Positions 1 to 64,000 of a stretch of 64,000 bases of DNA are shown piece after piece. A program made the translations under genes and the position numbers. The notes below the pieces were generated by a model. The model worked only from the letters and a program-made list of their open reading frames with translations, had not been told where the DNA came from and searched no databases. This stretch comes from Candidatus Parcubacteria bacterium (GTDB taxonomy: Bacteria > Patescibacteriota > Saccharimonadia > Saccharimonadales > 2-12-FULL-41-12). How positions within the stretch are numbered: the first letter of the stretch is position 1; each line of letters begins with the position of its first letter. Where the stretch lies: the NCBI GenBank assembly GCA_019347895.1, contig JAHWKM010000002.1, positions 8,565-72,564 of the forward strand, read 5' to 3'.

Positions 1-277
1 TGGGCACAAAACATACGTCGCAGGTGGTAAGTGCCTCATAAAAAAATAAAGCGCTCGTTGCCTTGCCGAAAATATATGAAGAGGGCAGTATCTCTCCCGG
101 CACGTGGTAAACAACGATCTGCTCGTCTCCTTGGGCGGAAATACTATAGACCCTTACGATACCACCCACTAAAATGCAGGCTGAGCGAGGCACCTCGCCC
201 TGGTAGTATATGGTCGATCCGGCGTAATATTTGCGTTTTATAGAATTTTCTAAAAGCGGCTGCAGATATTGAAGCAT
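1..277 (-). CDS. Crp/Fnr-family cyclic-nucleotide-binding regulator, N-terminal part (runs off the window start)
   Basis: Not in ORF track because it is open to the window edge. Reverse-strand ATG at 277-275 preceded by AAGAGG. Translation MLQYLQPLLENSIKRKYYAGSTIYYQGEVPRSACILVGGIVRVYSISAQGDEQIVVYHVPGEILP shows a cNMP-binding beta-roll pattern. Confidence 0.55.
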   Translation of the reverse strand, partial: MLQYLQPLLENSIKRKYYAGSTIYYQGEVPRSACILVGGIVRVYSISAQGDEQIVVYHVPGEILPSSYIFGKATSALFFYEALTTCDVCFVP

Positions 278-344
278 ACGCCTCTTTCTTTAAATTTAAT
301 GGTGATTTAAGCTACCTCTATTTTAGGTTATTAATGGTTTGAGC

Positions 345-384
345 GTGTAATTTATTTTACACCTAGAGTGTAAACATATTTACA
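345..384. promoter_or_regulatory. Two tandem palindromes, GTGTAA-N6-TTACAC (345-362) and GTGTAA-N6-TTACA (368-384); candidate Crp/Fnr-type operators
   Basis: Read directly. Centres are ~23 nt apart, in the divergent region between the Crp/Fnr-like gene (start 277) and the 441 ORF. Resembles the TGTGA-N6-TCACA class of sites. Confidence 0.4.
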
Positions 385-440
385 GATTATATATTTTTTC
401 CGTCATATGCTTGAGGTTAGTGAATGAAGGAGGAGGGTCA

Positions 441-578
441 ATGAGCAAACAACCAAGTGATTTAGATAATAGGATAGACAACTTTATGGCGAGAAAAGCT
501 CGTCAGCATCCTGATCTTAGATTAACGATTCGCGAAGAAGATTTAGAAGTTAATAATGTAAGGGGAGCTATAAAATGA
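441..578 (+). CDS. Small hypothetical protein (45 aa, MSKQPSDLDNRIDNFMARKARQHPDLRLTIREEDLEVNNVRGAIK)
   Basis: Below the ORF-track size cutoff. AGGAGG lies 6 nt upstream of the ATG. Its stop overlaps the next start (ATGA at 575-578), suggesting translational coupling. Confidence 0.4.
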   Translation: MSKQPSDLDNRIDNFMARKARQHPDLRLTIREEDLEVNNVRGAIK

Positions 579-835
579 GTATAATTGTGTGGATTATATT
601 CGGCGGTTTAGTCGGATGGATAGCATCAATAATAATGAAAACTAACGCGCAGCAAGGAATAATAGCTAATATCGTAGTAGGTATTGTAGGAGCGCTGTTA
701 GGCGGATTCTTAGCACAGGCTCTCGGTATAGGAGCAGTGACCGGCTTTAATATAATGAGCTTTATTATTGCCCTGATGGGCGCGGTCATTCTCTTGGGTA
801 TAGTCAGAATGTTTACAGGCTCAAGGCAGTTATAA
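575..835 (+). CDS. GlsB/YeaQ/YmgE-family (transglycosylase-associated) small membrane protein
   Basis: 86 aa with three hydrophobic Gly-rich helices. The N-terminus IIVWIIFGGLVGWIASIIM is typical of this family. Confidence 0.8.
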   Translation: MSIIVWIIFGGLVGWIASIIMKTNAQQGIIANIVVGIVGALLGGFLAQALGIGAVTGFNIMSFIIALMGAVILLGIVRMFTGSRQL

Positions 836-952
836 AAAAGCGTTTAGCAAGCGTAATATAGTTAACTGCATCTTATGAATATTTCTTATACACTTGTGTT
901 GTTATGGTGACAGGAGGAGAAAAGCGGCGACAAGAGAACGAACGAGGTAATT

Positions 953-1198
953 ATGAAACGAGAAGTTAAGAGAATCAGCAGAAGCAAAAGGGACAGCCAG
1001 TCGGAATATACGGTAGATGACTCGGTGAGTTTGCAAAGCAGCGAGATAGAAGCCAGCCAGAGTATAATTGACGGGCTAAATGACTTTAGCGACGCCTTAA
1101 CCGCCAGGGATGATTCCTTTCACTGCGACCGCAGAACGATATGGGGCGATAAAATTTCCATACGCCTGGTAAGAAAAACTACTGCCGGTCGAACGTAA
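953..1198 (+). CDS. Hypothetical protein (81 aa)
   Basis: ORF with GAGG 6 nt upstream of the ATG. No recognisable motif. Confidence 0.4.
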   Translation: MKREVKRISRSKRDSQSEYTVDDSVSLQSSEIEASQSIIDGLNDFSDALTARDDSFHCDRRTIWGDKISIRLVRKTTAGRT

Positions 1199-1235
1199 AA
1201 GTCTTAAAAATTATCTTGGCGCGGCAGCCACCAAT

Positions 1236-1811
1236 ATGAGACTTCCATGGCCATCGGATAAAAAACTAAAAAAGATTAATGCTGTCTTGCTGGTTTTAAT
1301 TATTCTGATTAATGGATACGTTATTTTGGTGCCGTTTTGGCCGAATGTGGAATATACCTTCGAGACCAAAATTACCCAACCGGTCAAGGCCGAGTTTGCC
1401 GATATCGACCGTTCCTCAAACCGGTTGATAATTCCCAAGCTCCAGCTGGAAGAAAAAATCCTGGAAAATCGCGATGCCAGCGTACTAGACGATGGGATTT
1501 GGCGCCGGCCAAATGCAAGCACGCCGGATAAGGAGAGTAATACGGTAATTGTCGGACACCGCTTTACATACAACAGCAAACCGCCGTTTTACCACCTGGA
1601 CAAATTAAGCGTGAATGATCAGATCATTGTGGTTTATGATGCTAAATTATATATATACAAGGTTTCGCAGCGGCGAATTACCCATCCCAATGATCAAACC
1701 GTCGAAGCGGCCAGCCAGCAGCCCAGACTGACTGTATACACCTGCGATCCGCTATGGACGGCTGAAAACCGCTTGGTCTATACGTCTGATTTGGAAAGGG
1801 TTATAGAATGA
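1236..1811 (+). CDS. Sortase-family transpeptidase
   Basis: N-terminal TM helix, catalytic His context VIVGHRF, TLxTC-type Cys motif LTVYTCDP, downstream Arg (ENRLVY). Confidence 0.85.
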   Translation: MRLPWPSDKKLKKINAVLLVLIILINGYVILVPFWPNVEYTFETKITQPVKAEFADIDRSSNRLIIPKLQLEEKILENRDASVLDDGIWRRPNASTPDKESNTVIVGHRFTYNSKPPFYHLDKLSVNDQIIVVYDAKLYIYKVSQRRITHPNDQTVEAASQQPRLTVYTCDPLWTAENRLVYTSDLERVIE

Positions 1812-1921
1812 ACCAGCGCAAAAAATTTGTATTATTGATAATAATTTTGATTTTAAGCATCGCCTTATTTATAAATGTAACGAACGAAATTAACCAAAGC
1901 TTCCTGGATCAGTTCAAATAG
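1808..1921 (+). CDS. Small membrane protein (37 aa, MNQRKKFVLLIIILILSIALFINVTNEINQSFLDQFK)
   Basis: ATGA overlap with the sortase stop. One clear TM helix. Below the ORF-track cutoff. Confidence 0.35.
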   Translation: MNQRKKFVLLIIILILSIALFINVTNEINQSFLDQFK

Positions 1922-1952
1922 ACTAAAATTAAACCCATGATCACAACCTACG

Positions 1953-2106
1953 CACTTGAGTGCTCAGTACATTTTCTAAACGAGCAACGGACCAAGTTGT
2001 ACAAAAGGTACTACTTGGGAGTAGCGCAGATTAAAAATGTGCTGGGTGCCAAGAACGCCTTGCAAAGTTGGGCTTTGCTCAACTTGGGAAGGCGTGGTGC
2101 GTAGTT
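1953..2106 (+). repeat. Family C structured 5' leader, copy 1 (ends at the dapB start codon)
   Basis: Alignable with 18340-18482, 58120-58189 and the reverse strand of 63882-64000. Helices CAGTACATTTT/AAAATGTGCTG and CCAAGTTGTAC/GTACTACTTGG. Contains a REP-like hairpin at 2058-2080. Confidence 0.6.
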
Positions 2107-2781
2107 GTGAAGATCAAAATTGGTTTGCTTGGAGCTGGCAGGACGGGCGGAAGAGTTATTGATATTTACGGCGCGGAAAATATCACGGCATACGACGAAA
2201 ACAACCCGCCGACACTGGAGTCACTCAAACAAAACGACGCGCTGATTTCTTTTTTACCGGGTCCGGCTGTGCTGGAATATATAGATATGATTATGGAATC
2301 CAAAGTTCCGCTGGCTAGCGGCAGCACTGGATTTGAATGGCCCGATGATACAGACTTCAGACTAAAAGAAATAGGCATTGCCTGGATAACGGCCTCAAAT
2401 TTCAGTTTGGGCATGAACTTGGTACGCGGCATGATAAATGTGCTGGGCAAAGCATCTGAGCTTTTTGACGATTACCAGTTTAAACTGCACGAAATTCACC
2501 ATATACACAAAAAAGACCATCCCAGCGGCACTGCGCTGTCCTGGGAGAAATGGCTAGGCCAGCCGGTGCAGTTCAGCCACGAGAGGGAGGGCGACAACCC
2601 GGGCGACCACAAATTGACCCTATCTACAGAGTACGAAGACATAACGATCCAGCACCAGGCCAAAGACAGGAAAGTCTTTGCTCAGGGTGCCCTCTGGACC
2701 GCCGAAAAACTAGCCCGCGGCGAAGTGCCACCCGGCCTCCACCACCTAAGCGACATAATGCAAAAAGAACTAGACTTATAA
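2068..2781 (+). CDS. dapB: 4-hydroxy-tetrahydrodipicolinate reductase (DapB); true start probably GTG at 2107
   Basis: IGLLGAGRTGG nucleotide-binding N-terminus and the EIHHIHKKDHPSGTAL signature. The region 2068-2106 is part of the conserved family C leader. Confidence 0.85.
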   Translation: MGFAQLGKAWCVVVKIKIGLLGAGRTGGRVIDIYGAENITAYDENNPPTLESLKQNDALISFLPGPAVLEYIDMIMESKVPLASGSTGFEWPDDTDFRLKEIGIAWITASNFSLGMNLVRGMINVLGKASELFDDYQFKLHEIHHIHKKDHPSGTALSWEKWLGQPVQFSHEREGDNPGDHKLTLSTEYEDITIQHQAKDRKVFAQGALWTAEKLARGEVPPGLHHLSDIMQKELDL

Positions 2782-2809
2782 TTTTTAAAAATTTTTCTAT
2801 AAAAAAGAT

Positions 2810-3781
2810 ATGAAGTTTATTAGTCTTACCGATCCAACAGATATAGTCTCCTTTGAGCAAGCTCTGACGCGAGGTATAGCACTCAATAGCGGGTTGTATC
2901 TTCCAGAGCATGTCCCCAGGCTAACGGAACAGCAAATTAATAGTATGGTTGGAGCTGGACGTCAGGAAATCGCCCGTACTATGTTGTCACCGTGGCTGCA
3001 GGATGAAATTCCGCCAGATGACCTTGATGGGATAATCGCCGAAGCTTCAACTTTCGACACGCCTGTTATACAAGTTGGGGATAAACAAGTATTGGAATTG
3101 TTCCGCGGCCCTACTATGGCCTTTAAGGACATAGCTGCCCGCTATCTGGCGGCCCTAATAAGTTATTTCAATCGTAAGGCCGACCGGCATTCTACCGTAT
3201 TGGTTGCTACCAGCGGTGATACAGGAGGCGCTATTGCTCACGGTTTTGGTGATGTCGAGCGCGTGCGAGTGGTAGTACTTTATCCGAAAGACCGCGTTAG
3301 CAAACTACAAAAAGAACAGCTGAGACGGGTAGCAGACAACGTCTGGACACTGGAAATCGAAGGTAGTTTTGATGATTGCCAGCAAATGGTAAAGCAGGCG
3401 CTCGGGGATCAAGAGCTGTCAGCTAATCTCCATCTTACATCAGCCAATTCTATAAGTATGGGCCGCCTGTTACCTCAGATGATATATTACGCTTACGCGT
3501 ATGGCCAAATAAACGACAGAGCGATTCGTTTCGTAGTGCCCAGCGGTAATTTAGGCAATCTTACCGGTTGTGTTCTGGCCCGCGCTATGGGTGTGCCTAT
3601 TGATAGTTTCCTGGCTGCCAACAATGCCAACGATGCTCTTTACCGATATCTCATGAGCGGAAAATACGAACCTCGTGAGACGATCCAAACCCTTTCAAGT
3701 GCCATGGACATTGGCGCACCGAACAACTTAACACGACTCATAAAATTATTCCGTTATTTGACAAGAATTACTTTTATGTGA
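2810..3781 (+). pseudogene. thrC: Threonine synthase, C-terminally truncated (~95 aa missing compared with E. coli-type ThrC)
   Basis: Collinear with E. coli-type ThrC (FRGPTMAFKD PLP-Lys motif, ATSGDTGGA, SANSISMGRLLPQ) up to SSAMDIGAPNNLTRLIKLF, then 9 unrelated codons and a stop. The next gene starts 59 nt later on the other strand. Confidence 0.65.
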
Positions 3782-3839
3782 TATAATTAGAAATTATGCT
3801 TGCATCACCTCTTGAAATCAATGCGGGATCCGCTTCCAG

Positions 3840-4961
3840 CTAATTAAAACCCTCAAGGAAATTAGTAATGTCAGCGCGTTGTAGGTCTATGTTTTCGAGG
3901 CCGGAGTGGAAGCGGATTATTGTATTTTGGGGTGGGGAAAAGCGATTGCTCAGTTCTTCGGGCTGAAAGGGGAGAATCAGGCTTCGCGTGCCGCCCCAGG
4001 ATTTGCCAATTTTAAATGTTTCCATTGTCTTGAAGGCTTTGTCCAGTTCTGCGTCGTTGTAACGGCGATCAAGCTCGATACTAAATAAGCCGTTAGATCC
4101 GCTAAGACTGCCGTTAATTTTTGAGCCGGCACGATAAATCTTTGAAATTTTAGGGTGGTTAGCTATGACCCGCGTCAGTTGATCGGCTTTGGCGCCATGT
4201 GCCGCCATTCGCACATTCAAACTTTCCAGTCCGCGGCTAACTAGCATAGCTGAAAATGGTGATACGCCGTAGCCAAAAACACGGTGGTAATAACTAAATC
4301 GCTTGAACAATTCAAGATTTTTGCAAGTCAGTGAACCCATGAAAACATCACTGTAGCCGGCCGGATACTTGGTCAGGCCTAGAATACTAATATCAATCCC
4401 ATGGGCAAGGGGTTGATACAATATTCCAGAGGCCCAGGTATTATCGGCTGAAGTCAAAATATCTTTGGCTTTAGCCAGTTTGACAAGTCCGTCAACATCA
4501 GTTTCTTCAAACGTAACTGAAACCGGTGTTTCTATGTGAATCAGCTTCGTTTCAGCTTTTATCAGAGAGGCTACGGAGTTAATTGAAGTCGGATCATAAT
4601 AATCGCAGCTAATGCCGTAATGCTTATGCATAAAATCGGCATAGCGACGCGTCGGACCATACACGCTGTCGGGCAAAAGCCAGTGATCGCCGGAACTAAG
4701 CAACGCTCCCACAGAAGTTAGCGCACTTAGTCCGCTCGGAAATAATAACGTATGAGTACCGTTCTCCAGCTCGGATACTGAATCCTGAAGCTTTTGGATC
4801 GTAGGATTACCTTGCAAGCCATACCCATTATCAACGTTTTCAACTGTCTGCCCAGGTAGTACGCGTTGGCCCTGGCCGGCAATCCGATAATCCGCCAAAC
4901 TGTCAAAATGCAGACTACTGCTCATATGTATTGAACGTGTAATACCTTCATTTTCATCCAT
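3840..4961 (-). CDS. Cys/Met-metabolism PLP-dependent enzyme (cystathionine beta-lyase/gamma-synthase family)
   Basis: 373 aa. Motifs LLFPSGLSALT, ADNTWASG, and LGLTKYPAGYSDV carrying the PLP-lysine context. Confidence 0.8.
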   Translation of the reverse strand: MDENEGITRSIHMSSSLHFDSLADYRIAGQGQRVLPGQTVENVDNGYGLQGNPTIQKLQDSVSELENGTHTLLFPSGLSALTSVGALLSSGDHWLLPDSVYGPTRRYADFMHKHYGISCDYYDPTSINSVASLIKAETKLIHIETPVSVTFEETDVDGLVKLAKAKDILTSADNTWASGILYQPLAHGIDISILGLTKYPAGYSDVFMGSLTCKNLELFKRFSYYHRVFGYGVSPFSAMLVSRGLESLNVRMAAHGAKADQLTRVIANHPKISKIYRAGSKINGSLSGSNGLFSIELDRRYNDAELDKAFKTMETFKIGKSWGGTRSLILPFQPEELSNRFSPPQNTIIRFHSGLENIDLQRADITNFLEGFN

Positions 4962-5147
4962 AAGCTTTAGCCTACCATAAGGATTAGATTACCTCTAGCT
5001 TAAATCGCATCGGTAATATACTAATGGTTTTTGTTTCTTACTTATCAATTGCTTACCTGTACCTAAGTAGTACCCTTTAATAAAGAATACAGCAAAAGCG
5101 GTAGACATTAGCCAAATATGCTATTATTGATTAATTAACAATTTATA

Positions 5148-5296
5148 AATATTAAGAGCGCAGCGAGAGAACTAGCTCGAGGACCTGCCAGCAACCTGTT
5201 TCTATAATGAGATGGTGGTGCTCCGTCTAGTCCCGTACAAGGGAAAGATATTGTAATAATTTTACGATCCTTTCTCTATTATCCGGGGAAGGATAT
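5148..5296 (+). promoter_or_regulatory. SAM-I (S-box)-like riboswitch (aptamer about 5148-5252) with an SD-sequestering hairpin (5266-5294)
   Basis: P1 AATATT/GATATT, AAGAG, P2 GCAG-CGAG..CUCG-AGGAC-CUGC, conserved CAGCAACC, P3 hairpin, GGUGCU, P4 UCCC..GGGA, AAGAUAUU. ATCCTT..AAGGAT pairs over the GGGGAAGGA SD just before the ATG at 5301. The downstream gene is a Met-pathway enzyme. Confidence 0.6.
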
Positions 5297-5300
5297 TTTT

Positions 5301-6481
5301 ATGTCGAAACAGCAAGATAATGAGTTAGGGATCGGAACCAGACTAGTTCACGGGGGGCAACCGGCAGATCCCATCACTGGTGCAGTTGCACCGGTATTGA
5401 TCCGTAGCAAAACTTTTCAACAGCCGACTTTTGGTGTTGAGTCAAAATGGCAATACTCCAGAGGTAAGAATCCTACCCGTAGTATCCTGGAACGTCGGCT
5501 TGAAAGCCTGGCAGGAGACGGAAAAGCCACTGTATTCGGATCTGGCGATGCCGCTACCACTATGTTCCTCCTTACCCTCAAACCCGGTGATCATTTAATC
5601 TGTTGCCGCGAGTTATATGGGGGTACCATTCGTTTGCTGAATCAGCTTTTCGCGGACTTCGGAATCCGGGCTTCATATGTTGACATTGAGGATATCGAAG
5701 CCGTAAAAAAAGTGCAAACTCCCGAAACGGTAGCAATCTGGACGGAAAGTCCTACTAATCCAAAGCTGGGTGTTATTGACTTGACTAAAGTCGGCAATAT
5801 CGCCCGTAAGCTGAGACTTAGATTTATTGTTGATCTGACATTTGCCCCCCCTGTACGACGGACCCGTTCGAATACGGAGCTGAAACGGTTGTCTATAGCC
5901 TGAGTAAGTATTTCGCTGGGCACAATGATGTCATCGGAGGAGCAATCATAACCAAAAATCAGTCGTTGTACGACAGGCTATGTTGGTTGCAATGGTCGGT
6001 TGGAGCAGTGTTATCACCAGATGAGTGCTACCGTGCCATACAAGAACTTAAAACCCTGGAGCTGCGATGGAAACGAACCAGCGAATCTGCCCAAGCAATA
6101 GCCGAACATTTGAATATTCATGATCAGATTCAGGCCGTTTATTACCCGGGCCTACCCGGCCATACAGGCCATGACGTCGTCAAGAAACAAATGAAAAATG
6201 GTTTTGGCAGTGTTCTGGCCTTTGACCTTATGTCCGTTGATACAAGCTTAATGGCAAAATTTGTATCTAGTCTCCAAGAAAGCCAGTTAGTCGTATTCGG
6301 CGAAAGCTTAGGGAGTCCCGAAACTATACTTGCCCATCCGGTCACCATGGGTCACCGAAGCCTAACTCAGGCACATCTGGATGAGCTAAAAATAGGTAAT
6401 AATCTCTTTAGGCTTAGTGTGGGTTTTGAGGAACCCGCAGATATTATTCGCGTGCTTGATCAAGCATTAGATATTTTTTAG
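5301..6481 (+). pseudogene. Cystathionine gamma-synthase/lyase-family PLP enzyme, disrupted by a 1-nt frameshift in a C7 tract (5845-5851)
   Basis: ORFs 5301-5903 and 5966-6481 are the N- and C-terminal parts of one enzyme. Adding one C gives ...IVDLTFAPPCTTDPFEYGAETVVYSLSKYFAGHNDV..., restoring the SxSKY PLP-Lys motif. Confidence 0.75.
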
Positions 6482-6532
6482 CTATATGCGGGCGTCTAAA
6501 TTTTAAAAGATTGTTCCTCTCCTATGAGTATC

Positions 6533-6612
6533 TCCGAAAAAACTGGCCGCGGCGAAGTAAGACCGCCTCCACCACCTAAGCGACATAATGCAAAAAGAAC
6601 TCGGTTTATAAA
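6533..6612 (+). repeat. Duplicate of the dapB 3' end (compare 2701-2781), including the stop codon
   Basis: 36-nt perfect core CCTCCACCACCTAAGCGACATAATGCAAAAAGAACT at 2736-2771 and 6566-6601, with diverged flanks that still align. Confidence 0.85.
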
Positions 6613-6658
6613 ACTTTTTAAATAAGCCATTTCAACCGGACATTCCATGTCCGCTCAA

Positions 6659-6867
6659 CCAATATTTTTGAGTCAGCAAAAATATTGGATAAAAACTGAC
6701 AGGCGGCTTCCAGTTCTTGAGGAGTTCATTGTCAAAGGTCACAATGCTCGGAAAACTCAGCTTGCCCTTTATTAATTTTTAGCCTCGGCAAGCTTCAGAC
6801 ACTTCCTCGCGAGAAATTGTGCTTTTGACATTCACTCATCAGGAACTTCCAGAGCCTGAACAAAAGC
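6659..6867 (+). repeat. Family B structured repeat, copy 1 (diverged)
   Basis: Same helix layout as 53155-53390 and the reverse strands of 26090-26347 and 50230-50477. Hairpin CCAATATTTTTG..CAAAAATATTGG. Closing pairs CAGGC/GCCTG and AGTTC/GAACT replace TGGGC/GCCCA and CCGTC/GACGG. Confidence 0.6.
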
Positions 6868-6904
6868 TGAATCGAAAAGGCTTGCTTTTCGATAATCAAG
6901 ATTT

Positions 6905-7181
6905 GAGAAATTCAAGAATTTCTCATCCTATTTTGGCCAGCATTGATAAAACCGATTGAGGCGAATCAGCTTGGCTCGAATGGCTGATGCGAAACTAAGT
7001 CCTGTTCGCTCCTTGGATAAAATAGAACAGGACCGACCGAAGGGAGTCTTTCGCATCACGAGACAAGGTGGTATTTCGATTCAGTCGTGTTTTAGCACTT
7101 GCTGTCTGCTTTTTCGGTTCCTTTTTTTAGACAAAAAAGGAAATCGCTTGGAGCCATGAAAGGGCTGCGAAATGGCTTTTT
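6905..7181 (+). repeat. Family A structured repeat/candidate ncRNA, copy 1 (junction hairpin, core, terminator-like end)
   Basis: About 90% identical to the reverse strand of 22104-22406 and alignable with 53421-53712. Helices GATGCGAAA/TTTCGCATC and GTCCTGTTC/GAACAGGAC. AGCCAT..ATGGCT plus a T-run at 7152-7181. Confidence 0.65.
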
Positions 7182-7247
7182 AATATTTAGTTTGCAATAT
7201 CGTAATATTTTTGTTTTCATATAAAATAAATAGAGAGGAGTCAAAAC

Positions 7248-7733
7248 ATGAGCGAGCTAGCTGGATGTGCTGAATTTTCACGCGAGGGCGCTCCCAAGCT
7301 GATAAGCCACACTGCATTTTTTAACATGCGTTTCGCAGATTTAGAAGGTGATTTTGATGCTGCTGTTGCGTCTATAGAAACGGCAGAGGAGGCTTTACTT
7401 TTTTCTGCAGGGCTAGCTAAATTAGAAGAAATGTACGAACGTACCGACTCACAAAATTCCGGCCGTTGCGCTCTAGATATTATAGATGCTAGCCTTGAAA
7501 GGCAACTCGGTCCGGGTGTTTCTAATATAAAAGATATGTGGCGTGGCGCCCTTAGTCATGTGATATTTGGCAAAGAAACTCCCGGTATATGGCAATACCT
7601 TGTTGATGGGACGGATTTTGAAGCAGTAGGCTTAGATGAAACAATTGATTTTTCAAAGCAGGAATATGAGGAGGCAGGCACAGCGTTCAAAAGCGCCAAC
7701 AAAAGATTAGCCGAAGTTTCCGATAGTTTGTAA
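7248..7733 (+). CDS. Hypothetical acidic protein (161 aa)
   Basis: GAGAGGAG upstream of the ATG. No recognisable motif. Confidence 0.5.
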   Translation: MSELAGCAEFSREGAPKLISHTAFFNMRFADLEGDFDAAVASIETAEEALLFSAGLAKLEEMYERTDSQNSGRCALDIIDASLERQLGPGVSNIKDMWRGALSHVIFGKETPGIWQYLVDGTDFEAVGLDETIDFSKQEYEEAGTAFKSANKRLAEVSDSL

Positions 7734-7789
7734 TTTTAACTAACTAACTAACCTTTATTTAATCGATCCTAGCCAATACAATTAACTCT

Positions 7790-8674
7790 ATGAATAAAAA
7801 TATTGATGATTATATAGTTTGGACGGCGGTGGTTACGCCGATGAATGATGGCGGCAGTATTGACTGGGAAAGTTTCGAGAAGCTACTAAAAACCCAAGAG
7901 ACGGCCGGCAATGCTATTACCATTCTTGGCAGCACAGGCGAAGCGCTTAATCTAGACTTAGACGAGAGAAAAGCCATATTGGACTTCGCTACTAATTTAA
8001 ACCTCAAGGTTCCAATGATGGCAGGTGTAGGCGGTATAAACCTGAACGAACAATCGGCTTGGATCAAGCATTTAAATACCTTAAATATTGATGCTTATCT
8101 TTTGGTGGTTCCTCTTTATTCTAAGCCGGGCGTTCATGGCCAGTACGGCTGGTTTAAGCAGCTTATGGATTTGAGCCAGAAACCCTGCGTGCTGTATAAC
8201 GTGCCGGGTCGAACGGCTAAAATTTTAGAATATGAAACACTTAAAATGCTAAGCAATCATCCCAAATTTTGGGCTATAAAAGAAGCTAGCGGCTCGGTGG
8301 AAGAATTTAAAAAATACGCTGAGACCGCGCCGAATGCGCATATGATGAGCGGCGACGATGCCATGCTTCCGGCTTTCGCCCCGCTCGGCGCTAAAGGCGT
8401 TGTTTCAGTTTTGAGTAATGTCTGGCCCGAAGCCACGCATGAATACGCCCGGCAATGCGTTGAAGGGACATTCAAAGACAAAGACGTCTGGGAGAGGGCA
8501 GTTAGTGCGCTGTTTTGCGCCAGCAACCCCATACCCGCCAAAGCAGCGCTTTATGACCAAGGAAAAATCAAATCGCCAACTTTGCGGCTGCCGTTGAGCA
8601 TAAAAGACATGCCGGATATTGAGATTGTCCGAAATGCCGACAAGGAAATTAACGCCTGGTTAAGTCAAAGCTAA
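7790..8674 (+). CDS. dapA: 4-hydroxy-tetrahydrodipicolinate synthase (DapA)
   Basis: 294 aa. VTPM, GSTGE, YNVPGRT and IKEASG motifs, the last carrying the Schiff-base Lys context. Confidence 0.9.
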   Translation: MNKNIDDYIVWTAVVTPMNDGGSIDWESFEKLLKTQETAGNAITILGSTGEALNLDLDERKAILDFATNLNLKVPMMAGVGGINLNEQSAWIKHLNTLNIDAYLLVVPLYSKPGVHGQYGWFKQLMDLSQKPCVLYNVPGRTAKILEYETLKMLSNHPKFWAIKEASGSVEEFKKYAETAPNAHMMSGDDAMLPAFAPLGAKGVVSVLSNVWPEATHEYARQCVEGTFKDKDVWERAVSALFCASNPIPAKAALYDQGKIKSPTLRLPLSIKDMPDIEIVRNADKEINAWLSQS

Positions 8675-10866
8675 TTAGCGCTTAGTTTTCGAAGTAGCTG
8701 CAATACGTCAGATACGCCGCTGATCTGGTAGCGGGCTTCGGTCTCTTCCAAGCCGATCTTGATGGTAAACGAATCTTCCGGAAGTGATCTGAACATATCC
8801 TCATCCGTATAATCATCGCCGATACAAAGTACAAAATCAGGCTTATGGATAGCAAACATATCCTCGGCCACGAAACCTTTGTTGATGCTTTTGGGTTTTA
8901 TTTCAATTATTTTTCTGCCGCTATATATGCCGAATTCGGTGTTGGCCAGCAGTTGGTTTAACTCATACTCAATACCGGCATTGCGCGCGTGCGCCAGCTC
9001 GACCAATACATTCCGGTAATGCCAAACTATAGCGAATTCTTTTTCTTCAATTCTGGCTCCCGGCGTGCGGTCTAGATAGCGCTTCAAAATATTAATAATA
9101 TTTTCCCGAAGGCCGTTTAGTGATATGTCCGGTCTCGACCACTCATTTTCAGACTTTATCCAACCGCCATGTTCAGCCGCCAGTGAAACATCCAGATCGC
9201 CAAACCAGCTCTCCAGAACCCCCCTTGGCCGGCCGCTGACTATACAAACTTCATTATTGTTTATAGCTGCCAGATTCTTAATCAAATCTTTTAAAGCTTT
9301 GGTCGGATTAGCCCGCTTGGAATCATAGCTGGAAACAATATTTCGAAGTGAGCCGTCGTAATCCAAAAGCAACAACCGCTTTTTAGACTTGCCATAAGCC
9401 TGCAGGAGCTTTTGTTCCGCTTCTTTATTAAGCATTTTTTCGCCGCCCCTATGCTGCCAGCTTTTTGACTCCTCCAGCTGTTCGGCAAAATCTTCGCTCC
9501 ACCGGGCTACCGTGTATTTCGAAATTCGCCGCTGCATTGATTTTATTTTTTGTATTTGGGTTTTCTCAGGCATATTCAAGGCAGTCTCTATGGCATTAAC
9601 AATTTGGCTAATATCATTGGGGTTAATCCTTATAGCTTCCGGCAATTCATCAACAGCGCCCGCCATCTCGCTTAAGATCAAAACACCGGGTTTATGCTGT
9701 TTGGTAGCCACGTATTCTTTAGCGACTAAATTCATGCCATCGCGAAGCGGAGTAAGAAGAGCGACATCAGAAACCCAAAAAAGAGCCGCTACTTCCTCAA
9801 ACGGCAAGTTTTTAAACTGGTAGGATATCGGCGACCAATCAACCGTGCCGTAACGGCCGTTTATACGGCTGATCTTTTTTTCTATTTCATTTCGAAGGTC
9901 TTTATAAGTTTGGACTTCGGTCCTTGAAGGCACAGCCACCACTACTAAAACTATTTTTTTGATCCAGTCGGGATTATCCTTCAAAAAAAGCTCAAAGGCT
10001 TCCAGCCGCTGAAAAATTCCCTTTGAGTAATCCAGCCGGTCCATAGACAATATAATTTTCTTGCCGTCATGATACTTTTCCAGCGACATAATTTGCTTTT
10101 TGGTTTTTTCGTCCTCTGTAACTTTGGCAAATTTTTTATAATCAATACCTATAGGGAAGGCGTCGACTTTGACGATCCTTCTGCCAATATTTATAAGCCC
10201 GTGTTTATTTTCTACGCCTAAAATTCTAAGTGTGCTGCTTAAAAAATGTCTGGCATAGTCATATACTTGGAAACCTATAAGATCCGCGCCTAATAAACCT
10301 TGCAAAATTTCCGCGCGCTGCGGTAGCAATCGGTATATTTCATATGATGGAAATGGCGTGTGTAAAAAGAATCCAATGCGGGAATCCGGCAGGCTAGAAC
10401 GAAGCAAACGGGGCAACAGCATCAGCTGGTAGTCGTGTATCCAGACCATGCTGTCTTTGTCCGAATTTTTTAGAACTACCTTTTTGAATATGTCATTAAC
10501 TTCTTTGTACCCGCTCCAGTAAGTTGTGTGGTGTTTTACCTGGGATTGAAAATAATGAAATAGCGGCCAGATTGTTTCATTGCAGTAGCCGTCGTAATAT
10601 TTTTCTATTTGTTTTTTACTGAGAAAAACAGGAAAGCAATCCAGTTCTTTGAGCTTTTTAGTAATCTGGGCCTTTTCAGCGGCGGATAGGTCATCGGTAG
10701 CAATACCGGGCCAGCCAATCCAAAGTCTATTGCTGTGATTAGTCGGCAGGCTGGACATAGCGGTGGCTAATCCGCCGGAACTGAGCGTAAATTGAAGTTT
10801 GTCTCCTTTTTTTGAGACGCGGACGGGAAGACGATTGGAAACTATCAATAATTTTTTTTCAGCCAA
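8671..10866 (-). CDS. otsA: Bifunctional trehalose-6-phosphate synthase/phosphatase (GT20 OtsA fused to HAD OtsB)
   Basis: 731 aa. N-terminus LLIVSNRLPV and GFFLHTPFP (GT20). C-terminal LLLDYDGSL and GDDYTDEDMF (HAD trehalose phosphatase). Confidence 0.85.
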   Translation of the reverse strand: MAEKKLLIVSNRLPVRVSKKGDKLQFTLSSGGLATAMSSLPTNHSNRLWIGWPGIATDDLSAAEKAQITKKLKELDCFPVFLSKKQIEKYYDGYCNETIWPLFHYFQSQVKHHTTYWSGYKEVNDIFKKVVLKNSDKDSMVWIHDYQLMLLPRLLRSSLPDSRIGFFLHTPFPSYEIYRLLPQRAEILQGLLGADLIGFQVYDYARHFLSSTLRILGVENKHGLINIGRRIVKVDAFPIGIDYKKFAKVTEDEKTKKQIMSLEKYHDGKKIILSMDRLDYSKGIFQRLEAFELFLKDNPDWIKKIVLVVVAVPSRTEVQTYKDLRNEIEKKISRINGRYGTVDWSPISYQFKNLPFEEVAALFWVSDVALLTPLRDGMNLVAKEYVATKQHKPGVLILSEMAGAVDELPEAIRINPNDISQIVNAIETALNMPEKTQIQKIKSMQRRISKYTVARWSEDFAEQLEESKSWQHRGGEKMLNKEAEQKLLQAYGKSKKRLLLLDYDGSLRNIVSSYDSKRANPTKALKDLIKNLAAINNNEVCIVSGRPRGVLESWFGDLDVSLAAEHGGWIKSENEWSRPDISLNGLRENIINILKRYLDRTPGARIEEKEFAIVWHYRNVLVELAHARNAGIEYELNQLLANTEFGIYSGRKIIEIKPKSINKGFVAEDMFAIHKPDFVLCIGDDYTDEDMFRSLPEDSFTIKIGLEETEARYQISGVSDVLQLLRKLSAN

Positions 10867-10953
10867 ATGAAACTTACCTTGCTTAAAACCCCTGCGGAGT
10901 CACTAGAGTTATTATTGCATAGTTCAAACCGATATATAAACACGAATAGCGTT

Positions 10954-11637
10954 TTATTGCTGGTACTTTTTCACAACCTCTGGATATTTTTGCCGGTAAT
11001 CTTCGCTAAATTCGCAAGTTTCCTGGCATTCAGGAACCCAATATTCCAAACCTCTTTTCTTGGAACCGTAAAGAAAGCCGCCCTTACCGCCGCGTCCTTC
11101 GTAACCAATAGTGGTCACTATGTATTTGTCATCCGACTCACCGCCAACAAACTTATCCTGGGAATAGGCCTCAATATGAATGGCTGCAAAAGTATTAGGA
11201 TGGTAATCAACCATTGGATTAACCAGCTTGTCCATCAACTCTTGTTTTTCCTTATCAGAGAATAAACCTTCGGGTTCGAAAACAACTATAGTTTTTTGCT
11301 CTTCAGGTTCTTTTTTATCAAGCGTTGGAACTTTGTCGCTAGTTGATGCAGCCTCTTTACTTAAGGCAGGCTCGGTATTGAGCGCTGGAGCTTCTGACAT
11401 GGGAACTATAACCTCATTATTGTAATCATGGGCACTATCTTGTTCAGCTTTTAGAATATAACTGAGGCTTACTAAGCTGACTATCACCAAAATAATTGAA
11501 GCAGGAGCTATCACTTTAGACTTAAACTTAAACTTCCTGGTTTTGGATGCAGGGCCCAGAGTTTCAACTGTAGCTGCGCGGTGATCGCGCGGCGGATCAA
11601 TGCTAGTTTTATTCATATATGCTTGTAGTTTTAACAT
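10954..11637 (-). CDS. Hypothetical membrane-anchored protein (227 aa)
   Basis: Single TM helix (APASIILVIVSLVSLSYIL) followed by a Ser/Glu/Pro-rich linker and a C-terminal domain. Confidence 0.5.
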   Translation of the reverse strand: MLKLQAYMNKTSIDPPRDHRAATVETLGPASKTRKFKFKSKVIAPASIILVIVSLVSLSYILKAEQDSAHDYNNEVIVPMSEAPALNTEPALSKEAASTSDKVPTLDKKEPEEQKTIVVFEPEGLFSDKEKQELMDKLVNPMVDYHPNTFAAIHIEAYSQDKFVGGESDDKYIVTTIGYEGRGGKGGFLYGSKKRGLEYWVPECQETCEFSEDYRQKYPEVVKKYQQ

Positions 11638-11675
11638 TATACACTAGTAAAAGCATAAAATTAACTTTAAGCGGC

Positions 11676-13286
11676 TTATAATAATTTTTTCTTTAGGTTT
11701 GAAAAGGCTAAAATAGCTTCGTTCCGCCACTCCCATAAACCATAAAATAGCGCGCCGATTATACCGCCGACAGCTAGAAATAATCCTTGCTTACCAGCTG
11801 TAGATGCCGGAATATCCTGCACTGGTTTCTGGCCACTAGTGTTAAGAATACTGGCGACATTTCGGCAGCGGTTTGTTTGAGGATTGCGTTCCTTACCTTT
11901 TGCACAAGGTTTTAGTCCGGAGCCGGAAGTGGATTTTTTACAGCGGTTGGTTTTTGGATTGCGAATTTGATCAGCGGCGCACGGCTTTAAACCGGCGTCG
12001 GAAGCAGACTTTTTGCAACGGTTGGTTTGAGGATTTCTAAACTGATCTGGCGCACAGGCTTTAAGAACTGATGACAAGCTGGCCAGGTTACGGCAGCGGT
12101 TGGTTTCGGGGTTGCGAGTTTTGCCGGGAGCGCAGGGCGCGAGACCAGTTGTGGCGGTAATGATATTACAACGGTTCGTTTCAAGATTTCGCAATTGCCC
12201 TTCGGGACAAGGCTTGAATTTTATAAGTTCATTAACGTCGTTCGGCGTAAGCATAAATGTTTCAGCAAAACCACTAGAAAATAACGACCAAGAAGCATCG
12301 TCGCCTAAACCGCCAGGATATTCAACAGTTGATATTTCTGCGTCATTAGTGTTAATCAAATAAACCGTCCCGCCGGCAGAATTGGCAAGCGTAAGACCCG
12401 TTTCATCATTATAAAACGCCCTGTATTGACCCGGTGCTAAATTCTGCTGATCCAATACATACGACTTTGAGTTAGCCGTGGTTTCCAGGCCGCAGCCCTC
12501 AAGCAAAATAGATTCACTGGCCGGATTATGCAGCTCAATAAACTCCTTTCCCGCGTCAGCCCCGGCCGGATTAGGCAAAACCTCCGAAATAATAATCCCC
12601 TCACAGTTATTCGACTCAATAGGCTGTTCTTCTATCTCCTCGTTTGGTATATAGCCGCCAGTCACTGGATCAATCGGCAATGTTGGGGTCGAAAAAATTT
12701 CTCCCGCAGCATACAAAGGATTATCCGGTAAAATCCTTTTTACCGAATAACCGGCTGAGATTTCAGATGTTTTCGGCCAACTTTGGATTTGGTTCGCGCT
12801 ACCCCAGCCAATTTGATCCATAACGATACCTGCATCATCAACCAGCCTTACGTGGCCGCCGCTTTTAGCTAGCAAACCCGATGCAGCAGTGCTGCTTTGC
12901 CCAAAAAAAATGTCAGCATTTTGCATGTAGTTAACATAACTTACAAGCACATAGCCGCCCGTTATTATGACACCGTCAAAGGTAGCCAGAGTACGAGTTG
13001 GCGCAACCTGGAGGTTGCCACTATGGCCAGCTGAAAGATATTCTAGCCGCCAACCAGATAGACTTATTTCTGTATCTTCTGAGGCATTATGCAATTCAAT
13101 AAATTCCTGCTTGCCATCTTCAATCTCGCAAATTGTTGCCTCGACAGTCTTCCACTGTAAGCAGCCACCCGTCTGAACTTCGCTTATTACCACCGAGCTG
13201 CTAGACAATACTTGAGCTGAAATATTAAAAGCAGGCAACAGAATTGAAATAGCAAAAATAAACAATAAACCAAAGGTTTTTAACAT
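11676..13286 (-). CDS. Lamin-tail-domain (LTD) surface protein with five Cys-bracketed RNPxTNRC repeats and a C-terminal TM anchor
   Basis: Signal peptide. Two FIELHN LTD signatures. Repeats CxxxxxRN(P/L)xTNRC at aa 360-476 (nt 11859-12209). C-terminal hydrophobic helix. Confidence 0.65.
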   Translation of the reverse strand: MLKTFGLLFIFAISILLPAFNISAQVLSSSSVVISEVQTGGCLQWKTVEATICEIEDGKQEFIELHNASEDTEISLSGWRLEYLSAGHSGNLQVAPTRTLATFDGVIITGGYVLVSYVNYMQNADIFFGQSSTAASGLLAKSGGHVRLVDDAGIVMDQIGWGSANQIQSWPKTSEISAGYSVKRILPDNPLYAAGEIFSTPTLPIDPVTGGYIPNEEIEEQPIESNNCEGIIISEVLPNPAGADAGKEFIELHNPASESILLEGCGLETTANSKSYVLDQQNLAPGQYRAFYNDETGLTLANSAGGTVYLINTNDAEISTVEYPGGLGDDASWSLFSSGFAETFMLTPNDVNELIKFKPCPEGQLRNLETNRCNIITATTGLAPCAPGKTRNPETNRCRNLASLSSVLKACAPDQFRNPQTNRCKKSASDAGLKPCAADQIRNPKTNRCKKSTSGSGLKPCAKGKERNPQTNRCRNVASILNTSGQKPVQDIPASTAGKQGLFLAVGGIIGALFYGLWEWRNEAILAFSNLKKKLL

Positions 13287-13393
13287 CAGTCCCTCAAAGT
13301 TAATCCATTTAAACTACTGCCAAAACAATAAGTCTGTCAAGCACCAGCATAATAGTCTGTCTAAAAATACAACAATAAAACTGTCCCGAAATC

Positions 13394-13415
13394 TGTCCGA
13401 TCGGACATAAAACGG
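13394..13415. repeat. Family D palindrome TGTCCGATCGGACA+TAAAACGG
   Basis: Exact 14-nt palindrome. The same 22-mer recurs at 13962-13983, with variants at 45106-45141 and 35495-35549. Confidence 0.7.
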
Positions 13416-13439
13416 TACAAAAATGTTTCGGCTAAAGAT

Positions 13440-13976
13440 TTAAATTCGGTGAGCTTCGAAGACTTGAACGAAATTTTCTAACTTATTTTGTTTAATCTCA
13501 GATTTTAAATATTCACGCGAATCAAAAGTTGAGATCCAGACACTTTTTTGAACTTGGGAAAAAGCAAGTTCCCTTAGTAAAATTCTCAGCTGTCTTCTTT
13601 TAGATCGATCTTTTTCAGGGATATCAAAAATAACCATAAGGCTAGAGTTCTCAAGCTTTTCCGGACTAAATGGCATTAATTTGGACTGGCCTTTATTTGT
13701 TAGGCGCGGATTTTTGCCGTTCGCACTGAATTCAATTAAGCCATTTTTAACGGCGCGATAGTAAGTTGATCTGATAGCTTTTTTATTTATTTTGATCCGA
13801 TCGAGTTTTTCCAAGTCATTAAAAAACTGATTTGGCTTGAATGTTAATTTCACATTTGCTTCGGTGTAGGGAATAAGTCCGGCAAGTATATAATGTAGCG
13901 GCGATCTGTATTTTTTACCCAATCTATCATACTCACTCATAAATTTTATTGTACCAAAATATGTCCGATCGGACAT
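13440..13976 (-). CDS. PaaX-like/Cas2-fold putative transcriptional regulator (start may be the internal ATG at 13940)
   Basis: N-terminal wHTH-like region. Central VIFDIPEKDRSKRRQLRILLRELAFSQVQKSVWIS resembles the PaaX/Cas2-like core. A family D palindrome overlaps the annotated start. Confidence 0.4.
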   Translation of the reverse strand: MSDRTYFGTIKFMSEYDRLGKKYRSPLHYILAGLIPYTEANVKLTFKPNQFFNDLEKLDRIKINKKAIRSTYYRAVKNGLIEFSANGKNPRLTNKGQSKLMPFSPEKLENSSLMVIFDIPEKDRSKRRQLRILLRELAFSQVQKSVWISTFDSREYLKSEIKQNKLENFVQVFEAHRI

Positions 13977-13983
13977 AAAACGT
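13962..13983. promoter_or_regulatory. Family D palindrome at the 5' end of the PaaX-like gene (candidate operator)
   Basis: TGTCCGATCGGACATAAAACG identical to 13394-13414. Overlaps the ORF-track start codon, or lies 22 nt upstream of the alternative ATG at 13940. Confidence 0.45.
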
Positions 13984-14128
13984 AACAGTTTTTATTATTT
14001 TGAGATGGAAAAGGTTTTGAGTATTAGGAAGGCTTGGGTAAACGGACTGTAGGGGGAGAGTTTGGGGTAGGCTGTTGCAGGGAAGGTGTTTTTTGGCTAC
14101 AATTTATGGAAATAATCAGGGAGAAATT

Positions 14129-15016
14129 ATGAATTCAGACCAGGCAGCAAAGATTCGCGAGGGGAAAGGGTTTGTGGCAGCACTTGACCAAAGCGGCGGT
14201 TCTACGCCAAAGGCTTTAAAGCTTTACGGAATTGACGAAGACCAATACAGCTCCGAGGAGGAAATGTTCGACCTTATCCACGCTATGCGCAGCCGGATAA
14301 TTACCAGCCCGGCCTTTAGCGGCGAACGCATAGTAGGAGCAATTTTATTTGAAATGACCATGGACCGTCAGATTGAAGGCATACCGACTGCCCAATACTT
14401 ATGGGAAAGGAAAAATGTCGTGCCATTTTTAAAAGTTGATAAAGGCTTGGCCGAGGAAGCCGACGGCGTGCAATTGATGAAGCCGATTCCAGAGCTTGAT
14501 GTTTTGCTGCAGCGCGCCGCGGGCGGCGGTATTTTCGGCACCAAAATGCGCAGCGTTATAAAACTGGCAAATCCGGCAGGCGTAAAAGCCCTAGCCGACC
14601 AGCAATTCGAGATAGGAAAACAAATTATCGGTCAGGGGCTGGTGCCAATCATCGAACCGGAAATAGATATCAACAGCCCCGAGAAAGCCGAAGCAGAAAA
14701 TTTGCTTAAAACCGAAATTTTGGCTCAGCTTAATAATTTGAGCGAAAGTGATTCACTCATGCTGAAGCTCACCTTGCCAAATTCAGCCGGTTTTTATAAG
14801 GAATTAGTTGATCATCCGAGAGTACTTAAGGTCGTAGCGTTATCCGGCGGCTACACCAGAGACGAGGCCAATGCCAAATTGGCACAGAATCCGGGCGTGA
14901 TTGCCAGCTTTTCGCGGGCCCTAACTGAAGGCTTGTCGGCCCGTCAATCGGACGAAGAATTTAATTCAGTTCTCGATTCCTCCATCGAAAGCATCTACCG
15001 GGCTTCTATCGCTTAA
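14129..15016 (+). CDS. fba: Fructose-bisphosphate aldolase, class I (staphylococcal Fda type)
   Basis: [38 protein letters not shown] and LVPIIEPE, collinear with class-I bacterial aldolases. GGGAG SD before the ATG at 14129 (ORF track starts earlier, at 14075). Confidence 0.9.
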
Positions 15017-15030
15017 CCAAGCAACCAGGT

Positions 15031-16014
15031 TTAAGTATCGTAGCGATATTTTTGATACTTGTTAACTATTTTCTTATCGCCAAAAACAAAAGGTACTCTC
15101 TCGTGCAGTTCATCAGGTGCCACTTCCATGGCATTCTCATTGTTTATCAAGGCTACACCGCCGGCTTCATGCATTACATGCGCCAAAGGTTTTACTTCAT
15201 ATTGCATGCGCAATTTGCCGATGTAACCACCGTCACTACTAACGGCGGGGTAAAGAAAGATTCCGCCTTTTAGTAAAGTTCTGTGGAAATCAGCTACTAA
15301 AGCTCCGATATACCGGCTGGATCCGCCGTTTTTAACCAGTTTGTCGATTGCCTTGGCTTCTGAGCCCCGGAATTTGGTTTTGTTGCCTTCGTTATAGCTA
15401 ATATATTTAGCAGTTTCCGGTATTTTGATATTTTCCTGAGTTAGAATAAATTCGCCGTTATCAGGATCCAGGGTGAATTCATGCACGCCTTTGCCGACAG
15501 TAAATACAAACACTGTGCTCGAGCCATAGAGTACATAACCGCTGGCCAGCTGGGATCGGCCTGGCTGCAAAAAATCAGCTCTAATATCCGCCCAGGAGGG
15601 AAGCACGGAGAAAATCGTACCGACAGTGGCATTGATATCTATATTACTGCTGCCGTCCAATGGATCAAAGGCAACGATAAAACCGGTTGTTCTGCCCCCG
15701 GAAACATCTACGACATCTTTTTCTTCTTCACTGGCCAGACCGACGATTTGCTCATTTTCAGATAAAATTGATTTAACAATCTCATTGCTTCGGTCATCCA
15801 ACTTTTGGACCTCTTCAGCATGTATATTTTTCCCGCCGGCGGCACCATGTAAATCCAACAGCCCGCTGCGCTGCACTTCGTGGGCGATTTTCTTGCCGGC
15901 GTCGGCAATGTCGGAAATTACTAAATTGAGCTCAGCCTGGATGTTACTGTCTCGCAAATGTGATAGAAGGTAGTGTGATAGTGTCAATTTGTCGCCTCTT
16001 ATAATAGTTGACAT
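15031..16014 (-). CDS. fbp: Fructose-1,6-bisphosphatase, class I
   Basis: 327 aa. SEEE, FDPLDGSSNID and GKLRMQYEVKP motifs. Confidence 0.85.
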   Translation of the reverse strand: MSTIIRGDKLTLSHYLLSHLRDSNIQAELNLVISDIADAGKKIAHEVQRSGLLDLHGAAGGKNIHAEEVQKLDDRSNEIVKSILSENEQIVGLASEEEKDVVDVSGGRTTGFIVAFDPLDGSSNIDINATVGTIFSVLPSWADIRADFLQPGRSQLASGYVLYGSSTVFVFTVGKGVHEFTLDPDNGEFILTQENIKIPETAKYISYNEGNKTKFRGSEAKAIDKLVKNGGSSRYIGALVADFHRTLLKGGIFLYPAVSSDGGYIGKLRMQYEVKPLAHVMHEAGGVALINNENAMEVAPDELHERVPFVFGDKKIVNKYQKYRYDT

Positions 16015-16045
16015 TATACGGCATGTTTTCTGCCGAGACTATGGA

Positions 16046-17497
16046 TTATTCAACAACACTCGGCGAGCCAAGGAAATCATGCCGGGTCCGCCGCCAAATA
16101 TAAATAATAAACACTAAAATTGCGCAGTAGCTGGCAATCATGGCCGCCAAAGAAAAATCAGTCTCAGCCAAAGCTATCGGCAGTATGGCCAGTTTGTCGA
16201 CTACGGTTGTCATATACGAAAGTAGGGCATTTGCCGGCCAGCCAAAAATTGTCAGGGTTCCGAAGGCCAGGCTAAATGAACCGGCGAAAAAAGTCAGCAG
16301 CATTGTTAGCGGAATAAACAAAAGTATAAGCAAGTTCGCCGGCAGTGCCAGGGCGGAGTATTGATTGAAAATATAGGCAATTAGCGGAGCAGTCATGATC
16401 TGGGCCGAAAGCGTTTCCAAAAATACCTGATGGATGGGGTTAACTTTTTTAATTTTACCCCAAAAATAATGAAGCAAGAGCGGCGAAACGATAATGACGC
16501 CCGCGAAGGCCGTAAACGATAAGTACCAGCCGATATCGCCCCAGATATAGGCAGGATTGAGCATGGCCGTTACAGCCGCCGCAAAACCCAGAAGAATTAT
16601 CGGATGAATCCGCCGCCCGAAGTACCAGGCCGCTAAACTCAAACCGGTAATAAGCGCCGCTCGCGACATCGACGGACTAAAACCGGTGACCAATACAAAG
16701 CTGAATACCAGCAGGCTTGTGACTAGTGTGGCCAGGTATTTGGAGATTCTGGCAAAAGCCCGCCGGGCAAAACGAACCAAAATTGTTAAGTTATAGCCGC
16801 TGGCTACAACAATATGGGTTAACCCCAGCAATTTTAAGTTATTGTCCAAATCTTCTGGCAGGGTAGAGTGCTGGCCGGTTAAATATCCTATACCAAGCGA
16901 AGCTTCCGGCTCGGGAATGACCTTTCTAACTCCGTCGGCAAACCAGTCGCGAACTTCTCGTGCAATATCCGCATGCTCCACCTGCAAGATTTGCTTCAAA
17001 TCCGCCCTGAACATGACGGCCGCGAAGCTTCCAAAGCCTTCGCTTAGCAGACCGCTAAATACCACCGTGTCGCTGCGTTTTATTTCCGTATTATCTGATG
17101 TGCTGACCCAGACAGTACCGTTCACAGACTGATTTTCTATTTGTATATTTTTGAGTTTTACCCTTTGGTCGCCATCGGTTGAAAAAGCTGTATCCTCAGC
17201 CACAGTTCCCTGCAAAACAACCCGCTCGCCAATATAGGCCTCATAAGCTTGTTCTGATAAAATCGTAACTGATCCGCGCCATAAGCCTAAAATAAGCCCG
17301 GCCGCAATCGCCAGAATTATTATTTTTCGGGATCGATTCATAAACACCACACACAAGAGTGCCAAAGCGGCAATCAGCCAGGAGATATGCGAAAAATAGT
17401 TGCCGGCAACTAACGCCAGGGCTATACCTCCAAGACAGCCAAACGATATCCAAAAGATTAGCCAAGCGGGATGCCTTTTTAGATTATTAGTTTGCAT
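16046..17497 (-). CDS. comEC: ComEC/Rec2-family DNA-uptake channel protein
   Basis: 483 aa polytopic membrane protein with an OB-like periplasmic insert and the conserved competence-domain layout (LTGQHSTLPEDL..., GLTHIVVASGYNLT). Confidence 0.75.
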   Translation of the reverse strand: MQTNNLKRHPAWLIFWISFGCLGGIALALVAGNYFSHISWLIAALALLCVVFMNRSRKIIILAIAAGLILGLWRGSVTILSEQAYEAYIGERVVLQGTVAEDTAFSTDGDQRVKLKNIQIENQSVNGTVWVSTSDNTEIKRSDTVVFSGLLSEGFGSFAAVMFRADLKQILQVEHADIAREVRDWFADGVRKVIPEPEASLGIGYLTGQHSTLPEDLDNNLKLLGLTHIVVASGYNLTILVRFARRAFARISKYLATLVTSLLVFSFVLVTGFSPSMSRAALITGLSLAAWYFGRRIHPIILLGFAAAVTAMLNPAYIWGDIGWYLSFTAFAGVIIVSPLLLHYFWGKIKKVNPIHQVFLETLSAQIMTAPLIAYIFNQYSALALPANLLILLFIPLTMLLTFFAGSFSLAFGTLTIFGWPANALLSYMTTVVDKLAILPIALAETDFSLAAMIASYCAILVFIIYIWRRTRHDFLGSPSVVE

Positions 17498-18212
17498 CTT
17501 CGCCTGCTAAGGGCAAAAGCTGGCCGGGGCATCTACTAATTATTCGTTTCATGGATTCGTACTCAGCCTTTGTCACCCATAGTAAATACTTAACCTTTAC
17601 CGCAATTTGCCGGGCCACATATTGGCAGCGATAATCTTTATTGGGCGGGAGCCATGTAGCCGCATCACCATTGCCTTTCTGCTGGTTAGCCGGACCGTCG
17701 ACTGCCAATAGGTTCAGGGAATCATTGGCAAACTTTAGCCTGGTGGGTTCATCAAGAAGCTGGGCGCCTTTTTGCCAGGAATCAGACAATGCTACGACAT
17801 GGTCAATTTGCACGGCTTGACTGGTTTGGCTGCCGCGCTGAAAATCGAGCTGCTTTCCCGTGTATGGGTCATTTAACACTCCGCTTAAGACGTGGCAGCC
17901 ATTTGTTTGGTCGATTATAGTCTCCGTTAGGTCACGCTCAAGAATATTGTTGCGTGTATCGCAGCCGTCAAACTCAGCCCAGCCGCTGCCAAATTGATCC
18001 CTTGAGTAGCCCGTCTTTGGCGCCCGCCCTTTGATTTCTAATTTATTTAATTCATCATTAGCTAAATGTTGTCCGTCGACAGAAACAGATGTAAATTGTT
18101 CTATTGTACTAGTAGGCTGAAACAAATTAAAAGTAATCCCAGCCAAAGACAGCAAGGCTAAAATAAGAACAACCACGACTCTCCGCCGTCTCTCAATCAT
18201 GCAAAAAATCAT
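17487..18212 (-). CDS. Secreted HNH/DUF1524-family nuclease
   Basis: N-terminal TM/signal sequence. QIDHVVALSDSWQKGA and GNGDAATWLPPN motifs. The 3' end overlaps the comEC start by 11 nt. Confidence 0.6.
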   Translation of the reverse strand: MIFCMIERRRRVVVVLILALLSLAGITFNLFQPTSTIEQFTSVSVDGQHLANDELNKLEIKGRAPKTGYSRDQFGSGWAEFDGCDTRNNILERDLTETIIDQTNGCHVLSGVLNDPYTGKQLDFQRGSQTSQAVQIDHVVALSDSWQKGAQLLDEPTRLKFANDSLNLLAVDGPANQQKGNGDAATWLPPNKDYRCQYVARQIAVKVKYLLWVTKAEYESMKRIISRCPGQLLPLAGEDAN

Positions 18213-18339
18213 AACACCATATTGCTATTTTTGATAAATTAATTTCTATTTATAGGATTTATTACTTTATTGAAAGAAGTTATGTTTGGTTCTTTTTAAA
18301 ATAACATCTAAAATAAAGGTAATGGGTTGCCAAATTATT

Positions 18340-18482
18340 CACTTGAGTGCTAGGCGTTATTTCTTTTTGAGAAACGGACGAAGCCGTACATACAGCTGCG
18401 GCGTAGGAGCATCGCAGGAAAAAATAGCGCATAGTACCAAGCCGTCAGGGTTTCTGGCTCACGCTAGAAAGCAGGTCAAATA
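18340..18482 (+). repeat. Family C structured 5' leader, copy 2 (ends at the guaA GTG start)
   Basis: Shares CACTTGAGTGCT, GAG-AACGGAC, AGCGCAG-like and CCAAG blocks with copy 1. The outer helix covaries (TAGGCGTTATTT/AAATAGCGCATA against CAGTACATTTT/AAAATGTGCTG). Confidence 0.55.
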
Positions 18483-20024
18483 GTGAAAAAATTGGCGCAG
18501 GAAACATTGGTGATTTTGGACTTCGGGTCGCAATATACCCAGTTGATAGCCAGGCGGGCGCGCGAACTTAATGTTTATAGCGTAATTTTGCCGTTTAATG
18601 CCAGCTTGAAAAAAATAATGGAACATAATCCGAAAGGCGTGGTGCTTTCCGGCGGGCCGAATTCAGTCTATGAAAAGGATGCGCCGGGGCTGGCTAATGG
18701 AGTGATGTCGCAAAACATGCCGGTACTCGGACTTTGCTACGGAATGCAGTTAATTGCTTACGCGCTCGGCGGCAAAGTAGAACCAGCCGAAAAACGGGAG
18801 TACGGCTTGTCTAAAATCAACGTCCGCGGCAAGAGCAAACTATTTGATGAGAAAATGAATAAATCCACAGTTTGGATGAGCCACGGAGTGCACGTTAGCT
18901 CGCCGCCTAAAACTTTTGAAGTTACGGCTAAAAGCGGCGATATGATAGCCGCCATGGAAAACGCCGACCTAAAACTCTACGGCTTACAATTTCATCCGGA
19001 AACAAGTCACAGCCAATACGGTAAAGAAATGCTTAAAAACTTTCTAGTAAAAATCTGCGGTTTCAATCAAGAATGGAGCGCCGAAGAATTCGTTAATGCT
19101 GAGATAAAAAAAATCCGGAAGCTGGTCGGCAAAAAGCGAGTTATCTGCGCGCTATCCGGCGGAGTCGACTCGTCCGTTGCAGCAACCATTGTTCATAAAG
19201 CCATCGGCGCTCAACAGATGTGTATTTTTGTCGACACGGGTCTTATGCAAAAAGATGATTACGACGAAGTCTTAGGCATATACAAAAACCGCGGTCTGAA
19301 CATAGACGGCGTGCGCGCGGAAAATAGATTTCTGTCCAAGCTGCGAGGCGTGACGAATCCGGAACAAAAACGAAAAATCATCGGCAGGGAATTCATAAAA
19401 ATATTTGAAGAAGAAGCCAAAAAATTCAAAGGGGCGGAATTTCTGGTACAGGGCACTTTGTATCCGGATGTGATTGAGTCGGTTTCTATACACGGCCCGT
19501 CCGTAACCATAAAATCGCATCATAACGTAGGCGGTTTGCCGAAAAAAATGAATTTAAAACTAATTGAGCCTTTGCGAGAACTGTTCAAGGACGAAGTCAG
19601 ACGAATCGGCGGGGAACTAGGTCTGCCACCTAAAATTACTAATAGGCAACCGTTCCCCGGGCCTGGTTTAGGCGTTAGAGTCATCGGTAAAATTACTCCT
19701 AAAGCCGTAGAGATATTGCAAGAAGCTGATTTCATTGTCCGTGAGGAATTTGTAAAAGCCGGAGCTAATAAAGACCTTTGGCAATATTTCGCCGTGTTGC
19801 TGCCCGTCAAAACCGTCGGAGTAATGGGTGATAGCCGTACTCACGAAAAAGTCATTGCCATCCGCGCCGTAGAATCATCAGACGGCATGACCGCCAGCTA
19901 CGCCAAATTGCCCTACAGCTTGCTTGGGAAAATATCCAGCCGCATAATCAGCGAAGTCCAAGGTGTCAACCGCGTCGTCTATGACATAACTTCAAAACCT
20001 CCGGGGACTATTGAATGGGAGTAA
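18483..20024 (+). CDS. guaA: GMP synthase (glutamine-hydrolysing)
   Basis: 513 aa. GATase domain (GLCYGMQ, HPE), the ATP-PPase SGGVDSS motif, C-terminal dimerisation domain ending PPGTIEWE. Confidence 0.95.
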   Translation: MKKLAQETLVILDFGSQYTQLIARRARELNVYSVILPFNASLKKIMEHNPKGVVLSGGPNSVYEKDAPGLANGVMSQNMPVLGLCYGMQLIAYALGGKVEPAEKREYGLSKINVRGKSKLFDEKMNKSTVWMSHGVHVSSPPKTFEVTAKSGDMIAAMENADLKLYGLQFHPETSHSQYGKEMLKNFLVKICGFNQEWSAEEFVNAEIKKIRKLVGKKRVICALSGGVDSSVAATIVHKAIGAQQMCIFVDTGLMQKDDYDEVLGIYKNRGLNIDGVRAENRFLSKLRGVTNPEQKRKIIGREFIKIFEEEAKKFKGAEFLVQGTLYPDVIESVSIHGPSVTIKSHHNVGGLPKKMNLKLIEPLRELFKDEVRRIGGELGLPPKITNRQPFPGPGLGVRVIGKITPKAVEILQEADFIVREEFVKAGANKDLWQYFAVLLPVKTVGVMGDSRTHEKVIAIRAVESSDGMTASYAKLPYSLLGKISSRIISEVQGVNRVVYDITSKPPGTIEWE

Positions 20025-20028
20025 TAGC

Positions 20029-21285
20029 ATGAAAGCCACCTTTGTAGTCGGACTGCAGTACGGGGATGAAGGCAAGGGGAAAATTGTTGACCTGCTGGCT
20101 GAAAAGCATGATGTAATAGTACGCGGTAACGGCGGATCAAATGCCGGGCATACTATTGTTCTAAAGGGTGGTAAAACCCTAGCACTTCATCAAATACCCT
20201 CGGGGATTACTTACGGGGGCAAACAAAATATTATCGGTAACGGTTGTTTTTTTGATCCGGTAAAGCTAGCTGAGGAAATAAAAAACGTGACCGAAAATGG
20301 CGTAAACGTTTCGCCAAAAAATCTGGCAATCAGCAAGGCGGCGCACATAGTTTTGCCAGTACATAAAGCCAAAGACGCGCTGCGTGAAGGCGGCGTCGGC
20401 GCGCAGGGAAGCACTAAAGCCGGCATAGCTTTTGTGGCCTCGGACAAATACCTGCGCGAAGGTATCCGGGCAGAAGCAGCTCTCAATAAATCAGAAAAAG
20501 AATTATATAAAATTGCCCATGATGGCTTGGTGGAGCTAGGCGAGGCCAAGCCGCAAGCCGCGGTCCAAGCCACCGAGTTTGCCCTTGAAACTCTCAAGCT
20601 AAGCGAATACATTGTAGATACCGTGGAGTTAATTCACCAGCAAATAAATTCCGGTAAAGAAATCTTAGTGGAAGGCGCCCAAGCTTTCGGGCTGGACATA
20701 AACCACGGCAAATACCCATTTACCACGTCTTCCGATACGACGGTTGCCGGACTCTTGAGCGGCACAGGTTTAAACTACAAGCAAATCGGAAAAGTTATTG
20801 GCGTAGCCAAGGCCATACCTTCAAAAGTCGGCGGCGGGAATTTCGTAACGGCAATTGGAGATAAAAAAATCGCAGAACAAACCCGAGGCGAAAAAGGCAG
20901 AGTCGACTCAGAATTCGGCGCCACTACAGGACGCCCGCGGGGAGTCGGCTATTTAGACCTCGTGGCCTTAAAACGTGCAGTCGAGGTCAATGGAGTAGAT
21001 GAAATCGCCCTGACAAAATTGGACTGCTTAATACGCCACGGTAAAACGACAAAAATAGCAGTCGCTTATAAGCTAGACGGCCAAGAAATCGAATCGCCGC
21101 CCACCTCCAATGAGGAGCTGGCAAAATGTCAGCCGGTTTACCGTGCATTTTCTACATGGAAAGAAAATGATTCAGCCGAAGCAGAAGAATACTTGGAATT
21201 TATAGAGAAGTACTTAAAAATACCTATTACCATGATTGGTACGGGGCCCGGTAGAAATGATTTATTTATTAGGACAAGAACATGA
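20029..21285 (+). CDS. purA: Adenylosuccinate synthetase
   Basis: GLQYGDEGKGKIVD P-loop, GNGGSNAGHT, GATTGRPRG. GGGAG SD before the ATG at 20029. Confidence 0.9.
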   Translation: MKATFVVGLQYGDEGKGKIVDLLAEKHDVIVRGNGGSNAGHTIVLKGGKTLALHQIPSGITYGGKQNIIGNGCFFDPVKLAEEIKNVTENGVNVSPKNLAISKAAHIVLPVHKAKDALREGGVGAQGSTKAGIAFVASDKYLREGIRAEAALNKSEKELYKIAHDGLVELGEAKPQAAVQATEFALETLKLSEYIVDTVELIHQQINSGKEILVEGAQAFGLDINHGKYPFTTSSDTTVAGLLSGTGLNYKQIGKVIGVAKAIPSKVGGGNFVTAIGDKKIAEQTRGEKGRVDSEFGATTGRPRGVGYLDLVALKRAVEVNGVDEIALTKLDCLIRHGKTTKIAVAYKLDGQEIESPPTSNEELAKCQPVYRAFSTWKENDSAEAEEYLEFIEKYLKIPITMIGTGPGRNDLFIRTRT

Positions 21286-22103
21286 ATTTTTTAGAGAAGT
21301 TAGATAAAGCGGTTGAGAAAAATAACAGCTTGGTATGCGTGGGTCTCGACCCCGATACCGATAAACTGCCCGGACAATTCAAAAACTCTGATAATTCATT
21401 TTTTGAATTTAATAAAGCAATTATTGACGCGACGGCAGATTTGGTCTGCTGCTTTAAGCCAAACTCGGCCTTTTACGAGGCTCTGGGTTCGGACGGAATA
21501 CAAATGCTTGAAGAAACTTGTGACTATATCCGCGAAAAATATCCCGCGATACCGATATTACTAGATTTCAAAAGAGGCGATATTGGAAACACCAACCAGA
21601 AATACGCGCAGTTTGCTTTTGATTATTTAGAAGTTGACGCAGTTACGTTGCACCCGTTCTTTGGCAGAAGCTCTCTGCAGGCCTTTCTTGATTTCAAAGA
21701 TAAGGGCATGGTTATAATGATCAAATCTTCCAATGATGACAGCAGTGAATTGCAGGATTTAAAAGTTGAGGGAGGAAAACTCTTTGAGCACTTAGCTTTC
21801 CAAGTTAAAACTCACTGGAACGAGAACGAGAATTGTCTATTAATGGTTGGCGCGACTTATCCGAGAGAACTTGCTTCCGTACGGAAGATTGCAGGCGACA
21901 AAATGCAAATTTTAGTTCCGGGGGTCGGGGCACAGGGCGGCGTAGCCGAAATGTTAAAAGCCGGACTTAACAGCCAAGGGAGGGGGCTGATAGTAAGCGC
22001 CTCCCGCTCAGTTTTGTACGCGTCAAACAAAGAAGATTTCGCGGATGCCGCCCGCCAAGCCGCTGAAAAACTAAAAACTCAAATCAACCAATTCAGACCT
22101 TAG
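21282..22103 (+). CDS. pyrF: Orotidine-5'-phosphate decarboxylase (type 2)
   Basis: 273 aa. VGLDP, LLDFKRGDIGNT and VPGVGAQGG motifs. Start overlaps the purA stop. Confidence 0.85.
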   Translation: MNFLEKLDKAVEKNNSLVCVGLDPDTDKLPGQFKNSDNSFFEFNKAIIDATADLVCCFKPNSAFYEALGSDGIQMLEETCDYIREKYPAIPILLDFKRGDIGNTNQKYAQFAFDYLEVDAVTLHPFFGRSSLQAFLDFKDKGMVIMIKSSNDDSSELQDLKVEGGKLFEHLAFQVKTHWNENENCLLMVGATYPRELASVRKIAGDKMQILVPGVGAQGGVAEMLKAGLNSQGRGLIVSASRSVLYASNKEDFADAARQAAEKLKTQINQFRP

Positions 22104-22406
22104 TTTTCAACTAAGTCAAAGTTCTTGTGGCCAAGAACCAATTTCGGCGGTACTTCGTACCTACCCCGAGTTCCTTTTTTGTCTGAAAAAAGGAACCGAA
22201 AAAGCAGACAGCAGGTGAGAAAACACGACTGAAGCGAGATACCAGCTTGTCTCGTGATGCGAAAGACTCCTTTCAGTCGGCCCTGTTCCATTTTATCCAA
22301 GGAGCGAACAGGACTTGGTTTCGCATCAGCCATTCGAGACAAGCTGATTCGCCTCAATCGGTTTTATCAATGCTGGGTAAAAGCGATGAGAAAAACTTGT
22401 TTTCTC
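22104..22406 (-). repeat. Family A structured repeat/candidate ncRNA, copy 2 (immediately 3' of the helicase gene)
   Basis: The reverse complement aligns base-for-base with 6905-7143. Junction hairpin at 22388-22406, 11 nt after the helicase stop. Ends with hairpins GGTAC..GTACC and GTTCTTG..CAAGAAC. Confidence 0.65.
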
Positions 22407-22418
22407 AGAATAATAATT

Positions 22419-25400
22419 TTAGTTGTCTAAAGCAGATAGAATTTCATCTATGTGTTTACCTCTATCGTAACTTCCGTCCCATTTAGAGTATGGTATTCTG
22501 TAAAATTTCCATTTTGCTGCCTCTAAAATGCTTTGTCTTTCCCAGTCGCTTTGAACATATACATCCTCGATTTCGTCTTCGAAATGAGTTGGTCCGTCAC
22601 ATTCAATCGCTAATTTTTTGCCGTTAATTTTATTGTGGATAGCAAAGTCAATTTTAAAGCCACAAGATTCAACTTGATTTTGAATTAAATGATTGCTTTT
22701 TAGGTACGGCACTATGAGTTCATAAAAATCACGCTCAAAATTAGAATCAAACATATCTGTATCTACTCCGTCAGAGAACATTCTGGATGCCTTGCCGTTC
22801 TCTTCTACATATTCAAGATATCTTTTTATCCAGATTCCTTCTGGCCATTGTTCCGGTCTTAGAGAAGTTACGCAATGAACTTGGTGTTTGGCTCTCGAAA
22901 ACGCCACATTAACACGGCCTTCATTAAGTTCTCTGTTAATTTCGCCACCTTCGCCTGTTAATGAAATATACCGACTTTTTTCAGAAGGATCACTTATAGC
23001 AAATGAATAGATGATAATTTCTCTTTCGTCGCCCTGTATCCCTTCAATATTGGAAACTTTGATTGATTTATCGTCTATCATTCTTCTCAGTAATTCGGCT
23101 TGTTCTGTGAAGAAGGAAAGTACGCCAATCGACATATCTTTTGTTTGCTCGTCCATTTTAATTTCGCGTATAAGATTGCAGATATATTCTGCTTCATCTA
23201 CATTTGTCTTAAGAGATTCATCCCTCGATCTATTCGAGTCAATTATATGGTTTACCAGCACTCTATTCGTATCCTTGTAAGGTGTAAGTGAGGCATTGAC
23301 TATTTCAAGGGTTCTCTTTCTTGGTCTATAAAAGTATTCGTTTGAAAAACCAATCAATTCACGCGGCGAACGATAATGACTTCTCAGCACTGAACTTCTA
23401 AATCCTTGAAGTATGCCTATGTCCATAACAGACTTCACCGAATCAGACTCACTTTTTATTTGAAGTTCTTCAGGAATTGAATACTTTCTTGCCATCTCCA
23501 GTAATGCATTATTGGATTTAAACTTAATCGTTGTATCACGCATTTGTAATGTGTCGCCAAATAGTAGTGTATGTCTCGCTCGGGACATAGCGGGTATGGC
23601 ATAAGCAAGATTACACTGCGAGGCCTCGTCGATTATTACATAGTCAAAAATATTTAACTCACTCGGTACGATTCTACTCACATCTTCAAGGCTCATCAAC
23701 CACATAGGAAATAGATCTAAAATCGTCTTGAATACAGCCGGATCCGAGCGAAATGAATCATAAGTCTTATATGCCCGTTTAGATTTTTTAAATGTTCGAA
23801 CGGCTCGCTCAACATTCTGTCGGACGGTGGCGTGCGCCCATGCATTATCAAGCCTTGAAGATGTCTTATTACGTAAAGAGTTTTTTACAAATTCTTGATA
23901 CTGCTTTCTGGATTTATGCACTTCTTTATTGAGGGAGTTTATATCTTTAAGCCTTAGGTTGTCGATTTCCTGCTTTAATTCAATAGATTCTATTACTTTA
24001 TCTATGGCTGAATCACCATGTTTTTGTATAAGGTGTACTATTTCGGTATATTCGTCAGATTTTAACCCTAGGTTCTGAAGATTTTTTTTAGCATGAGTTT
24101 CATACTCAAGCATTGAGCGCCTTGTTTCTTCTGATTGAAATGCTAGTATCAAATCTTGAAGCTGAGACCCCAATTTCGTTTTACTTGGAGATCTATTAAA
24201 CTCATCCAGTATTTCTGAGATATAATTTCTTACCTCAACAGGCAGATTATTTGAAACATTCTTTTGTTTAGATAGGGATACTCGATTATGCAGTTTCCTT
24301 GTGATACTAAAGCCAGAATCTTTTATTTGAACCATTAGGCTGGTTTTCATCTGCTCAATATGTCCTGCCGAGTTAACGTAATATTCCATATTGATATAAC
24401 CAAGCTTATTAAAAATTTTTTCATGAGTTTTGTGGTTGCTAGCCACAAATTCTTTCATTTCTTTCAAATGTTTAAGTGTCTTTCTAATATCATTAATCCT
24501 TTCTAAAGGGCTGGCCGTTATAAATTTTTCCGGTTGTGAAATTTTTACATTGAATTCATCGAGATTATTTAGCTTATCTTTTAATTCAAAGTATTTCCTT
24601 TGATTTTGGAATTGGTCGTTATATTCATTTACGACCGATTCAATACTTTTATTTGGCTCTTGCTCAAAAGTACCTCGTCGTCTGTCTTCAATCACTGACT
24701 TTATTCTTGATAGTTCATTTGCGGCGCCATCTACGTCATCGTTAAGTGTATGCAACGCGGAATATCTATCTGGTATATACCCATATAGACCAGGGATATC
24801 TAAACTTTTAAGTAGATCTTTGACCACACGTATTGCCTGATCTTTCTGGCTGACAAAAAGGACTTTCTTATCATTCGCCGCTAAGTGGCATAGAAGGTTT
24901 GCAATTGTCTGCGACTTACCCGTGCCTGGCGGACCTTGAATTATAGAGGCCCTATTTTTTATTTGAGCTAAGACTTCACGCTGATATTTATCAGATAGAA
25001 ATGGAAAATATACTGAGCCTTCTGAACTATTAATATCAATTGTCTCATCTAGCTCGCGCTCATCCACAAAACCTGAAAGGGATGTTTCAAGCAGTTCGTC
25101 CTGCTCCGTGTCTACGAGATTATCAAGATCTTGCGTTAGGAAAAAATTACTTTTCGGTGCAAGCGATATGGATAGATATGCTAAATTAAGCGGTTCACCG
25201 CTGAAAACTACTTCTTCGCACAACCTTAATTCATTAAGCAACTCTTCGTATACTTGCTGAATGACTGTAGTGTCCACAGGTAAAGTAAATTTGCCTTCAA
25301 GCTCCATGCTATTTATTCTTTTTTGAAATTCTTGATATCGATCGGCCCCTAATACTTGTGACATAAATGAAAAACTGGGGGTTATGCGATCATCAAGAAG

Positions 25401-25892
25401 AGTTATTTGCTTTTTTATCCCATTATTTTCAATCTCTATAGGTATAGTAAAAACCGGAAACTGAATTTTCTTTTTTATAGATTCATCTGCCTCATCTTCT
25501 CCTTCAACCTCTAATACGTCTTTAGCGACAAGATCTACATAACCAAGATTGAGCTGGGTTTGTTTTGTAAAACTATCAGTATCAACTTTTAATTTTATTT
25601 CATCAAGTACATTGAGAAGTCTGCGCTGGTATTCGAACTCTTTTTTATTATCTCCCTCTAATTCTTCTATTTTCTTTAAATCTGACTCATAAAAAAGTTC
25701 ACACTTTATACCAAGCTGAATACCGTAAGATATGTCGTCTTCGTCTACGGCCGCAAGGATATCATTTAGTGATAGGATGTGCGGTTTTATCTGATCAGTT
25801 TTTAAGCTAGACCGCTGCCTTACTGGATTTACCATTCCGAGATATGTTTTTGCGTATAAAATTAAGTTTTTTAGTTCAACTACCGAAGACAT
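22419..25892 (-). CDS. Upf1/DNA2-like SF1 helicase with a long N-terminal DUF4011-like region and a C-terminal DUF559/Vsr-like PD-(D/E)xK nuclease domain
   Basis: 1157 aa. Walker A GPPGTGKS, Walker B VIIDEASQ, LFGDTLQM, HYRSPRELIGFSNEYFY, IQGDEREIII, NVAFSRAK. C-terminus KIDFAIH...LAIECDGPTHF...YRIPYSKW. Visibly more AT-rich than neighbouring genes (judged by eye, not computed). Confidence 0.8.
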   Translation of the reverse strand: MSSVVELKNLILYAKTYLGMVNPVRQRSSLKTDQIKPHILSLNDILAAVDEDDISYGIQLGIKCELFYESDLKKIEELEGDNKKEFEYQRRLLNVLDEIKLKVDTDSFTKQTQLNLGYVDLVAKDVLEVEGEDEADESIKKKIQFPVFTIPIEIENNGIKKQITLLDDRITPSFSFMSQVLGADRYQEFQKRINSMELEGKFTLPVDTTVIQQVYEELLNELRLCEEVVFSGEPLNLAYLSISLAPKSNFFLTQDLDNLVDTEQDELLETSLSGFVDERELDETIDINSSEGSVYFPFLSDKYQREVLAQIKNRASIIQGPPGTGKSQTIANLLCHLAANDKKVLFVSQKDQAIRVVKDLLKSLDIPGLYGYIPDRYSALHTLNDDVDGAANELSRIKSVIEDRRRGTFEQEPNKSIESVVNEYNDQFQNQRKYFELKDKLNNLDEFNVKISQPEKFITASPLERINDIRKTLKHLKEMKEFVASNHKTHEKIFNKLGYINMEYYVNSAGHIEQMKTSLMVQIKDSGFSITRKLHNRVSLSKQKNVSNNLPVEVRNYISEILDEFNRSPSKTKLGSQLQDLILAFQSEETRRSMLEYETHAKKNLQNLGLKSDEYTEIVHLIQKHGDSAIDKVIESIELKQEIDNLRLKDINSLNKEVHKSRKQYQEFVKNSLRNKTSSRLDNAWAHATVRQNVERAVRTFKKSKRAYKTYDSFRSDPAVFKTILDLFPMWLMSLEDVSRIVPSELNIFDYVIIDEASQCNLAYAIPAMSRARHTLLFGDTLQMRDTTIKFKSNNALLEMARKYSIPEELQIKSESDSVKSVMDIGILQGFRSSVLRSHYRSPRELIGFSNEYFYRPRKRTLEIVNASLTPYKDTNRVLVNHIIDSNRSRDESLKTNVDEAEYICNLIREIKMDEQTKDMSIGVLSFFTEQAELLRRMIDDKSIKVSNIEGIQGDEREIIIYSFAISDPSEKSRYISLTGEGGEINRELNEGRVNVAFSRAKHQVHCVTSLRPEQWPEGIWIKRYLEYVEENGKASRMFSDGVDTDMFDSNFERDFYELIVPYLKSNHLIQNQVESCGFKIDFAIHNKINGKKLAIECDGPTHFEDEIEDVYVQSDWERQSILEAAKWKFYRIPYSKWDGSYDRGKHIDEILSALDN

Positions 25893-25953
25893 GCATTAAT
25901 TATATCTTCATTAGACCGTCTAGCATAATCCCTAAATATCAGCCAAAAATCTG

Positions 25954-26083
25954 AGAAAATCTGAGATTTTCTTATCTGCTTTTGTTCAGGCGCTCTGGAA
26001 GTTCCCGCCGTCGACCGGGCTTTGGCGGACAGGCCTGATCAGTGAATGCCAAAATAGTATTTATAGAAAAACAGGTTTTTTCT
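25954..26083 (-). repeat. Junction modules upstream of the helicase gene: two GAGAAA..TTTCTC-type hairpins (25954-25972, 26065-26083) bracketing a fragment of a copy-1-type B unit (25978-26048)
   Basis: The reverse complement of 25978-26048 matches 6826-6867 (CATTCACT-ATCAGG...AACTTCCAGAGC-CTGAACAAAAGC) apart from a 29-nt insert. Confidence 0.55.
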
Positions 26084-26089
26084 ATTCTA

Positions 26090-26347
26090 ATTGTTGGGTT
26101 TGGGCATTGAGAGCCGTCCTGATTGGCGAATGTCAAAAACACAATTACTAGCGAGGCAGTGTTTAAGCCCCTCACCTTTTTGGATGTAAAAAGGTGAGGG
26201 GTGAGTTTGCCGAGCATTGTGTCTTTTGACAATGAGACAGTCAAGACGGATCGACGCCCAAGAGTTTTTGCATTCTTTTGTCGGCACAAAAGAATGGACT
26301 TGCTTCTTTGTCGAAAGAAGTTGGCTTGGTTCTTCGACCAGAAGAAC
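26090..26347 (-). repeat. Family B structured repeat, copy 2 (starts at the purP stop codon)
   Basis: TTGGGC..GCCCAA, CCGTC/GACGG and TGTCAAAAGACACAAT/ATTGTGTTTTTGACA helices. Interior hairpin GCCCCTCACCTTTTT..AAAAAGGTGAGGGG. Outer hairpins covary with the other copies. Confidence 0.65.
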
Positions 26348-27453
26348 TATGTAATTATAGAATCAAGTTTGTTTTCGGAAATCGCTTGTTTTACTTCCAT
26401 GGCTATCCGCTGCCCAAAACTTATGTTGTCGCCGTAAAGGTAGCCGGAGTAGGGGGTAAACATCGAGCCGGGACTGCCAGGAATGCGCATGCTGACGTCA
26501 AACACATAAAGTTCCTCTTTGGGCGGGCCAGCCGTGATGGCGCCCTGCAAAGCAAATGGGCCAATCATACCCGGCGGATAATGTTTGGCAACGGCTTCAA
26601 CGAATCGCTCGCCGGCATCGAAGGCTTTTTCCAGCAATGATTCTTTAATCGTTACGGCTTGATGCCCATTCTCTATATACTTTGGCTGTACATGTTTTAA
26701 GACTTCTATTTGTTCTTTTGCCGTCAATCGAAGGAGACCGTCGATATTTGTTTGCCTGCGGGTGTCGGTCCCTAGCAGCTCCAGTTGGCCTGACAAGGCT
26801 GAAAAAAAGAAATTTAAATTAAGCTGGGGCCCTAAAACGAATTCTTCGATAATTGCCCGTGCGATACCAGCTTCACTAATGGAGCCATTCTTGACCCTGG
26901 CTTCGCATTCTCTTTTATAATCCTCATAATTATTTACTAAGAAAAACGCCCGCTCGTAGCTTCGGGCTTCTTCGGCGGCTTTGACTATCACCAGCCGATC
27001 AATGTCTTTGGGATCTTTGTATTGTTTAGGGATAGTTATGCCGGCTTCTTTCAATAAGAAATACTGATTTTTTTCCTCGTCGCGTTCTTCTTTGCGCACT
27101 AAAATCCGGTTGCCCAGGATGGGCACGTCAAAGTCAGACTCAACGGCTTTATTGTCGCAGTAAACCCAAAAATACCGGCTGTTAACAAAAACCGCATTCA
27201 GATCCCGCAGCTGTTTTTGAATCTCCGGCTTGATGATATCGCCAAATGAATCCACATAAATTATATGGTCCACGCAGCCTTTTTCTCCGCGAGTTTTATA
27301 ATATCTGTCGTAAGTTTTTGCCCGGTCTTTTCTGGTGACAACTACCGTTTCATATCCTTCTTTTTTAGCACCGCGGCAAACATCCAGCGCACTATGGCCG
27401 CCAAGCGTCGCGATACGAACATTATTTAAATCATAGCCTTGGAGCAGTTTCAT
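26347..27453 (-). CDS. purP: PurP-family ATP-grasp enzyme (archaeal-type FAICAR synthetase family), paralogue 1
   Basis: 368 aa, collinear with M. jannaschii PurP as I recall it: IATLGGHSALDVCRGAKKEGY, GPFALQ, VFDVSMRIPGSPG. Confidence 0.8.
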   Translation of the reverse strand: MKLLQGYDLNNVRIATLGGHSALDVCRGAKKEGYETVVVTRKDRAKTYDRYYKTRGEKGCVDHIIYVDSFGDIIKPEIQKQLRDLNAVFVNSRYFWVYCDNKAVESDFDVPILGNRILVRKEERDEEKNQYFLLKEAGITIPKQYKDPKDIDRLVIVKAAEEARSYERAFFLVNNYEDYKRECEARVKNGSISEAGIARAIIEEFVLGPQLNLNFFFSALSGQLELLGTDTRRQTNIDGLLRLTAKEQIEVLKHVQPKYIENGHQAVTIKESLLEKAFDAGERFVEAVAKHYPPGMIGPFALQGAITAGPPKEELYVFDVSMRIPGSPGSMFTPYSGYLYGDNISFGQRIAMEVKQAISENKLDSIIT

Positions 27454-28562
27454 TAACCCAGTACTTTCTCCAGCTGATTTGATTCTATGGCTTCTTTGAT
27501 TTCAAGGGCCACGCGTCGTCCGGTGCTCATCGGCACGTCATAGCGCAGATCAGCATAAGGCGAACCGTTAATGTATGGATTGGTACCAGCCACAATCCTA
27601 GCCGAGATTTCAAAAACATAAATTTCCATCTCAGGAGTAATAATGGTTTCCAGACAAAACGGTCCGATCAAACCGCCCGGTTCCAATTCCTGGGAAACCT
27701 CTATAACCCTCTCTCCCATAGAGAAAAGGTCAGGCAAGAACTTCTCGCGTATTACGACCGGGATATTGCCCATGATATTATACGAACTCTCGATATTAAG
27801 GTCCAACTGATCCTTAGCGCTTATCCGGCCGATGGAGTCGACGTTGGTTTCATAGCGCTTATCCATACTCATTACCTCCAGCTCGCCGGATAGCGGGGAG
27901 TAGAAGTAATGGACATAAATAGGCGCGCCGACAATATATTCCTGGATAATATGCCTTTTATTCTCGGTTTCTTTGATTTTCTTATAAAATTCAGCGGGGT
28001 TTTTGGCCAGGAAAAAGCCTTTGCCGCCGCCAGCACCAAAAAATTTTATGATAACGGGACCGTCTATTTCCTCCGGAGTTTTATATATCTTAGGCAGCTT
28101 CAGGCCGGCCTTCTTTAACCAGTCGCGCTGCTTCTCACGGTTTTCTTCCCACGGCAAGATCTTTTTGTTGCCAAAATACAGGGCATTTGAGGCATTCAAA
28201 GCGCTTAAATCCGTATAGGCGCTAAAGAAAGAGCCGTGCGGCACAAGTATGACATTTTCATCAATTAGCCTTTGCTCGAGTTTGACTATATCTTTAAAGC
28301 TATCAATTTCGATAATCTCATCGGCAATCCGGTAAGAACGGTAAGGCTGAGACCGTCCCTTTTCGCAAATAATAATATTTCTGAAACCTTCGTCGCGCGC
28401 ACCTTTTAAGATTTGCAGGGAAGAGTGGCTGCCAAGCGTTCCGATCTTATAGTCCTTTAAATCCACCTTAAATCCTAATTCTGTTAAGTGAAGTTCGTTT
28501 TGGCGAGTGCTCCGTTTGGGTTTTGGCGAGAAGACATATCTGTGGATACGTTGACGAGTCAA
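27453..28562 (-). CDS. purP: PurP-family ATP-grasp enzyme, paralogue 2 (likely start GTG at 28466 after AGGA)
   Basis: IGTLGSHSSLQILKGARDEGF, VPHGSF, VHYFYSPL, MDKRYETNVD, GNIPVVIRE, GPFCLE, VFEISARIVAGTN. Very close in pattern to archaeal PurP. Confidence 0.85.
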   Translation of the reverse strand: MTRQRIHRYVFSPKPKRSTRQNELHLTELGFKVDLKDYKIGTLGSHSSLQILKGARDEGFRNIIICEKGRSQPYRSYRIADEIIEIDSFKDIVKLEQRLIDENVILVPHGSFFSAYTDLSALNASNALYFGNKKILPWEENREKQRDWLKKAGLKLPKIYKTPEEIDGPVIIKFFGAGGGKGFFLAKNPAEFYKKIKETENKRHIIQEYIVGAPIYVHYFYSPLSGELEVMSMDKRYETNVDSIGRISAKDQLDLNIESSYNIMGNIPVVIREKFLPDLFSMGERVIEVSQELEPGGLIGPFCLETIITPEMEIYVFEISARIVAGTNPYINGSPYADLRYDVPMSTGRRVALEIKEAIESNQLEKVLG

Positions 28563-28665
28563 AACTAAGCGGAGTGCCGCCAGAACGGGCTGAAGCTGGA
28601 ATAAGGGTTTGAGGTGGGTTTATATCCATATTCAGACAATTATACTCTGTTGAGCTCTGATCTTG

Positions 28666-28699
28666 CAAAATAAAAACTCCCGGCGTTTTTGGCCGGGAG
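28666..28699 (-). terminator. Rho-independent terminator of the LPDTG-protein gene
   Basis: CTCCCGGCC-loop-GCCGGGAG followed by TTTTTATTTT on the minus strand. Confidence 0.75.
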
Positions 28700-28722
28700 C
28701 TTTATATCTTTTATTTATATAT

Positions 28723-29637
28723 TTAGAAGCGGGCAATCAGTTTGGCTACCATTTCAGCGTAGCGGCTGCGAGCTGAGTATAAGAACGAGCTCATGAAGGT
28801 GGCACCGAACAGTATTGGAGCTACCGCGCCTGGGCCGGTATCAGGCAACTTGGCGACAGCTGGCTCTTCTCTTTTTCCTTCCGTAACAACTACGGCTTCT
28901 TTTTTAGGAGTTACAACCTTTACTTCATCGTCAACCTTCTTTTTCTCCTTTTCTTCTACATTGACTGTATTTACATTTACGTTTTTATTCTCATTTGTAT
29001 TAACAATGTTTACGGCAGGAGCTGGCTTCTGCTCAGGCGCGGGTTGTGCTGGCTTTGTAGGAGCTGGAGCCGGGAAACATTCTCCGATGCCGCCGCCGGC
29101 CGCCGTAATCATTCGTTTTTGACCTGTATAAGTGTTTGGCGATCCATGACCGTCGCTAAAGTTACGTATTATATCGCTTTGTTCACCTAATACTAGATCG
29201 ACTTGAAACTTACAGGCCGGTACGCTAACTGTTATTTGAGCGTTGCTTCGCGGCTGGTTGTAATATCTCGTTACCGAGCTAAAATATTTTTGGGCTGAAA
29301 ACGGCATGTTATCCGGAGTATTTGGCGCCTTATAAGAAACAAGGGTGATAGGGATATTCTGTCCGGCGCATTGTCCTGGGAACTTAAAGGTAGCTACGGC
29401 CTGGCTGCCGCTTATAGAAATATTTGCCGGCTGAAAAGCTTCTTTAGTTAAGTTAAGTGTTTTGCCGGTATTAGGGCTGACACATTGTCGCTTAACAGCA
29501 GCATCAGCTGTTTCATTATTGCCGGCGATATTTAATGCCAGTGAAGTAACGAACAGTAAAGCTAGCGATGCATTTAAAGCGCGCATAACGCTTTTTTGCT
29601 GCATTGCGTTTTTGATAGTTGATTTAATAAAACTCAT
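28723..29637 (-). CDS. LPxTG-anchored surface protein (sortase substrate)
   Basis: AGGAGG SD before the ATG at 29637. Signal peptide. C-terminal LPDTG, a hydrophobic stretch and a basic tail. Pro/Ala and Lys/Glu/Val-rich stalk. Confidence 0.8.
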   Translation of the reverse strand: MSFIKSTIKNAMQQKSVMRALNASLALLFVTSLALNIAGNNETADAAVKRQCVSPNTGKTLNLTKEAFQPANISISGSQAVATFKFPGQCAGQNIPITLVSYKAPNTPDNMPFSAQKYFSSVTRYYNQPRSNAQITVSVPACKFQVDLVLGEQSDIIRNFSDGHGSPNTYTGQKRMITAAGGGIGECFPAPAPTKPAQPAPEQKPAPAVNIVNTNENKNVNVNTVNVEEKEKKKVDDEVKVVTPKKEAVVVTEGKREEPAVAKLPDTGPGAVAPILFGATFMSSFLYSARSRYAEMVAKLIARF

Positions 29638-29743
29638 TTTATTCCTCCTAAAATTTAGTTCAAGATTAATCTTAGCATATACTTTACCAAATGTCAAGAC
29701 TAATGCTTATTAATTAATGTACGGATGTTATCATAGCTGGACA

Positions 29744-30955
29744 ATGTCAGCTGTTAAATTTCATATAACTACTAGAAGCGGTAATGCCCGTACAGGGGTA
29801 ATAGCCACGCCCCATGGGCCGATAAAGACCCCGGCCTTTATCCCCGTCAGTACGAAAGCGACAGTAAAAACGCTAGACGTTCATGACCTGCAAAAACTAA
29901 AAGCACCGGCAGTGCTGGCCAATGCATATCATCTGTATTTAAGGCCCGGACCAGAGCTGATAGCCAAATTGGGAGGAGTAGGGGAATTTATGGGCTGGAA
30001 CGGGCCGACCTTCACCGACAGCGGCGGCTTCCAGGTTTTTTCGCTCGGCTTTGGCCTTGAACATGGCGTCGGCAAGGTCGCTAATATCTTTCCCGACGAA
30101 GATTTGCAAGGCCGGGCCTCGCAAACTAGGAAAAGGTTGTTTAATATTGATAAGGACGGAGCTAACTTCGTCTCGCACCTGGACGGCTCAAAACACAGGT
30201 TTACTCCTGAAAACTCAATAGAAATACAGCAAATGCTCGGCGCCGATATCATCTTCGCTTTTGACGAATGTACTTCGCCGCTGCACGGAAAAAAATATAC
30301 TGCCGAGGCAATGGAGCGCACTCATGCCTGGGCAAAAAGATGCCTGCAAGCTTGGACCAACAGAGACAAGCAAGGACTATATGGAATAATCCAGGGCGGC
30401 GCGTATAAGGATTTACGGATAGCTAGCAGCGAATTCATCTGTGCTTTAGATACGCCGGGAATCGCTATCGGCGGCAGTTTGGGTAAGAGTAAAAAAGATA
30501 TGTACGAGATAATGGACTGGACTATACCCGTTTTGCCGGAGGATAAGCCGCGGCATTTACTGGGAATCGGCGAGGTAGAAGACCTTTTCGGTGCCAGCGC
30601 CAGGGGAATCGACACTTTTGACTGCGTGTCGCCGACTAGAAATGCCCGCAACGGCAGCGTATATATAAGGCCGGAAAATGGCGGAACGGCAAAAAATAAA
30701 TATTCTATCAATATCAGGGCTGGAAAATATTCTCAAAATACAGAACCTATTGACCCGGGCTGTAAGTGTTTTACCTGTCAAAATCACAGCCGGGCCTATA
30801 TCCGACACCTATTCGTCAGCGAGGAACTACTAGCCATGCGCCTGGCGACTATCCACAATCTGCACTTCATCTTTACCTTAATGGCTGAAATCCGCCACGC
30901 TATTCAACAAGAGACGTTGCATAATTTAGCCGACAATTGGCAAATAAACCCTTAA
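29744..30955 (+). CDS. tgt: tRNA-guanine transglycosylase (queuine tRNA-ribosyltransferase)
   Basis: ARTGVIATPHGPIKTPAFIPV, TDSGGFQV, and the Zn site CKCFTCQNHSRAYIRHL. Confidence 0.9.
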   Translation: MSAVKFHITTRSGNARTGVIATPHGPIKTPAFIPVSTKATVKTLDVHDLQKLKAPAVLANAYHLYLRPGPELIAKLGGVGEFMGWNGPTFTDSGGFQVFSLGFGLEHGVGKVANIFPDEDLQGRASQTRKRLFNIDKDGANFVSHLDGSKHRFTPENSIEIQQMLGADIIFAFDECTSPLHGKKYTAEAMERTHAWAKRCLQAWTNRDKQGLYGIIQGGAYKDLRIASSEFICALDTPGIAIGGSLGKSKKDMYEIMDWTIPVLPEDKPRHLLGIGEVEDLFGASARGIDTFDCVSPTRNARNGSVYIRPENGGTAKNKYSINIRAGKYSQNTEPIDPGCKCFTCQNHSRAYIRHLFVSEELLAMRLATIHNLHFIFTLMAEIRHAIQQETLHNLADNWQINP

Positions 30956-31004
30956 AGGCGGCCGGCTTTGCTGGTTGGCAAGCTAAGCGATGCGGAAGTT
31001 TTGG

Positions 31005-32243
31005 CTAGAGTAAGCTGCTTCGAAGAGCATCAATAGGATCTTTGCGGGCGGCTTTGATTGCCGGCGCCAGACCAAATATTATACCGACTAACACCGATAT
31101 AGTGCAGGCAAATAGTATGATCTGCCAGGAAATAACCGGTTGCAGATTAGTGAGAATCCTTATTCCTAGACTAATCAGGCCGGAAAAAATAACACCGATG
31201 GTTGCGCCCCAAATACTGAGAACCGCAGCTTCTATCATAAATTGAGACAAAATCTGCCGGTCTGTAGCACCTACCGCTTTGCGCAGGCCAATCTCGCGCG
31301 TACGCTCGGTGACGGAAACTAACATAACATTCATAATTCCGATTCCGCCAACAAGCATTGATATGGCAGCGATGCCCGCTATCATGGCCGTTATTAAATC
31401 AATGATATTGTTCGTGACAGCCCGGGTATCATCCGGTTTTAATATCGAAAAATCTTCCTGGCCGGCATGGGCCTCTACCAGCCTGCTGCTTAAATCCTTG
31501 GATACTTCGTCTAGTTTTTCTACGTCGTCAACGCGCGCCAGCACCTCATAAAGCTGCGATGTACCGCCGCTGACGGATTTGGCTATTTCATACGGGATAA
31601 ATATGGCATTGTTAAAATTGATTCCTTGAGACAGCGAAGCAGACTGAAACCTTTCAAATACTCCGTAAACAATAAATTCATGCCCGCGAAAAGTAAAAGA
31701 TTTGCTGATAGGCACATTCTCGTCAAATAATTTTTCGGCAACGTTGCGGCCAATAACAGCGACCTTTTTTTCTGTCTCGGAGTCGTTAAAAAACCGGCCG
31801 AATTCAACCTCCTGTCTTAGCATTGACGGAAGCTCGGGAGTAGTGCCGATAGTGACTGAGTCATTGAATTTCCTATCTTGGTACGAGGGCAGGCCTGTTG
31901 CAAGGTTGAGAGCGGTTGAAGCTTCAATCCCCGGCGTTTCACGCACAATTTTTAAATCGGATTCTGTCAAAATAGCGGTTGTAGATGCCCCGCCCAAAGT
32001 ATTTATTCCAACAATAAACCCTTGCTGGTCCTTATTGAGGGCTTTTCCGGGGCGGATTGTCAGGACGTCATTGCCTAATTTATTGGTCTCCTCGCTGATC
32101 TGACGTTTTACTCCTTCGGCTAAACTGACGCTGGTAATAACGCTAGTAACACCGATTATCACCCCCAGTAAAGTTAAGAAGCTGCGGAGCCGGCTGGATC
32201 GTATGGAGTTGAGGGCCATCTGCAAATTATCAGTTATCATCAT
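31005..32243 (-). CDS. ABC transporter permease (MacB/FtsX family)
   Basis: 412 aa. MacB_PCD-type periplasmic domain between TM1 and TM2. C-terminal FtsX helices (TERTREIGLRKAVGA). Confidence 0.8.
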   Translation of the reverse strand: MMITDNLQMALNSIRSSRLRSFLTLLGVIIGVTSVITSVSLAEGVKRQISEETNKLGNDVLTIRPGKALNKDQQGFIVGINTLGGASTTAILTESDLKIVRETPGIEASTALNLATGLPSYQDRKFNDSVTIGTTPELPSMLRQEVEFGRFFNDSETEKKVAVIGRNVAEKLFDENVPISKSFTFRGHEFIVYGVFERFQSASLSQGINFNNAIFIPYEIAKSVSGGTSQLYEVLARVDDVEKLDEVSKDLSSRLVEAHAGQEDFSILKPDDTRAVTNNIIDLITAMIAGIAAISMLVGGIGIMNVMLVSVTERTREIGLRKAVGATDRQILSQFMIEAAVLSIWGATIGVIFSGLISLGIRILTNLQPVISWQIILFACTISVLVGIIFGLAPAIKAARKDPIDALRSSLL

Positions 32244-33127
32244 GATGATTTAGACCTGCCCTTGGTAGTACCGACAAATTTCTTTTTCCTCGGTTTCCTT
32301 CTTATCTTTTTCTTTTTAGGCTGCAATAAGCCTTCTTTTTCATCGCTTAGTTTCATAGTAGCTGAAACGCTTTGAAGCGTGTCTTCATCTGTATTCTCGC
32401 CCGCGAAAAGATTCGGCTCCCTGGGCGTTTTAGCCAGTTGGCCGACACTTTTTTGGACGTCATATTCTATACTGCCGTCATACATGTAAAGCACGCGGCT
32501 AGCGTACCTGGTAATTTCGGGGTTGTGAGTTACCATCAGCACAGTATTGCCAAGTTTGTGTATTTCGCTCAGCAGCTCCATCACCAAACGGGAAGAAGCG
32601 CTGTCTAAATTGCCGGTCGGCTCGTCAGCGATGATAATGCTTGGCTCATTTATCAGCGCTCTGGCTATGGCAACACGCTGAAGCTGGCCGCCGCTTAATT
32701 GGCTGGGCAGATAATACGCCCGGTCAGCCAGACCTACGCGCTCAAGCATGTTGTGCGCGTGTTTCATCCGCCGGCCGAGCAGCCGGCCCTTATAGGCCAG
32801 GGGCAAAGCCACGTTGTCGATAACTTTTAGCCGGGGAAGCAAGCTGAAAGATTGAAATACAAAACCAATCTTATCCCGGCGGGCTTTTGCCCGGGCGTTG
32901 GACCTTAGCTTTTCAACTGACCGGCCTTCCAGCTGGTAAAGCCCGGCGCTGGGATGATCAAGCAAGCCGATAATATTCAAAAGGGTAGACTTGCCGGAAC
33001 CGCTTGGCCCCATAACAGCCACGAATTCGCCTTTTTGTATTTCAAGCTCCACGTCTTCCAGCGCTACGGTGGTAGCGTCGCCGAAGCCATATAGTTTGCT
33101 GACGTCATGAAGTTTGATAACTGACAT
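32240..33127 (-). CDS. ABC transporter ATP-binding protein (MacB/LolD type) with a basic C-terminal tail
   Basis: Walker A GPSGSGKST, signature LSGGQLQR, Walker B IIIADEPT. 4-nt overlap with the permease gene. Confidence 0.9.
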   Translation of the reverse strand: MSVIKLHDVSKLYGFGDATTVALEDVELEIQKGEFVAVMGPSGSGKSTLLNIIGLLDHPSAGLYQLEGRSVEKLRSNARAKARRDKIGFVFQSFSLLPRLKVIDNVALPLAYKGRLLGRRMKHAHNMLERVGLADRAYYLPSQLSGGQLQRVAIARALINEPSIIIADEPTGNLDSASSRLVMELLSEIHKLGNTVLMVTHNPEITRYASRVLYMYDGSIEYDVQKSVGQLAKTPREPNLFAGENTDEDTLQSVSATMKLSDEKEGLLQPKKKKIRRKPRKKKFVGTTKGRSKSS

Positions 33128-33215
33128 ATATCAGTATATAGTTTACCTTTTTGTTCGGCTAATTCCAAGGTGTTCTTGAATATTTTTTCCGTTATAATAA
33201 TTTTAGCAGATTTAC

Positions 33216-33380
33216 GGAGAGGTGTCCGAGTGGCTGAAGGAGCACGCTTGGAAAGCGTGTATGCGCAGCAATGCGCATCGAGGGTGAGAACTGCCGGTGG
33301 CAGTTCGCAAGGAAATCTTCTCTTGAAAACTTGTTTTCAAAGACGAAGTTTCGGGGTCGCTGTAAGCGACCGAATCCCTT
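33216..33380 (+). pseudogene. Disrupted tRNA-Ser(GGA)-like copy: intact 5' two-thirds, ~85-nt structured insert in the T-loop, no 3' acceptor strand
   Basis: GGAGAGGTGTCCGAGTGGCTGAAGGAGCACGCTTGGAAAGCGTG plus a variable arm, then GAGGG-[33286-33370]-CGAATCCCT. The following ATTATTA cannot pair with GGAGAGG. Confidence 0.55.
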
Positions 33381-33394
33381 ATTATTAATATGTT

Positions 33395-33484
33395 GGAGGA
33401 GTGGCCGAGTGGTTTAAGGCGCACGCTTGGAAAGCGTGTTGAGGAGCAATTCTCTCGCAGGTTCAAATCCTGTCTCCTCCGCCA
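33395..33484 (+). tRNA. tRNA-Ser (anticodon GGA), CCA encoded
   Basis: Hand-folded cloverleaf: acceptor GGAGGAG/CTCCTCC, anticodon arm CACGC-TTGGAAA-GCGTG, long variable arm, T arm GCAGG-TTCAAAT-CCTGT. Confidence 0.9.
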
Positions 33485-33533
33485 CGACGAGCACTAAAGA
33501 GAGATCGTGATAGTTTATTAAAGTGAGGAATTT

Positions 33534-34091
33534 GTGAACCTACAGGAGTTGATAGATAAAGGTGAAGAAATTAAGAATGAACGGTATGATTCGCCTGTCG
33601 TGGGAATGTGGAAAAACGATGTGGAGGCTTCCGTTACTACATATGGAGATTCCGTAGTTAAAATCTACAAAAGCGCAGTCCGTTTTGGCGCCATAGCTAG
33701 AGGACCAGGACATGCGCAACAGATGCACATAGAGCGCATCCAAAAAGTCCAGCAACTCCTTGAAGAACTTATGAAGCGAAATCCCTCTGAGACTCAAGCT
33801 CAGTCACGCTTAATAAATCAAAAAAAGGAAGAAGCAAAAGCTTCACTTGAATCAAAGTTTGGTACAGCTACATTTAATGGCCCTGTGACTTTTGGCGATA
33901 ATAGTCCAGCGAACAATATTCAAGTCGGCGAACTTATGCTGGCAATTATCAGTGAAGCAGAAAAAAAGCTTCCTGATGGCCCTGAAAAAGAAGAGATTCT
34001 AGAGAAATTGAAAACCATTGTAGCCAATCCAACTTTTGCAGCACTCGCCGGGGCGTCCTTGCCCGAAATCATTAAGCGGTTATTGGGCTAA
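33534..34091 (+). CDS. Hypothetical protein (185 aa), AT-rich
   Basis: GTG start after GAGGAA. No recognisable motif. Lies directly downstream of the tRNA-Ser pair. Confidence 0.45.
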   Translation: MNLQELIDKGEEIKNERYDSPVVGMWKNDVEASVTTYGDSVVKIYKSAVRFGAIARGPGHAQQMHIERIQKVQQLLEELMKRNPSETQAQSRLINQKKEEAKASLESKFGTATFNGPVTFGDNSPANNIQVGELMLAIISEAEKKLPDGPEKEEILEKLKTIVANPTFAALAGASLPEIIKRLLG

Positions 34092-34102
34092 AAAGTTAGG
34101 AT

Positions 34103-34588
34103 ATGAAGAAAGGCCGAGAAAACCCAAACTTTGACGTAGAAAAGAGACAAAATAGTCTTTTTGACGCGTCTGTCCGCAATACGTTATTAGCAAACGAATC
34201 CATAACATTAGTACAAAATTCGATGCTCGCTTTAGGATTGGCTGAACTTGCTTTCTTAGGTGTAATTCTTATTGATAATGATAGGAGAGGCTTCTTTGTA
34301 AAGTTATTGATACTGCTTTTGATAGCTAGTTTTGTTTTGTTCTTACTTGGTCAGATCCGCCAATATAAACACCAACTAATAACAGCAAGAAGCTTCGAAG
34401 CAAAAGCAAATAAAGCACTTGAGTATTTAGCCAAAGGGAACCAGTATCTAGATCACGAACCAGAAGAAATATCTACAAAAAAGCAGCAGATAGTGTCTGA
34501 TAAAATTGCTAATATTTTTATATTTTCTAGCCTTATAGTTATTCTGTTGGTTACAGCAGGAACCGTATGGCTGGTAATAACAATATAG
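34103..34588 (+). CDS. Hypothetical membrane protein (161 aa, 3 TM helices)
   Basis: AGGA before the ATG. Hydrophobic helices at roughly aa 40-60, 70-90 and 135-158. Confidence 0.45.
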   Translation: MKKGRENPNFDVEKRQNSLFDASVRNTLLANESITLVQNSMLALGLAELAFLGVILIDNDRRGFFVKLLILLLIASFVLFLLGQIRQYKHQLITARSFEAKANKALEYLAKGNQYLDHEPEEISTKKQQIVSDKIANIFIFSSLIVILLVTAGTVWLVITI

Positions 34589-34685
34589 TTTAAGTGATTC
34601 CTGACCCATATGACCAGCCAAATTAGAATCAAAGCCACAAGCTTATAACCTCTCCTGCAGCTTACAGTAGAGATGATAAAACTCC

Positions 34686-35411
34686 TTATCTGTGAGGTTT
34701 TTCAAACCCGAAGCGCTCGCCGGATTGCCATTTTTCTAGCTGGTTGCCATGGGCGGGAATTCCGCCATTACTTTTGAGCATCTTGGCCATGTGCATCAAA
34801 TTCCAGGCCATGAAGGTAGTATTGCGATTGGTGAAATCATTATCTATGCCAGCCCGCGAGCCATTATCCAGTTTGTCTCCATAGCTGGGGCCGGGACCGG
34901 CTTCGCCAATCCAGCCGGCATCAGCTTGCGGCGGAATTACATAACCTAGATGCTGCAAGCTGTACAGGACATTCATCGCGCAGTGCTTGATTCCGTCTTC
35001 GTTGCCGGTTATTATGCAACCGCCAACCCGTCCGTAATAAGCATATTGGCCTTCGTTATTTAAAACCGCAGAGTTTGCATAAAGCCTCTCAATGACTTTC
35101 TTCATGATCGAACTGTTATCTCCTAGCCAGATCGGTCCGCAAAGTACTAAAATATCAGCTGGCTTAACTTTATTCTCAAAAATTTCCGGCCATTCATCAC
35201 TTTCCCAACCGTGTTGGCGCATATCCGGCTGAACACCGAAAGCTATATCATGGTCGACGGCGCGTATTAAATCTACCTTAACGCCTTGGTTTTTCATTAT
35301 ATTCATACTGATATTAGCTAGAATTTGCGTACTACTAGTTTCGGGAGATTTTTTGAGCGTGCAATTAATAAAAAGGGCTCTTAAATCCTCAAAGTCATAT
35401 TTTTCCGCCAT
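34686..35411 (-). CDS. Flavodoxin-like fold NAD(P)H-dependent FMN reductase family protein
   Basis: 241 aa. INCTLKKSP, ADILVLCGPIWLG and GGCIITGNEDG patterns typical of this family. Confidence 0.6.
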   Translation of the reverse strand: MAEKYDFEDLRALFINCTLKKSPETSSTQILANISMNIMKNQGVKVDLIRAVDHDIAFGVQPDMRQHGWESDEWPEIFENKVKPADILVLCGPIWLGDNSSIMKKVIERLYANSAVLNNEGQYAYYGRVGGCIITGNEDGIKHCAMNVLYSLQHLGYVIPPQADAGWIGEAGPGPSYGDKLDNGSRAGIDNDFTNRNTTFMAWNLMHMAKMLKSNGGIPAHGNQLEKWQSGERFGFEKPHR

Positions 35412-35494
35412 ACTATCCTCCTGCTTTGGTTATATTATACTTCTTTAAAATTTGATTATACTCTTTAAAAAATGTTTTAAATATACCCAGCAGA

Positions 35495-35549
35495 CCAAAA
35501 ACAGTACCACTTTTGTGTCCGGCCGGACAATATTGTGGTACTGTTTTGG
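35495..35549. repeat. Family D extended palindrome (core TGTCCGGCCGGACA inside 15-bp outer arms)
   Basis: CCAAAAACAGTACCAC-TTTTG-TGTCCGGCCGGACA-ATATT-GTGGTACTGTTTTGG, upstream of serC. Confidence 0.65.
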
Positions 35550-35612
35550 GCTTAGGGTGATGGAATGCTAGTTTATTGTTATAATAAGTTGTAATTTATA
35601 GGAGTAACTCTA

Positions 35613-36440
35613 ATGAGGGTATTTAATTTTAGTGCCGGCCCTGCAGTATTGCCGGAGCCGGTCTTGAAACAAGCCGCCGAAGAGATGCTGGACTGGCGTG
35701 GGCATGGTATGAACGTGATGGAAATGAGCCATCGTTCAAAAGAATTTATCGATATTGCCGCTGAAGCCGAAGCGGATCTGCGCGAGCTGATGGATATTCC
35801 GCTTAATTACCGGGTGCTTTTTTTGCAGGGCGGAGCTACCGGGCAATTCGCGGCCATTCCGATGAATATCACAAAGCCCGGCGATAAGGCAGACTACGCC
35901 ATCACCGGAAACTGGAGCAAAAAGGCCACGCAAGAAGCCAAAAAATATTTGGAAGTCAACGTAGCGGTAAAGACTGACGCGCATACTCACATCCCTAAAT
36001 TTGAAGATTGGGAATTTAGCAAGGACGCAAAATATGTCCACATTACGCCTAATGAAACTATTCATGGTGTAGCCTACAATCAATATCCAAACACAGGCGA
36101 CGTTCCGTTAATAGGCGACGTAAGTTCCATGATTCTTAGCCAGCCGATTGACGTCAGCAAATTTGCCGTACTCTACGCCGGCGCCCAAAAAAATATTGGA
36201 CCGGCCGGAATAACAGTCGTGATTATCCGGGAGGACTTGCTGGGACAAGCCCGCGAAGACACGCCGATAGAGCGTACTGTATCGACTGGCGGGTCAAGAT
36301 TAACTGTTTGGTCAATTCTTCTTGCTTCCTGCGCCTGCCGTTTACTTGCATTCGCAGCCAAATCTGTGGCTTGGGTGCCCACCTCACGCGCACACGCTCT
36401 GACCCGTCCTAGAATGTCACCGTATACTTCATCGCGATGA
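35613..36440 (+). pseudogene. serC: Phosphoserine aminotransferase, 3'-truncated (homology ends near 36268; ~140 aa missing)
   Basis: FSAGPAVLP, MEMSHRSKEF and YAGAQKNIGPAGITVVIIREDLLG, collinear with SerC up to ...EDTPI. The remaining 57 codons are unrelated and lie over a GC-rich segment. Confidence 0.7.
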
Positions 36441-36458
36441 GATCGTCTTATTTTTTCC

Positions 36459-36484
36459 ATTTGCATAATATATATTATGCAAAT
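36459..36484. promoter_or_regulatory. Perfect 26-nt palindrome ATTTGCATAATAT|ATATTATGCAAAT
   Basis: Read directly. Overlaps the putative start (36460 or 36466) of a short minus-strand ORF that replaces the serC 3' end. Confidence 0.4.
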
Positions 36485-36526
36485 GCCTGTAATCTGTAAA
36501 ATACACTACTGAAAGATAAAAAATAA

Positions 36527-37234
36527 CTAGCTAATCTTGGTACCGACGGGTTGGCCGCTTACGGCAGCCACGATATTGCCTTCTTTAAGCGCGTCAAAAA
36601 TAAGTATGGGGATTTCGTGCTCCATTGCCAGTGCCATGGCCGCCTTGTCCATGACTTTGATCGCCGGATTTTCGACTGCCTGCTGGTAAGTGAGGGAATC
36701 GTATTTTTTGGCATCAGGATTACTGGCAGGATCTTTATCATAAACTCCGTCAACTTTAGTCGCCTTAAGAACAATATTGCAGTCCAATTCCAGCGCCAGA
36801 TTAACTGCCGCAGTATCAGTGGTGACATAAGGGCGCCCAGTTCCGCCGGCCAGGATGCAGACGCGGTTTTTTTGCAAGTGCTTGTTAGCTAGACGGTGAA
36901 CAAATTTTTCGGCTACCTGGTCGGCAAAAATATTGCTCAGGCATCTGGTGGGTACGTTATTGTGCTCAAAGATATCAGTAATCGCCAAAGCATTTATCAT
37001 TGTTGCCAGCATACCCATGTGGTCGGCAGTGACACGATGGATCCCGCCGCCGGCTATCTGGGCGCCGCGGACCAAGTTGCCGCCGCCAACCATGATGACA
37101 ATTTGCTGTCCGTTGTCGACGATCTTTTTAACTTCCCGGGCCAGCCAGGTGGCGTGCTCGGTATCAAACCCGCTGTCATGCTTGCCAGTTAGCTGCTCGC
37201 CTGAAATTTTGAGAAGTACTCGTTTGTAAGCCAT
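36527..37234 (-). CDS. pyrH: UMP kinase
   Basis: 235 aa. LLKISGE, VGGGN, and TTDTAAVNLALE, a variant of the canonical pyrH motif. Confidence 0.9.
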   Translation of the reverse strand: MAYKRVLLKISGEQLTGKHDSGFDTEHATWLAREVKKIVDNGQQIVIMVGGGNLVRGAQIAGGGIHRVTADHMGMLATMINALAITDIFEHNNVPTRCLSNIFADQVAEKFVHRLANKHLQKNRVCILAGGTGRPYVTTDTAAVNLALELDCNIVLKATKVDGVYDKDPASNPDAKKYDSLTYQQAVENPAIKVMDKAAMALAMEHEIPILIFDALKEGNIVAAVSGQPVGTKIS

Positions 37235-37277
37235 TGAAACATAGTTTATCAGAAAACTTCGGTGTTACAATATTGAT

Positions 37278-38078
37278 ATGAAGATTTATTCGTGGAACGT
37301 TAACGGAATCCGCGCCGTACATAAGAAAAATTTATTTCTGCCCTTCATAGAGAAACATCGTCCAGACGTATTGTGTTTGCAAGAAACCAAGGCCCAGCAA
37401 GATCAAAGCGAAGTTGTCTTGCCTGACTATAAAGAATATTGGTATTCGGCTGAGAAGCCAGGTTATTCAGGCACCTCTATTTTCACCAAAGAAAACCCAA
37501 TCAGCATCGTAAATGGTTTCCCGAAAGATATTATTGAAAAATTTCAGGTAAGCGGGGACATATACGGCGACCCAAACAAAGAGGGAAGGGTTATTGCCGC
37601 AGAGTTTGCTAAGTTCTTCGTAGTGACAGTTTATACGCCCAATGCTAAAGATGATTTGTCGCGTGTATCCCTTCGGCACAAGCAATGGGACCCGGCGTTT
37701 TTGGCTTACGTCAAACAGCTGGAAAAGAAAAAACCGGTTATTTTTACCGGTGATTTAAATGTCGCCCATACAGAAGATGATTTAGCCCGGCCAAAACCAA
37801 ATAAAGGCAAAAAAGGCTTTACCGAAGAAGAGCGAGAAGGCTTCCAGAATTTTATCAACGCCGGATTTGTAGATACATTCAGGATTTTTACCAAAGGCAA
37901 CGGCCACTACACCTGGTGGACGCATTTTGCCAATGCCCGCGCCCGAAATGTCGGCTGGCGCATAGATTACATGCTTGTCAGCAAAAGCTTAAAAAACAAG
38001 GTTAAAAGCGCAAAGATTCACGCCGACGTCATGGGCTCAGACCACTGCCCAGTCAGTATCGAACTTGATTCGATATAG
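37278..38078 (+). CDS. xth: Exodeoxyribonuclease III (AP endonuclease)
   Basis: SWNVNGIRA, LQETK, GDLNVAH and SDHCPV motifs. Confidence 0.9.
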   Translation: MKIYSWNVNGIRAVHKKNLFLPFIEKHRPDVLCLQETKAQQDQSEVVLPDYKEYWYSAEKPGYSGTSIFTKENPISIVNGFPKDIIEKFQVSGDIYGDPNKEGRVIAAEFAKFFVVTVYTPNAKDDLSRVSLRHKQWDPAFLAYVKQLEKKKPVIFTGDLNVAHTEDDLARPKPNKGKKGFTEEEREGFQNFINAGFVDTFRIFTKGNGHYTWWTHFANARARNVGWRIDYMLVSKSLKNKVKSAKIHADVMGSDHCPVSIELDSI

Positions 38079-38127
38079 CAGCATGTAGCAACAGAAAACA
38101 GTAAAAACAGTAGGCTAGAACGAACCA

Positions 38128-38148
38128 TTGCAAGGCCGGGCCTTGCAA
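38128..38148. repeat. REP hairpin TTGCAAGG-CCGGG-CCTTGCAA (left flank of the RAYT gene)
   Basis: Perfect 8-bp stem. Its reverse complement equals the right-flank hairpin apart from one base. Confidence 0.7.
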
Positions 38149-38163
38149 AATAAGAATTATGGT

Positions 38164-38775
38164 CTAATAATCTGCCAGGTCGTATTTTATTTCATCAAGC
38201 ATACTTTTGTGCTCTTCATAGTCATTCAAAAATTCTAAGTAGTCAGTATCCTCCATCATTTCCGCGATGCGATTAGGCAACAACCATTCCGCCTGTCTTT
38301 CGCCCAGATAATAAGGCAGGCTGGAAAACTCCCACTGCCTCCATTGCCGGGGGTTTAAGTGAATATATCGGGAAATATGCTGCAAATAACCTTCGTTCAG
38401 TATGTGGCTTGCCTTGTATCGGTCTTGGAACAGCGGTCCAACACGTGTATATTTTTTATTAAAATAGGTGCTATAAGAACTGATTACCGCCAGCATCAGC
38501 TCTGTCAGCGCGTTTTTATCGTGGATATAAATTAATAAATGATAATGGTTTGGCATTAAGCAAAAAGCCAAAAGCTCTATTCTGCCATTCATGTGTGAAT
38601 ATTCGCGGCCAGAATCATCTTTGGTAGGCTTTTTACTCAGGTATCGCTTGAAAAGATTCAGAAAAACAGCATAGTCCTGCTCGTCGATGAATATCTTCCT
38701 CTTCTCAACGCCGCGATTATATACATGATAGAAAGAATCATCCGCATAAATTTTCAATCTGTTTCTGCTTGGCAT
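38164..38775 (-). CDS. IS200-like Y1 (HUH) transposase of the REP-associated tyrosine transposase (RAYT) type
   Basis: 203 aa. YHVYNRG, HUH motif PNHYHLL, catalytic Tyr context SRYIHLNP. Flanked by inverted REP hairpins. Confidence 0.8.
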   Translation of the reverse strand: MPSRNRLKIYADDSFYHVYNRGVEKRKIFIDEQDYAVFLNLFKRYLSKKPTKDDSGREYSHMNGRIELLAFCLMPNHYHLLIYIHDKNALTELMLAVISSYSTYFNKKYTRVGPLFQDRYKASHILNEGYLQHISRYIHLNPRQWRQWEFSSLPYYLGERQAEWLLPNRIAEMMEDTDYLEFLNDYEEHKSMLDEIKYDLADY

Positions 38776-38803
38776 ATATTTATATTACACAATATTTATC
38801 AAT

Positions 38804-38824
38804 TTGCGAGGCCCGGCCTTGCAA
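38804..38824. repeat. REP hairpin TTGCGAGG-CCCGG-CCTTGCAA (right flank of the RAYT gene, inverted orientation)
   Basis: See 38128-38148. Confidence 0.7.
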
Positions 38825-38845
38825 ATGTGGTAGGATGAAGAAGGT

Positions 38846-39568
38846 ATGAGGAAGTTTGCGGTTTTTGATTTTGACGGGACGTTAGTCCGGTGGCAGCTTT
38901 ATCATGCTATTGTCGACCAGCTGGCTAAGGCTGGCTGGGTAGATGAAAAATCTTATCGAGATGTTAAGGACGCACGGCTAAGATGGAAAACCCGTGAGTC
39001 CCAAGATGCCTTTAAGGATTACGAGAAGCGCTTAATAGAATGTTACGAAAAGACTTTGCCCAAACTTACTGCAGATAAATTAGAATCAGCAATCAACAAA
39101 GTTTTTGACGAACACAAACAGCAAGTTTATGTTTATTCGCGAAACTTATTGAGTGAGCTGAAAGATAAAGGTTATTTCCTGATCGCTATTTCCGGCTCTC
39201 ATCGTGAAGTTGTTGAGCTAATTGCTAAACATTATGGTTTTGATGATTGGGTGGGCACGAAGTATGAGAAAATCGAGGGTAAATTTACCGGCAAATATCA
39301 GCTGGCTGCCGCCGAAAAAGACATAATTTTAAATAAATTAATACATGAACATGACTTAAAGTTGGAAGAAAGCATAGGTGTAGGCGACAGTGAAAGTGAC
39401 ATACCAATGCTGGAGCTAGTAGAAAACCCGATCGCCTTTAACCCTTCGGAAAAATTATTCAACCATGCAAAATCCAAAGGCTGGAAAATCGTCGTTGAGC
39501 GCAAAAACGTAGTTTACGAATTAGAAAATGTTGACAGAAACCAGAAAAATGTCTATCATTTGTCCTGA
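38846..39568 (+). CDS. HAD-IB family hydrolase (SerB-like phosphatase family)
   Basis: FAVFDFDGTL (motif I), ISGS (motif II), GVGDSESDIPML (motif IV). Confidence 0.7.
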   Translation: MRKFAVFDFDGTLVRWQLYHAIVDQLAKAGWVDEKSYRDVKDARLRWKTRESQDAFKDYEKRLIECYEKTLPKLTADKLESAINKVFDEHKQQVYVYSRNLLSELKDKGYFLIAISGSHREVVELIAKHYGFDDWVGTKYEKIEGKFTGKYQLAAAEKDIILNKLIHEHDLKLEESIGVGDSESDIPMLELVENPIAFNPSEKLFNHAKSKGWKIVVERKNVVYELENVDRNQKNVYHLS

Positions 39569-39689
39569 TATGATTTCAACCATTCAGAAGCAGCTGGATT
39601 TACTCCTCCTCGGCCTTAACAGGCTGTGCTTCAAATTGGTTGAAGCTTCGCGTAACTACTAAATACGCCAAGCGCAGTCCAAACCAAGC

Positions 39690-39713
39690 AAGCTTCGACC
39701 GACGAAGCTTTTT
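39690..39713 (+). terminator. Rho-independent terminator-like hairpin
   Basis: AAGCTTCG-ACCGA-CGAAGCTT followed by TTT. Confidence 0.5.
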
Positions 39714-39735
39714 AAATTTAAAAAGGAAATTATAT

Positions 39736-40014
39736 ATGTCAGTTACAGAACCAGGACCGGAAATAAAATTTGACAGCGGTTATGGCAACGAATACAGAGA
39801 TCACGGGCAAGCCCTTGCAGCTTGCACGACGGAAGCAGCAAGGAAGGAAAGAGACCTTGCTTTTGCGCACCAGCTTGCGGAGAGTATCGAAAGGATGGGT
39901 GAAGGCTCCCGCACAGTAGCAGACTGCAAGGTTTCCGTTGAAATGGCAGGTGAACGCGTGCAAATGACAGCCGGACAGTACGCGGCCTATCTGGCTGAGA
40001 TTTCTATGGGATAG
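39736..40014 (+). CDS. Hypothetical protein (92 aa)
   Basis: ATG at 39736 after AAAGGAAA. The ORF-track start at 39640 is upstream of the terminator-like hairpin and is unlikely. Confidence 0.4.
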   Translation: MSVTEPGPEIKFDSGYGNEYRDHGQALAACTTEAARKERDLAFAHQLAESIERMGEGSRTVADCKVSVEMAGERVQMTAGQYAAYLAEISMG

Positions 40015-40047
40015 TATTATTTGACAATAAAAACCGAAAGTGAAACA

Positions 40048-40110
40048 ATGACTGCCGTGAGAAAGCAGATAATTATTATTGGAATTATTGACTCTCCGCA
40101 TAGCGGCTAG
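40048..40110 (+). CDS. Ile-rich leader peptide (MTAVRKQIIIIGIIDSPHSG)
   Basis: 6 Ile in 7 consecutive codons (ATA ATT ATT ATT GGA ATT ATT). Its 3' end is homologous to the second leader. Followed by a hairpin plus T-run at 40137-40160. Confidence 0.55.
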   Translation: MTAVRKQIIIIGIIDSPHSG

Positions 40111-40136
40111 CTTACGTATTCGACAAAGAATAATAG

Positions 40137-40160
40137 CTTCCGTCAAAAGCGGGAGTTTTT
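40137..40160 (+). terminator. Weak attenuator terminator (CTTCCG-N7-CGGGAG + TTTTT)
   Basis: Read directly. Shares the GCGGGAGTTTTTAATT ending with 40776-40791. Confidence 0.4.
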
Positions 40161-40179
40161 AATTGAAAAATTAAGAAAT

Positions 40180-40659
40180 ATGACATCAGCAGTTTTACTT
40201 CAAGAAAGCAAAGAGGAAAGACATGAAAAACCTCTTGAGAAGATAGGTAGCATCGATTTGATCCAACAAAGAGAATTTATGGGTGTATTCTTTGCGAAAT
40301 CGGCTGCTGACCACTATTTCAAACATCTCCCTAAAGATTCAAGTTCTCGTTTTCAAGAAACAGTTCTCGACCTATTTACTGCTGACCATGACGACCTTGA
40401 TCTCGGAGAAATAAGAGAGGCGTTTGTAGCTGGTTTGTGGGAACAAGGTTTCAAGCTTAAGGTAGTAAATGAGCAGTTATGCTATGCACCGGATAGAATA
40501 AATGGCGGCTTCACGCTGGAAATTAATCCTGTGGTAGTTTTCGATAGACTAGTTAGTGATGGTCTGAGCGCTTTAACAAATCCGTACGCAGCAGAAGAAT
40601 TAAGTGAGCTTTACGGACAAATAGAAAATTTTCAGCAACTTAATATTGACAATTTATAG
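40180..40659 (+). CDS. Hypothetical protein (159 aa) downstream of the first Ile leader
   Basis: ORF only. No SD and no recognisable motif. Confidence 0.4.
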   Translation: MTSAVLLQESKEERHEKPLEKIGSIDLIQQREFMGVFFAKSAADHYFKHLPKDSSSRFQETVLDLFTADHDDLDLGEIREAFVAGLWEQGFKLKVVNEQLCYAPDRINGGFTLEINPVVVFDRLVSDGLSALTNPYAAEELSELYGQIENFQQLNIDNL

Positions 40660-40681
40660 AGCTAATGAGAGAATAAAATTC

Positions 40682-40735
40682 ATGAGCAAGCAAATCATTG
40701 TGAATGTGATTATTCTCCCCGGCAATAGCGGGTAG
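40682..40735 (+). CDS. Ile/Val-rich leader peptide (MSKQIIVNVIILPGNSG) of the ridA-ilvA operon
   Basis: 4 Ile, 2 Val and 1 Leu in 8 codons. AGCGGG (40727-40732) can pair with CCCGCT (40765-40770) as an antiterminator, competing with the terminator. Confidence 0.65.
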   Translation: MSKQIIVNVIILPGNSG

Positions 40736-40759
40736 ATTTGCTTTTTTATTAAAACGCGA

Positions 40760-40788
40760 AACTCCCGCTAAATAAGCGGGAGTTTTTA
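40760..40788 (+). terminator. Attenuator terminator (CTCCCGC-TAAATAA-GCGGGAG + TTTTT)
   Basis: Perfect 7-bp GC-rich stem and a T5 run, 38 nt before ridA. Confidence 0.7.
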
Positions 40789-40826
40789 ATTTAAGGAGAT
40801 AACCGTGTACTCACAGGTGTTGGAGT

Positions 40827-41201
40827 ATGAGTGCCTTCGGACCATATTCTGCCATTAGGCAGGCGGGTGATTTATATTTTGTTTCAGGACAGGTTGGCGT
40901 TGATTCGGATAGCAAAGAATCTTCTGGATCGATAGAAGAACAAACTCGTCAAGCGCTTAAAAACCTCAAAAACGTGCTTGAAAGCGCCGGTTTGTCGCTT
41001 GGGAATGTGGTCAAAACGACGGTATTTCTGCGAAATATGGATGACTTTGAGTCTGTAAATGAAATTTATTCATCCTATTTCGCCGGGATACCGCCAGCCC
41101 GGTCCTGTGTGGCTGTTTCTGAATTACCGAAAGTCAGTAACAATACAATTTTAATCGAAATAGAAGCGGTGGCCTACAAGAAAAATGGACATAGCTCTTA
41201 A
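40827..41201 (+). CDS. ridA: RidA/YjgF-family reactive enamine/imine deaminase
   Basis: 124 aa. YSAIRQAGDLYFVSGQVG, TTVFL and PARSCVAVSELP motifs. Confidence 0.85.
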   Translation: MSAFGPYSAIRQAGDLYFVSGQVGVDSDSKESSGSIEEQTRQALKNLKNVLESAGLSLGNVVKTTVFLRNMDDFESVNEIYSSYFAGIPPARSCVAVSELPKVSNNTILIEIEAVAYKKNGHSS

Positions 41202-42681
41202 GGACACATTGCTGGCAAAAGTTTATGATGTGGCCATTGAGTCGCCGTTGGAACATGCCCCAAAATTATCCGAGGTCATGGATAATAATGTTTATCTAAA
41301 ACGCGAAGACTTGCAGCCGGTTAAGTCATTTAAGCTGCGCGGCGCGTACAATAAAATTGCTCACTTGTCGGAGTCGGAAAAGAAAAAAGGAATCATTTGC
41401 TCCAGCGCAGGCAACCATGCGCAGGGCGTGGCGCTAAGCGCTAAAAAACTCGGTATCGACGCGTTGATAGTCATGCCAAGTACGACGCCGGATATCAAGA
41501 TAGAAGCCGTCAAAAGCTACGGGGTTAGCGTAGAGCTTTACGGCAACAGCTATTCAGAAACTTCCGCCCGCTTACAAAAACTAACTAAGGAAACCGGGCG
41601 GATTTTAATCCACCCGTTTGACGATCCGCTGGTAATCGCAGGCCAGGGCACCGTAGCCCGTGAAATTTTAGAACAGCTGCCTAATGTGGATTATATCTTT
41701 GTACCGATTGGCGGTGGCGGTTTAATAGCCGGAGTTGCCCAATATATTAAATTGATCGAACCAAGTATCAAAATAATAGGCGTAGAATCAACCGACAGCA
41801 ATTCCATGGAATTATCGCTTAAAGCTAAAAAACGGGTGGAGTTAGAGCACGTAGGTATTTTTGCCGACGGGGTGGCCGTAAAGCAAGTTGGTAAAAATAC
41901 CTTCAAAATAGCTAGTAAATTCGTTGACGAAGTAATGACCGTCTCGACCGACCAGACATGTGCCGCTATTAAAAGCATCTTTGAGCAAACTCGCGGCATT
42001 GTCGAACCTGCCGGCGCCCTTGGTCTAGCCGGACTTGAAAACTACGTTAAGCGCAACAATCTAAAAGATAAAAATATGGTAGCGATTTGCTCAGGCGCCA
42101 ATATGAGTTTTGAAAGATTGCAGTTTATAGCCGAAAGAACATTGGTAGGTTCAGGCCGGGAAGCACTGTTTTGTGTGACAATGCCTGAAAAACCGGGCGC
42201 GCTGCAGATTTTTTGCGACAAGGTCGTCAACGGCTATAGCATCACCGAATTTAATTACAGGCTAAACAAACGCAAGGAAGCTAATATTTTCGCGGGAATT
42301 AAGGTCGGAGACGAAAGTCATAAGTCAGCTTTCATGAAACAGATGGAAAAGTACGGCTATAAATACATAGACCTGAGCGATGACGAGCTCGCCAAAGACC
42401 ATGTGCGCCACATGATAGGCGGGCCAAGCGAGGCGGCAAAAAATGAAGTCTTATATGAAATAATCTTCCCTGAAAAACCGGGCGCATTGGCTGGTTTTTT
42501 AAAAAACCTGGGAGCCTTTTCCAATATAAGTCTGTTTCATTACCGCGGCGTCGGGGCTGACGTCGGCAAGGTCTTAGTGGGCTTTGAAACAACAGATATC
42601 GAGAGCTTAGAGAATATATTTATAAAAAGTAAGATAGATTTTTCTAGAGTTAAGTCCGCCAGCGCTGGTGTTTTCCTGTAA
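41185..42681 (+). CDS. ilvA: Biosynthetic threonine ammonia-lyase (threonine dehydratase) with two C-terminal regulatory domains
   Basis: 498 aa. PLP-Lys motif SFKLRGAYN, SAGNHAQG, GGGGLIAG. Duplicated ACT-like C-terminus. Confidence 0.9.
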   Translation: MDIALKDTLLAKVYDVAIESPLEHAPKLSEVMDNNVYLKREDLQPVKSFKLRGAYNKIAHLSESEKKKGIICSSAGNHAQGVALSAKKLGIDALIVMPSTTPDIKIEAVKSYGVSVELYGNSYSETSARLQKLTKETGRILIHPFDDPLVIAGQGTVAREILEQLPNVDYIFVPIGGGGLIAGVAQYIKLIEPSIKIIGVESTDSNSMELSLKAKKRVELEHVGIFADGVAVKQVGKNTFKIASKFVDEVMTVSTDQTCAAIKSIFEQTRGIVEPAGALGLAGLENYVKRNNLKDKNMVAICSGANMSFERLQFIAERTLVGSGREALFCVTMPEKPGALQIFCDKVVNGYSITEFNYRLNKRKEANIFAGIKVGDESHKSAFMKQMEKYGYKYIDLSDDELAKDHVRHMIGGPSEAAKNEVLYEIIFPEKPGALAGFLKNLGAFSNISLFHYRGVGADVGKVLVGFETTDIESLENIFIKSKIDFSRVKSASAGVFL

Positions 42682-42693
42682 TATAAGTAAGGA

Positions 42694-43779
42694 ATGATTA
42701 AAACTGAAGAAGACTACTTGAAGGATTTAGTGGGGTTTGCTTCGGTTTCAGGGGATATCAGTGAGTCTAAAAAATGTGCTCAATACTGCGCCAACTTCTT
42801 TGAAGATAAAGGACTGCTAACCCATATTTTAGAATACGAAGGTTATCCAAGCATTATTGCGACGACTAAAAATACAAAACAACCCAAGATACTTTTATAT
42901 TGCCACCTCGATATTGTACCCGGCAAACCCGAGCTCTTTATAATGAAAAAAACTGACGGAAAACTAAAGGGCCGCGGCGTTTTTGATATGAAGTTCGCTT
43001 GTGCCAGCTATATGAAAATTATCGACAGGCTGGGTAGTGAAGTGAAGAATTATGATTTTGGCGTTATGCTGGTTTTTGATGAAGAAATTGGCGGCCATAA
43101 CGGAACTGAAGCTTTGCTTAATAATGGCTTTGGCTGCAAAGCGTGCATCCTGCCGGACTCTGGACAGGATTGGAATATAGAATGCAATGCCAAAGGCGCT
43201 TGGTTTTTGCGCGTTTCTAAAGCTGGCAAAAATGCCCACGCGTCCGTCCCGTTTGAAGGAATCAACGCGGCAGAATTATTACTTCCCGTGGTTAGTAAAA
43301 TTCTAGAGCTCAGAGACAGCTATAAATACGAAGATCTATCACTCAACCTTACAAAAAATTTTTCGGGAGCGGCCATGAACCAAATCCCTGATTACGCGGA
43401 AGTAATTTTCGACATTCGATATAGGGATGAGTCGATATTAAAACAAATTCGCCGGCAGATTGGTCAAATTTGCACCGAAAATGACGCAAAGCTCGAAACA
43501 GTTGAGATAGGCAAGTGCATGAATGTGGATAAGGACAATGAGTACGTAAAAAAGTTTATACCTATTGCCGAAAAAGTTCTAGGCAGAAAAATAAAGCACG
43601 CTGACTCAGCCGGGTCAACCGACGGCAGGTATTTTGGAAGCAAAGGGATACCCTGTATAGTGATCCAGCCCAGGGGCGGAAACAGACACGGCGACGATGA
43701 ATGGATTGAGACAGGCGGAATGGAAAAACTTACGGAGATGATCTTGCAATTTATTAAACAATATGCAAAAATAAGCTAG
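42694..43779 (+). CDS. M20-family metallopeptidase (ArgE/DapE/ACY1 family)
   Basis: LLYCHLDIVPG, GRGVFDMK and VFDEEIGG metal-ligand motifs. Confidence 0.7.
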   Translation: MIKTEEDYLKDLVGFASVSGDISESKKCAQYCANFFEDKGLLTHILEYEGYPSIIATTKNTKQPKILLYCHLDIVPGKPELFIMKKTDGKLKGRGVFDMKFACASYMKIIDRLGSEVKNYDFGVMLVFDEEIGGHNGTEALLNNGFGCKACILPDSGQDWNIECNAKGAWFLRVSKAGKNAHASVPFEGINAAELLLPVVSKILELRDSYKYEDLSLNLTKNFSGAAMNQIPDYAEVIFDIRYRDESILKQIRRQIGQICTENDAKLETVEIGKCMNVDKDNEYVKKFIPIAEKVLGRKIKHADSAGSTDGRYFGSKGIPCIVIQPRGGNRHGDDEWIETGGMEKLTEMILQFIKQYAKIS

Positions 43780-43781
43780 TA

Positions 43782-43847
43782 ATGATGCGCGTACTCCAAT
43801 TTTGGTTTAGCAACTATACTTTTGCCCGCCGGGCAGCAGTTGCTTAA
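43782..43847 (+). CDS. Aromatic-rich leader peptide (MMRVLQFWFSNYTFARRAAVA) upstream of DAHP synthase
   Basis: F-W-F-x-x-Y-x-F: 5 aromatic codons in 8. Starts 2 nt after the upstream stop. Followed by a terminator at 43888-43914. Confidence 0.5.
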   Translation: MMRVLQFWFSNYTFARRAAVA

Positions 43848-43887
43848 GCATGCGTTTTTAAATAAAGAAAAACAAAAAAGCAAACAG

Positions 43888-43914
43888 CGCTCGGTAAATA
43901 TGCCGGGCGTTTTT
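43888..43914 (+). terminator. Attenuator terminator (CGCTCGG-N8-CCGGGCG + TTTTT)
   Basis: 7-bp stem with one G-U pair and a T5 run, 26 nt before the DAHP synthase start. The ending GTTTTTAATTTAAGG is shared with 40782-40796. Confidence 0.55.
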
Positions 43915-43939
43915 AATTTAAGGCTAAAAAGGATATTAA

Positions 43940-45070
43940 ATGATGGCGGTAACAAGCGAAAGAAAATTAAGAAATGAGCTAAAATCGACTAGCGATAATG
44001 TACAATCAATAAAGTTAAATATGAAGCAACGAATACTTACTGACAGCCGAGTGGAAAACATATTGCCGCTCAGCAGTCCAAACCAAATTATTGGCGAGAT
44101 ACCGCAGTCGGAGCAGTCCGCTCAAACGGTCATAGAGGGCCGGGATGCTATAAAAGAAATTATTTACGGCAACAGTAAGCGCCTGTTGGTTATTGTCGGG
44201 CCTTGCTCCATCCATGATGAGCAAGCTGCTTTGGAATATGCGCAGTGGCTAAGCGCACAAAAGACGAAGTATGCCGGCGAGCTGGAGCTGGTAATGCGGA
44301 CTTACCTGGAAAAACCCCGGACTACTATCGGCTGGAAGGGCATAATAAACGACCCGCATTTAGACGATAGTTTTGACATGGAAACCGGTCTTCGTCTCTC
44401 CAGGCGGCTGCTGCATAAAATCACAGAGATAGGTGTGCCTGTTTCAACCGAACTTTTAGATCTTAGAACGCCGCAATACACGGCTGATTTGGTTTCGTGG
44501 GGCGCAATCGGGGCGCGCACCATAGAAAGCCAGCTGCACCGCGAGCTAGCCTCCGGGGTGTCATTTCCAATTGGTTTTAAGAATGGTACCAGCGGTGATA
44601 TCCAGACGGCTATTGACGCCATGGGTTCGGCTGAGACAAAACATAGTTTCATTGGGATAGATATGGACGGGCAAACGGCGGTTATAAAAACTAAGGGCAA
44701 CCGCGACACGCATTTAATACTGCGCGGCGGCAAAAACAAGCCAAATTATGACAATGCCAGCGTAGCCAGCGCCGTGGAAATGCTTAATACCGCCGGACAA
44801 AAACCGAGAGTCATGATAGATTGTTCGCACGGCAATTCAGGCAAAGATTACAAAAAACAACCAGATGTAGCCCAAAACATTGCTGAGCAAATTAAAAACG
44901 GCAACTCTAATATCTGCGGCGTAATGATTGAAAGCAACCTGGTAGAAGGCAATCAGAAAATGGGCGGGAAGCTGGTTTACGGCCAAAGCATCACCGATGC
45001 CTGCGCCGGCTTAGATTCAAGCGAACAAATGCTACAGATCCTGGTAAACTCTATAAAATCCCGCCGCTAA
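43940..45070 (+). CDS. 3-deoxy-7-phosphoheptulonate (DAHP) synthase, class I (AroF/G/H family)
   Basis: 376 aa. LLVIVGPCSIHD, KPRTTIGWKGIINDP, IGARTIESQ and MIDCSHGNS motifs. Confidence 0.9.
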   Translation: MMAVTSERKLRNELKSTSDNVQSIKLNMKQRILTDSRVENILPLSSPNQIIGEIPQSEQSAQTVIEGRDAIKEIIYGNSKRLLVIVGPCSIHDEQAALEYAQWLSAQKTKYAGELELVMRTYLEKPRTTIGWKGIINDPHLDDSFDMETGLRLSRRLLHKITEIGVPVSTELLDLRTPQYTADLVSWGAIGARTIESQLHRELASGVSFPIGFKNGTSGDIQTAIDAMGSAETKHSFIGIDMDGQTAVIKTKGNRDTHLILRGGKNKPNYDNASVASAVEMLNTAGQKPRVMIDCSHGNSGKDYKKQPDVAQNIAEQIKNGNSNICGVMIESNLVEGNQKMGGKLVYGQSITDACAGLDSSEQMLQILVNSIKSRR

Positions 45071-45105
45071 ATCCCAGCCAATAAGAACTAAAAATATAAT
45101 TACTG

Positions 45106-45141
45106 TTCCGTTTTATGGCCGATCGGACACAAAACGGAACA
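45106..45141. repeat. Family D palindrome (GTTCCGTTTT-ATGGCCGATCGGACAC-AAAACGGAAC)
   Basis: Read directly. Lies between the DAHP synthase stop and the pip-like gene, so it could also act as a bidirectional terminator hairpin. Confidence 0.65.
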
Positions 45142-45221
45142 AATTTCTATATTTTGATTGCTCAATATTGCTCCAAACTGAGAGGTGGAGTGTTTCGGAG
45201 AAACTCAGCATTTGAACTATA

Positions 45222-46169
45222 ATGGTTTGTATGGATAAAAAGGGTATAAACAAAGGTATCAATAAAGACGAGTTCACAATTGCCGAACATCGCTTTAAAA
45301 CAAATGACGGCATACATAAACTTTATGTCCAAGAATGGGGCAACCCTGACGGGACTCCTATACTTTTTCTTCATGGAGGCCCTGGTTCAAGATGCAGCGA
45401 TAGGCATAAAATTCCCTATAATCCCAAAAAACATTATGTAATTTTCTTCGATCAGCGTGGCTGCGGACAAAGCCAGCCAAATGCTTCACTAAAGCATAAC
45501 GAGACTAACTATCTGATTGAAGATATGGAGTTGATTAGAAATAAACTAAAACTAAAGTCGTTCTCTATCAATGGCGGTTCTTGGGGCTCGACGCTAGGGC
45601 TTTGTTATGCCATCGCTCATCCAGACCGAGTCATAAGCATGGTGTTAAATGGAGTTTTTCTGGCTACAAAAGCCGAGATAGAATGGTTTGAGCGTGGCGG
45701 TTATAAGCAATTCTTCCCTGAAGTATTTGAATTCTTGGCAACAGGCGTGCCTGATAGCCATTTAAACAATCCCGGTGCATATCACCGCCAGAAATTTATT
45801 ACTGAAGGGAGAAAAGAATCTGCTTACCGCTATAGCGAAGCTGAGCTTAAAGTTCTAAGGCTAAATAACCAATATATTCCGCCGCCATATAGCAATGAAT
45901 ATGATACTACTTATGGTACTCTCATCACTCATTACATGGATAAGGCTTGTTTTATTAAAGAAAATTATATTCTAAAAAATGCCTCAAAATTAACTATGCC
46001 AGTGCATATAGTTCATGGACGCTATGACATGGTTTGCCAACCTATAAACGCCTATAATCTTCATAAAAAACTACCCGAAAGCAATATTTACTGGACTATG
46101 GCCGGGCATGCAGGATCAGACCGCTCGAACTTTGACGTCTTAAGTACGATATATCAATTAATTTATTAA
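45222..46169 (+). CDS. Alpha/beta hydrolase, prolyl aminopeptidase (Pip) family
   Basis: LFLHGGPGS, DQRGCGQS, nucleophile elbow GGSWGS, C-terminal His context. Confidence 0.75.
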   Translation: MVCMDKKGINKGINKDEFTIAEHRFKTNDGIHKLYVQEWGNPDGTPILFLHGGPGSRCSDRHKIPYNPKKHYVIFFDQRGCGQSQPNASLKHNETNYLIEDMELIRNKLKLKSFSINGGSWGSTLGLCYAIAHPDRVISMVLNGVFLATKAEIEWFERGGYKQFFPEVFEFLATGVPDSHLNNPGAYHRQKFITEGRKESAYRYSEAELKVLRLNNQYIPPPYSNEYDTTYGTLITHYMDKACFIKENYILKNASKLTMPVHIVHGRYDMVCQPINAYNLHKKLPESNIYWTMAGHAGSDRSNFDVLSTIYQLIY

Positions 46170-46171
46170 TT

Positions 46172-46942
46172 ATGCTGCAAAAACAAGATCCAAACAAGCC
46201 GCTGTTTGAAGATTTACTTTGGAGTAAGCCGGAGAATAAAAAGTCGGCCGGGAAGCTGCTCATTATCGGCGGTCAGGCTGGCGATTTTATAAATGTTTCA
46301 TCCGCCTATTCATTCGCTAAAGAAGCGGGGGCGGGCACCATCCGGCTAATTTTGCCTGATAGTTTAAAGAAAATAGCCAGAAATATAGAGGGCGTGGAAT
46401 TCGCGCCATCAAATAGCTCGGGAAGTTTTGCTAAATCCGCCTTGGCTAGTTTTTTTGATTTGAGCGAGTGGTCAGACCACGTACTTTTGGCCGGAGACTT
46501 AGGCAAAAATGCCGAGACAACCATTATCTTAGACGGCTTTTTGCTGCGGGGTTCAAGGCCTACTACACTGTCGCAACATATTCTGGAGTCAATAGGTATA
46601 AGTTTTGGCCAGTTGGTAAATATGCCTCTCAATTTAGTAATAGAGCGTAAAATTTTTCAAAAAATTGCTGCGGCAACTGGCAGCCATGTTCCCCTAACTT
46701 CGCTAACTACATACGCGCAAATGGGAGAAATAATAGAAACTATCTCCGCCAAAACTAAAGCCAGCTACACAATTGTTGACGAAGATCACATCTGGTGCGC
46801 GCTAAACGGAGAAGTAATAAGCACCCAAACTAAGCCGGTTGATATTAACGGCTTAAGCGCCTACAGTGCCGTCTGGCTGATGCAAAATCCTAGCAAACCT
46901 TTGGAAGCTCTTGCCGCTGCTGTCTATGAATCAAGAAGGTAG
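46172..46942 (+). CDS. YjeF-C-terminal-like (carbohydrate kinase/NAD(P)HX dehydratase-like) protein, tentative
   Basis: KLLIIGGQAGDFINVSSAYSFAKEAGAG resembles the VLVIGGS..GA..AA.AA.R.GAG N-terminus of that family. The rest is too diverged for me to judge. Confidence 0.3.
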   Translation: MLQKQDPNKPLFEDLLWSKPENKKSAGKLLIIGGQAGDFINVSSAYSFAKEAGAGTIRLILPDSLKKIARNIEGVEFAPSNSSGSFAKSALASFFDLSEWSDHVLLAGDLGKNAETTIILDGFLLRGSRPTTLSQHILESIGISFGQLVNMPLNLVIERKIFQKIAAATGSHVPLTSLTTYAQMGEIIETISAKTKASYTIVDEDHIWCALNGEVISTQTKPVDINGLSAYSAVWLMQNPSKPLEALAAAVYESRR

Positions 46943-47018
46943 TGGTGCCGGGAGGGAGAATCGAACTGTCCCCCACAGCTTTACAGCGGCGGCGGAAGTC
47001 GTTTCATATTCCGAAAGA
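46943..47018 (-). pseudogene. tRNA 3'-end fragment or degenerate tRNA (T-loop, acceptor 3' strand, CCA only)
   Basis: The sense strand ends GTTCGATTCTCCCTCCCGGCACCA, but the T stem is broken (CTGTCCCC in place of CTCCC) and no complementary 5' acceptor strand exists. Confidence 0.4.
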
Positions 47019-47105
47019 TGGTGCCGCAGGTCGGAGTCGAACCGACACGCTATTGCTAGCACGGGATTTTGAGTCCCGCATGTCTACCAATTCCATCACT
47101 GCGGC
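47019..47105 (-). tRNA. tRNA-Leu (anticodon CAA), CCA encoded
   Basis: GCCGCAG...CGGGA-CTCAAAA-TCCCG, long variable arm, GTCGG-TTCGACT-CCGAC, CTGCGGC-A-CCA. Confidence 0.9.
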
Positions 47106-47262
47106 TAAATCTATAGCGTCTACCCCTCCTTCGCTTTAGGCTGCGGAGGGCAGGCAGTTCCCCCATCACCGGCAAGAGATTGTAATAAAATTGTACCACG
47201 CCCACGAGAAGTAATTTTAGGATATAATATAGTAAGCTTATATCACAAGCGGTTATTTTTAT

Positions 47263-48456
47263 ATGGATTCAAACGACAAAACAGATGAGAAGAAAAAAAG
47301 CGAAGCAGCCGCGAATTTGGTTCGAGGCAAGCTGAATAATTTGTATGATTGGGAACCAAATGCTAAAGAAGAAATCAAAGAAGTTAGTGAACTAAAGACA
47401 CATCACGCCAAGCTTTCAGTCCACCAGCAATTTCTCGACCGGCTTAGCAAGTCAGGCCACAGTATGGAAAAAATCCAAACCGCCTGGCATGATTATTATC
47501 AATCGCTTGATGACAAAGGAAAGCATGAAGTTTGGCAGGAGTTTTACGCCGAGCATGAAAAACGCCGCGAAAGTAAAAAAACCGAGCCCAAAGTCGAGCA
47601 ACCCCATCCGGCCCAACCCAAGCAGACTGTAACCTACGGCTATCAACCGCCTAAAACCAGAGTTTCCAACGTCAAAGAAGACCTGCTAAACAAGGTCAGC
47701 CAAAGAGCCAATAAAAGCCGCAAAAATTCTCACGCGCACTCGCTGGCTTTTGGACTGGGGATGGGCTCACTGGTAATTTTTATCCTGCTGTTTAGCTTTT
47801 TTAACGAGCGGTTTATCACGCCGTTTATCCGCCCCAGCCATAATGTCGGCGCTACCTCGATAATAGTTGACCCGACCAGTTCCGGCGACGTCAGCGCGGA
47901 ACCAAAAATCATCATTCCTAAGATCAATATTGAAGCACCGGTAGTTTACGATGAAGAATCCATAGACGAAAAGTCCATACAAAAAGCTCTGGAGCGCGGC
48001 GTCGTGCATTATCCGATTACGCCTGAGCCGGGAGAGAAGGGCAACGCGGTGATTGTCGGCCACTCCAGCAGCAATATATTAAACAGCGGAAAATACAAAT
48101 TTGCCTTTCTGCTGTTGAAAAGCCTGGAAGACGGCGATACTTTTATCGTCCACAAAGACAAAAAACGCTACGTGTACAAAGTTTTTGAGAAATACGTAAC
48201 CTCGCCGGACGACCTTTCGGTATTAGACCCACCGGAGGACGGCCGGCAAGCTATTGTCACATTAATAACCTGCGATCCGCCAGGTTCATCAGCTAACAGG
48301 CTGATAATCCAAGCCGAGCAGATTTTCCCTAGTCCGGAAAATAACGCCAAACCCAGCGCCAAACCCAGCGCCAAACCCGCCCAAGTATCCTCCGAACCGG
48401 CCAAACTACCCAGCAATTCCCCCAGCCTCTGGTCCCGCCTCACCAGCTGGTTGTAA
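47263..48456 (+). CDS. Sortase-family transpeptidase with a long N-terminal extension
   Basis: TM helix at about aa 160-180. AVIVGHSS, VTLITCDPPGS, ANRLII. Pro/Ala/Ser-rich tail. Confidence 0.8.
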   Translation: MDSNDKTDEKKKSEAAANLVRGKLNNLYDWEPNAKEEIKEVSELKTHHAKLSVHQQFLDRLSKSGHSMEKIQTAWHDYYQSLDDKGKHEVWQEFYAEHEKRRESKKTEPKVEQPHPAQPKQTVTYGYQPPKTRVSNVKEDLLNKVSQRANKSRKNSHAHSLAFGLGMGSLVIFILLFSFFNERFITPFIRPSHNVGATSIIVDPTSSGDVSAEPKIIIPKINIEAPVVYDEESIDEKSIQKALERGVVHYPITPEPGEKGNAVIVGHSSSNILNSGKYKFAFLLLKSLEDGDTFIVHKDKKRYVYKVFEKYVTSPDDLSVLDPPEDGRQAIVTLITCDPPGSSANRLIIQAEQIFPSPENNAKPSAKPSAKPAQVSSEPAKLPSNSPSLWSRLTSWL

Positions 48457-48457
48457 T

Positions 48458-48480
48458 GAGAGGGGATGACTTCCCCTCTC
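48458..48480 (+). terminator. Hairpin GAGAGGGGA-TGACT-TCCCCTCTC just after the sortase stop (no T-run)
   Basis: Perfect 9-bp stem read directly. Confidence 0.4.
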
Positions 48481-48758
48481 ATCGTTCGCTCCGCTCACTG
48501 CTCACCCCACAAAGCGGAATCAAGAAACCCGAAATAAATTCGTCTTTCTTTCAGCTTAATATTCTGAAGTCAAAGTAATCTTTTGTAGGAAAAAACTTTA
48601 AGCAATGATATATTATTAGTTACCTTCGCTACGGCGGAGTACTCAACAATAATTTAACTCATATCTCAGTACGCTGGGACAAAGGAGGCAACATGGAATT
48701 AGATTTTTAAATTCGCAATTTGCGAATTTTTTTATTTATTAATACAAGGAGAATAATA

Positions 48759-50219
48759 ATGAGTGTTATTGAAACAACTCCCAACGTAAGAGCCATGGAA
48801 AGCCTTAAGCATGTTGGGTACTCAAATGAAGCAGCGATAGCAGATTTAGTAGACAATTCAATGGATGCGGGTGCCGACCGAGTACATATACAAATTGGCG
48901 CCGATAAAATAGCCATTGTCGATAATGGTAGCGGGATGGACCGGTTTACCCTAGAAGAAGCGATAAAGCTAGGATCAAATACCCAACGAAGTTCTGGTGA
49001 CCTTGGTAAATTTGGAATGGGCTTAGTGACAGCATCTCTTTCCCTCGGCCGGAAATTAACGGTACATACAGAAGATGAAGGTTCGCTAAAGGCATACACG
49101 GTTAAGCAAGACCTTAACTTGATGATTGACAAGAATAAATATTACGCAGATTTAGACGAGAGCGTAAAGATAGGAAAAAGTGGCACTTCAGTCGTAATTC
49201 AGAATCTTGATAATCTAAAGTATAAGCACGAAACGCTGGTGAATAGAGTCAGGGAAGAACTTTCCAGAATCTTTCGACACTATATAAAGGCCGGCAAAAT
49301 TATTAGCGTTAATGGCGAGAAACTGACTGCTTTAGACCCTTTAATGCTCGATGAGGAGGGAGCCGAGCTTTATTCGGATGATACTTATGATGTTAACGGA
49401 AAGATTATTAGAATCCGGGTGGCATTTCTCCCAAAGTTTTCAAAAGAAGAGCAGAAACGCCGAAATGTAAATAGCAGAACACAAGGGTTCTATTTAGTTA
49501 GAAACTCGCGTGAAATTGTGACAGCCAGTACTTTAGGTATGTTTACCCGCGACTGGTGGAATACTCGGATACGAATAGAGGTAATGTTCTCCGATGATCT
49601 CGATGCTGAATTCGGCATTGATTTTACAAAAAGTAAGTTAACACTTAAAAACTCTGTTCGTAATTTAATACACGAGGCAACTCGTAAGCAAATTTCCCAC
49701 TTAATAAACCGTACAAAAAGTACAGCTAAACTTGATGACAAAGAGGCCATAGTAAAGCACAGCGAGAGCGAGCAAACAATTAGACAAAAAAATAAGCTGC
49801 TTATTCTTCCCAAAGGGAATAAGGAAATGAGAGAAACTGCCGGTGGCGCAGCTCGTAAAAAAACGAAGGCTGAAGGTAAAAGCAAAGATAGGCTCAACGT
49901 TTCAAAAACACACGAAGGTAACAAGGATCATCCAGCACGTGGTATCGAAATTCTTGAAGGTCACCATTCACAGTTTGGGCCTATATTTTACTGCTATATG
50001 GTCGGTCAAAAGACCATCGTAGAATGGAACTATGATCATCCATTCTATGAGCGCATGCTGCTAAGATTTAGAGAAGAGAAGGATGTTATTACAGCCCTAG
50101 ACTACCTTGCATATTCTTTTGGTGTTGCAGAAATGACAGTACAGACCGAGGAGTCTCAGGACGTGTTCGGAAATTATCATAGTGTAGCTTCCAGTAACCT
50201 TAGAACACTCTTATCTTAA
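48759..50219 (+). CDS. GHKL-superfamily ATPase (HATPase_c_3, MORC-like), orphan
   Basis: AGGAG SD before the ATG at 48759. N box IADLVDNSMDAGA, G1 box VDNGSGM, G2 box GKFGMGL. AT-rich. No adjacent methylase or nuclease partner. Confidence 0.75.
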   Translation: MSVIETTPNVRAMESLKHVGYSNEAAIADLVDNSMDAGADRVHIQIGADKIAIVDNGSGMDRFTLEEAIKLGSNTQRSSGDLGKFGMGLVTASLSLGRKLTVHTEDEGSLKAYTVKQDLNLMIDKNKYYADLDESVKIGKSGTSVVIQNLDNLKYKHETLVNRVREELSRIFRHYIKAGKIISVNGEKLTALDPLMLDEEGAELYSDDTYDVNGKIIRIRVAFLPKFSKEEQKRRNVNSRTQGFYLVRNSREIVTASTLGMFTRDWWNTRIRIEVMFSDDLDAEFGIDFTKSKLTLKNSVRNLIHEATRKQISHLINRTKSTAKLDDKEAIVKHSESEQTIRQKNKLLILPKGNKEMRETAGGAARKKTKAEGKSKDRLNVSKTHEGNKDHPARGIEILEGHHSQFGPIFYCYMVGQKTIVEWNYDHPFYERMLLRFREEKDVITALDYLAYSFGVAEMTVQTEESQDVFGNYHSVASSNLRTLLS

Positions 50220-50229
50220 GTCTATTAAT

Positions 50230-50477
50230 TTTTGGGGGGTTGGGCATAGAGAGCCGTCCTGATTGACGAGTGTCAAAACAACAATTTTAAGGCTTGGGAG
50301 CTAGCCGAACGAAATCTTTAGAAATTGATAAAGAGAGAGGCCGACTGAAAGGAGTCGCCCAAGCCATTGTTGTTTTTGACAAAGAGACAGTCACGACGGA
50401 TCGACGCCCAATCGGTTTTGGATACTTTTGCCGAGGCAAAAGTATTGATTTGCTTCTTTATCTAAAAGAAGTAGTCT
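50230..50477 (-). repeat. Family B structured repeat, copy 4 (starts at the PEGA-gene stop and abuts the 3' end of the GHKL gene)
   Basis: Reverse complement about 90% alignable with 53177-53390. Carries the GGCCGACTGAAAGGAGTC motif (50339-50356). No family A partner. Confidence 0.65.
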
Positions 50478-51971
50478 CTACTTATCTTCTTCAAACCTTA
50501 AATTAGTCATAAAAAAGCCGGACTTTTTCTTGTCTTTGGTTGAAGCGGAAATGCTGTAAAGTTCGGTGTAGTCGCGGTCGAACATCACCGGCATATTTAC
50601 ATTGGCTGGGATTAGTTTTTGGAAATTAATACCGTTAAAATCAAATACCAGTATCTTGCCGGCACTGCGGGTAAGAAGGCGATGGCCGTCCATCCAGGTA
50701 AGCTCCGCGCCTTTGTCAAGCGGCTGCTTAACTTTGTAGCCGTAGCGTTTTCCCGTTTCTGCATCGTATACGCTGAGGTATTGGCCGCTTTGCGACATGA
50801 TAAAACGCGAGTTTTGCGAAAAGGCAACTTGGCTGATGGCGCCGGTACTCTTGAGCGTCAGCAAAAGGGCATGGTCCAGATTGCTTTTCTCCTTGATGAA
50901 TTCAAGTGGATTTTTATATATGTAAGTTCGTTTTTCGCTCACCACGCCTATAACCGCGTACCAGTTGTCATCAAAACGGGCAAAATCCAACGGAATCTTT
51001 TTATTAACCGGGATCTGGCGCAACAGATGATTTTGTTCATTTTCACGCAAGATTATATCGGCTTGCTTTTTATCCCCCTTAGAAGTTATGGCCATCAGAA
51101 TTTTGTCATCGCCATGAGCTTTGTAGCTAAGTACGTTTGAACCTACCGGCGTGACTTTTTTGCTGGAAACATCAATCCGACGCAAAGTTTTTTTTGCTGT
51201 TTCGTAAATATATAGTTGTTCGACCTTTTTATCATACAAATTCACTAAAGAGGGCTTGATGTTGAGAGTCCGGTTGATATTAAATGATTTTGACGGTTCG
51301 TCGATGTTAATGATCGCGAAATCCTGCCCGCCCTTGAAGCGGTGCAGGACCAGCAAATTCTTATTGTCCGTCGACCATTCTACTAGACTAAGTGTGTGGC
51401 TGCCCTCAGCCGGCGTTAAAAGATTGGCCGGCAGATTGACAGTTTGGGCCGCGGGCTTTTTGTCCCGCCTTTTGGCAAGATCATAGACAGTTAATTTATT
51501 CAGCTGGTTTTTTTCTTGCAAGACAATCCAGCGCCGATCAGGGCTTTGGCTGGCAAAACCAAATGGCTTGGCAGGAGCCAGCAGCTCTTTTGGTGTTAGC
51601 TCATTAAGATACAGGGCAGGGTAGCTAAAGCGTTCGACCTTGCCGCCCTCCAGCTCAAATGTCCGCTGCCAGCTGCGATAGCCCTCTTTAGAAATTTCTA
51701 CCGTATAAATTCCGCCGGGTAACGACAAGCGTGTGTTTGTCGGTTTGTTGTGCGTCAAGCCGTTTAGTTTTATGGTAGCGCCATCCGGCGCGCTGTCCAG
51801 ATACAAGAGGCCATTTTGAATTACCTCGCCGGTCTTGCGGTTATAGTCAAACCCGTAAGCTTGCAATACAAGAATGAAGCTTCCAAAAGCCACTAAAATG
51901 ACCATCAGCGCGTGCCCGATCATTAGGCGTACTTTGCGGTTTCGTTTCTTTTTGGGGTCTAGAAAATCCAT
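50478..51971 (-). CDS. PEGA-domain membrane-anchored protein
   Basis: N-terminal TM helix. PEGA-like segment DSAPDGATIKLNGL...GGIYTVEISKEGYRSW. Long beta-rich C-terminus. Confidence 0.6.
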   Translation of the reverse strand: MDFLDPKKKRNRKVRLMIGHALMVILVAFGSFILVLQAYGFDYNRKTGEVIQNGLLYLDSAPDGATIKLNGLTHNKPTNTRLSLPGGIYTVEISKEGYRSWQRTFELEGGKVERFSYPALYLNELTPKELLAPAKPFGFASQSPDRRWIVLQEKNQLNKLTVYDLAKRRDKKPAAQTVNLPANLLTPAEGSHTLSLVEWSTDNKNLLVLHRFKGGQDFAIINIDEPSKSFNINRTLNIKPSLVNLYDKKVEQLYIYETAKKTLRRIDVSSKKVTPVGSNVLSYKAHGDDKILMAITSKGDKKQADIILRENEQNHLLRQIPVNKKIPLDFARFDDNWYAVIGVVSEKRTYIYKNPLEFIKEKSNLDHALLLTLKSTGAISQVAFSQNSRFIMSQSGQYLSVYDAETGKRYGYKVKQPLDKGAELTWMDGHRLLTRSAGKILVFDFNGINFQKLIPANVNMPVMFDRDYTELYSISASTKDKKKSGFFMTNLRFEEDK

Positions 51972-52095
51972 AGGCAGTTACACCTTTATTATAGTGGAAA
52001 AATTATTGTCTGGTAAGACAGATATTGTTCTGCGGGAACTATATTGTATAATTGACTTTGTAATATATTTAAGATACAAAAATGGAACTAAAGTT

Positions 52096-53154
52096 TTGAG
52101 CGAGCCCAAGAACTACATCGAAATCAATGGTCGCAAGTACGATTCGCGTACTGGCCAGATGATAGGCAGCCACATTCCGCCAGGGACTACTGATAGCAGA
52201 CCGGTGGCTAGCAGATCGATAAACATGGACGGGGTTATTCGCAAGCCTCAGGCTAAAACAAATAATTCGGTTTTTTCGCCGCGTATTAAGCCTGCCAAAC
52301 CTGCCAATGTGGCACGCTCCGTTAAGCCTGCCAAGACTAAGTCTGTGCAAAAATCCACTACGTTAATGCGGCCAGCCGTAAAAAAACCCGAGCATAAGCC
52401 CGCCGTAAAAACACAGGAACACAACCCCCCTGTTATCAAGCATGCACCGGAAGGACGGCTTAAAAGAGCCGGCCAAGTTAAGAAAAGCCCGCACATCAGG
52501 CGGTTTAACGCTTCCCAGCACCGGCCTGAGGTGGTAAAACGACAGGCTCCCATGCATGTAGTCCATCAAAAGCCTGCCGCCCCGCGGGAAGAAAATGTCA
52601 TCCAAAAATCTATTAATGAGTCCATCGACCAGTTTGATCAGGTAATACATGATGCTACATCGCACTTAGAAACATACGTAGAAAAGCACAAGCCGAAAAA
52701 ACCGCGCAAACTGGTGTTTACGGCCGCTAGCTTGTCAGTAATTTTACTTTGCGGCTTGCTGATCTATCAGGCCGTACCAGCCGTAAATGTTAAGCTAGCC
52801 GGCAACAAAGCCGGTTTCTCAGCCGGTTTGCCCGCTTACAGCCCGGCAGGCTATGGCCTTAGTGATAACGTTCAGGCTAGCTCCGGTGAAGTCACGCTAG
52901 CTTACAGCTCGCGCACCGACAGTAAAGGCTACAAAGTGCATCAGCAGCCCAGCAACTGGAACAGCCAGTCCCTAGTGAATAATTTCCTTCTAGCCGAAAA
53001 CAAACCCTACCAGACTTACGAAAACAACGGCAAGACAATCTATATTTATGAAGAAACCAATGCTACCTGGGTAGACGGCGGAATTTGGTACAGAATTGAA
53101 GGCGACGCCAGTCTTACCTCCGACCAACTTTTGCGAATCGCCAACGGCTTGTAA
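52096..53154 (+). CDS. Hypothetical membrane protein, basic Pro/Lys-rich N-terminal half (start uncertain: TTG at 52096 or a downstream ATG)
   Basis: The ORF-track start at 51874 overlaps the convergent PEGA gene and is unlikely. One TM helix (LVFTAASLSVILLCGLLIY) followed by a C-terminal domain. Confidence 0.5.
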   Translation: MSEPKNYIEINGRKYDSRTGQMIGSHIPPGTTDSRPVASRSINMDGVIRKPQAKTNNSVFSPRIKPAKPANVARSVKPAKTKSVQKSTTLMRPAVKKPEHKPAVKTQEHNPPVIKHAPEGRLKRAGQVKKSPHIRRFNASQHRPEVVKRQAPMHVVHQKPAAPREENVIQKSINESIDQFDQVIHDATSHLETYVEKHKPKKPRKLVFTAASLSVILLCGLLIYQAVPAVNVKLAGNKAGFSAGLPAYSPAGYGLSDNVQASSGEVTLAYSSRTDSKGYKVHQQPSNWNSQSLVNNFLLAENKPYQTYENNGKTIYIYEETNATWVDGGIWYRIEGDASLTSDQLLRIANGL

Positions 53155-53390
53155 GTTCTTCCAATGAAGAACCAAATTGCTACTTTTGCGCCGGCAAAAG
53201 TAGCCAAAAGCTCTTGGGCGTCGATCCGTCGTGACTGCCTCATTGTCAAAAGCAACAATGGCTTGGGCGACTCCTTTCAGTCGGCCCAGTCTTTCTATAA
53301 ATTTCATAAGCAAAGACTGGGCTAGCTCCCAAGCCTTAAAATTGTTGTTTTGACACTCGAGGTCAGGACGGCTCTCTATGCCCAAACCCA
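53155..53390 (+). repeat. Family B structured repeat, copy 3 (starts 1 nt after the upstream stop)
   Basis: GTTCTTC-CAAT-GAAGAAC, CTACTTTTGC..GCAAAAGTAG, TTGGGCG..GCCCAA, CCGTC/GACGG, TGTCAAAAGCAACAAT/ATTGTTGTTTTGACA. Confidence 0.65.
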
Positions 53391-53420
53391 AAAATTTGAA
53401 TTATCATTATTTTATTACCT

Positions 53421-53712
53421 GAGAAAAACAAGTTTTTCTCATCTGCTTTTGGTCAGCATTGATAAAACCGATTGGTTTGAATCAGGCTGCTTGGAGTCAC
53501 TTAGGCCAAACCAAGTCCTGTTCGCTCCTTGAGTGAAATAGAACAGGACCGACTGGAAGGAGTCTTTGGCCTAACCAAGTAGTCTGGTATCTCAAGCCAG
53601 TAGTGTTTTATCACCGCTGCGGCATTTTTTGCCTACTTTTTGTTGCTGCAGAGAAAAAGTAGGAATTCGGTTCCTTATTGAAGGAACAAGTTTGGTTCTT
53701 TTATAAAGAACC
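53421..53712 (+). repeat. Family A structured repeat/candidate ncRNA, copy 3 (ends 15 nt before gltX)
   Basis: Junction hairpin GAGAAAAA-CAAG-TTTTTCTC, CAGCATTGATAAAACCGATTG, TAGGCCAAA/TTTGGCCTA (covaries with copies 1 and 2), GTCCTGTTC/GAACAGGAC, GGTTCCTT..AAGGAAC. Confidence 0.65.
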
Positions 53713-53727
53713 TCTAAAATTAATCTG

Positions 53728-55140
53728 ATGAGCAACAAAGTTAGTACACGGTTTGCGCCTAGCCCGACTGGGTTTTTGCATGTCGGGGGGATGCGGACGG
53801 CTTTGTTTGCCTGGCTGGTAGCCCGGCAGGCTGGCGGACAGTTTATTCTGCGCATCGAAGATACTGATCAAAAGAGGGAAGCAGTAGGCGCGGCGCAGCA
53901 CATCATTGATTGCCTGAATTGGCTGGGGCTGGATTTTGATGAAGGACCGATTTACCAAAGCCAGCGGGTCAAGGAGGGTATATATAAAAAATGTGCGCAA
54001 AAACTTATAGATTCAGGCAGGGCATACGCTGATCCGTATACACAGCAAGAAGTCATAGAATTCCGCGCGCAAGCCAAGGCCAACAAACAGCCTTTTTTGT
54101 ACCGGAACCACCGGCCGGATAATCCTCCCGAATGGAACGGTTCCCAGCCTTTAAGGTTTAAATCCGAGTCTAAAGAATATTCAACGGAGGATTTGGTGAT
54201 GGGAAAATTAGCTACAGGCCCGGAAGTAATCGACGACTTTATTTTGATAAAATCAGACGGGTTTCCTACTTATAACTTCGCCCATATAGTCGATGATCTG
54301 GAAATGGCAATAAGCCATGTTATCCGCGGGCAGGAATTTATATCAAGTTTGCCGAATTACCGTAATCTGCATGAAGCCTTAGGAGAAGAGCCGCCCGTGT
54401 TTGCGACAGTACCTCATGTCTTAAATGAGCAGGGTAACAAAAAATTGTCAAAGCGGGACGGCGCCAAGGACATTTTAGACTATCAAAAAGAAGGCTACCT
54501 GCCGGAAGCCATGGTCAATTTTTTAGCTACGCTGGGCTGGAATGACGGAACCGAACAAGAAATTTTTAGCGTAAGCGAACTTATCAAAAAATTTGATTTA
54601 AAAAAAGTTCAAAAGAGCGGGGCGCACTTTGACGAGCATCGGCTAAAATGGATTAACGGCAGCCATATTCGGAATTTGGATATAGAAAAGCTTTATGAAA
54701 AGGTCGAGGGTTATTGGCCAGAACCTGCCAAAAATTATGACCGAGAGTATAAGAAAAGGGTACTGGTATTGGTTCAGGAAAGGTTGAAATATTTTTCCGA
54801 GCTACCGGAGCTGACAAAGTTTCTCTTCGAAGATTTACCGGTAAATCCAGTATTGATTTCCAGCCACAAACAGCTCAAGAAATTCTCTAAAGGGGAGCTA
54901 AAAGCCATGCTTGAACAAGCTAAAAATTCATTGGAGCAAAGTGATTTTACGATTGATGACTTAACTAGCAGGTTGAATGACCTGCTCGAGAAAACCGGCC
55001 AAAAGCCTGCCGTTTTATTTAGTTTAATCCGCATTGCCACTACCCAGTCACCGGCCAGCCCCGCTCTGGCTGAATCCATGTCGGTTTTAGGCAAAGACCT
55101 AAGCTTAAAAAGAATAAACCGGCAGATAAAAGCATTGTAA
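53728..55140 (+). CDS. gltX: Glutamyl-tRNA synthetase
   Basis: RFAPSPTGFLHVGG (HIGH region), KLSKRDG (KMSKS region). 470 aa. Confidence 0.95.
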   Translation: MSNKVSTRFAPSPTGFLHVGGMRTALFAWLVARQAGGQFILRIEDTDQKREAVGAAQHIIDCLNWLGLDFDEGPIYQSQRVKEGIYKKCAQKLIDSGRAYADPYTQQEVIEFRAQAKANKQPFLYRNHRPDNPPEWNGSQPLRFKSESKEYSTEDLVMGKLATGPEVIDDFILIKSDGFPTYNFAHIVDDLEMAISHVIRGQEFISSLPNYRNLHEALGEEPPVFATVPHVLNEQGNKKLSKRDGAKDILDYQKEGYLPEAMVNFLATLGWNDGTEQEIFSVSELIKKFDLKKVQKSGAHFDEHRLKWINGSHIRNLDIEKLYEKVEGYWPEPAKNYDREYKKRVLVLVQERLKYFSELPELTKFLFEDLPVNPVLISSHKQLKKFSKGELKAMLEQAKNSLEQSDFTIDDLTSRLNDLLEKTGQKPAVLFSLIRIATTQSPASPALAESMSVLGKDLSLKRINRQIKAL

Positions 55141-55185
55141 ACTTATGATTGTTAACTCAAAGTGTTTTAGGTTATAATTTTAACG

Positions 55186-56475
55186 ATGATAGATGACATA
55201 CGTCCCAGATCTGAAGGGGATAAATATAAAGATAACCCTAACCAAAAAACAACGGAGAATTCATCCGGCCCGTATAAGGAACCTTACCAGCGGCCAGTTG
55301 AAACTCCGCCTGCCAGTGAAGTTAATTCGCTGCCAGAAAATAGCCAGGGGTTTATTGGTGTACCCTCCATTCCGCCGAATAATGAACAAAATACCGCCAG
55401 CAAGCGCAAGTTCATGAGCCGCGGTTTGAAGTTGTGGCCCAGCAGCAAGCAACACAAGATGCTAGGCAGCGTCATCGGGGTATTTATCATAATATTTGGC
55501 AGCGGTGGCCTGTACGCGCTTAATAAGTATCTCTCCAGGCCTGCGGCTGATCCGGTAGCTGCGGGGTTTCAAAAAAGACCGCCAAAAACTACCGAACCGT
55601 CAAAACTAACGGGAGTTGAAGTACCCATAGGCACAAATAAGCGTCCAATCGTATCAATTCAAATGGAAAACAGTCCGGATGCCCGGCCGCAAGCCGGCCT
55701 GATAGATGCCGGCGTAGTTTACGAGGCGATTGCCGAAGGCGGCATAACCCGGTTTAATGCGAACTACCTCGAAGGAAGACCAGGCTATATTGGACCGATT
55801 AGGTCCGTCAGGCCATACTACGCGGCCCTAGCGGCTCCGTTTGACCCGATTTTTGTCCATGCCGGCGGCAGCGGTGCAGGTTTGGATAAAATAAGACATT
55901 TAAAATTAATGGATTTTGACCACAGCCCCAATGCCGGCGCGTTCCAAAGAGTCCGCGACCGCTACGCTCCTCACAACCTCTACAGTTCCATGAAAGCTAT
56001 AACTGACCGAAGCAAGCAAAGAGGCTACAAAACCAGCAACACCAAAAGTTTTGTCCGTAAGAAAAAAGAAACACCCGCCAAGAACATAAAAGCCAAGTCA
56101 ATCGATATTAATATTTCCAGCCCGCTGTATAACGTGCATTATGATTACAATAAAAAGTCAAACAGCTATAACCGCGTAATGGGCGGCAAACCGCACAATG
56201 ACCATAAAAGCGGCAAGCGCATCTCACCTAAAGTAGTCATAGCTTTATCAATGAAGTATTCAAAGCAGGGAATTTATTCAGTTTATAAATACACAGGCAG
56301 CGGAGAAATGTTCGTATTCCAAGACGGGACTGTCACCAAAGGCACCTGGAAGAAGAAAAGCGACAAAGAACAATTTGTATTCATCGGCCCTGATAAAAAA
56401 CCGTTGGAGCTAACACCCGGCCAAACCTGGATAACGTTAGTTGATAGGCCGGGCGCCGTGAAGTACGCGCCCTAG
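55186..56475 (+). CDS. DUF3048-domain (YerB-like) secreted/membrane-anchored protein
   Basis: TM helix, then ENSPDARPQAGLIDAGVVYEAIAEGGITRF...IRSVRPYY, typical of DUF3048. Confidence 0.65.
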   Translation: MIDDIRPRSEGDKYKDNPNQKTTENSSGPYKEPYQRPVETPPASEVNSLPENSQGFIGVPSIPPNNEQNTASKRKFMSRGLKLWPSSKQHKMLGSVIGVFIIIFGSGGLYALNKYLSRPAADPVAAGFQKRPPKTTEPSKLTGVEVPIGTNKRPIVSIQMENSPDARPQAGLIDAGVVYEAIAEGGITRFNANYLEGRPGYIGPIRSVRPYYAALAAPFDPIFVHAGGSGAGLDKIRHLKLMDFDHSPNAGAFQRVRDRYAPHNLYSSMKAITDRSKQRGYKTSNTKSFVRKKKETPAKNIKAKSIDINISSPLYNVHYDYNKKSNSYNRVMGGKPHNDHKSGKRISPKVVIALSMKYSKQGIYSVYKYTGSGEMFVFQDGTVTKGTWKKKSDKEQFVFIGPDKKPLELTPGQTWITLVDRPGAVKYAP

Positions 56476-56563
56476 GCAATGAAAGGCAAGAGGGTGGGTA
56501 CCGTTAGAACTTTTCAAAAATCAAGCACAAAAATTAACCTTGCAGATAAGGAATCCTGACGAA

Positions 56564-58096
56564 ATGGTAGAACCGGGATATTTAGAAAAAGCCCTCAAAT
56601 CAATCCGGACTTATATACTAAGTTGGTTTCTCGTTAGCGGATTGTTTTTGGTGGGCGTTTACTTTATTTTGCAATATTTCTTTGTACTTCAGCCATTGGC
56701 CGTAGCCGGAATTCTGGCAGCAGTATGGATTGTGCCGGGAGCTACAATCGGAGCTATCGTGGCTAAGGAAGTGAGCCGGCCCCTGGAAGCGCTGTCGCAG
56801 GCGATTTTGCACGTATCGCCGTCGCCAATTCCTATACCGGCACCCGACTTCGAAAAACTAACTTTGGCTAAAGAGCTAATCGAGACCTTGAGTCGGCAAG
56901 TTTATGATTACGCCTCTAAAAGCGGCGGGCTGGAACCAGCCAGCCGAAGCGCTGCCGAAATAAACATTCAGCAATTGCCTGTAGGCGTCCTCGGTGTAGA
57001 TACAGATGGGAATATTATCTTCGCCAATCAAAAGGCCCGGGAATACGCCAATGCGTCGATCGAAATAATAGGTAAGAATCTATACAGTTTGTTTGATATC
57101 TTATTCCGCGGCCAGACTCTGCAGGATTGGTTAAGAGAGTGCGAGAATAACGCCGTGACTGCCCAAAAAGTCTGGCGGGGCATAAGATTTAACCCTTACG
57201 GCGAGCATATACAATATTTTGACATGGCCGTGCATTTCAGCAAGTCATCCGTCGCGGGCCAAAGCCAAGCTATTATCGCGCTATTTGACCAAAACGAGGT
57301 TTATGGAGCCGAGGAAAAAGGCCTGAGCTTTATAGCGCTGGCCGTTCATGAGCTGCGAACGCCGCTGACCATACTTCGGGGCTATATAGAAGTGTTTGAA
57401 GATGAAGTCAAGGACGGTTCACTTAGGCCAGAGTTAGCGGAGGACGTTAAAAAAATGCAAGTGTCATCCGAGAATTTAACGGCTTTTGTTAACAATATTT
57501 TGAACGTTGCCAAAATAGAAGAAAACCAGCTGACCTTAAAGCTTCATCAAGAAAATTGGCCGGAAACATTAAGTAAAATTATTGAAAATTTACGCTTGCG
57601 GGGCGAAGTCCACGGCAAAAAAATCGAACTGAATGTCGAGGCGAATTTGCCGCCCGTCGGTGTTGATACCATAAGTATAGCTGAAGTTATAACCAACCTG
57701 GTAGACAACGCCATAAAGTACAGCCCGCCGGACAAGACGCTTATAAAGGTCAGCAGCCATTTAACGAAGGACGGCTTAGTAGAAACCGTGGTGCAAGATT
57801 TTGGCGTCGGTGTTCCAACCCAAGTCATGCCGCACCTGTTTGAGAAATTCTCGCGCAACTACCGCAACAAAAACAATATTATCGGCAGCGGTTTGGGCCT
57901 CTATCTTAGCAAAGCGCTGGTCAATGCCCACGGCGGCAACATCTGGGTACGATCACAGGAGGGCCAGGGTAGCGAGTTCGGTTTCACGATTATACCTTTT
58001 GCTCAGTTAAGCGAAGAAGAAAAGAACGGCGTCAACAAGGAAATAACCCGCAGCGCCCATGGCTGGATTAAAAACCACAGTTTATCAAGGAGATAG
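56564..58096 (+). CDS. Sensor histidine kinase (2 TM, PAS-like, HisKA, HATPase_c)
   Basis: H box LAVHELRTPLT, N box VDNAIKYS, G boxes QDFGVGV and GSGLGL. Confidence 0.85.
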   Translation: MVEPGYLEKALKSIRTYILSWFLVSGLFLVGVYFILQYFFVLQPLAVAGILAAVWIVPGATIGAIVAKEVSRPLEALSQAILHVSPSPIPIPAPDFEKLTLAKELIETLSRQVYDYASKSGGLEPASRSAAEINIQQLPVGVLGVDTDGNIIFANQKAREYANASIEIIGKNLYSLFDILFRGQTLQDWLRECENNAVTAQKVWRGIRFNPYGEHIQYFDMAVHFSKSSVAGQSQAIIALFDQNEVYGAEEKGLSFIALAVHELRTPLTILRGYIEVFEDEVKDGSLRPELAEDVKKMQVSSENLTAFVNNILNVAKIEENQLTLKLHQENWPETLSKIIENLRLRGEVHGKKIELNVEANLPPVGVDTISIAEVITNLVDNAIKYSPPDKTLIKVSSHLTKDGLVETVVQDFGVGVPTQVMPHLFEKFSRNYRNKNNIIGSGLGLYLSKALVNAHGGNIWVRSQEGQGSEFGFTIIPFAQLSEEEKNGVNKEITRSAHGWIKNHSLSRR

Positions 58097-58119
58097 AGTA
58101 GAATGGATATTATGGTTAC

Positions 58120-58189
58120 AAGCTACGCCAAGAACTCATTGCAAGGTCTGGCTTTGCCCGGCTTGGAAAGGCGTGGCGCGTAGTTTGTA
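58120..58189 (+). repeat. Family C leader, copy 3 (3' portion only; ends at the receiver-gene ATG)
   Basis: GCCAAGAACTCATTGCAAGGTCTGGCTTTGCCCGGCTTGGAAAGGCGTGGCGCGTAGTTTGTA aligns with 2047-2106 and with the reverse strand of 63882-63945. Confidence 0.6.
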
Positions 58190-58579
58190 ATGACGCAAAT
58201 ATCTGCTGATCCTATCAAAGTTTTATGCGTCGAAGACGAACAGTTTATCAGCGAGCTTTATAAGCGCGCCCTGGAGCGCGAAGGCTACCAAACCACTATA
58301 ATCAGCGACGGGATTGAGGGCTTAGAGCAGGCTAAAACAAACCGCTATGACGTAATTCTGCTCGATATTATGGTGCCGGGACTTTTAGGAGTAGATGTCC
58401 TCGACAAACTCAGAAAAGAGGCGCCGAATTTAAAAGCCAAGATTATTATTACCACTAACCTGGAACAGGACGACAAAGCCCGCCAAGCCATAGAATCCCT
58501 AGCCGACGCCTACCTTATCAAGGCCGAGATCACCCCCAGGCAACTAGTAGAATTCCTAGACCACCTAGACCTGAAATAA
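58190..58579 (+). CDS. Stand-alone response-regulator receiver (CheY-like)
   Basis: 129 aa. VEDE acidic pocket, phospho-acceptor context ILLDIMVPG, T and K motifs (IIITT, LIKA). Confidence 0.85.
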   Translation: MTQISADPIKVLCVEDEQFISELYKRALEREGYQTTIISDGIEGLEQAKTNRYDVILLDIMVPGLLGVDVLDKLRKEAPNLKAKIIITTNLEQDDKARQAIESLADAYLIKAEITPRQLVEFLDHLDLK

Positions 58580-58840
58580 CTAATAAATTCTTCTGATGAA
58601 GAACCAAGCTATCAAATATTAGAATTCGAAATGTCTTTTTCTTAAGGTAAAATCAATTATAATAAAAGTAGTCAGCATACACACTATGGCAAAAGCCAAA
58701 AGCGTCCCTGCCAGACTTATCTAAACAACATTTAGTTTCCTGTCATGGAAAAGCAGACTGAACGGCTGCGAAAACCTATCAGGCAACTACTAAACCAAAT
58801 TCCGTTCTTGTAAGTAAACCCTAATTGGAGTTGTTTAGAT

Positions 58841-59116
58841 ATGAGTTTTGTCGAAATTGATCAACGAGTAGAAGTAGTAACCATCTTTAAATCCCAGGGC
58901 GACCCGGCTACCTTGATATTTCCTTTCAAAATGCGCTGGGGCAAAAAAGAAATCACATTTTCGGAGCTGGGCCTGCGCCATCCGACCGCCAAAGGACAGC
59001 GCATGGTCCATGTGTTCGATATGAGCGATGGGATAAATGATTATCGCCTGGAATTCGACGCGGAAATGCTCACCTGGACCCTCACGGCGATTTTATCTGG
59101 AGATGCAAAATTGTGA
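58841..59116 (+). CDS. Hypothetical protein (91 aa), translationally coupled to the Y-family polymerase
   Basis: GGAG before the ATG. Its stop overlaps the polymerase GTG start (GTGA at 59113-59116). Confidence 0.5.
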   Translation: MSFVEIDQRVEVVTIFKSQGDPATLIFPFKMRWGKKEITFSELGLRHPTAKGQRMVHVFDMSDGINDYRLEFDAEMLTWTLTAILSGDAKL

Positions 59117-60450
59117 AACACTATCATTTTCCTCACGATCGTGAAAAAAGTGATAGTAAACTTGGCAATAGTTTAGCGGAGCAAGCAAGGTGGGGAGAAT
59201 TGCCGCTCAACAAAGAAGAGCCATTAATTATGCACATTGATTTGAATTCGGCCTTTGCCACTATTGAGCAGCAAGCCAGGCCGAGTTTACGGGGAAAGCC
59301 TATCGGTGTAACTAATCGAATTTCCAAAAACTGCTGTGTGATCGCCGCGTCATATGAAGCTAAAGCACTAGGAATAAAAGTCGGCATGGGCCTAATGGAA
59401 GCTCGCTTAATCGCGCCGGATTTGATTATGCTGGAGTCTGACCCTCCTAAATACCATTTTGTTTATCAAAAGCTTTGCTCGATTATGAAAAGCTATTCGC
59501 CGGACGTAAAGATGAAAAGCATCGATGAAGGGGTGATTGATTTTCATGGCACGCGCACAAATATCAATAAGCACCCATTGGAAGACATTGGCATGGAAAT
59601 TAAGCAACGGTTGAAATGCGAAGTAGGCAAGTGGATGAAAATAAACATCGGTATCGGCCCCAATAGATTTTTAGCTAAAACCGCCGCCAGCTTGCACAAG
59701 CCGGACGGGCTGGATCAGATCGACCATAAAAACCTGAAAGAAATTTATAGCTCGCTGAAGCTGACCGATCTGACAGGAATTGCCCGCCATTATGAGGCCC
59801 GATTGAATGCCGCCGGGATTTTCTCGCCGCTGGAATTTTTAAACGCCAGCTCGGATACCTTGCGACGTCAGGTTTTTCACAGCGTAGTCGGCGATGATTG
59901 GTATCAGCGGCTGCGCGGCTGGGAAGTAGACGGCCAAAAAACAAGGCTGGGGCAAGTCGGCCGGCAATTTGTGTTGGACCAGCGCACTAATGAGAATTCG
60001 GTAATTTTGCCGCGGTTTCATTACCTGTGTGAAACCGTCGGCCGGAAACTGCGCTATCAAAATGCAGACGCCCGCGGGATTTTAGTCTGGCTAGTGTTAG
60101 AGGGCGGGGAATACTGGCAGCAGCGCAAAATGTATAGAACCAGTTTTTATACCGATAGGGAAGTTTACGTCCGGGCATTGTACCTTTTTAACCAGCGGCC
60201 TAGGGCGAAAGTAACTACCATAGGTGTAACTTGCTACCAGATAACACCGACGCGCAGATCCCAAGCCAGTTTATTTGAGGAAAATAACAGACAAGAATGG
60301 CTAACCGAAGCCGTCGATGAAATCAACGAACGCTACGATCTTTTTATGATCCACTCGCTAAATTCACTAGCAGGCAAGCGTATAGTCCGGCAAAAAATCC
60401 CCGCCTTCGGCGGCAGCAGCTACTTCGACCTTCTTCTCAAACGCGCCTAA
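59113..60450 (+). CDS. Y-family (DinB/UmuC-like) translesion DNA polymerase
   Basis: MHIDLNSAFATIEQ (catalytic Asp), SIDEGVID (Asp-Glu pair), GIGPNRFLAKTAA (HhH/thumb). Confidence 0.8.
   Translation: MKHYHFPHDREKSDSKLGNSLAEQARWGELPLNKEEPLIMHIDLNSAFATIEQQARPSLRGKPIGVTNRISKNCCVIAASYEAKALGIKVGMGLMEARLIAPDLIMLESDPPKYHFVYQKLCSIMKSYSPDVKMKSIDEGVIDFHGTRTNINKHPLEDIGMEIKQRLKCEVGKWMKINIGIGPNRFLAKTAASLHKPDGLDQIDHKNLKEIYSSLKLTDLTGIARHYEARLNAAGIFSPLEFLNASSDTLRRQVFHSVVGDDWYQRLRGWEVDGQKTRLGQVGRQFVLDQRTNENSVILPRFHYLCETVGRKLRYQNADARGILVWLVLEGGEYWQQRKMYRTSFYTDREVYVRALYLFNQRPRAKVTTIGVTCYQITPTRRSQASLFEENNRQEWLTEAVDEINERYDLFMIHSLNSLAGKRIVRQKIPAFGGSSYFDLLLKRA
60393..60450 (+). repeat. 58-nt direct repeat, copy 1 (the 3' end of the polymerase gene, including its stop)
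   Basis: AAAAATCCCCGCCTTCGG...CTCAAACGCGCCTAA. About 6 mismatches against 60713-60770 by hand alignment. Confidence 0.85.
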
Positions 60451-60686
60451 TAATCCAGTTTAACGCCAGTTTTTTGAGCAATCTTTTGAATCCAATCTTC
60501 CATACGATCAACCTTTCGGGCAAGCATCATATGCTCCTGCGTGATATCCAATAGTTGTTTGGCAAAAGAATCAAGAGTAGCTTGGGTTTCAAGATGAAGC
60601 CGTTTAACTTCGCCTATCTCTGATCGAACAGCCTTGAATTCTTCTTGTAAATATTTGAAAAGCTTTGTAAATTGATCTTCGCTCAT
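60447..60686 (-). CDS. Hypothetical coiled-coil protein (79 aa)
   Basis: ORF filling the segment between the two 58-nt direct repeats. No SD. Confidence 0.4.
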   Translation of the reverse strand: MSEDQFTKLFKYLQEEFKAVRSEIGEVKRLHLETQATLDSFAKQLLDITQEHMMLARKVDRMEDWIQKIAQKTGVKLDY

Positions 60687-60712
60687 GGCTTATTATTTTA
60701 GCATAGTCAGAT

Positions 60713-60770
60713 AAAAATCCCCGCCTTCGGGGACAACAGCTACTTCGTCCTCCTCCTCAAACGCGCCTAA
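60713..60770 (+). repeat. 58-nt direct repeat, copy 2 (orphan copy of the polymerase 3' end)
   Basis: See 60393-60450. Confidence 0.85.
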
Positions 60771-60779
60771 AACAATGGT

Positions 60780-61088
60780 CTATTGATTAACAGGATTTAT
60801 AACTGTCTCAGTAGCAATAGCTAGCCTAGCTAGTTCTTCGGCGTCTTCAGCCTCTACCTGAATAAGTTCCCCGCCAGTTAAAACAGTATCCACGACTTCA
60901 TTAGCTAATATGTCCAAGACCCTTTGATCGTCACCTTCTTCTCTAAAATTTGGTTGAATTTGCCTATGAGCACCTCTCATCCAATCCTGAGCCTGAAAAG
61001 TCGGATATGTTTTAACTCTTTCAGCACCCAACTCTCCAGTAAGTCTATTTGCTGTACCAGCCTCAGCCGTAAAATAAAATGGTGGCAT
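60780..61088 (-). CDS. Hypothetical protein (102 aa)
   Basis: AGGAG SD upstream of the ATG at 61088. No recognisable motif. Confidence 0.5.
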   Translation of the reverse strand: MPPFYFTAEAGTANRLTGELGAERVKTYPTFQAQDWMRGAHRQIQPNFREEGDDQRVLDILANEVVDTVLTGGELIQVEAEDAEELARLAIATETVINPVNQ

Positions 61089-61142
61089 TAATTTCTCCTA
61101 TTAATAAAGCTATTTTAGTATAAAGTAAGAATTATACAATAT

Positions 61143-63176
61143 TTAAACAATCTTTTGGATTTTTTTGGCAATGTTTTCGGCGGTGAAGCCGAACTGCTGG
61201 TCTAGTTTTTGGTAGGGGGCGGAGAAACCGAAGTGTTCCAGGCTGTGGATTCTGTTGATATCACCGACTAGGCCTAGCAGGTTGACTGCCAGGCCGGCCG
61301 TTACACCGTAGCGGGGAACATCCTTGAGCAATATTGAATCTTGGTAAGCCTTTGGTTGCTGGCGGAAAAGTCCTTCGCTGGGAACGGAAACCAATCTTAT
61401 ATTCTTTTTTGGCAAAAGCTTAATAGCTTCCAAGGCCGTGCCGACTTCGCTGCCGTTGGCTACTACTATTAACTCTGGCCACTGGCCAGCGGATTTCTTT
61501 GGCTCATGCACAATATAGGCGCCTTTGGCCGCGTTTGAAGCCAGGGCAAAATCACTCACATCTGCAACATTTTGACGGGTCAAAATCAGACCGGTCGGCG
61601 TGTCAGTATTTTCAATCGCTAATTGCCAAGCGACAGTCGTCTCAGCGGCGTCAGCAGGCCGCAGGACTAGCATGCCAGGCTTACCGGAGTGGTTATGCAG
61701 TTTTTCCAGCAAACGAAGCTGGGCTTCCTGCTCGACTGGCTGATGAGTCGGTCCATCCTCGCCGACGCGGAAAGCGTCGTGCGTCCAGAGGAATTTAACC
61801 GGTGTTTGCATTAAAGCAGCCAAGCGCAAAGCCGGTTTCATGTAGTCTGAGAAGGCAAAAAACGTGCCGCAAACAGGTATCACACCGCCGTGCAAACTTA
61901 TGCCAACAGACAACGCTGCCATAGTGAACTCGCTGACGCCAACATGCAAAAACCCACCGGAAAAATCATCAGCGACTATCGGCTTGGACTTTTTCAAAAA
62001 TCCGTCAGTTTTGTCGCTGTTAGCCAGGTCAGCACTCATGACTATCATATTACCGACTTCCTCCGCAAAATGGCCTAAAACATGCGAGCTACTGGCCCGA
62101 GTGGCTTGGTCTGGCTTTTGCTCTTTGGCAATTTTTGCCCAGTCAAGTTTTGGCGGCTGGCCGGAAAGATAGTAATCCATTTTTTGGGCTAATTCTGGAT
62201 TTCTAGACCGCCATTCTGTCTCAGCGGCCTTGCGCTTTCTCACAGCTTGCCGCTTGTTCTCAGCAGCTGCTTCATATTCTTTTTGCACTGACTTTGGAAT
62301 AACAAACGGGTTTGCTACGTCGCCGCCCAAACTTTTAATTGTCTTTTCATAGGAACCGCCGGCGCCGGTTATCGGCTGGCCGTGCATACTGACTTGATGC
62401 TCAAAAGCTTTGCCGGATTCATCCAGAGCACCTTTGCCCATAGTAGTGTCACCGATTATTAGGGTGGGGCGCTTCTTTTCCGCCTTGGCTTTAGTTAAAG
62501 CCTCGCGGATTTGCTTTTGATCGTTGCCGTTAATAGTAATGACATTCCAATTCCAGGCCTGGTATTTTTTTGCCGTGTCTTCAGTAGTGGCGTCTTTAGT
62601 CATCGTGGAAAGCTGGACATGGTTACTGTCATAAAACATAACTAAGTTAGCAAGCCCCAGCCTGCCAGCGATCCGTCCGGCGCCTTGGCTAATCTCTTCC
62701 TGAATGCCGCCGTCACTGATAAAGCAATAAATTGTATGTTCAGTCCATGAAGCCGAATCGACTTGGCCAAATCGGGCCTGCAAAAACTTAGCGGCAATAG
62801 CCGCGCCAACACCAAAAACGTGGCCTTGTCCCAACGGGCCGGAAGTGTTTTCAATGCCGTGCTCTATGGAAAGTTCAGGGTGCCCTGGAGTTTTTGAGCC
62901 CCACTGCCGAAATTGCTCCAGTTCTTTTAAGGGCATGCGGCCAGTCAGGGCAAGAATGCTGTAGAGCATCGGCGACATGTGCCCGGCGTCCAGGAAAAAT
63001 CTATCCCGCCAAGGCCATTTTGGATCATCCGGATCCTCAATCATGAACTCGCTGTAGAGTACATGTATAAAATCCGCTGCGCCCATCGGACCGCCTGGAT
63101 GGCCGCTGCCAGCTTTTTCTACCATGGCGGCCGAAAGTATCCTTACAACATCAGCAGCTTCGGGCTCAGAGCCCAT
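61143..63176 (-). CDS. tkt: Transketolase
   Basis: 677 aa. SGHPGGPMG, GPLGQG, GDGGIQEG-like and HDAFRVGEDGPTHQPVE motifs. Confidence 0.95.
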   Translation of the reverse strand: MGSEPEAADVVRILSAAMVEKAGSGHPGGPMGAADFIHVLYSEFMIEDPDDPKWPWRDRFFLDAGHMSPMLYSILALTGRMPLKELEQFRQWGSKTPGHPELSIEHGIENTSGPLGQGHVFGVGAAIAAKFLQARFGQVDSASWTEHTIYCFISDGGIQEEISQGAGRIAGRLGLANLVMFYDSNHVQLSTMTKDATTEDTAKKYQAWNWNVITINGNDQKQIREALTKAKAEKKRPTLIIGDTTMGKGALDESGKAFEHQVSMHGQPITGAGGSYEKTIKSLGGDVANPFVIPKSVQKEYEAAAENKRQAVRKRKAAETEWRSRNPELAQKMDYYLSGQPPKLDWAKIAKEQKPDQATRASSSHVLGHFAEEVGNMIVMSADLANSDKTDGFLKKSKPIVADDFSGGFLHVGVSEFTMAALSVGISLHGGVIPVCGTFFAFSDYMKPALRLAALMQTPVKFLWTHDAFRVGEDGPTHQPVEQEAQLRLLEKLHNHSGKPGMLVLRPADAAETTVAWQLAIENTDTPTGLILTRQNVADVSDFALASNAAKGAYIVHEPKKSAGQWPELIVVANGSEVGTALEAIKLLPKKNIRLVSVPSEGLFRQQPKAYQDSILLKDVPRYGVTAGLAVNLLGLVGDINRIHSLEHFGFSAPYQKLDQQFGFTAENIAKKIQKIV

Positions 63177-63224
63177 TTCAAGAGCCCTTTCTATATAGAA
63201 AGAGGTTTTTGAGATGGACTTTCA

Positions 63225-63881
63225 TCACTTTTGGCCGGCCTCATGATCCGCTAAGAAATTTCTCAATCCGATGTCTGTTAGCGGATGGTTGAACGCTTGC
63301 TCGATCACACTAAGCGGACAAGTAACTACATCGGCTCCGACCAAAGCACAATCCACAATATGCATGGGGTGGCGGATGCTGGCGGCCAAAATTTCGGTTT
63401 CAAAGTCGTAATTTTCAAAAATAACTACCAGTTCGCGAATCAGCTTCATGCCGTCGCTGGAAATGTCGTCAATCCGGCCAATAAACGGGCTGACGTAGCT
63501 CGCACCGGCTTTAGCAGCCAATAGTGCCTGCCCGGCGCTGAATACAAGCGTACAGTTAGTGCGAATACCTTCGTCGCTCAATGTTTTTATGGCTTTGACG
63601 CCCTCGGGAATCATAGGAACTTTGACCACAATTTTGGTATCAATTTCAGCCAGCTCGTGAGCTTCTTTCATTATTCCTTTATAGTCGGTAGAAATCACTT
63701 CGGCACTGACGTTATCTCCCACTATGTCGCAGATGGCCTTATAGTGCTTTAAGATGTTAGGTCGCCCTTTTATACCGACTTTGGCCATTAGGCTGGGATT
63801 GGTAGTTACGCCATCTAAAATACCGTAAGCTTCAGCTTTTTTAATCTCCTCAAGCTTCGCTGTATCAACAAAAAATTTCAT
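63225..63881 (-). CDS. tal: Transaldolase/fructose-6-phosphate aldolase (short TalC/Fsa type)
   Basis: 218 aa. MKFFVDTA, VTTNPS, VKVP (Schiff-base Lys), SPFIGR. Confidence 0.9.
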   Translation of the reverse strand: MKFFVDTAKLEEIKKAEAYGILDGVTTNPSLMAKVGIKGRPNILKHYKAICDIVGDNVSAEVISTDYKGIMKEAHELAEIDTKIVVKVPMIPEGVKAIKTLSDEGIRTNCTLVFSAGQALLAAKAGASYVSPFIGRIDDISSDGMKLIRELVVIFENYDFETEILAASIRHPMHIVDCALVGADVVTCPLSVIEQAFNHPLTDIGLRNFLADHEAGQK

Positions 63882-64000
63882 CAGAACTTACGCACCGCGC
63901 CTTTCCAGACCAAAACCAGTTTGCTCTTGCAAGCCGCTCTTGGCACATAACGCAATTTTTGGCTGCGCTGCTCGTGCAACGTACCGCTTGTACGTTTTAC
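63882..64000 (-). repeat. Family C structured 5' leader, copy 4 (ends at the tal ATG; 5' part cut by the window edge)
   Basis: The reverse complement reads ...AACGTACAAGCGGTACGTT..GAGCAGCGCAG..AAAAATTGCGTTATGTGCCAAGAGCGGCTTGCAAGAGCAA..CTGGAAAGGCGCGGTGCGTAAGTTCTG-ATG, collinear with copy 1. Confidence 0.6.

Follow-up and report, generated by a model that had tools for sequence, protein, structure and literature searches.

Family B, a dispersed and modular repeat with a covarying fold residing behind genes of Saccharibacteria

Copies of family B in the window

The window, the 64-kb stretch of DNA analysed in this work as a whole, hosts four copies of a structured repeat, called family B, which reside behind gene ends and in sense orientation to the upstream gene. 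Copies 2, 3 and 4 follow a PurP-type gene (DUF1246/DUF1297), a PEGA gene and a DUF4367 gene, respectively, in keeping with a preliminary description of the same DNA. Copy 1 had been placed behind a remnant of dapB; the remnant exists, and corresponds to an 80-nt duplicate of the 3' end of dapB, but it is no intact gene. The four sequences are clearly related, mean column identity in the four-copy alignment being 69%, and lie at the places and on the strands originally indicated. Two degenerate core patterns, 19-21 nt in length, match exactly these four places in the 64 kb; about 0.3 matches are expected by chance, and none of 100 shuffles reaches four.

The window copies are predicted to fold into an irregular hairpin of about 150 nt, preceded by an A-rich linker and, further 5', by one to three small hairpins. 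Folding z-scores, calculated for RNA against dinucleotide shuffles, are given below for each copy, along with the scores assigned by R1, a covariance model of 212 positions and 57 pairs trained on 23 copies (copy 1 and 22 from other genomes). A search of the window by R1 found no full copy of family B beyond the four. The lengths first assigned to the copies (210-260 nt) did not hold, since the repeated core measures just about 196-206 nt in the window, and the optional small 5' hairpins had been included. Cores are distinguished by their arms, which are either alpha (CAGGC/GCCUG) or beta (UGGGC/GCCCA), and by the tip of the long hairpin, which is of type I or II; P1 is the hairpin which opens the core. 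The features of the window are the following:

6628..6658, plus strand: optional 5' module before copy 1, made of CATTTCAAC, a small hairpin, then CTCAA
6659..6858, plus strand: copy 1 core, alpha arms, type I tip (R1 207.3 bits, z = -6.1)
6659-6688, 6689-6695 and 6700-6858, plus strand: P1 hairpin, A-rich linker and long hairpin of copy 1
6672..6700, plus strand: candidate pseudoknot strands of copy 1, P1 loop GUCAG (6672-6676) with CUGAC (6696-6700)
6872..6894, plus strand: small A/U-rich hairpin 3' of copy 1, ATCGAAAAGG-CTTG-CTTTTCGAT
25984..26048, minus strand: remnant, 3' half of an alpha-type copy (inverted repeat I13)
26101..26296, minus strand: copy 2 core, beta arms TGGGC/GCCCA, type I tip (R1 161.4 bits, z = -8.1)
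26303..26347, minus strand: two small 5' hairpins of copy 2, GTTCTTC..GAAGAAC and CTTCTTT..AAAGAAG
38164-38775, minus strand: RAYT-like Y1_Tnp gene, 203 aa (Pfam 43.5 bits, cutoff 23)
50241..50446, minus strand: copy 3 core, beta arms, type II tip with CGACUCCUUUCAGUCG hairpin (R1 76.1 bits, z = -7.5)
50453..50471, minus strand: small 5' hairpin of copy 3, behind the stop of the PEGA gene (50478-50480)
53155..53172, plus strand: small 5' hairpin of copy 4, GTTCTTCCAATGAAGAAC, right after the stop codon of the DUF4367 gene
53179..53384, plus strand: copy 4 core, beta arms, type II tip (R1 76.7 bits, z = -10.6)

As read from the sequence, the CUGAC strand of copy 1 is immediately 5' of the closing stem. 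The GTTCTTC..GAAGAAC hairpin of copy 2 overlaps the stop codon of the PurP-type gene. The remnant at 25984..26048 is split by a 30-nt G+C-rich insert, and its CATTCACTGATCAGG...AACTTCCAGAGCGCCTGAAC sequence is comparable to the 3' arm of copy 1. The modules which flank copy 1 are found elsewhere as well. A 5' module of the same type precedes many alpha-type copies, its hairpins covarying as judged by eye and not by a formal test, and the A/U-rich hairpin found at 6872..6894 resides also 3' of copies at loci L016, L021, L023, L027, L028, L040 and L042.

Sequence differences among the four copies had been correctly recorded. Three copies share closing stems of sequence TGGGC/GCCCA plus CCGTC/GACGG, copy 1 having CAGGC/GCCTG plus AGTTC/GAACT instead; the long helix is either CACAAT/ATTGTG or CAACAAT/ATTGTTG, depending on the copy; the 5' hairpins vary among the copies as earlier listed, and the tip is exchangeable. 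The 18-mer GGCCGACTGAAAGGAGTC was also retrieved, as anticipated, in family A and in the opposite orientation, with five occurrences at no more than three mismatches and zero expected.

Distribution and fold across genomes

Family B is not private to the source genome. A 24-base pattern of the 3' arm, scanned as an exact match over one genome per GTDB species, identified 14 loci in 12 MAGs, which are mostly assigned to Candidatus Saccharibacteria, Saccharimonadales or the Patescibacteria group, two being labelled just as 'uncultured bacterium'. By using a slightly looser pattern, 29 metagenome contigs were found to carry family B. Viral contigs searched with two core patterns gave no match, and there is hence no sign of a phage origin. 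In the window and the loci, R1 recognizes 50 full copies at 63 bits or more, several of which had been missed by the exact pattern; sense scores range from 76 to 220 bits, reverse-strand scores of the same copies from 13 to 30 bits. Proteins of the window have homologs in Saccharibacteria, and those common to the window and the family B loci are 40-72% identical, so that carriers are well diverged. Local densities vary from four copies in 64 kb (window) to three in 4.6 kb at locus L004, a cluster lying within a 720-kb contig which has no other exact match, to none in the 65 kb covered by four other Saccharibacteria loci (L046-L049), two of which are syntenic with the window.

The comparison with Rfam by cmscan, suggested at the outset, was negative. 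At the gathering score the whole window yields two tRNAs and nothing else; a permissive search of copies 1 and 4 with their flanks gave nothing better than E = 1, with chance matches of the miRNA type. Family B thus matches no family of Rfam 15, HEARO, group I/II introns, 6S and T-box included. In the literature searched on structured RNAs, repeats and MITEs of Saccharibacteria and Patescibacteria, no description of family B was found, and the family appears to be previously undescribed.

The core unit is about 195-206 nt long and has sharp ends, set by the first base of P1 on one side and by the last base of the long hairpin's closing stem on the other. The P1 hairpin counts 12 bp and is of the YACUUUYUUG/CAARAAAGUR flavour. 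The linker which follows is 7 nt long in 40 of 49 copies, and 73% of its residues are A. The long hairpin is irregular, spans about 150 nt, and combines two nearly invariant arms (TCATTGTCAAA..ACAATG and AATTGT..TTTTGACA.TC) with a covarying spacer in between and an exchangeable tip. It begins with a covarying closing stem, and continues with a long and nearly continuous helix, in the almost invariant centre of which UUGUCAAAG..CACAAU pairs with AUUGUG..CUUUUGACA; further in, a conserved 2x2 mismatch, a covarying inner stem and the variable tip are found. All four combinations of arm and tip types are present, which indicates that modules are exchanged. Outside the core, optional modules are located both at the 5' side (a GUUCUUC..GAAGAAC-CAAAU hairpin, or a CAUUUCRA-hairpin module) and at the 3' side (GGnnAAGACCAUGG, or a AUCGAAAA..UUUUCGAU hairpin). 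Copies at L030 and L041 share 98.5% identity over a stretch of exactly 195 nt, and their flanks are unrelated; over the same 195-nt span, copies at L012 and L006, which belong to one MAG, are 91% identical.

Covariation was measured in an alignment of 50 copies from about 40 contigs, by monitoring 61 modelled pairs against 500 shuffles. Standard pairs fill 90.7% of the cells, as compared with 71.7% when partners are shuffled and 35-46% when partners are slid. Double changes occur at 49 of the 61 pairs, the covariation score is 0.44 versus 0.13, and none of the 500 shuffles equalled the observed value by any measure. The alignment had been fitted to the nested structure, and the figures for nested helices are therefore somewhat inflated. 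The pseudoknot is outside the model, and thus provides an independent test. It is of the H-type, and is formed by the P1 loop with the 5 nt directly before the closing stem; strands vary in a concerted manner (GUCAG/CUGAC, GUCGG/CCGAC, GUCGA/UCGAC, GCCA/UGGC, UGGCC/GGCCA, UGGUC/GACCA). Pseudoknot cells are paired in 69.6% of cases, versus 50.9% for shuffled and 19-46% for slid partners, and at least four of the five pairs are found in 19 of 39 distinct loop/linker combinations. In a permutation test the mean was 3.0 versus 2.16 +/- 0.12, and none of 2000 permutations was as high. Pairing of this kind is limited to the alpha, or main, subfamily; beta copies, among which copies 2-4 of the window, are without in-register pairing, and copy 1 is the only one in the window to feature it.

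The fold of family B is under selection across genomes. The notion that it is kept by compensatory changes, and consequently acts as RNA or as single-stranded DNA, is supported both by the covariation of the 50 copies and by the independent pseudoknot. The claim that all helices are so maintained does not hold for the central helix P4, the sequence of which is almost invariant. Similarly, the notion of structure conserved over sequence is borne out just in part, because the long hairpin has two arms in which the sequence hardly varies.

Pair counts bear on which nucleic acid is constrained. G-U pairs (102, or 58 when one fixed wobble is set aside) are not commoner overall than A-C pairs (78), and the antisense strand folds on average 4 kcal/mol better than the sense strand, so that neither comparison singles out a purely RNA-level constraint. 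The G-U/A-C balance, the antisense folding energy and the sequence-conserved central helix weigh, though not decisively, against a simple RNA constraint. G-U pairs are clustered at two positions of the sense strand, and A-C mismatches are scattered at low frequency. At the first position U-G is found in 44 of 49 copies; at the second, in the middle of the most conserved helix, G-U alternates with A-U (20 versus 26). GC skew climbs steadily over the window, where two copies reside on each strand, all four being sense to the upstream gene. The G-U clusters, the A-rich linker of fixed length, an orientation which follows genes, and the pairs of copies facing each other at several loci are hints for the sense strand. 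The central helix fits the recognition of a specific duplex, possibly DNA, by a protein better than it fits a mere structural barrier, because it is nearly invariant across genomes in which proteins are just 40-70% identical.

Placement behind genes, gain and loss

The orientation of 52 copies scoring at least 60 bits was surveyed by naive ORF calls on short contigs, about 19 contexts being informative. In 28 cases a copy and the nearest gene upstream of it share the strand, in 9 they are on opposite strands. Co-directional spacers, the sole informative type, host 14 sense versus about 3-5 antisense copies. Eleven copies (copy 3 and ten others) reside in convergent spacers, and just three in spacers of the divergent, promoter type, which family B avoids. 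At the available loci, placement is accordingly non-random and biased toward the sense orientation, as the initial survey of the window had led to expect. The element mostly begins 20-60 nt (around 40 nt) past the stop codon, and the next start codon lies about 200 nt further on; at several loci, two copies of family B face each other between convergent genes. Upstream genes are unrelated housekeeping genes; the neighbours of the copies encode, among others, a hibernation factor, RNase III, FtsX, topoisomerase I, ComM and a PurM-like protein. As the upstream genes are unrelated, and non-orthologous between genomes, a conserved genomic position of the copies is ruled out. That family B is the 5' leader of the downstream gene is ruled out by the 11 copies found between convergent genes, and is also countered by the observation that copies abut the upstream stop codon, not the downstream start.

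No sigma-70-like promoter was found upstream of the copies. An intrinsic terminator, meant as a G+C-rich hairpin plus a U-tract, was not found on the sense strand of the cores, P1 being flagged in antisense alone; family B is therefore not an intrinsic terminator. An independent gene with its own promoter was likewise discarded, as promoter-like sites are lacking and spacers are too short. In other genomes, many copies have a distinct hairpin plus U-tract on their 3' side. Such terminator-like hairpins, along with the sharply bounded scaffold of about 200 nt, its pseudoknot and long stems, and flanks which differ from copy to copy, would suit trans-acting RNA genes, encoding either a small RNA present in multiple copies or a guide-RNA scaffold like the TnpB/IscB omega-RNA, with the variable flank as the guide. 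This origin is most improbable. Besides the lack of promoter-like sites, the element is often just 8-25 nt past the stop codon, it has no match in Rfam, HEARO included, and OrfB, TnpB, IscB and Cas genes are missing in the window, and none of them is recurrent among 147 ORFs flanking copies at 43 loci.

Orthologous sites differ in occupancy. The DUF4367 site, which hosts copy 4, is empty in L044, L045, L047 and in one Logan contig; the DUF4367 stop is separated from the gltX start by 58 nt in L044 versus 573 nt in the window, and a promoter-like segment of gltX is conserved on the far side of the copy 4 site. The PEGA site, which hosts copy 3, is empty in L046, L047 and the same Logan contig, and is filled in L028 by a copy with a type I tip, the window copy having a type II tip. 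In turn, L031 and L034 host copies behind orthologs of the window genes 38846-39568 and 58190-58579, and the corresponding window sites are empty. Since orthologous sites may be empty, or filled where the window is empty, family B has been gained and lost. A 5'-truncated copy was identified in L015. Copies therefore come and go among relatives, leaving remnants behind and swapping modules.

Placement and occupancy both bear on the hypothesis that family B is a cis-acting RNA selected by the host, each copy being kept for regulating or stabilising its own upstream mRNA, dispersal being secondary. Copies might serve as protein-binding platforms in the 3' UTR, or as a switch in which the closing stem competes with a downstream CCAUGG hairpin; the 3' strand of the closing stem can indeed pair alternatively, in many copies inspected by eye, with co-varying downstream CCAGG, CCAUGG or UCAGG sequences. 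Strong covariation which includes the pseudoknot, a linker of fixed length, the location right after stop codons and mostly in sense, and sequence blocks conserved across distant genomes are all consistent with such a role. Yet, upstream genes share nothing, orthologous genes in relatives manage without the element, and decayed remnants are tolerated. The distribution is moreover patchy and burst-like, as shown by the tight L004 cluster and by the 65 kb devoid of copies elsewhere. These features make a host-selected cis-acting RNA rather unlikely.

Family B and other repeats

Mobility genes were sought by Pfam scans of nearly all the window ORFs of at least 120 aa, and of the 147 flanking ORFs. 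In this set, in which the flanking ORFs are drawn from partial contigs, no transposase, recombinase, reverse transcriptase or RNA-guided nuclease recurs, and no parent insertion sequence carrying family B ends was found. A 203-aa gene set between inverted family B copies in L004 was considered as the mobilising gene and discarded, as it has no Pfam match and no HUH motif.

The RAYT-like gene of the window encodes a protein with a HUH motif (NHYHLL) and a RYKAS tyrosine motif. In NCBIfam the protein is best matched by the REP-associated tyrosine transposase, with a score of 46 that falls short of the cutoff of 80. Across Saccharibacteria the gene is found in single copy, about 60% conserved, and in synteny between HAD hydrolase and Exo_endo_phos genes, as has been described for domesticated RAYTs. 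Inverted copies of a 21-nt hairpin of its own, TTGCAAGGCCNGGCCTTGCAA, flank the gene; the hairpin is kept at the same gene in four other genomes (L046-L049), and no copy of family B is present in the 65 kb around the RAYT genes of these genomes. A REP/RAYT system is therefore present, but its cognate repeat is not family B, and the RAYT was rejected as the mobiliser of family B on the basis of its different REP hairpin and of the four homologous loci lacking the repeat.

In REPIN and REP-RAYT systems, a genome hosts from tens to hundreds of copies. REPINs, as described in Pseudomonas and E. coli, are extragenic, have highly conserved inverted ends and a less conserved spacer, leave singlet remnants, and form a hairpin which compensatory changes maintain and which is predicted 'in ssDNA or mRNA' (PMC3116915). 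The architecture of family B matches this published layout (PMC3116915), as family B too is extragenic and multi-copy, and features conserved inverted ends, a variable spacer, a compensated long hairpin and single-arm remnants, with a RAYT-like gene in the same genome. Family B could accordingly be viewed as a REPIN-like element of single-stranded DNA, the invariant inverted arms of which would be recognized by a Y1 (HUH) transposase, as the RAYT-like one of the window; the hairpin would be needed in single-stranded DNA for excision and insertion, and any effect at the RNA level would be incidental. The HUH and RYKAS motifs, the NCBIfam assignment and the conserved synteny of the gene agree with this picture, as do the decayed RAYT-like homolog residing about 400 nt from the truncated copy of L015, and the lack of an overall G-U/A-C asymmetry. 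Dissimilarities are marked, however. Family B is about twice as long as REPINs and, unlike REPINs, which are symmetric units without orientation, it is asymmetric, as mirrored by the gap between its sense and antisense R1 scores; an extra 5' hairpin, the A-rich linker and the pseudoknot are found at the 5' side only. Copies are biased in orientation relative to genes, and in the window they track gene orientation, not the strand. The RAYT-like gene is not flanked by family B but by its own hairpin, family B is missing around four of its homologs, and the NCBIfam score falls short of the cutoff. A REPIN-like nature of family B is, all this considered, distinctly unlikely.

Other interspersed repeats offer parallels as well. 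BOX elements of Streptococcus pneumoniae and Correia/NEMIS elements of Neisseria are interspersed intergenic sequences of 100-300 nt, modular in structure (boxA-boxB-boxC), which form long stem-loops, are co-transcribed with neighbouring genes, affect mRNA processing or stability, and encode no transposase. Family B is similarly interspersed and modular, forms a long stem-loop, and lacks a transposase of its own, but has no sequence relation to either. Correia elements are bounded by true terminal inverted repeats and duplicate a TA target; family B does neither. No covarying pseudoknot has been reported for BOX or Correia elements, and neither is known to occur beyond one genus, whereas family B spans genomes which are, as seen, widely diverged. 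Family B was rejected as a MITE for analogous reasons. Terminal inverted repeats are lacking, since the two ends of the unit, namely the P1 5' arm and the 3' strand of the closing stem, are non-complementary, and no direct repeat suggestive of a target-site duplication was found at the ends of 49 copies, those of L030 and L041 included, ends being known to within about 3 nt.

The location of family B recalls that of class C group II introns, which insert just behind intrinsic terminator hairpins in sense orientation; family B, too, lies in sense behind a gene, immediately past a small hairpin resembling a terminator. However, it is about 200 nt long, has no domain V/VI and no match to Rfam introns, and no reverse transcriptase is encoded nearby. 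Integron attC sites are imperfect inverted repeats with a conserved, strand-specific fold and a variable centre, located behind an ORF in sense. Family B shares the imperfect inverted repeat, the conserved and strand-specific fold, the variable centre and the location behind an ORF in sense, but it lacks the R''/R' core boxes (RYYYAAC ... GTTRRRY), is longer, and has an extra 5' hairpin. Copies reside on both strands by housekeeping genes and not in one-directional cassette arrays, and no integrase was seen. With R/L core boxes, one-way arrays and integrase all failing, family B is not an attC site.

By analogy, family B appears to resemble REP/BIME, BOX and Correia elements. With respect to REP/REPIN, BOX and Correia elements, its distinctive traits are the size, the module made of 5' hairpin, linker and pseudoknot, the sense bias behind genes, and the conservation across diverged genomes. 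Family B may well be a non-autonomous, modular and structured repeat, interspersed in the genomes of one Saccharibacteria clade and transcribed by read-through within 3' UTRs, a reading which we hold with moderate confidence. The descriptive part of this reading, namely that the repeat is dispersed, gained and lost, and constrained in its fold, is much more secure than the functional part. As for the latter, read-through transcription of the upstream gene would leave each copy at the tail of the mRNA, and the fold of the sense strand would work as a 3'-end structure, either a barrier to 3' exonucleases, or a site of double-strand processing, or both. Read from the other side, family B would provide convergent genes with a terminator-like hairpin. 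A simple hairpin would suffice to block exonucleases, and such a role leaves the complexity of the fold and the pseudoknot unexplained.

Alternatively, family B may propagate via its own RNA, though promoter-less, as a bacterial analogue of SINEs, or through some other RNA-templated or RNA-guided copier. The pseudoknotted fold would then be the handle for an enzyme encoded in trans, as an example a CPR reverse transcriptase; reverse transcriptases are common in CPR bacteria. Such a mode of spread is highly improbable. If true, it would explain the placement in sense behind expressed genes, since only there would a copy be transcribed again, and also why the fold, rather than the terminal sequence, has been conserved.

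Family B is a well-defined structured nucleic acid, the many covarying pairs and candidate pseudoknot of which are testable. The R1 model can be used to mask and annotate repeats in CPR assemblies, and as a strain marker. The conserved syntenic RAYT-like gene of Saccharibacteria, with a REP hairpin of its own, is in itself of interest to the REP/RAYT field. Orthologous sites which are filled in one genome and empty in another provide a natural comparison, exploitable to monitor both the effect of family B on the upstream mRNA and the mechanism of its spread. The genomes of Saccharibacteria, like those of other CPR bacteria, are streamlined and very small. In this context, a 200-nt repeat which has locally multiplied to four copies in 64 kb, or three in 4.6 kb, is unexpected, and must either pay its way or spread well.

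Inserts in family B and the second repeat, family A

Single copies of family B, the folded repeat interspersed behind gene ends, are broken by short G+C-rich palindromic inserts, such as CCTGTCCGCCAAAGCCCGGTCGACGGCGGG, which reside close to the conserved CTTCCAG motif, a direct repeat present on both arms of the element. Inserts of this type are found in the window and at two of the loci compared with it (L-numbers):

26002-26031 (-), window
L016, about 1690-1710
L031, about 5030-5066

At another of these loci (L020, 3408-3470, the same locus as L039) a G-run plus tandemly repeated heptamers, (CAGAAGA)n, come immediately after a family B copy.

A further repeat of about 240 nt, family A, likewise resides in sense orientation behind gene ends, and has no match in Rfam:

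6904-7146 (+), window
22167-22384 (-), window
53420-53615 (+), window
L042, 1350-1607, outside the window
L027, 1106-1343, outside the window
L040, 4-111, outside the window

Two of the three window copies are located directly 3' of family B copies, and an 18-nt hairpin is common, in reversed orientation, to family A and the type II variant of the exchangeable family B tip.

Hairpins flanking single genes

Two genes are enclosed by inverted copies of hairpin repeats:

38164-38775 (-), RAYT-like Y1 (HUH) transposase gene, 203 aa
38128-38148 and 38804-38824, inverted copies of the 21-nt hairpin TTGCAAGGCCNGGCCTTGCAA on both sides of the RAYT-like gene
13440-13976, 178-aa gene with a PaaX/Cas2-like domain
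13377-13428 and 13941-13992, inverted pair of a hairpin repeat with core TGTCCGATCGGACA enclosing the 178-aa gene

In many Saccharibacteria the RAYT-like gene occurs in one copy, in synteny and with about 60% conservation, and it is bordered by the same 21-nt hairpin in four other genomes. A third copy of this hairpin lies within the tgt (queuine tRNA-ribosyltransferase) ORF, at 30104-30124. One more TGTCCGATCGGACA hairpin is found in the window at 45104-45141.

Apparent gene insertions and duplicated gene ends

The gene adjoining family B copy 3 is missing at the sortase-PEGA position in the relatives L028, L046 and L047, and thus looks like a lineage-specific insertion. Further defence-like genes occur in its vicinity, listed below it:

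48720-50219 (+), HATPase_c_3 gene, 499 aa, adjoining copy 3 between the sortase and PEGA genes
22419-25892, defence-like helicase-nuclease, 1157 aa
17487-18212, defence-like GmrSD_C-domain gene

Gene ends are duplicated at three sites, listed here ahead of a pair of ORFs:

2702-2781 and 6534-6611, last 80 nt of dapB, repeated 3.8 kb downstream
60393-60450 and 60713-60770, 58-nt 3' end of a dinB-like gene, repeated 320 nt downstream
33216-33260, 45-nt 5' half of tRNA-Ser (matching 33395-33439), preceding the intact gene by 180 nt
5301-5903 and 5966-6481 (+), neighbouring ORFs between the dapB ends

The dapB ends enclose a thrC-like gene, a Cys/Met-metabolism PLP enzyme gene (3840-4961) and, on the opposite strand to the latter, a split second gene of this type: the two neighbouring ORFs jointly resemble a single Cys/Met-metabolism PLP enzyme gene broken mid-way, and are therefore probably a pseudogene, the paralog at 3840-4961 being unbroken. 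The dinB-like ends enclose a small reverse ORF. The duplicated ends of dapB, the dinB-like gene and tRNA-Ser, bracketing inserted DNA, look like footprints of site-specific integration.

Follow-up and report, generated by a model that had tools for sequence, protein, structure and literature searches.

Among the closest described systems are the MICs, in which the ends of an IS surround passenger genes without a transposase, as has been seen for IS231-derived elements in Bacillus cereus and for Tn3-family elements in Xanthomonas (PMC4337579, PMC5444012). The sequence family analysed here, found in a 64-kb stretch of DNA from a Saccharibacteria-like CPR MAG (the whole of which is referred to as the window), is like MITEs and MICs in that it has terminal inverted repeats, is small when empty (~560 nt, with its two arms back to back), occurs in multiple copies and in empty or loaded forms, shows presence/absence polymorphism, and has no transposase inside; when loaded, its inverted ends enclose passenger genes, as those of a MIC do. 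It differs from both in its arms, which are ~280 nt long and each form a long, covarying, imperfect hairpin, and in that no convincing target-site duplication was found, and no cognate IS or transposase in the window or at the metagenome loci examined.

Another point of comparison is the group of REP, BIME and REPIN sequences with their RAYT partners, where intergenic, non-coding palindromes occur as inverted doublets, are multi-copy and mosaic, and have their hairpins maintained, all of which applies to the present family. However, the family is about 5-10 times larger and encloses genes, and the RAYT-like gene of the window is flanked by another palindrome. Families A and B, as the two kinds of arm are called below, do not consist of ~20-40-nt palindromes with copies flanking a RAYT gene, and identity with a REP/REPIN-RAYT system was rejected. 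A likeness also exists to the attC sites of integrons, which are imperfect palindromes in which the fold is conserved over the sequence, and which bound promoter-poor accessory or defence cassettes with a fixed cargo polarity. An integron has one attC per cassette in a same-orientation array, whereas the arms described here come in inverted pairs around each cassette and are dispersed; attC sites measure 55-141 nt, the arms are larger, and no GTTRRRY core was seen in them. Since the pairs are inverted and lie at dispersed loci, with no integrase among the window ORFs scanned and no intI or attI in the window, an identity as integron cassettes was likewise rejected.

In the pdif (Xer) modules of Acinetobacter plasmids, and in the minimal mobile and Correia elements of Neisseria, modules lie between inverse sites or are exchanged between conserved flanks in a competent host. 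The present family also consists of discrete gene modules with inverse sites or conserved flanks; it differs in that its sites are hundreds of nucleotides long and structured, and any role of Xer or of transformation would be hypothetical. The general kind of system is known, in the shape of inverted-repeat non-autonomous elements and of cassette systems, and it is the form that differs here, with paired ~280-nt covarying hairpin arms around defence genes at the ends of convergent genes. The genomes of Saccharibacteria and other CPR are tiny and densely packed, the ways in which these bacteria acquire and exchange accessory genes are poorly understood, and a search of the literature for CPR or Saccharibacteria repeats, MITEs or cassettes of such a form returned nothing. 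The explanation that we favour, and whose chances we judge to be about evenly balanced, is that A and B form the structured arms of a gene cassette that is non-autonomous and either mobile or exchangeable, MITE-like when empty and MIC-like when loaded.

Arms and units in the window

The original prediction placed three copies of a structured repeat, family A, in the window, and a direct check of the 64 kb confirms three homologous copies where they were placed: copy 1 at 6905-7178 (+), copy 2 at 22406-22104 (-) and copy 3 at 53421-53712 (+). Identity is 93% between copies 1 and 2 and ~77% between copy 3 and either of them. Family A was further held to lie always 3' of a second family, B; this does not hold for copy 2, which is split from its B copy (26346-26066) by a 3.5-kb ORF, and one B copy (50477-50221) has no A partner, the window containing three A arms and four B arms in all. 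Every B copy is homologous to the reverse complement of A, with local alignment z-scores of up to 12-24 as opposed to ~0-5 for the direct orientation, and nhmmer with an A profile matches the B sites on the opposite strand at E-values down to 3.5e-18. This correspondence indicates that A and B are the right and left arms of one inverted-repeat unit, and the best-supported reading of the sequence comparisons is a bipartite inverted-repeat element of Saccharibacteria (CPR) with A as its right arm and B as its left arm. The asymmetric apical region makes the same relationship visible to the eye: in B, GACTCCTTYCAGTCGG precedes a hairpin, and in A the hairpin comes first, with CCGACTGGAAGGAGTC after it. 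In two metagenome loci (L058 and L063) an inverted A-type arm takes the upstream position, so that the A and B types can be seen as variants of one thing; left arms and right arms diverged long ago into separate lineages.

An arm measures ~280 nt and is built up of several hairpins as a mosaic, which runs, from the outside, from an outer palindrome (GTTCYT-N3-5-ARGAAC) or a AAGCCATTTC tip through a ~165-nt imperfect hairpin to an inner AT-rich hairpin, which in the metagenome copies is followed by ATGATT. Palindromes of the form GTTCYT-N3-10-ARGAAC in the 64 kb all stand at outer arm ends (5 of 5, with 0.1 expected by chance), and alignments of left ends with right ends show the terminal inverted repeats. 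Family B has a long hairpin of its own, in which 14 of 47 pairs are compensated. Folding of the complete doublet at 53155-53712 (-237 kcal/mol, z = -13) gives two separately folded arms, with the termini of the doublet paired to each other.

Unit 1 lies on the forward strand and carries no cargo. Its left arm, a B of subtype I at 6620-6891 (+), has the tip AAATAAGCCATTTC at 6620, a long hairpin at 6698-6861 and an inner hairpin at 6873-6891 (+; CGAAAAG-GCTTG-CTTTTCG). Its right arm is A copy 1 (6905-7178, +), which begins 13 nt from the inner hairpin of the left arm with an inner hairpin of its own (6905-6924, CAAG loop), continues with a long hairpin (6938-7104) and a distal hairpin (7116-7142), and ends in AGCCAT...ATGGCT, with the tip GAAATGGCTT being the inverse of the left tip. 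This end of copy 1 had been taken for a canonical terminator; the terminator scan finds none, and the site forms the unit's terminal inverted repeat. A dapB-like gene has its final 47 nt (2735-2781) duplicated with 94% identity at 6565-6611, immediately before the left arm of unit 1. The two dapB-end copies bracket a 3.8-kb block, containing a thrC-like gene and genes for PLP enzymes of Cys/Met metabolism, one of them split (5301-5903 and 5966-6481), and this block looks like an insertion between dapB and unit 1.

Unit 2 lies on the reverse strand and is loaded. Its left arm, a B of subtype II at 26066-26346 (-), has its long hairpin at 26261-26100 and its inner hairpin at 26082-26066, and the outer palindrome GTTCTTCTGGTCGAAGAAC abuts a purP-like stop codon (26347-26329). 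Next to it, at 25951-26050 (-), direct reading reveals a remnant, the 3' part of a subtype-I left arm with the inner hairpin GAAAATCTCAGATTTTC, which meets the subtype-II arm at a TTTTG microhomology. An intact subtype-II left arm together with a fragment of a subtype-I left arm is the footprint of a replacement of cassette plus arm. The cargo (22419-25892, -) encodes a 1157-aa SF1 helicase (AAA_11/AAA_12) with a C-terminal MTES_1575 restriction-endonuclease-like domain, which resembles the anti-phage PDC-S37, ProA and Hhe proteins through partial matches scoring below the family cut-offs; its G+C content is 36-39%, as opposed to ~45% around it. The right arm, A copy 2 (22104-22406, -), is of subtype I, with an inner hairpin at 22406-22388, a long hairpin at about 22378-22212, and an outer palindrome at 22138-22121 (GTTCTTGGCCACAAGAAC), which a distance of 17 nt separates from the stop codon of pyrF.

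Unit 3 is again on the forward strand and without cargo. Its left arm, a B of subtype II (53155-53405, +), begins immediately 3' of the upstream TAA with an outer palindrome (53155-53172) and has its long hairpin at 53214-53385. The right arm, A copy 3 (53421-53712, +), consists of an inner hairpin (53421-53440), a long hairpin (53454-53619), two further hairpins (53631-53663 and 53670-53687) and an outer palindrome (53694-53712). A 54-nt stretch at 18284-18337, upstream of a guaA-like gene, is 74% identical to the outer end of this arm and its flank (53690-53743) and may be a remnant of an arm tip. The remaining arm of the window, a solo B of subtype II at 50221-50477 (-) with a long hairpin at 50411-50240, is truncated at its inner end, where it meets the stop codon of a convergent gene for an MzaB-like ATPase (48720-50219, +). 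The product of that gene is a GHKL ATPase (HATPase_c_3) that matches MzaB at E = 2e-32, below the family cut-off, and the gene may be another defence gene at an arm.

Fold, strand and the RNA explanations

Each family A copy folds as a ~165-nt imperfect hairpin, with fold z-scores of -4.6 for copy 1 and -9.5 for copy 3. The second helix was found as originally described (GATGCGAAA/TTTCGCATC against TAGGCCAAA/TTTGGCCTA), and so were the TGGTAT, the distal hairpin and the CAAG-loop hairpin with its covarying stem. As for the helix GTCCTGTTC/GAACAGGAC, it is present, but the description of it as invariant was too strict, as copy 2 and several metagenome copies have U.G in it. The block CAGCATTGATAAAACCGATTG, which had been read as single-stranded, is actually the 5' strand of the basal helix, where it pairs with CAGTNGTGTTTTAxCAxxGCTG. 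Unpaired motifs kept in the family are CCGAC...GGAGTC and CUGGUAUCUC. A loop-loop pseudoknot of CUCCUU with AAGGAG was considered and rejected, as its pairing is limited to an invariant CUC/GAG that shows no covariation, with uncompensated changes.

Covariation was assessed on the RNAalifold structure of eight full-length family A copies. In this set, 16 of the 61 predicted pairs are changed on both sides, compared with 4-8 in controls with the partners slid, and 91.3% of cells form a standard pair, compared with 33-42% when slid; the observed covariation values were matched by 0 of 500 shuffles. Between copy 2 and copy 3 there are 12 double compensatory changes, 2 single changes that keep a pair and 6 that break one. 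The excess of compensatory changes on which the original prediction depended is therefore real, and covariation above the controls indicates that the fold is under selection or otherwise actively maintained, and is not simply a matter of recent duplication. The keeping of an imperfect hairpin in each arm is equally expected of a functional RNA, which counts against the cassette explanation.

As for coding, the ORFs called over family A at 6956-7159 and 22100-22357 are artefacts, as had been suspected. The 67-aa frame is interrupted in copy 3, and neither this ORF nor a six-frame pseudo-protein profile of the eight copies had a protein match among 5.8 billion protein clusters; with a broken frame and zero homologues, a small protein-coding gene is ruled out. 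Covariance models of Rfam 15, run over the whole window, report only two tRNAs at gathering threshold and nothing at A or B, while permissive scans of 6400-7300, 53100-53760 and four metagenome loci give only noise over the arms (E at least 0.5), in line with the earlier statement that family A belongs to no known RNA family. HEARO/omega RNA, group I/II intron domains and T-box were each rejected for A, as none gave a covariance score at gathering threshold, and blastn against phage and plasmid collections gave no relevant match to the family.

Folding energy favours the sense strand for all 8 A copies compared and the antisense strand for 6 of the 8 B copies, which is expected of inverted copies and not of arms shaped within one transcript. 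When pairs are taken from folds of both strands, G.U and A.C stand at 35:36 for A and 18:19 for B, which is no strand preference; an apparent sense-strand bias was an artefact of using a one-strand structure, and it disappears when the pairs are counted fairly. Terminator and promoter scans gave nothing consistent, and no promoter-like site was found upstream of A at loci 1 and 3.

These results bear on the proposal of the original prediction, namely that A is a stand-alone structured ncRNA gene family, acting in trans or as a cis-regulator, for which the strong covariation, the conserved unpaired motifs and the lack of coding potential all speak. We consider this very improbable, given that A is the inverted homologue of B within a symmetric unit, that the promoter scan of loci 1 and 3 and the balance of wobble pairs are as just described, that the candidate pseudoknot does not covary, and that the genes downstream are unrelated to one another (a 161-aa ORF, gltX, infA, or a convergent gene). 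What stands of the proposal is a conserved, structured, non-coding repeat with no Rfam match; what falls is its self-contained character as an RNA gene, as B corresponds to the reverse complement of A and both are arms of one unit. A caution follows for searches for RNA motifs, in which strong covariation within a repeat is not, on its own, a sign of an RNA gene.

A different role for RNA would be that of REP/BIME/ERIC/Correia-type intergenic repeats, which spread from one intergenic region to another and act mainly as 3'-UTR hairpins to stop read-through or to shield mRNA from exonucleases, with the genes between B and A being ordinary neighbours. All arms are intergenic and usually begin at a stop codon or a few bases from it, the A and B copies of the window are all oriented like the upstream gene, and the folds are extremely stable, with covariation that retains the imperfect hairpin, all of which fits such repeats; BIMEs also form mosaics of alternating inverted units. 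We nevertheless hold this explanation to be doubtful, though with a real chance of being right, because the enclosed genes differ from unit to unit, are mostly of defence type and low in G+C, and are missing at the same site in relatives, because the units have sharp, symmetric boundaries at their inner hairpins, because the features of intrinsic terminators are inconsistent, and because B is not more stable on the transcribed strand. If the arms belong to a cassette, as we favour, their transcripts would still form very stable RNA hairpins, which would probably insulate or stabilise transcripts as a secondary effect.

Cargo and its replacement between purP and pyrF

A metagenome scan yielded eight true homologues (L031, L032, L034, L036, L058, L062, L063 and L064), which are 77-88% identical to the window copies; an earlier scan with an apical-helix pattern had given 0 matches. 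A 19-mer scan of 185,579 GTDB species representatives gave only nine chance matches in unrelated phyla, and in the two blocks of viral contigs scanned there were seed-only matches; the family is seen in only two lineages among the data searched. Five of the metagenome contigs break off within an arm or where it ends, as is expected of multi-copy repeats in assemblies. Sixteen Ga0224511 contigs (L038-L065) were rejected as homologues, as they carry an unrelated repeat that has the 19-mer GCATTGATAAAACCGATTG in common with family A apparently by chance; this repeat, for example at L045 1398-3459, is ~2.1 kb long and highly repeated, with ~200-bp terminal inverted repeats and no long ORF.

Units of the family are either empty or enclose one to three accessory genes. 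The inner ends of window loci 1 and 3 and of L036 are 13-35 nt apart, which marks these as empty doublets. Between the arms of the other units, seven different cargo sets were found, mostly of anti-phage type and with no transposase among them. In addition to the helicase of unit 2, they comprise an RT_UG14 defence reverse transcriptase in L031 (E = 2.6e-135, full length), an HNH-RecQ/DpdF-like helicase and two small ORFs in L063, an HSDR_N-type nuclease in L062, a 307-aa membrane protein preceded by a LOOT RNA in L064 and L034, a 350-aa membrane protein in L058 and a 73-aa ORF in L032. The LOOT RNA (RF03000; L064 566-677, +, and the same region of L034) scores 74.5 bits, with the gathering score at 46.4 (E = 3e-13), and within the cargo region it lies upstream of the 307-aa ORF and overlaps its start. 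Cargo boundaries are sharp and mirrored at the inner hairpins, reading ...CGAAAAA-N5-TTTTTCG ATGATT, then cargo, then AATCAT CGAAAAAcaagTTTTTCG..., and the cargo is directed from B to A in 5 of 5 independent units with distinguishable arms. A group II intron was rejected for L031, which has no Rfam group II match and scores 43 bits with the model for group II RTs, whose cut-off is 300, and for the family in general, as the reverse transcriptase of L031 is an RT_UG14 (DRT) and other units hold cargo that is not RT.

Unit 2 of the window and L031 occupy the same site, in the order purA-pyrF, A, cargo, B, purP-purP, with the same flanks and different cargo. In four relatives (L067, L075, L076 and L077) the stop codons of purP and pyrF overlap or are 2 nt apart, and no arm is present in up to 20 kb; across the relatives compared at this site (L067-L078) there is no A- or B-like sequence and no long hairpin, and two further relatives have other small ORFs there. 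What is observed at this one orthologous site is thus both presence/absence polymorphism and replacement of cargo. Across the core, window copy 3 and the A arm of L031 share 86-91% identity, compared with 69-71% at the DNA level for purP, pyrF and purA. PurP of L031 is 76% identical to that of the window, and PurP of element-free relatives is 80% identical, so that L031 is no closer to the window than they are. With only two lineages and no match among species representatives, the case for movement is built on comparisons and not on movement seen.

According to the cassette explanation, a unit would insert between the stop codons of convergent housekeeping genes, which overlap in relatives; the arms would stay in place while the cargo is swapped; and the arms are much more alike between lineages than the surrounding genes. 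The arms may double as homology arms for the replacement of a cassette after natural transformation. A structured arm pair would in this way mark sites at which anti-phage genes are inserted or replaced between overlapping housekeeping genes. Searching between the arms is a practical way to discover new defence genes in CPR metagenomes, and the arms could possibly be of use for the engineering of Saccharibacteria.

The same observations may be read without any dedicated enzyme, with the arms serving as conserved, multi-copy homology tracts for RecA-dependent recombination after natural transformation, much as in neisserial 'minimal mobile elements' but with repeats as the flanks. Saccharibacteria are naturally transformable, and a ComEC-like competence protein is encoded in the window. 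The occurrence of different cargo between conserved arms at the same site and the chimeric join in unit 2 agree with exchange of this kind, as does the 3' end of purP beside the unit, where the window and L031 share 87% identity, more than any other pair, with the rest of the gene at 71%. However, this excess of flank identity is small: in the recombination-tract check the signal on the purP side is weak, and the gene end on the pyrF side shows no excess identity. Enzyme-free exchange also leaves unexplained why the hairpin of each arm is kept up by compensatory change, and how a unit with defined outer palindromes was first inserted between overlapping stop codons, and we rate it as quite unlikely.

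Candidate enzymes and other repeats of the window

No transposase or recombinase is associated with any unit in the window or at the metagenome loci, and no autonomous IS with cognate ends was found in the window or the metagenome loci examined. Comparison of the flanks for target-site duplications gave only AT-rich imperfect matches, such as TTTTAAAT and TTTAATAT at unit 1, with none visible at unit 2, unit 3 or L031 and none convincing anywhere. The imperfect hairpins may be recognition signals, folded as single-stranded DNA or extruded as cruciforms, for a recombinase or transposase that acts in trans. If the arms are recombination signals, the mechanism of mobility would be one not known before. 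Taken further, this would give a cassette-exchange system of CPR not described before, in which long hairpins folded in single-stranded DNA are the recombination signals of a dedicated enzyme, and defence cassettes are inserted and swapped at convergent gene ends; we think this unlikely, and were it true, it would amount to an integron-like function with a different architecture, made up of paired inverted arms and dispersed sites and lacking intI.

The sole transposase-like gene of the window is a RAYT-like IS200/Y1 gene at 38164-38775 (-), which matches Y1_Tnp at E = 4e-11 and REP_Tyr_transpos at E = 3.9e-12, the latter match falling short of the family cut-off. On both sides of the gene, at 38128-38148 and 38804-38824, stand inverted copies of a 21-nt palindrome, TTGCRAGGCCNGGCCTYGCAA, that is unrelated to A and B. 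A third copy of TTGCRAGGCCNGGCCTYGCAA, at 30104-30124, lies in frame inside a tgt ORF, in a loop that is of variable length among relatives.

Three other kinds of repeat were encountered in the window. A 38-nt palindromic repeat, TGTMCCGAAAT.TGTCCGATCGGACATAAAACG..., is present at 13382-13419, 13950-13987 and 45104-45141; the first two copies flank a PaaX/Cas2-like gene (13440-13976), the third stands at 45.1 kb, and the copies may be operator sites. The 5' half of tRNA-Ser(GGA) is present a second time, as a 45-nt stretch with 87% identity at 33216-33260, 179 nt upstream of the intact gene (33395-33484); ARAGORN calls only the downstream gene, and the partial copy may be the remnant of an integration site. 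Finally, five tandem units of 75-78 nt at 11866-12213 lie inside the gene for a 536-aa Lamin-tail-domain protein (11676-13286), which indicates that this repeat is coding.

What the first reader, a model, noticed from the sequence alone, without database searches (positions are those of the whole stretch)
22104..26347. AT-rich helicase-nuclease gene inserted at the junction of the B-A structured composite: candidate cargo-carrying or RNA-associated defence element
On the minus strand the order of elements is:
- purP stop, then family B (26347-26090).
- Hairpin (26083-26065).
- Fragment of a second, copy-1-type B unit (26048-25978).
- Hairpin (25972-25954), followed by TTTTTGGC.
- About 50 nt of AT-rich 5' UTR.
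- The 1157-aa ORF (25892-22419), then 11 nt.
- Hairpin (22406-22388), followed by CGCTTTTACC.
- Family A (to 22104).
At 6659-7181 and 53155-53712 the same B, hairpin and A modules are contiguous ('empty sites': hairpin, TTTTGG(C/T), CAGCATTG...). The gene therefore lies at the junction, bracketed by two copies of the GAGAAA-loop-TTTCTC hairpin plus a T-rich tail. That layout resembles a cassette with its own recombination hairpin.
The protein combines a DUF4011-like N-terminus, a Upf1/DNA2-type SF1 helicase core and a DUF559/Vsr-like nuclease. This is close to the COG1112-helicase-plus-nuclease logic of Mokosh-type defence, but with a different nuclease. It is visibly more AT-rich than the flanking genes.
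I see three possibilities. (a) B-A is a hairpin-dependent (ssDNA, IS200/RAYT-style) non-autonomous element that captures cargo; a RAYT gene sits at 38164. (b) B and A are ncRNAs acting with the helicase-nuclease. (c) The junction hairpin is an insertion hot spot for defence genes.
Basis: partly seen in the sequence, partly recalled or inferred. Interest (0 to 1): 0.85.

Follow-up and report, generated by a model that had tools for sequence, protein, structure and literature searches.

The report
Defence-gene slot between mirrored structured repeats
In a tiny-celled (CPR) bacterium, a helicase-nuclease immune-type gene sits in the central slot of a repeat built from two mirrored, strongly folded ~250-300-nt modules; the same slot is empty or holds other immune genes at other sites and in related genomes, which points to an undescribed carrier or docking element for defence genes.

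Summary
The 1157-aa ORF (22419-25892, minus strand) lies between repeat module B (next to the purP stop) and module A (next to the pyrF stop). B and A adjoin without a gene at 6612-7185 and 53155-53727.

New findings:
- **Folding.** A and B each fold as a long rod, and paired positions change together across copies.
- **Relation of B to A.** B is an inverted relative of A. This is clear in relatives and weak for the window's own copies.
- **Ancestral state.** In eight related loci purP and pyrF abut or have other inserts, with no modules. The whole 4.2-kb B-gene-A block is therefore an insertion.
- **Other cargo.** At the orthologous junction in a related metagenome genome, the module pair holds a UG14 defence reverse transcriptase. 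Other pairs hold an HNH-DEAD helicase, a PD-(D/E)xK protein or unknown ORFs. Cargo always points toward A.
- **Independence.** Helicase orthologues at 72, 59 and 49% identity have no such flanks.

B and A are therefore not helicase cofactors, and the RAYT link fails. The protein is an Upf1-like helicase fused to a REase_MTES_1575 nuclease. It is related to Hhe, ProA and PDC-S37 rather than Mokosh.

Best reading: a lineage-specific foldback element, similar to a miniature inverted-repeat element (MITE), whose centre carries interchangeable defence genes. How it moves is unresolved.

The parts
26263..26346 (-). Module B, outer array of three short hairpins. The first, TTCTTC..GAAGAA, begins directly after the purP stop codon at 26347-26349.
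   Evidence: Sequence read. The same hairpin types occur at the outer end of A (mirror arrangement) and at the other B copies.
26095..26262 (-). Module B rod: a long imperfect hairpin, CTTGGGCGTCG...GCCCAAACCC.
   Evidence: BLAST matches to 50221-50472, 53153-53401 and 6726-6844. Consensus fold of 47 pairs, 13 with changes on both sides. It scores best as A-like in the inverted sense.
26048..26085 (-). Inner hairpin of B (26063-26085, ATAGAAAAA..TTTTTCTAT) with a T-rich tail ending in TATTTTGGC.
25978..26047 (-). Fragment of a second B module: the 3' arm of the type seen at window 6831-6878, carrying an extra GC hairpin. This is a recombination scar.
   Evidence: BLAST match of 25967-26005 to 6842-6878 at 84.6%; sequence comparison.
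25942..25972 (-). Hairpin hp1 (25954-25972, AGAAAATCT-C-AGATTTTCT) plus CAGATTTTTGGC. This is the left edge of the cargo slot.
25893..25941 (-). AT-rich 5' untranslated leader of the cargo gene.
   Evidence: No homology to the 5' flank of the 72% orthologue.
22419..25892 (-). Cargo: a 1157-aa protein with a conserved N-terminal domain of unknown family (1-300), an Upf1-like SF1B helicase with a long helical insert (about 302-1010), and a REase_MTES_1575 (DUF559/Vsr-fold) nuclease (1066-1153).
   Evidence: Pfam; PADLOC PDC-S37 1e-68, Hhe 1e-31, MkoC/MkoA 1e-25; NCBIfam ProA 9e-71 and Hhe 2e-40, both far below cutoff; AlphaFold2 model with pLDDT 78.9 and Foldseek matches to SETX, Aquarius, ZNFX1, Upf1, IGHMBP2 and Dna2; 36.3% GC.
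22376..22407 (-). Hairpin hp2 (22387-22407, TGAGAAAA-CAAG-TTTTTCTCA) plus the T-rich leader TCGCTTTTACC. This is the inner end of module A and starts 11 nt after the cargo stop codon.
   Evidence: It corresponds to 53420-53453 and 6904-6937 at the gene-free sites.
22209..22375 (-). Module A rod: a long hairpin with a Y-shaped tip, CAGCATTGATAAAACCGATTG...GCTG.
   Evidence: Covariance model R1, 181 bits. 93% of cells paired and 15 pairs changed on both sides, against 7.4 +/- 1.8 in shuffles. Folds better on this strand.
22104..22208 (-). Module A outer hairpins, ending in GGTTCTTGGCCACAAGAAC. They mirror the outer end of B and abut the pyrF stop codon at 22101-22103.
   Evidence: 89.6% identity to the outer part of the L029 copy.
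6612..7185 (+). Gene-free element 1: B (rod about 6695-6870), two inner hairpins (6871-6893 and 6905-6924), A rod (6938-7104), outer end. The termini AAATAAGCCATTTC and GAAATGGCTTTTT are inverted repeats of each other.
   Evidence: RNA fold z = -9.9.
53155..53727 (+). Gene-free element 2: B (53155-53419), a single inner hairpin (53420-53441), A rod (53454-53619), outer hairpins. It fills the whole space between the stop of the DUF4367-domain gene and the gltX start codon.
   Evidence: RNA fold z = -13.2.
50221..50472 (-). Solo B module directly after the stop codon of the PEGA-domain gene. Its inner end abuts the 3' end of an AT-rich GHKL ATPase gene (48720-50219, plus strand, MzaB-like).
   Evidence: In L035 the orthologous PEGA gene is also followed by a module pair, with a different cargo.

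Best explanation
The helicase-nuclease gene is a stand-alone, horizontally acquired defence-type gene. It is the passenger in the central slot of a lineage-specific foldback element, and the element, not the gene, is the repeated unit.

**Anatomy of the element**
- It consists of two mirrored modules of about 250-300 nt, B on the left and A on the right.
- Read outward from the centre, each module contains an AT-rich hairpin with a T-rich tail, then a roughly 165-190-nt rod, then two or three outer hairpins.
- The outer ends of the two modules are inverted repeats of each other.

**History inferred here**
- One such element, with its cargo, was inserted exactly where the purP and pyrF stop codons ancestrally overlap.
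- Gene-free copies resemble miniature inverted-repeat elements (MITEs). Filled copies carry one to three genes, mostly of defence type, always pointing toward A.

**Proposed mechanism**
- I propose that the modules act in cis as folded single-stranded DNA or RNA. They would mark the ends of the unit for an enzyme encoded elsewhere in the genome.
- Read outward, their hairpin and T-tract arrays could also shield the neighbouring housekeeping genes from transcription leaving the cargo.
- Cargo would be exchanged by recombination in the 10-13-nt spacer between the two inner hairpins, or between module copies.
- The helicase-nuclease itself would act like Hhe or ProA, as an NTP-driven translocase that brings a Vsr-fold nuclease to foreign nucleic acid, with no need for B or A.

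**Shown**: anatomy, covariation, insertion relative to the ancestral junction, variable cargo, independence of helicase and flanks.
**Inferred**: mobility as a unit, the trans-acting enzyme, the shielding role, the defence activity.
For: 1. **Repeat families and fold are real.** BLAST E-values of 1e-24 to 4e-92. Covariance model R1 scores 171-183 bits. Fold z-scores of -13.2 and -9.9. In A, 93% of cells are paired and 15 pairs changed on both sides, with 0 of 500 shuffles reaching this. In B, 13 of 47 pairs are compensated.

2. **The modules are mirrored.**
   - R1 hits the left-hand modules on the reverse strand: L007 89.5 bits, L035 66, L002 57, window B copies 43, 32 and 20.
   - The B2-type modules are 67-73% identical to an inverted A, far above shuffles.
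   - A folds better on the top strand in 8 of 8 copies. B folds better on the bottom strand in 6 of 8.
   - The inner-hairpin loop is CAAG on the A side and CTTG on the B side.

3. **It is an insertion.** purP and pyrF stop codons overlap (TTAG, TTAA) or lie 5 nt apart in L041, L046 and L044/L045. No modules were found in about 136 kb of eight related loci.

4. **The cargo varies.**
   - L002 is syntenic (purA, pyrF, A, cargo, B, purP, purP) and its cargo is a UG14 reverse transcriptase (E 2.6e-135).
   - L034 carries an HNH-DEAD helicase (DpdF/PsyrT-like) plus two ORFs. L033 carries an HSDR_N/PD-(D/E)xK protein. L003, L035/L005 and L029 carry unknown ORFs.
   - A second orthologous locus, downstream of the PEGA gene, holds different cargo in L035 and in the window.
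   - Cargo GC is 0.33-0.40 in six of the seven filled slots (0.44 for the 73-aa ORF of L003; L029 not computed), against 0.45-0.49 in the flanks.

5. **Module subfamilies cross genome boundaries.** A of L002 is 85% identical to window A at 53454 but 77% identical to the A at the orthologous site. Housekeeping DNA between the two genomes is only 70.5-73.7% identical. This favours movement or replacement of whole units.

6. **Helicase and flanks are independent.** Orthologues in L039, L054 and L055 have no modules.

7. **No enzyme in cis.** The window has no transposase or integrase other than an unrelated Y1 gene, so any enzyme must act in trans.
Against: - No mobilising enzyme has been identified, and no autonomous copy with a transposase or recombinase between the modules was seen.
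- A target-site duplication could not be demonstrated. The flanks TAG...TTAG (window) and TTAA...CTAA (L002) are compatible with a 3-4-bp duplication of the ancestral TTAR. They are also required by the two stop codons, and the context is AT-rich.
- A transposase that recognises double-stranded inverted repeats would not need rods maintained by strand-specific covariation and conserved G-U pairs.
- Uniform cargo polarity (7 of 7, plus the GHKL gene) and the tight spacing of 6-14 nt from stop codon to hairpin in 4 of 5 cases look more like directed cassette insertion than random capture.
- For the window's own B copies (the B1 type), homology to an inverted A is only marginal.
- All related copies come from two metagenomes and short contigs, and they were found through an A motif. 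This biases the sample toward elements that have a canonical A.
- There are no expression data, so the RNA and shielding roles are untested. The simple terminator scan found nothing in the modules.
Confidence: 0.6

Rival explanations
1. Docking site with site-specific cassettes, similar in logic to an integron. The B-A pair is a resident platform. Minimal cassettes (short leader plus ORF) are inserted and excised by a recombinase or an ssDNA enzyme acting at the inner AT-rich hairpins. Gene-free sites with one hairpin would be the product of excision.
For: - Every cargo lies exactly between the B-side and A-side hairpins.
- Gene-free sites have either two hairpins 10-13 nt apart (window 6871-6924, L007) or one (53420-53441).
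- Cargo stop codons lie 6-14 nt before the A-side hairpin in the window, L003, L033 and L002.
- Cargo polarity is uniform.
- Extra hairpins and module fragments at the slot edges look like scars of repeated events.
- The hairpin stem is kept through three pair changes between genomes: TGAG..CTCA versus ATCG..CGAT.
Against: - The two hairpins are in inverted relative orientation (loops CTTG and CAAG). For a conventional recombinase this predicts inversion rather than excision.
- No integrase or recombinase gene lies in the window or in the related loci.
- There are no cassette arrays.
- The modules at the orthologous purP|pyrF site belong to different subtypes in the two genomes. This argues against an old resident platform with only the cargo swapped.
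- Sequence after the B-side hairpin is not conserved among cassettes.
Confidence: 0.22
2. Passive coincidence at permissive sites. A and B are ordinary intergenic repeats of the BIME, REPIN or Correia kind that accumulate at gene ends. Accessory genes arrive at the same permissive junctions by homologous recombination in the flanking core genes after DNA uptake. Under this reading there is no causal link between the modules and the cargo.
For: - The purP|pyrF junction is variable even without modules: a 146-aa ORF in L047-L050, three ORFs in L043 and a 197-nt spacer in L051.
- ComEC is encoded in the window and in the relatives, so natural transformation is plausible.
- Core defence hotspots bounded by conserved genes are known (PMC10250203).
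Against: - In 7 of 7 filled cases the cargo is bracketed on both sides by an inverted module pair, within tens of nucleotides, and always in the same polarity.
- Modules are absent from all related genomes whose junction holds other inserts.
- In the scan for A-run hairpins, the inner hairpins were found only at module sites.
- A chance association of two independent processes would not produce this regular architecture.
Confidence: 0.1
3. B and A are non-coding RNAs that work together with the helicase-nuclease, as guide, sensor or antitoxin.
For: - The modules are strongly structured with covariation. A is stable specifically on the strand co-transcribed with the gene.
- A lies immediately 3' of the ORF.
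Against: - The same modules flank a reverse transcriptase, an HNH-DEAD helicase, a small nuclease-like protein, unknown ORFs, or nothing.
- Helicase orthologues at 72%, 59% and 49% identity lack the modules.
- Nucleotide homology to the 72% orthologue stops inside the ORF.
Confidence: 0.03
4. An IS200/IS605- or RAYT-type single-strand transposon (PATE or REPIN) mobilised by the Y1 transposase at 38164-38775.
For: - A Y1_Tnp gene is in the window.
- The elements have hairpins and fold as single strands.
- Paired inverted palindromic units recall REPINs.
Against: - The Y1 gene is flanked by its own 21-nt palindrome, TTGCAAGGCCnGGCCTTGCAA (38128-38148 and 38804-38824, with a third copy at 30104-30124). 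This palindrome does not occur in A or B.
- IS200/IS605 ends fold on the same strand and are not inverted copies of each other, unlike B and A.
- The units are 5-8 times longer than REPs.
Confidence: 0.05

Closest known systems
Hhe, ProA and PDC-S37 single-gene helicase-nuclease defence proteins (Hhe: Gao et al. 2020, from my own knowledge; models in PADLOC and NCBIfam)
   Same: The C-terminal half (residues about 722-1155) aligns with PDC-S37 (1e-68), ProA (9e-71) and Hhe (1e-31 and 2e-40). This covers the second RecA lobe of an Upf1-like SF1 helicase fused to a DUF559/Vsr-fold REase. It is a single gene, AT-rich, and sits in an accessory slot.
   Different: It is 1157 aa, against about 1800-1900. 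Scores are far below the equivalog cutoffs (239 against 1500, and 138 against 2000). No DUF4011 domain is detectable. The N-terminal 300 aa are conserved only within its own family, which is common in CPR genomes. Defence activity is untested.
MITEs and foldback elements, and their gene-carrying forms (Pack-MITEs, MITE-bounded composite units)
   Same: Non-coding, multi-copy, intergenic, about 0.55 kb when gene-free. The termini are inverted repeats and the whole element folds back on itself. It is present or absent at an orthologous site. Some copies carry passenger genes and no transposase.
   Different: Each arm is itself a long rod maintained by covariation, with conserved G-U pairs on one strand. 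The passengers sit at one precise central position and in one polarity. No target duplication and no parent IS are known.
REP, BIME and REPIN repeats with RAYT, and IS1397/ISKpn1, which insert between the two inverted REPs of a BIME (from my own knowledge)
   Same: Pairs of inverted palindromic units at gene ends, with a central spacer that serves as an insertion site.
   Different: The units are 165-300 nt, not 20-40 nt. The window's RAYT-like gene has a different cognate palindrome. The inserted DNA consists of single accessory genes, not IS elements.
Integron gene cassettes and attC sites (for example the Vibrio cholerae repeats)
   Same: Imperfect palindromes conserved in structure that fold as single strands and bracket unrelated, tightly packed ORFs. 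Many cassettes have adaptive or defence functions.
   Different: No IntI, no attI and no arrays. The repeats occur as inverted pairs at dispersed loci rather than as direct repeats in one array. No R'/R'' core sequences are apparent by eye at the rod ends.
Core defence hotspots (P. aeruginosa cDHS1/2, PMC10250203) and Neisseria minimal mobile elements (from my own knowledge)
   Same: A fixed junction between conserved core genes (purP|pyrF) holds different accessory or defence content in different genomes. At least five states were seen in about ten loci.
   Different: Here two of the states are bounded by a dedicated structured repeat pair, and that pair also occurs at other loci.
Mokosh (MkoA/MkoB, MkoC)
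   Same: A COG1112/Upf1-like helicase core (MkoC and MkoA at 1e-25).
   Different: No PLD nuclease, and the match is weaker than to PDC-S37, ProA or Hhe. It is not a member.

Membership tests
Hhe (DUF4011 helicase plus Vsr-like endonuclease) | Score at or above the NCBIfam equivalog cutoff (NF042953, 2000 bits), with full-length coverage | tested here: not met
   138 bits. Only residues 722-1138 align, to profile positions 1255-1665 of 1797.
Hhe (DUF4011 helicase plus Vsr-like endonuclease) | N-terminal DUF4011 domain | tested here: not met
   No DUF4011 hit among 12 Pfam families at E <= 0.01. Residues 1-300 give no Pfam hit at E <= 5.
Hhe (DUF4011 helicase plus Vsr-like endonuclease) | SF1 helicase fused to a C-terminal Vsr/DUF559-fold nuclease | tested here: met
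   AAA_11 8.5e-17, AAA_12 3e-22, REase_MTES_1575 1e-13. Homologues also hit PF04480, DUF559.
ProA / PDC-S37 | Score at or above the NCBIfam equivalog cutoff (NF058533, 1500 bits) | tested here: not met
   238.9 bits on residues 723-1155 only. PADLOC PDC-S37 1e-68 on residues 724-1154 of a 1550-position profile.
Mokosh | COG1112 helicase together with a PLD-family nuclease, either fused or adjacent | tested here: not met
   The helicase similarity is only 1e-25. The nuclease is REase_MTES_1575. No PLD domain is in the protein, and there is no second gene in the slot.
Upf1-like SF1B helicases | Fold and motifs of the Upf1, Sen1, IGHMBP2 and Dna2 helicase core | tested here: met
   phmmer against PDB: IGHMBP2 8e-11, Sen1 3e-7. 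Foldseek: SETX 2e-14, Aquarius, ZNFX1, Upf1, IGHMBP2, Dna2. The Walker A sequence GPPGTGKS is invariant.
MITE / foldback non-autonomous transposon | Terminal inverted repeats | tested here: met
   The outer ends mirror each other: GTTCTTC..GAAGAAC hairpins at both ends, and AAATAAGCCATTTC against GAAATGGCTTTTT at 6612-7185. The left modules of L007, L035 and L002 are inverted A copies.
MITE / foldback non-autonomous transposon | Multiple dispersed copies and presence/absence at an orthologous site | tested here: met
   3 A and 4 B copies in 64 kb, and at least 8 related loci in two metagenomes. Absent from the purP|pyrF junction of eight related loci.
MITE / foldback non-autonomous transposon | Target-site duplication | tested here: inconclusive
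   Both stop codons of the ancestrally overlapping TTAR were regenerated (TAG...TTAG in the window, TTAA...CTAA in L002). The repeats are imperfect and are in any case required by the stop codons.
MITE / foldback non-autonomous transposon | A related autonomous element or transposase in the genome | not testable with these tools
   Only 64 kb of the genome is available, and it contains none. The scan of reference genomes found no further copy.
REPIN / BIME with RAYT | The RAYT gene is flanked by the same repeat it mobilises | tested here: not met
   The Y1 gene at 38164-38775 is flanked by TTGCAAGGCCnGGCCTTGCAA, which is unrelated to A, B or their hairpins.
REPIN / BIME with RAYT | Inverted pair of short (20-40 nt) palindromic units | tested here: not met
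   The inverted pairing is present, but the units are rods of 165-190 nt within modules of 250-300 nt.
IS200/IS605-derived PATE | Left and right ends carry hairpins on the same strand and are not inverted copies of each other | tested here: not met
   The modules are inverted. A is more stable on the top strand in 8 of 8 copies and B on the bottom strand in 6 of 8.
Integron cassette / attC | An IntI integrase with attI, and arrays of cassettes with attC sites in direct orientation | tested here: not met
   No integrase among the window ORFs. The repeats occur as single inverted pairs at dispersed loci.
Known RNA families (Rfam 15) | Match to any covariance model | tested here: not met
   Only two tRNAs reach the gathering score in the window. 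In 53100-53760 nothing scores above 15.6 bits even at E <= 10.
Core defence hotspot / minimal mobile element | The same pair of conserved core genes flanks different accessory content in different genomes | tested here: met
   States seen at purP|pyrF: empty (L041, L044/45, L046); 197-nt spacer (L051); 146-aa ORF (L047-50); three ORFs (L043); B-RT-A (L002); B-helicase-A (window).

The most novel reading that the evidence does not exclude
The paired modules and their inner hairpins could form a previously unknown gene-cassette system of CPR/Saccharibacteria-like bacteria. It would be independent of integron integrases. Folded single-stranded modules would define a docking slot, and minimal defence-gene cassettes would be inserted into it, exchanged and kept transcriptionally shielded. 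The family would then be both a new kind of mobile or recombination element and a marker for finding new immune genes in CPR genomes. The unknown 73-, 307- and 350-aa cargo proteins would be the first candidates.
Probability: 0.2. Interest if true: 0.9.

Novelty: new variant of a known kind. Interest (0 to 1): 0.66.

Why it matters
CPR bacteria have very small, tightly packed genomes, and little is known about how they acquire and exchange immune genes.

- **Acquisition route.** A dedicated structured repeat pair here holds a Hhe/ProA-like helicase-nuclease, a UG14 reverse transcriptase, an HNH-DEAD helicase, a small PD-(D/E)xK protein or unknown ORFs. It would be a compact vehicle or docking site for defence genes that spares the neighbouring essential genes.
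- **Practical use.** A covariance model of the A rod can be used to pull out slot contents from CPR metagenomes, as a guilt-by-location screen for new defence genes.
- **Mechanism.** Rods of 165-190 nt maintained by strand-specific covariation call for an explanation. Candidates are a single-strand DNA recombination substrate, an RNA 3'-end or transcription-blocking element, or both.
- **If the modules turn out to be ordinary MITE-like repeats,** the result still documents a defence hotspot at the purP|pyrF junction. It also removes the idea that B and A are RNA partners of the helicase.

Tried and rejected
- **Rfam.** Nothing at gathering score on the whole window, and nothing at E <= 10 on gene-free element 2, apart from two tRNAs.
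- **Reference-genome scan.** Searching for the 21-mer CAGCATTGATAAAACCGATTG gave one hit, which shares only the 21-mer and is a chance match.
- **Metagenome scan.** Of 36 hits, only eight loci are true relatives (Ga0136558 and Ga0306869). Sixteen or more Ga0224511 contigs carry an unrelated repeat that shares just the 19-21-mer. R1 does not hit them.
- **Viral contigs, phage records and plasmid records.** No relatives of A or B. The 17-22-nt matches are chance.
- **Finding more A copies through spurious ORF translations in the protein database.** No hit.
- **RAYT link.** Rejected, because the Y1 gene has its own palindrome.
- **Target-site duplication.** Looked for by eye and against ancestral empty junctions. 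The result is only compatible, not demonstrable.
- **Promoter and terminator consensus scan of 21900-26500.** Fewer hits than in shuffles, so uninformative.
- **Cassette boundaries from the 72% orthologue.** Nucleotide homology stops inside the ORF.
- **The 76% orthologue (P0002).** It has about 1.4 kb upstream containing only tiny ORFs, which could be modules. Its DNA could not be fetched.
- **Literature searches.** Searches on structured repeats, MITEs or defence hotspots in CPR, Patescibacteria or Saccharibacteria found no description of such elements. PDC-S37 appears in no paper held.

Full report
**Source and gene content**

The cargo protein is 100% identical to an NCBI entry, 'AAA family ATPase [Candidatus Parcubacteria bacterium]', on a 72.6-kb contig. 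The closest PurP homologues are labelled Saccharibacteria or Saccharimonadales. The window is therefore from a CPR bacterium.

Around the finding the genes are guaA, purA and pyrF on the plus strand (18483-22103) and two purP paralogues on the minus strand (26347-28562). A Pfam sweep of essentially all ORFs of 120 aa or more found housekeeping genes and ComEC. It found no transposase or integrase except a Y1 (IS200-like) gene at 38164-38775.

**Check of the observation**

- The ORF is 22419-25892 on the minus strand and encodes 1157 aa.
- The 315 nt between its stop codon and the pyrF stop codon (family A) match 6904-7146 at 90.5% and 53412-53670 at 76%.
- The region between its start codon and the purP stop codon (family B) matches 50221-50472, 53153-53401 and 6726-6844 at about 70-72%. 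A short second B fragment matches 6842-6878.
- The three AT-rich hairpins and their T-rich tails are at 26063-26085, 25954-25972 and 22387-22407. In a scan of the window for A-run hairpins, hairpins of this type occurred only at module sites.
- At 6612-7185 and 53155-53727, B and A adjoin with no gene between them.
- The ORF has 36.3% GC, against 45-46% in the flanking genes.

**What the modules are**

Neither module matches any Rfam family. Each gene-free composite folds far better than shuffled sequence (z = -13.2 and -9.9). B and A each form a long rod.

With eight A copies (three from the window, five from metagenome relatives) the consensus fold is a rod of about 165 nt with a Y-shaped tip.
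- 93% of cells are paired.
- 15 of 61 pairs changed on both sides, against 7.4 +/- 1.8 in shuffles (0 of 500 reached the observed value). Sliding the partners reduces pairing to about 36-40%.
- Several G-U pairs are conserved. The consensus energy is -69.8 kcal/mol on the given strand and -50.5 on the complement.

Five B copies give 47 pairs, 13 of them compensated. The small inner hairpin keeps its stem through three pair changes between genomes: TGAG..CTCA against ATCG..CGAT.

**B is a mirrored relative of A**

A covariance model of the A rod (R1) hits the left-hand modules on the opposite strand:
- L007 89.5 bits, L035/L005 66, L002 57;
- window B copies 42.9, 32 and 19.7, each higher than in the direct sense.

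Pairwise alignment shows that the left modules of L035, L007 and L002 are 67-73% identical to an inverted A, far above shuffles. The window's own B copies (B1 type) are only marginally above shuffles.

Three further points agree with mirroring.
- A is more stable on the top strand in 8 of 8 copies, and B on the bottom strand in 6 of 8.
- The outer hairpins of B and A occur in mirrored order.
- The inner-hairpin loop reads CAAG on the A side and CTTG on the B side.

In L029 and L034 the left module is a plain A-type copy in inverted orientation. The unit is therefore a foldback element. It has two inverted modules, each consisting of an inner hairpin with T-rich tail, a rod, and outer hairpins. 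The slot lies at the centre.

**The block is an insertion**

PurP homologues gave the orthologous junction in relatives.
- In L041 and L046 the purP and pyrF stop codons overlap (TTAG, TTAA).
- In L044/L045 they are 5 nt apart.
- L051 has a 197-nt spacer, L047-L050 have one 146-aa ORF, and L043 has three small ORFs.
- R1 finds no module in about 136 kb of these loci.

PurP ends at the same residue in all of them. The entire 4243-nt B-gene-A block (22104-26346) is therefore an insertion at a junction that ancestrally had no spacer. Both stop codons were regenerated.

**The slot holds other genes**

L002 (Ga0136558_1004153) is syntenic with the window: purA, pyrF, then A, cargo, B, then purP, purP. 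Housekeeping DNA is 70.5-73.7% identical. Its slot holds a 525-aa reverse transcriptase that matches PADLOC RT_UG14 at 2.6e-135.

Other module pairs hold the following:
- an HNH-DEAD/RecQ-like helicase (DpdF 4e-100, PsyrT 2e-74) plus two small ORFs (L034);
- a 233-aa HSDR_N/PD-(D/E)xK protein (L033);
- ORFs of 73, 307 and 350 aa with no family match (L003, between a secY-like gene and infA; L035/L005; L029).

L007 and the two window sites are gene-free.

A second orthologous comparison gives the same picture. The gene right of the L035 element is the orthologue of the window's PEGA gene (70% aa identity). In the window that gene is followed by a solo B (50221-50472) abutting an AT-rich, MzaB-like GHKL ATPase.

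In all seven filled pairs the cargo points toward the canonical A. The GHKL gene likewise points toward the A-like sense of its solo module. The cargo stop codon lies 6-14 nt before the A-side hairpin in four of five fully sequenced cases. Cargo GC is 0.33-0.40 in six of the seven filled slots (0.44 for the 73-aa ORF of L003; L029 not computed), against 0.45-0.49 in the flanks.

**The helicase and the flanks are independent**

- The 72% orthologue (L039/L040) starts 170 nt after the 3' end of a tRNA and overlaps a convergent gene.
- The 59% and 49% orthologues (L054, L055) also lack modules.
- Nucleotide homology between the window and L039 is confined to the ORF.

Together with the variety of cargo, this rules out the idea that B and A are RNA partners of this protein.

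**The protein**

- Pfam finds AAA_11 and AAA_12 (an SF1 helicase with a long helical insert) and REase_MTES_1575.
- The AlphaFold2 model (pLDDT 78.9) matches SETX/Sen1, Aquarius, ZNFX1, Upf1, IGHMBP2 and Dna2.
- The best defence-family matches are PDC-S37 (1e-68), ProA (9e-71) and Hhe (1e-31 and 2e-40). All are confined to residues about 722-1155 and lie far below the curated cutoffs. Mokosh helicases are weaker (1e-25), and there is no PLD nuclease.
- The N-terminal 300 residues are conserved in its own large family, which has more than 2000 hits, many from CPR. They match no Pfam family.

The protein is thus a short relative of the Hhe/ProA kind and not a member by the curated criteria. Its defence role is inferred from homology and context.

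**How the element most likely works**

Shown here: the foldback anatomy, the covariation, the insertion, the interchangeable and mostly defence-type cargo, and the absence of an enzyme in cis.

Two observations argue for movement or replacement of whole units.
- Module subfamilies cross genome boundaries. A of L002 is 85% identical to window A at 53454, but 77% identical to the A at the orthologous site. Window A copies at 22209 and 6938 are 90.5% identical to each other.
- Both modules at the orthologous junction belong to different subtypes in the two genomes.

This argues against a resident platform that swaps only its cargo. I therefore favour a MITE-like foldback element that can carry passengers and is moved by an enzyme encoded elsewhere.

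The precise central position, the uniform polarity, the tight spacing between stop codon and hairpin, and the extra hairpins and module fragments at the slot edges keep a site-specific cassette mechanism alive as the main rival. These fragments are at window 25978-26085, with an inverted B-arm before the A-side hairpin in L035, L034 and L029. The two models are not mutually exclusive.

Read outward from the centre, each module presents a hairpin with a T-tract, a rod followed by a T-tract, and further hairpins. This suggests a role in stopping transcription that leaves the foreign gene, but it is untested, and the simple terminator scan was negative. A target duplication of TTAR is compatible with the junctions but not demonstrable.

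**Comparison with known systems and novelty**

The element combines features of several known systems:
- MITEs and foldback elements (inverted termini, dispersed non-coding copies);
- REPIN/BIME repeats (inverted palindromic pairs with a central insertion point);
- integron cassettes (structured palindromes bracketing tight ORFs);
- core defence hotspots (PMC10250203).

It fails defining tests for REPIN/RAYT, IS200/IS605 PATEs and integrons (see the membership table). No description of such elements in CPR bacteria was found in the searchable literature.

I rate it a new variant of a known kind, namely a non-autonomous inverted-repeat element or hotspot that carries defence genes. There is about a 20% chance that it represents a new cassette system.

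**Limits**

All relatives come from two metagenomes and short contigs found through an A motif. Only 64 kb of the source genome was available. No expression or population data could be examined.

Noticed in passing
window 38128-38148, 38804-38824, 30104-30124; gene 38164-38775 (-): The IS200/RAYT-like Y1 gene is bracketed by its own 21-nt GC-rich palindrome, TTGCAAGGCCnGGCCTTGCAA. A third copy lies inside the tRNA-guanine transglycosylase (TGT) ORF (29717-30955). Three matches were found, against 0.01 expected by chance.
   Followed up: partly
window 48720-50219 (+) with 50221-50472: An AT-rich (40% GC) GHKL ATPase (MzaB-like: PADLOC 1e-25, NCBIfam 2e-32, below cutoff) lies between a sortase gene and a solo B module. 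No MzaA, C, D or E partners are nearby. It may be another defence-type passenger with only one module left.
   Followed up: partly
window 2735-2781 vs 6565-6611; 5301-5903 and 5966-6481: The last 47 nt of dapB, including its stop codon, are duplicated at 94% identity just left of gene-free element 1, which precedes dapA (7790-8674). Immediately upstream, a Cys/Met PLP-enzyme gene is split into two ORFs. This suggests a rearrangement associated with that element.
   Followed up: no
window ~46944-46975 (-) next to tRNA-Leu 47019-47105; 33216-33260 vs 33395-33439: A partial tRNA 3' half (..GGGGGACAGTTCGATTCTCCCTCCCGGCACCA) sits just downstream of tRNA-Leu. A 45-nt 5' fragment of tRNA-Ser is duplicated 179 nt upstream of the full gene. 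Both look like remnants of integration at tRNA genes.
   Followed up: no
L009-L036 (Ga0224511 contigs): A different, abundant repeat family in another metagenome shares the exact 19-21-mer GCATTGATAAAACCGATTG(A), also as the 5' arm of a hairpin. It shares nothing else with A, and the A rod model does not hit it. This is either coincidence or a shared protein-binding motif.
   Followed up: partly
L055 4315-8379 and 8483-9184: In a Microgenomates genome the 49%-identical helicase-nuclease is followed directly by a 233-aa HSDR_N_2 protein. That protein is 61% identical to the sole cargo of the L033 module pair. The two genes may belong to one pool of defence genes or form a two-gene system.
   Followed up: partly
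L043 8558-10150; L047 8549-8989: The purP|pyrF junction of other relatives holds unrelated small ORFs (178, 108 and 120 aa; 146 aa) with no modules. The junction is therefore a general hotspot in this clade.
   Followed up: partly
window 11866-12213 within ORF 11676-13286 (-): Five tandem units of about 75 nt (64-76% identical) lie inside a gene for a Lamin-tail-domain protein. This is probably a coding repeat.
   Followed up: no
window 60393-60450 vs 60713-60770: A 58-nt direct repeat at 90% identity. One copy is at the 3' end of the impB/DinB-like gene (59113-60450) and the other is 320 nt downstream.
   Followed up: no
window 13440-13976 (-): A 178-aa protein with a PaaX-central/Cas2-like domain (1e-15). 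No CRISPR array or other cas genes were seen in the window.
   Followed up: no
window 53660-53727: The outer end of A at gene-free element 2 contains a sigma-70-like promoter motif by eye (TTGAAG, 17-18 nt, TATAAA) about 30 nt before the gltX start codon. The module may therefore supply the promoter of the downstream essential gene.
   Followed up: no
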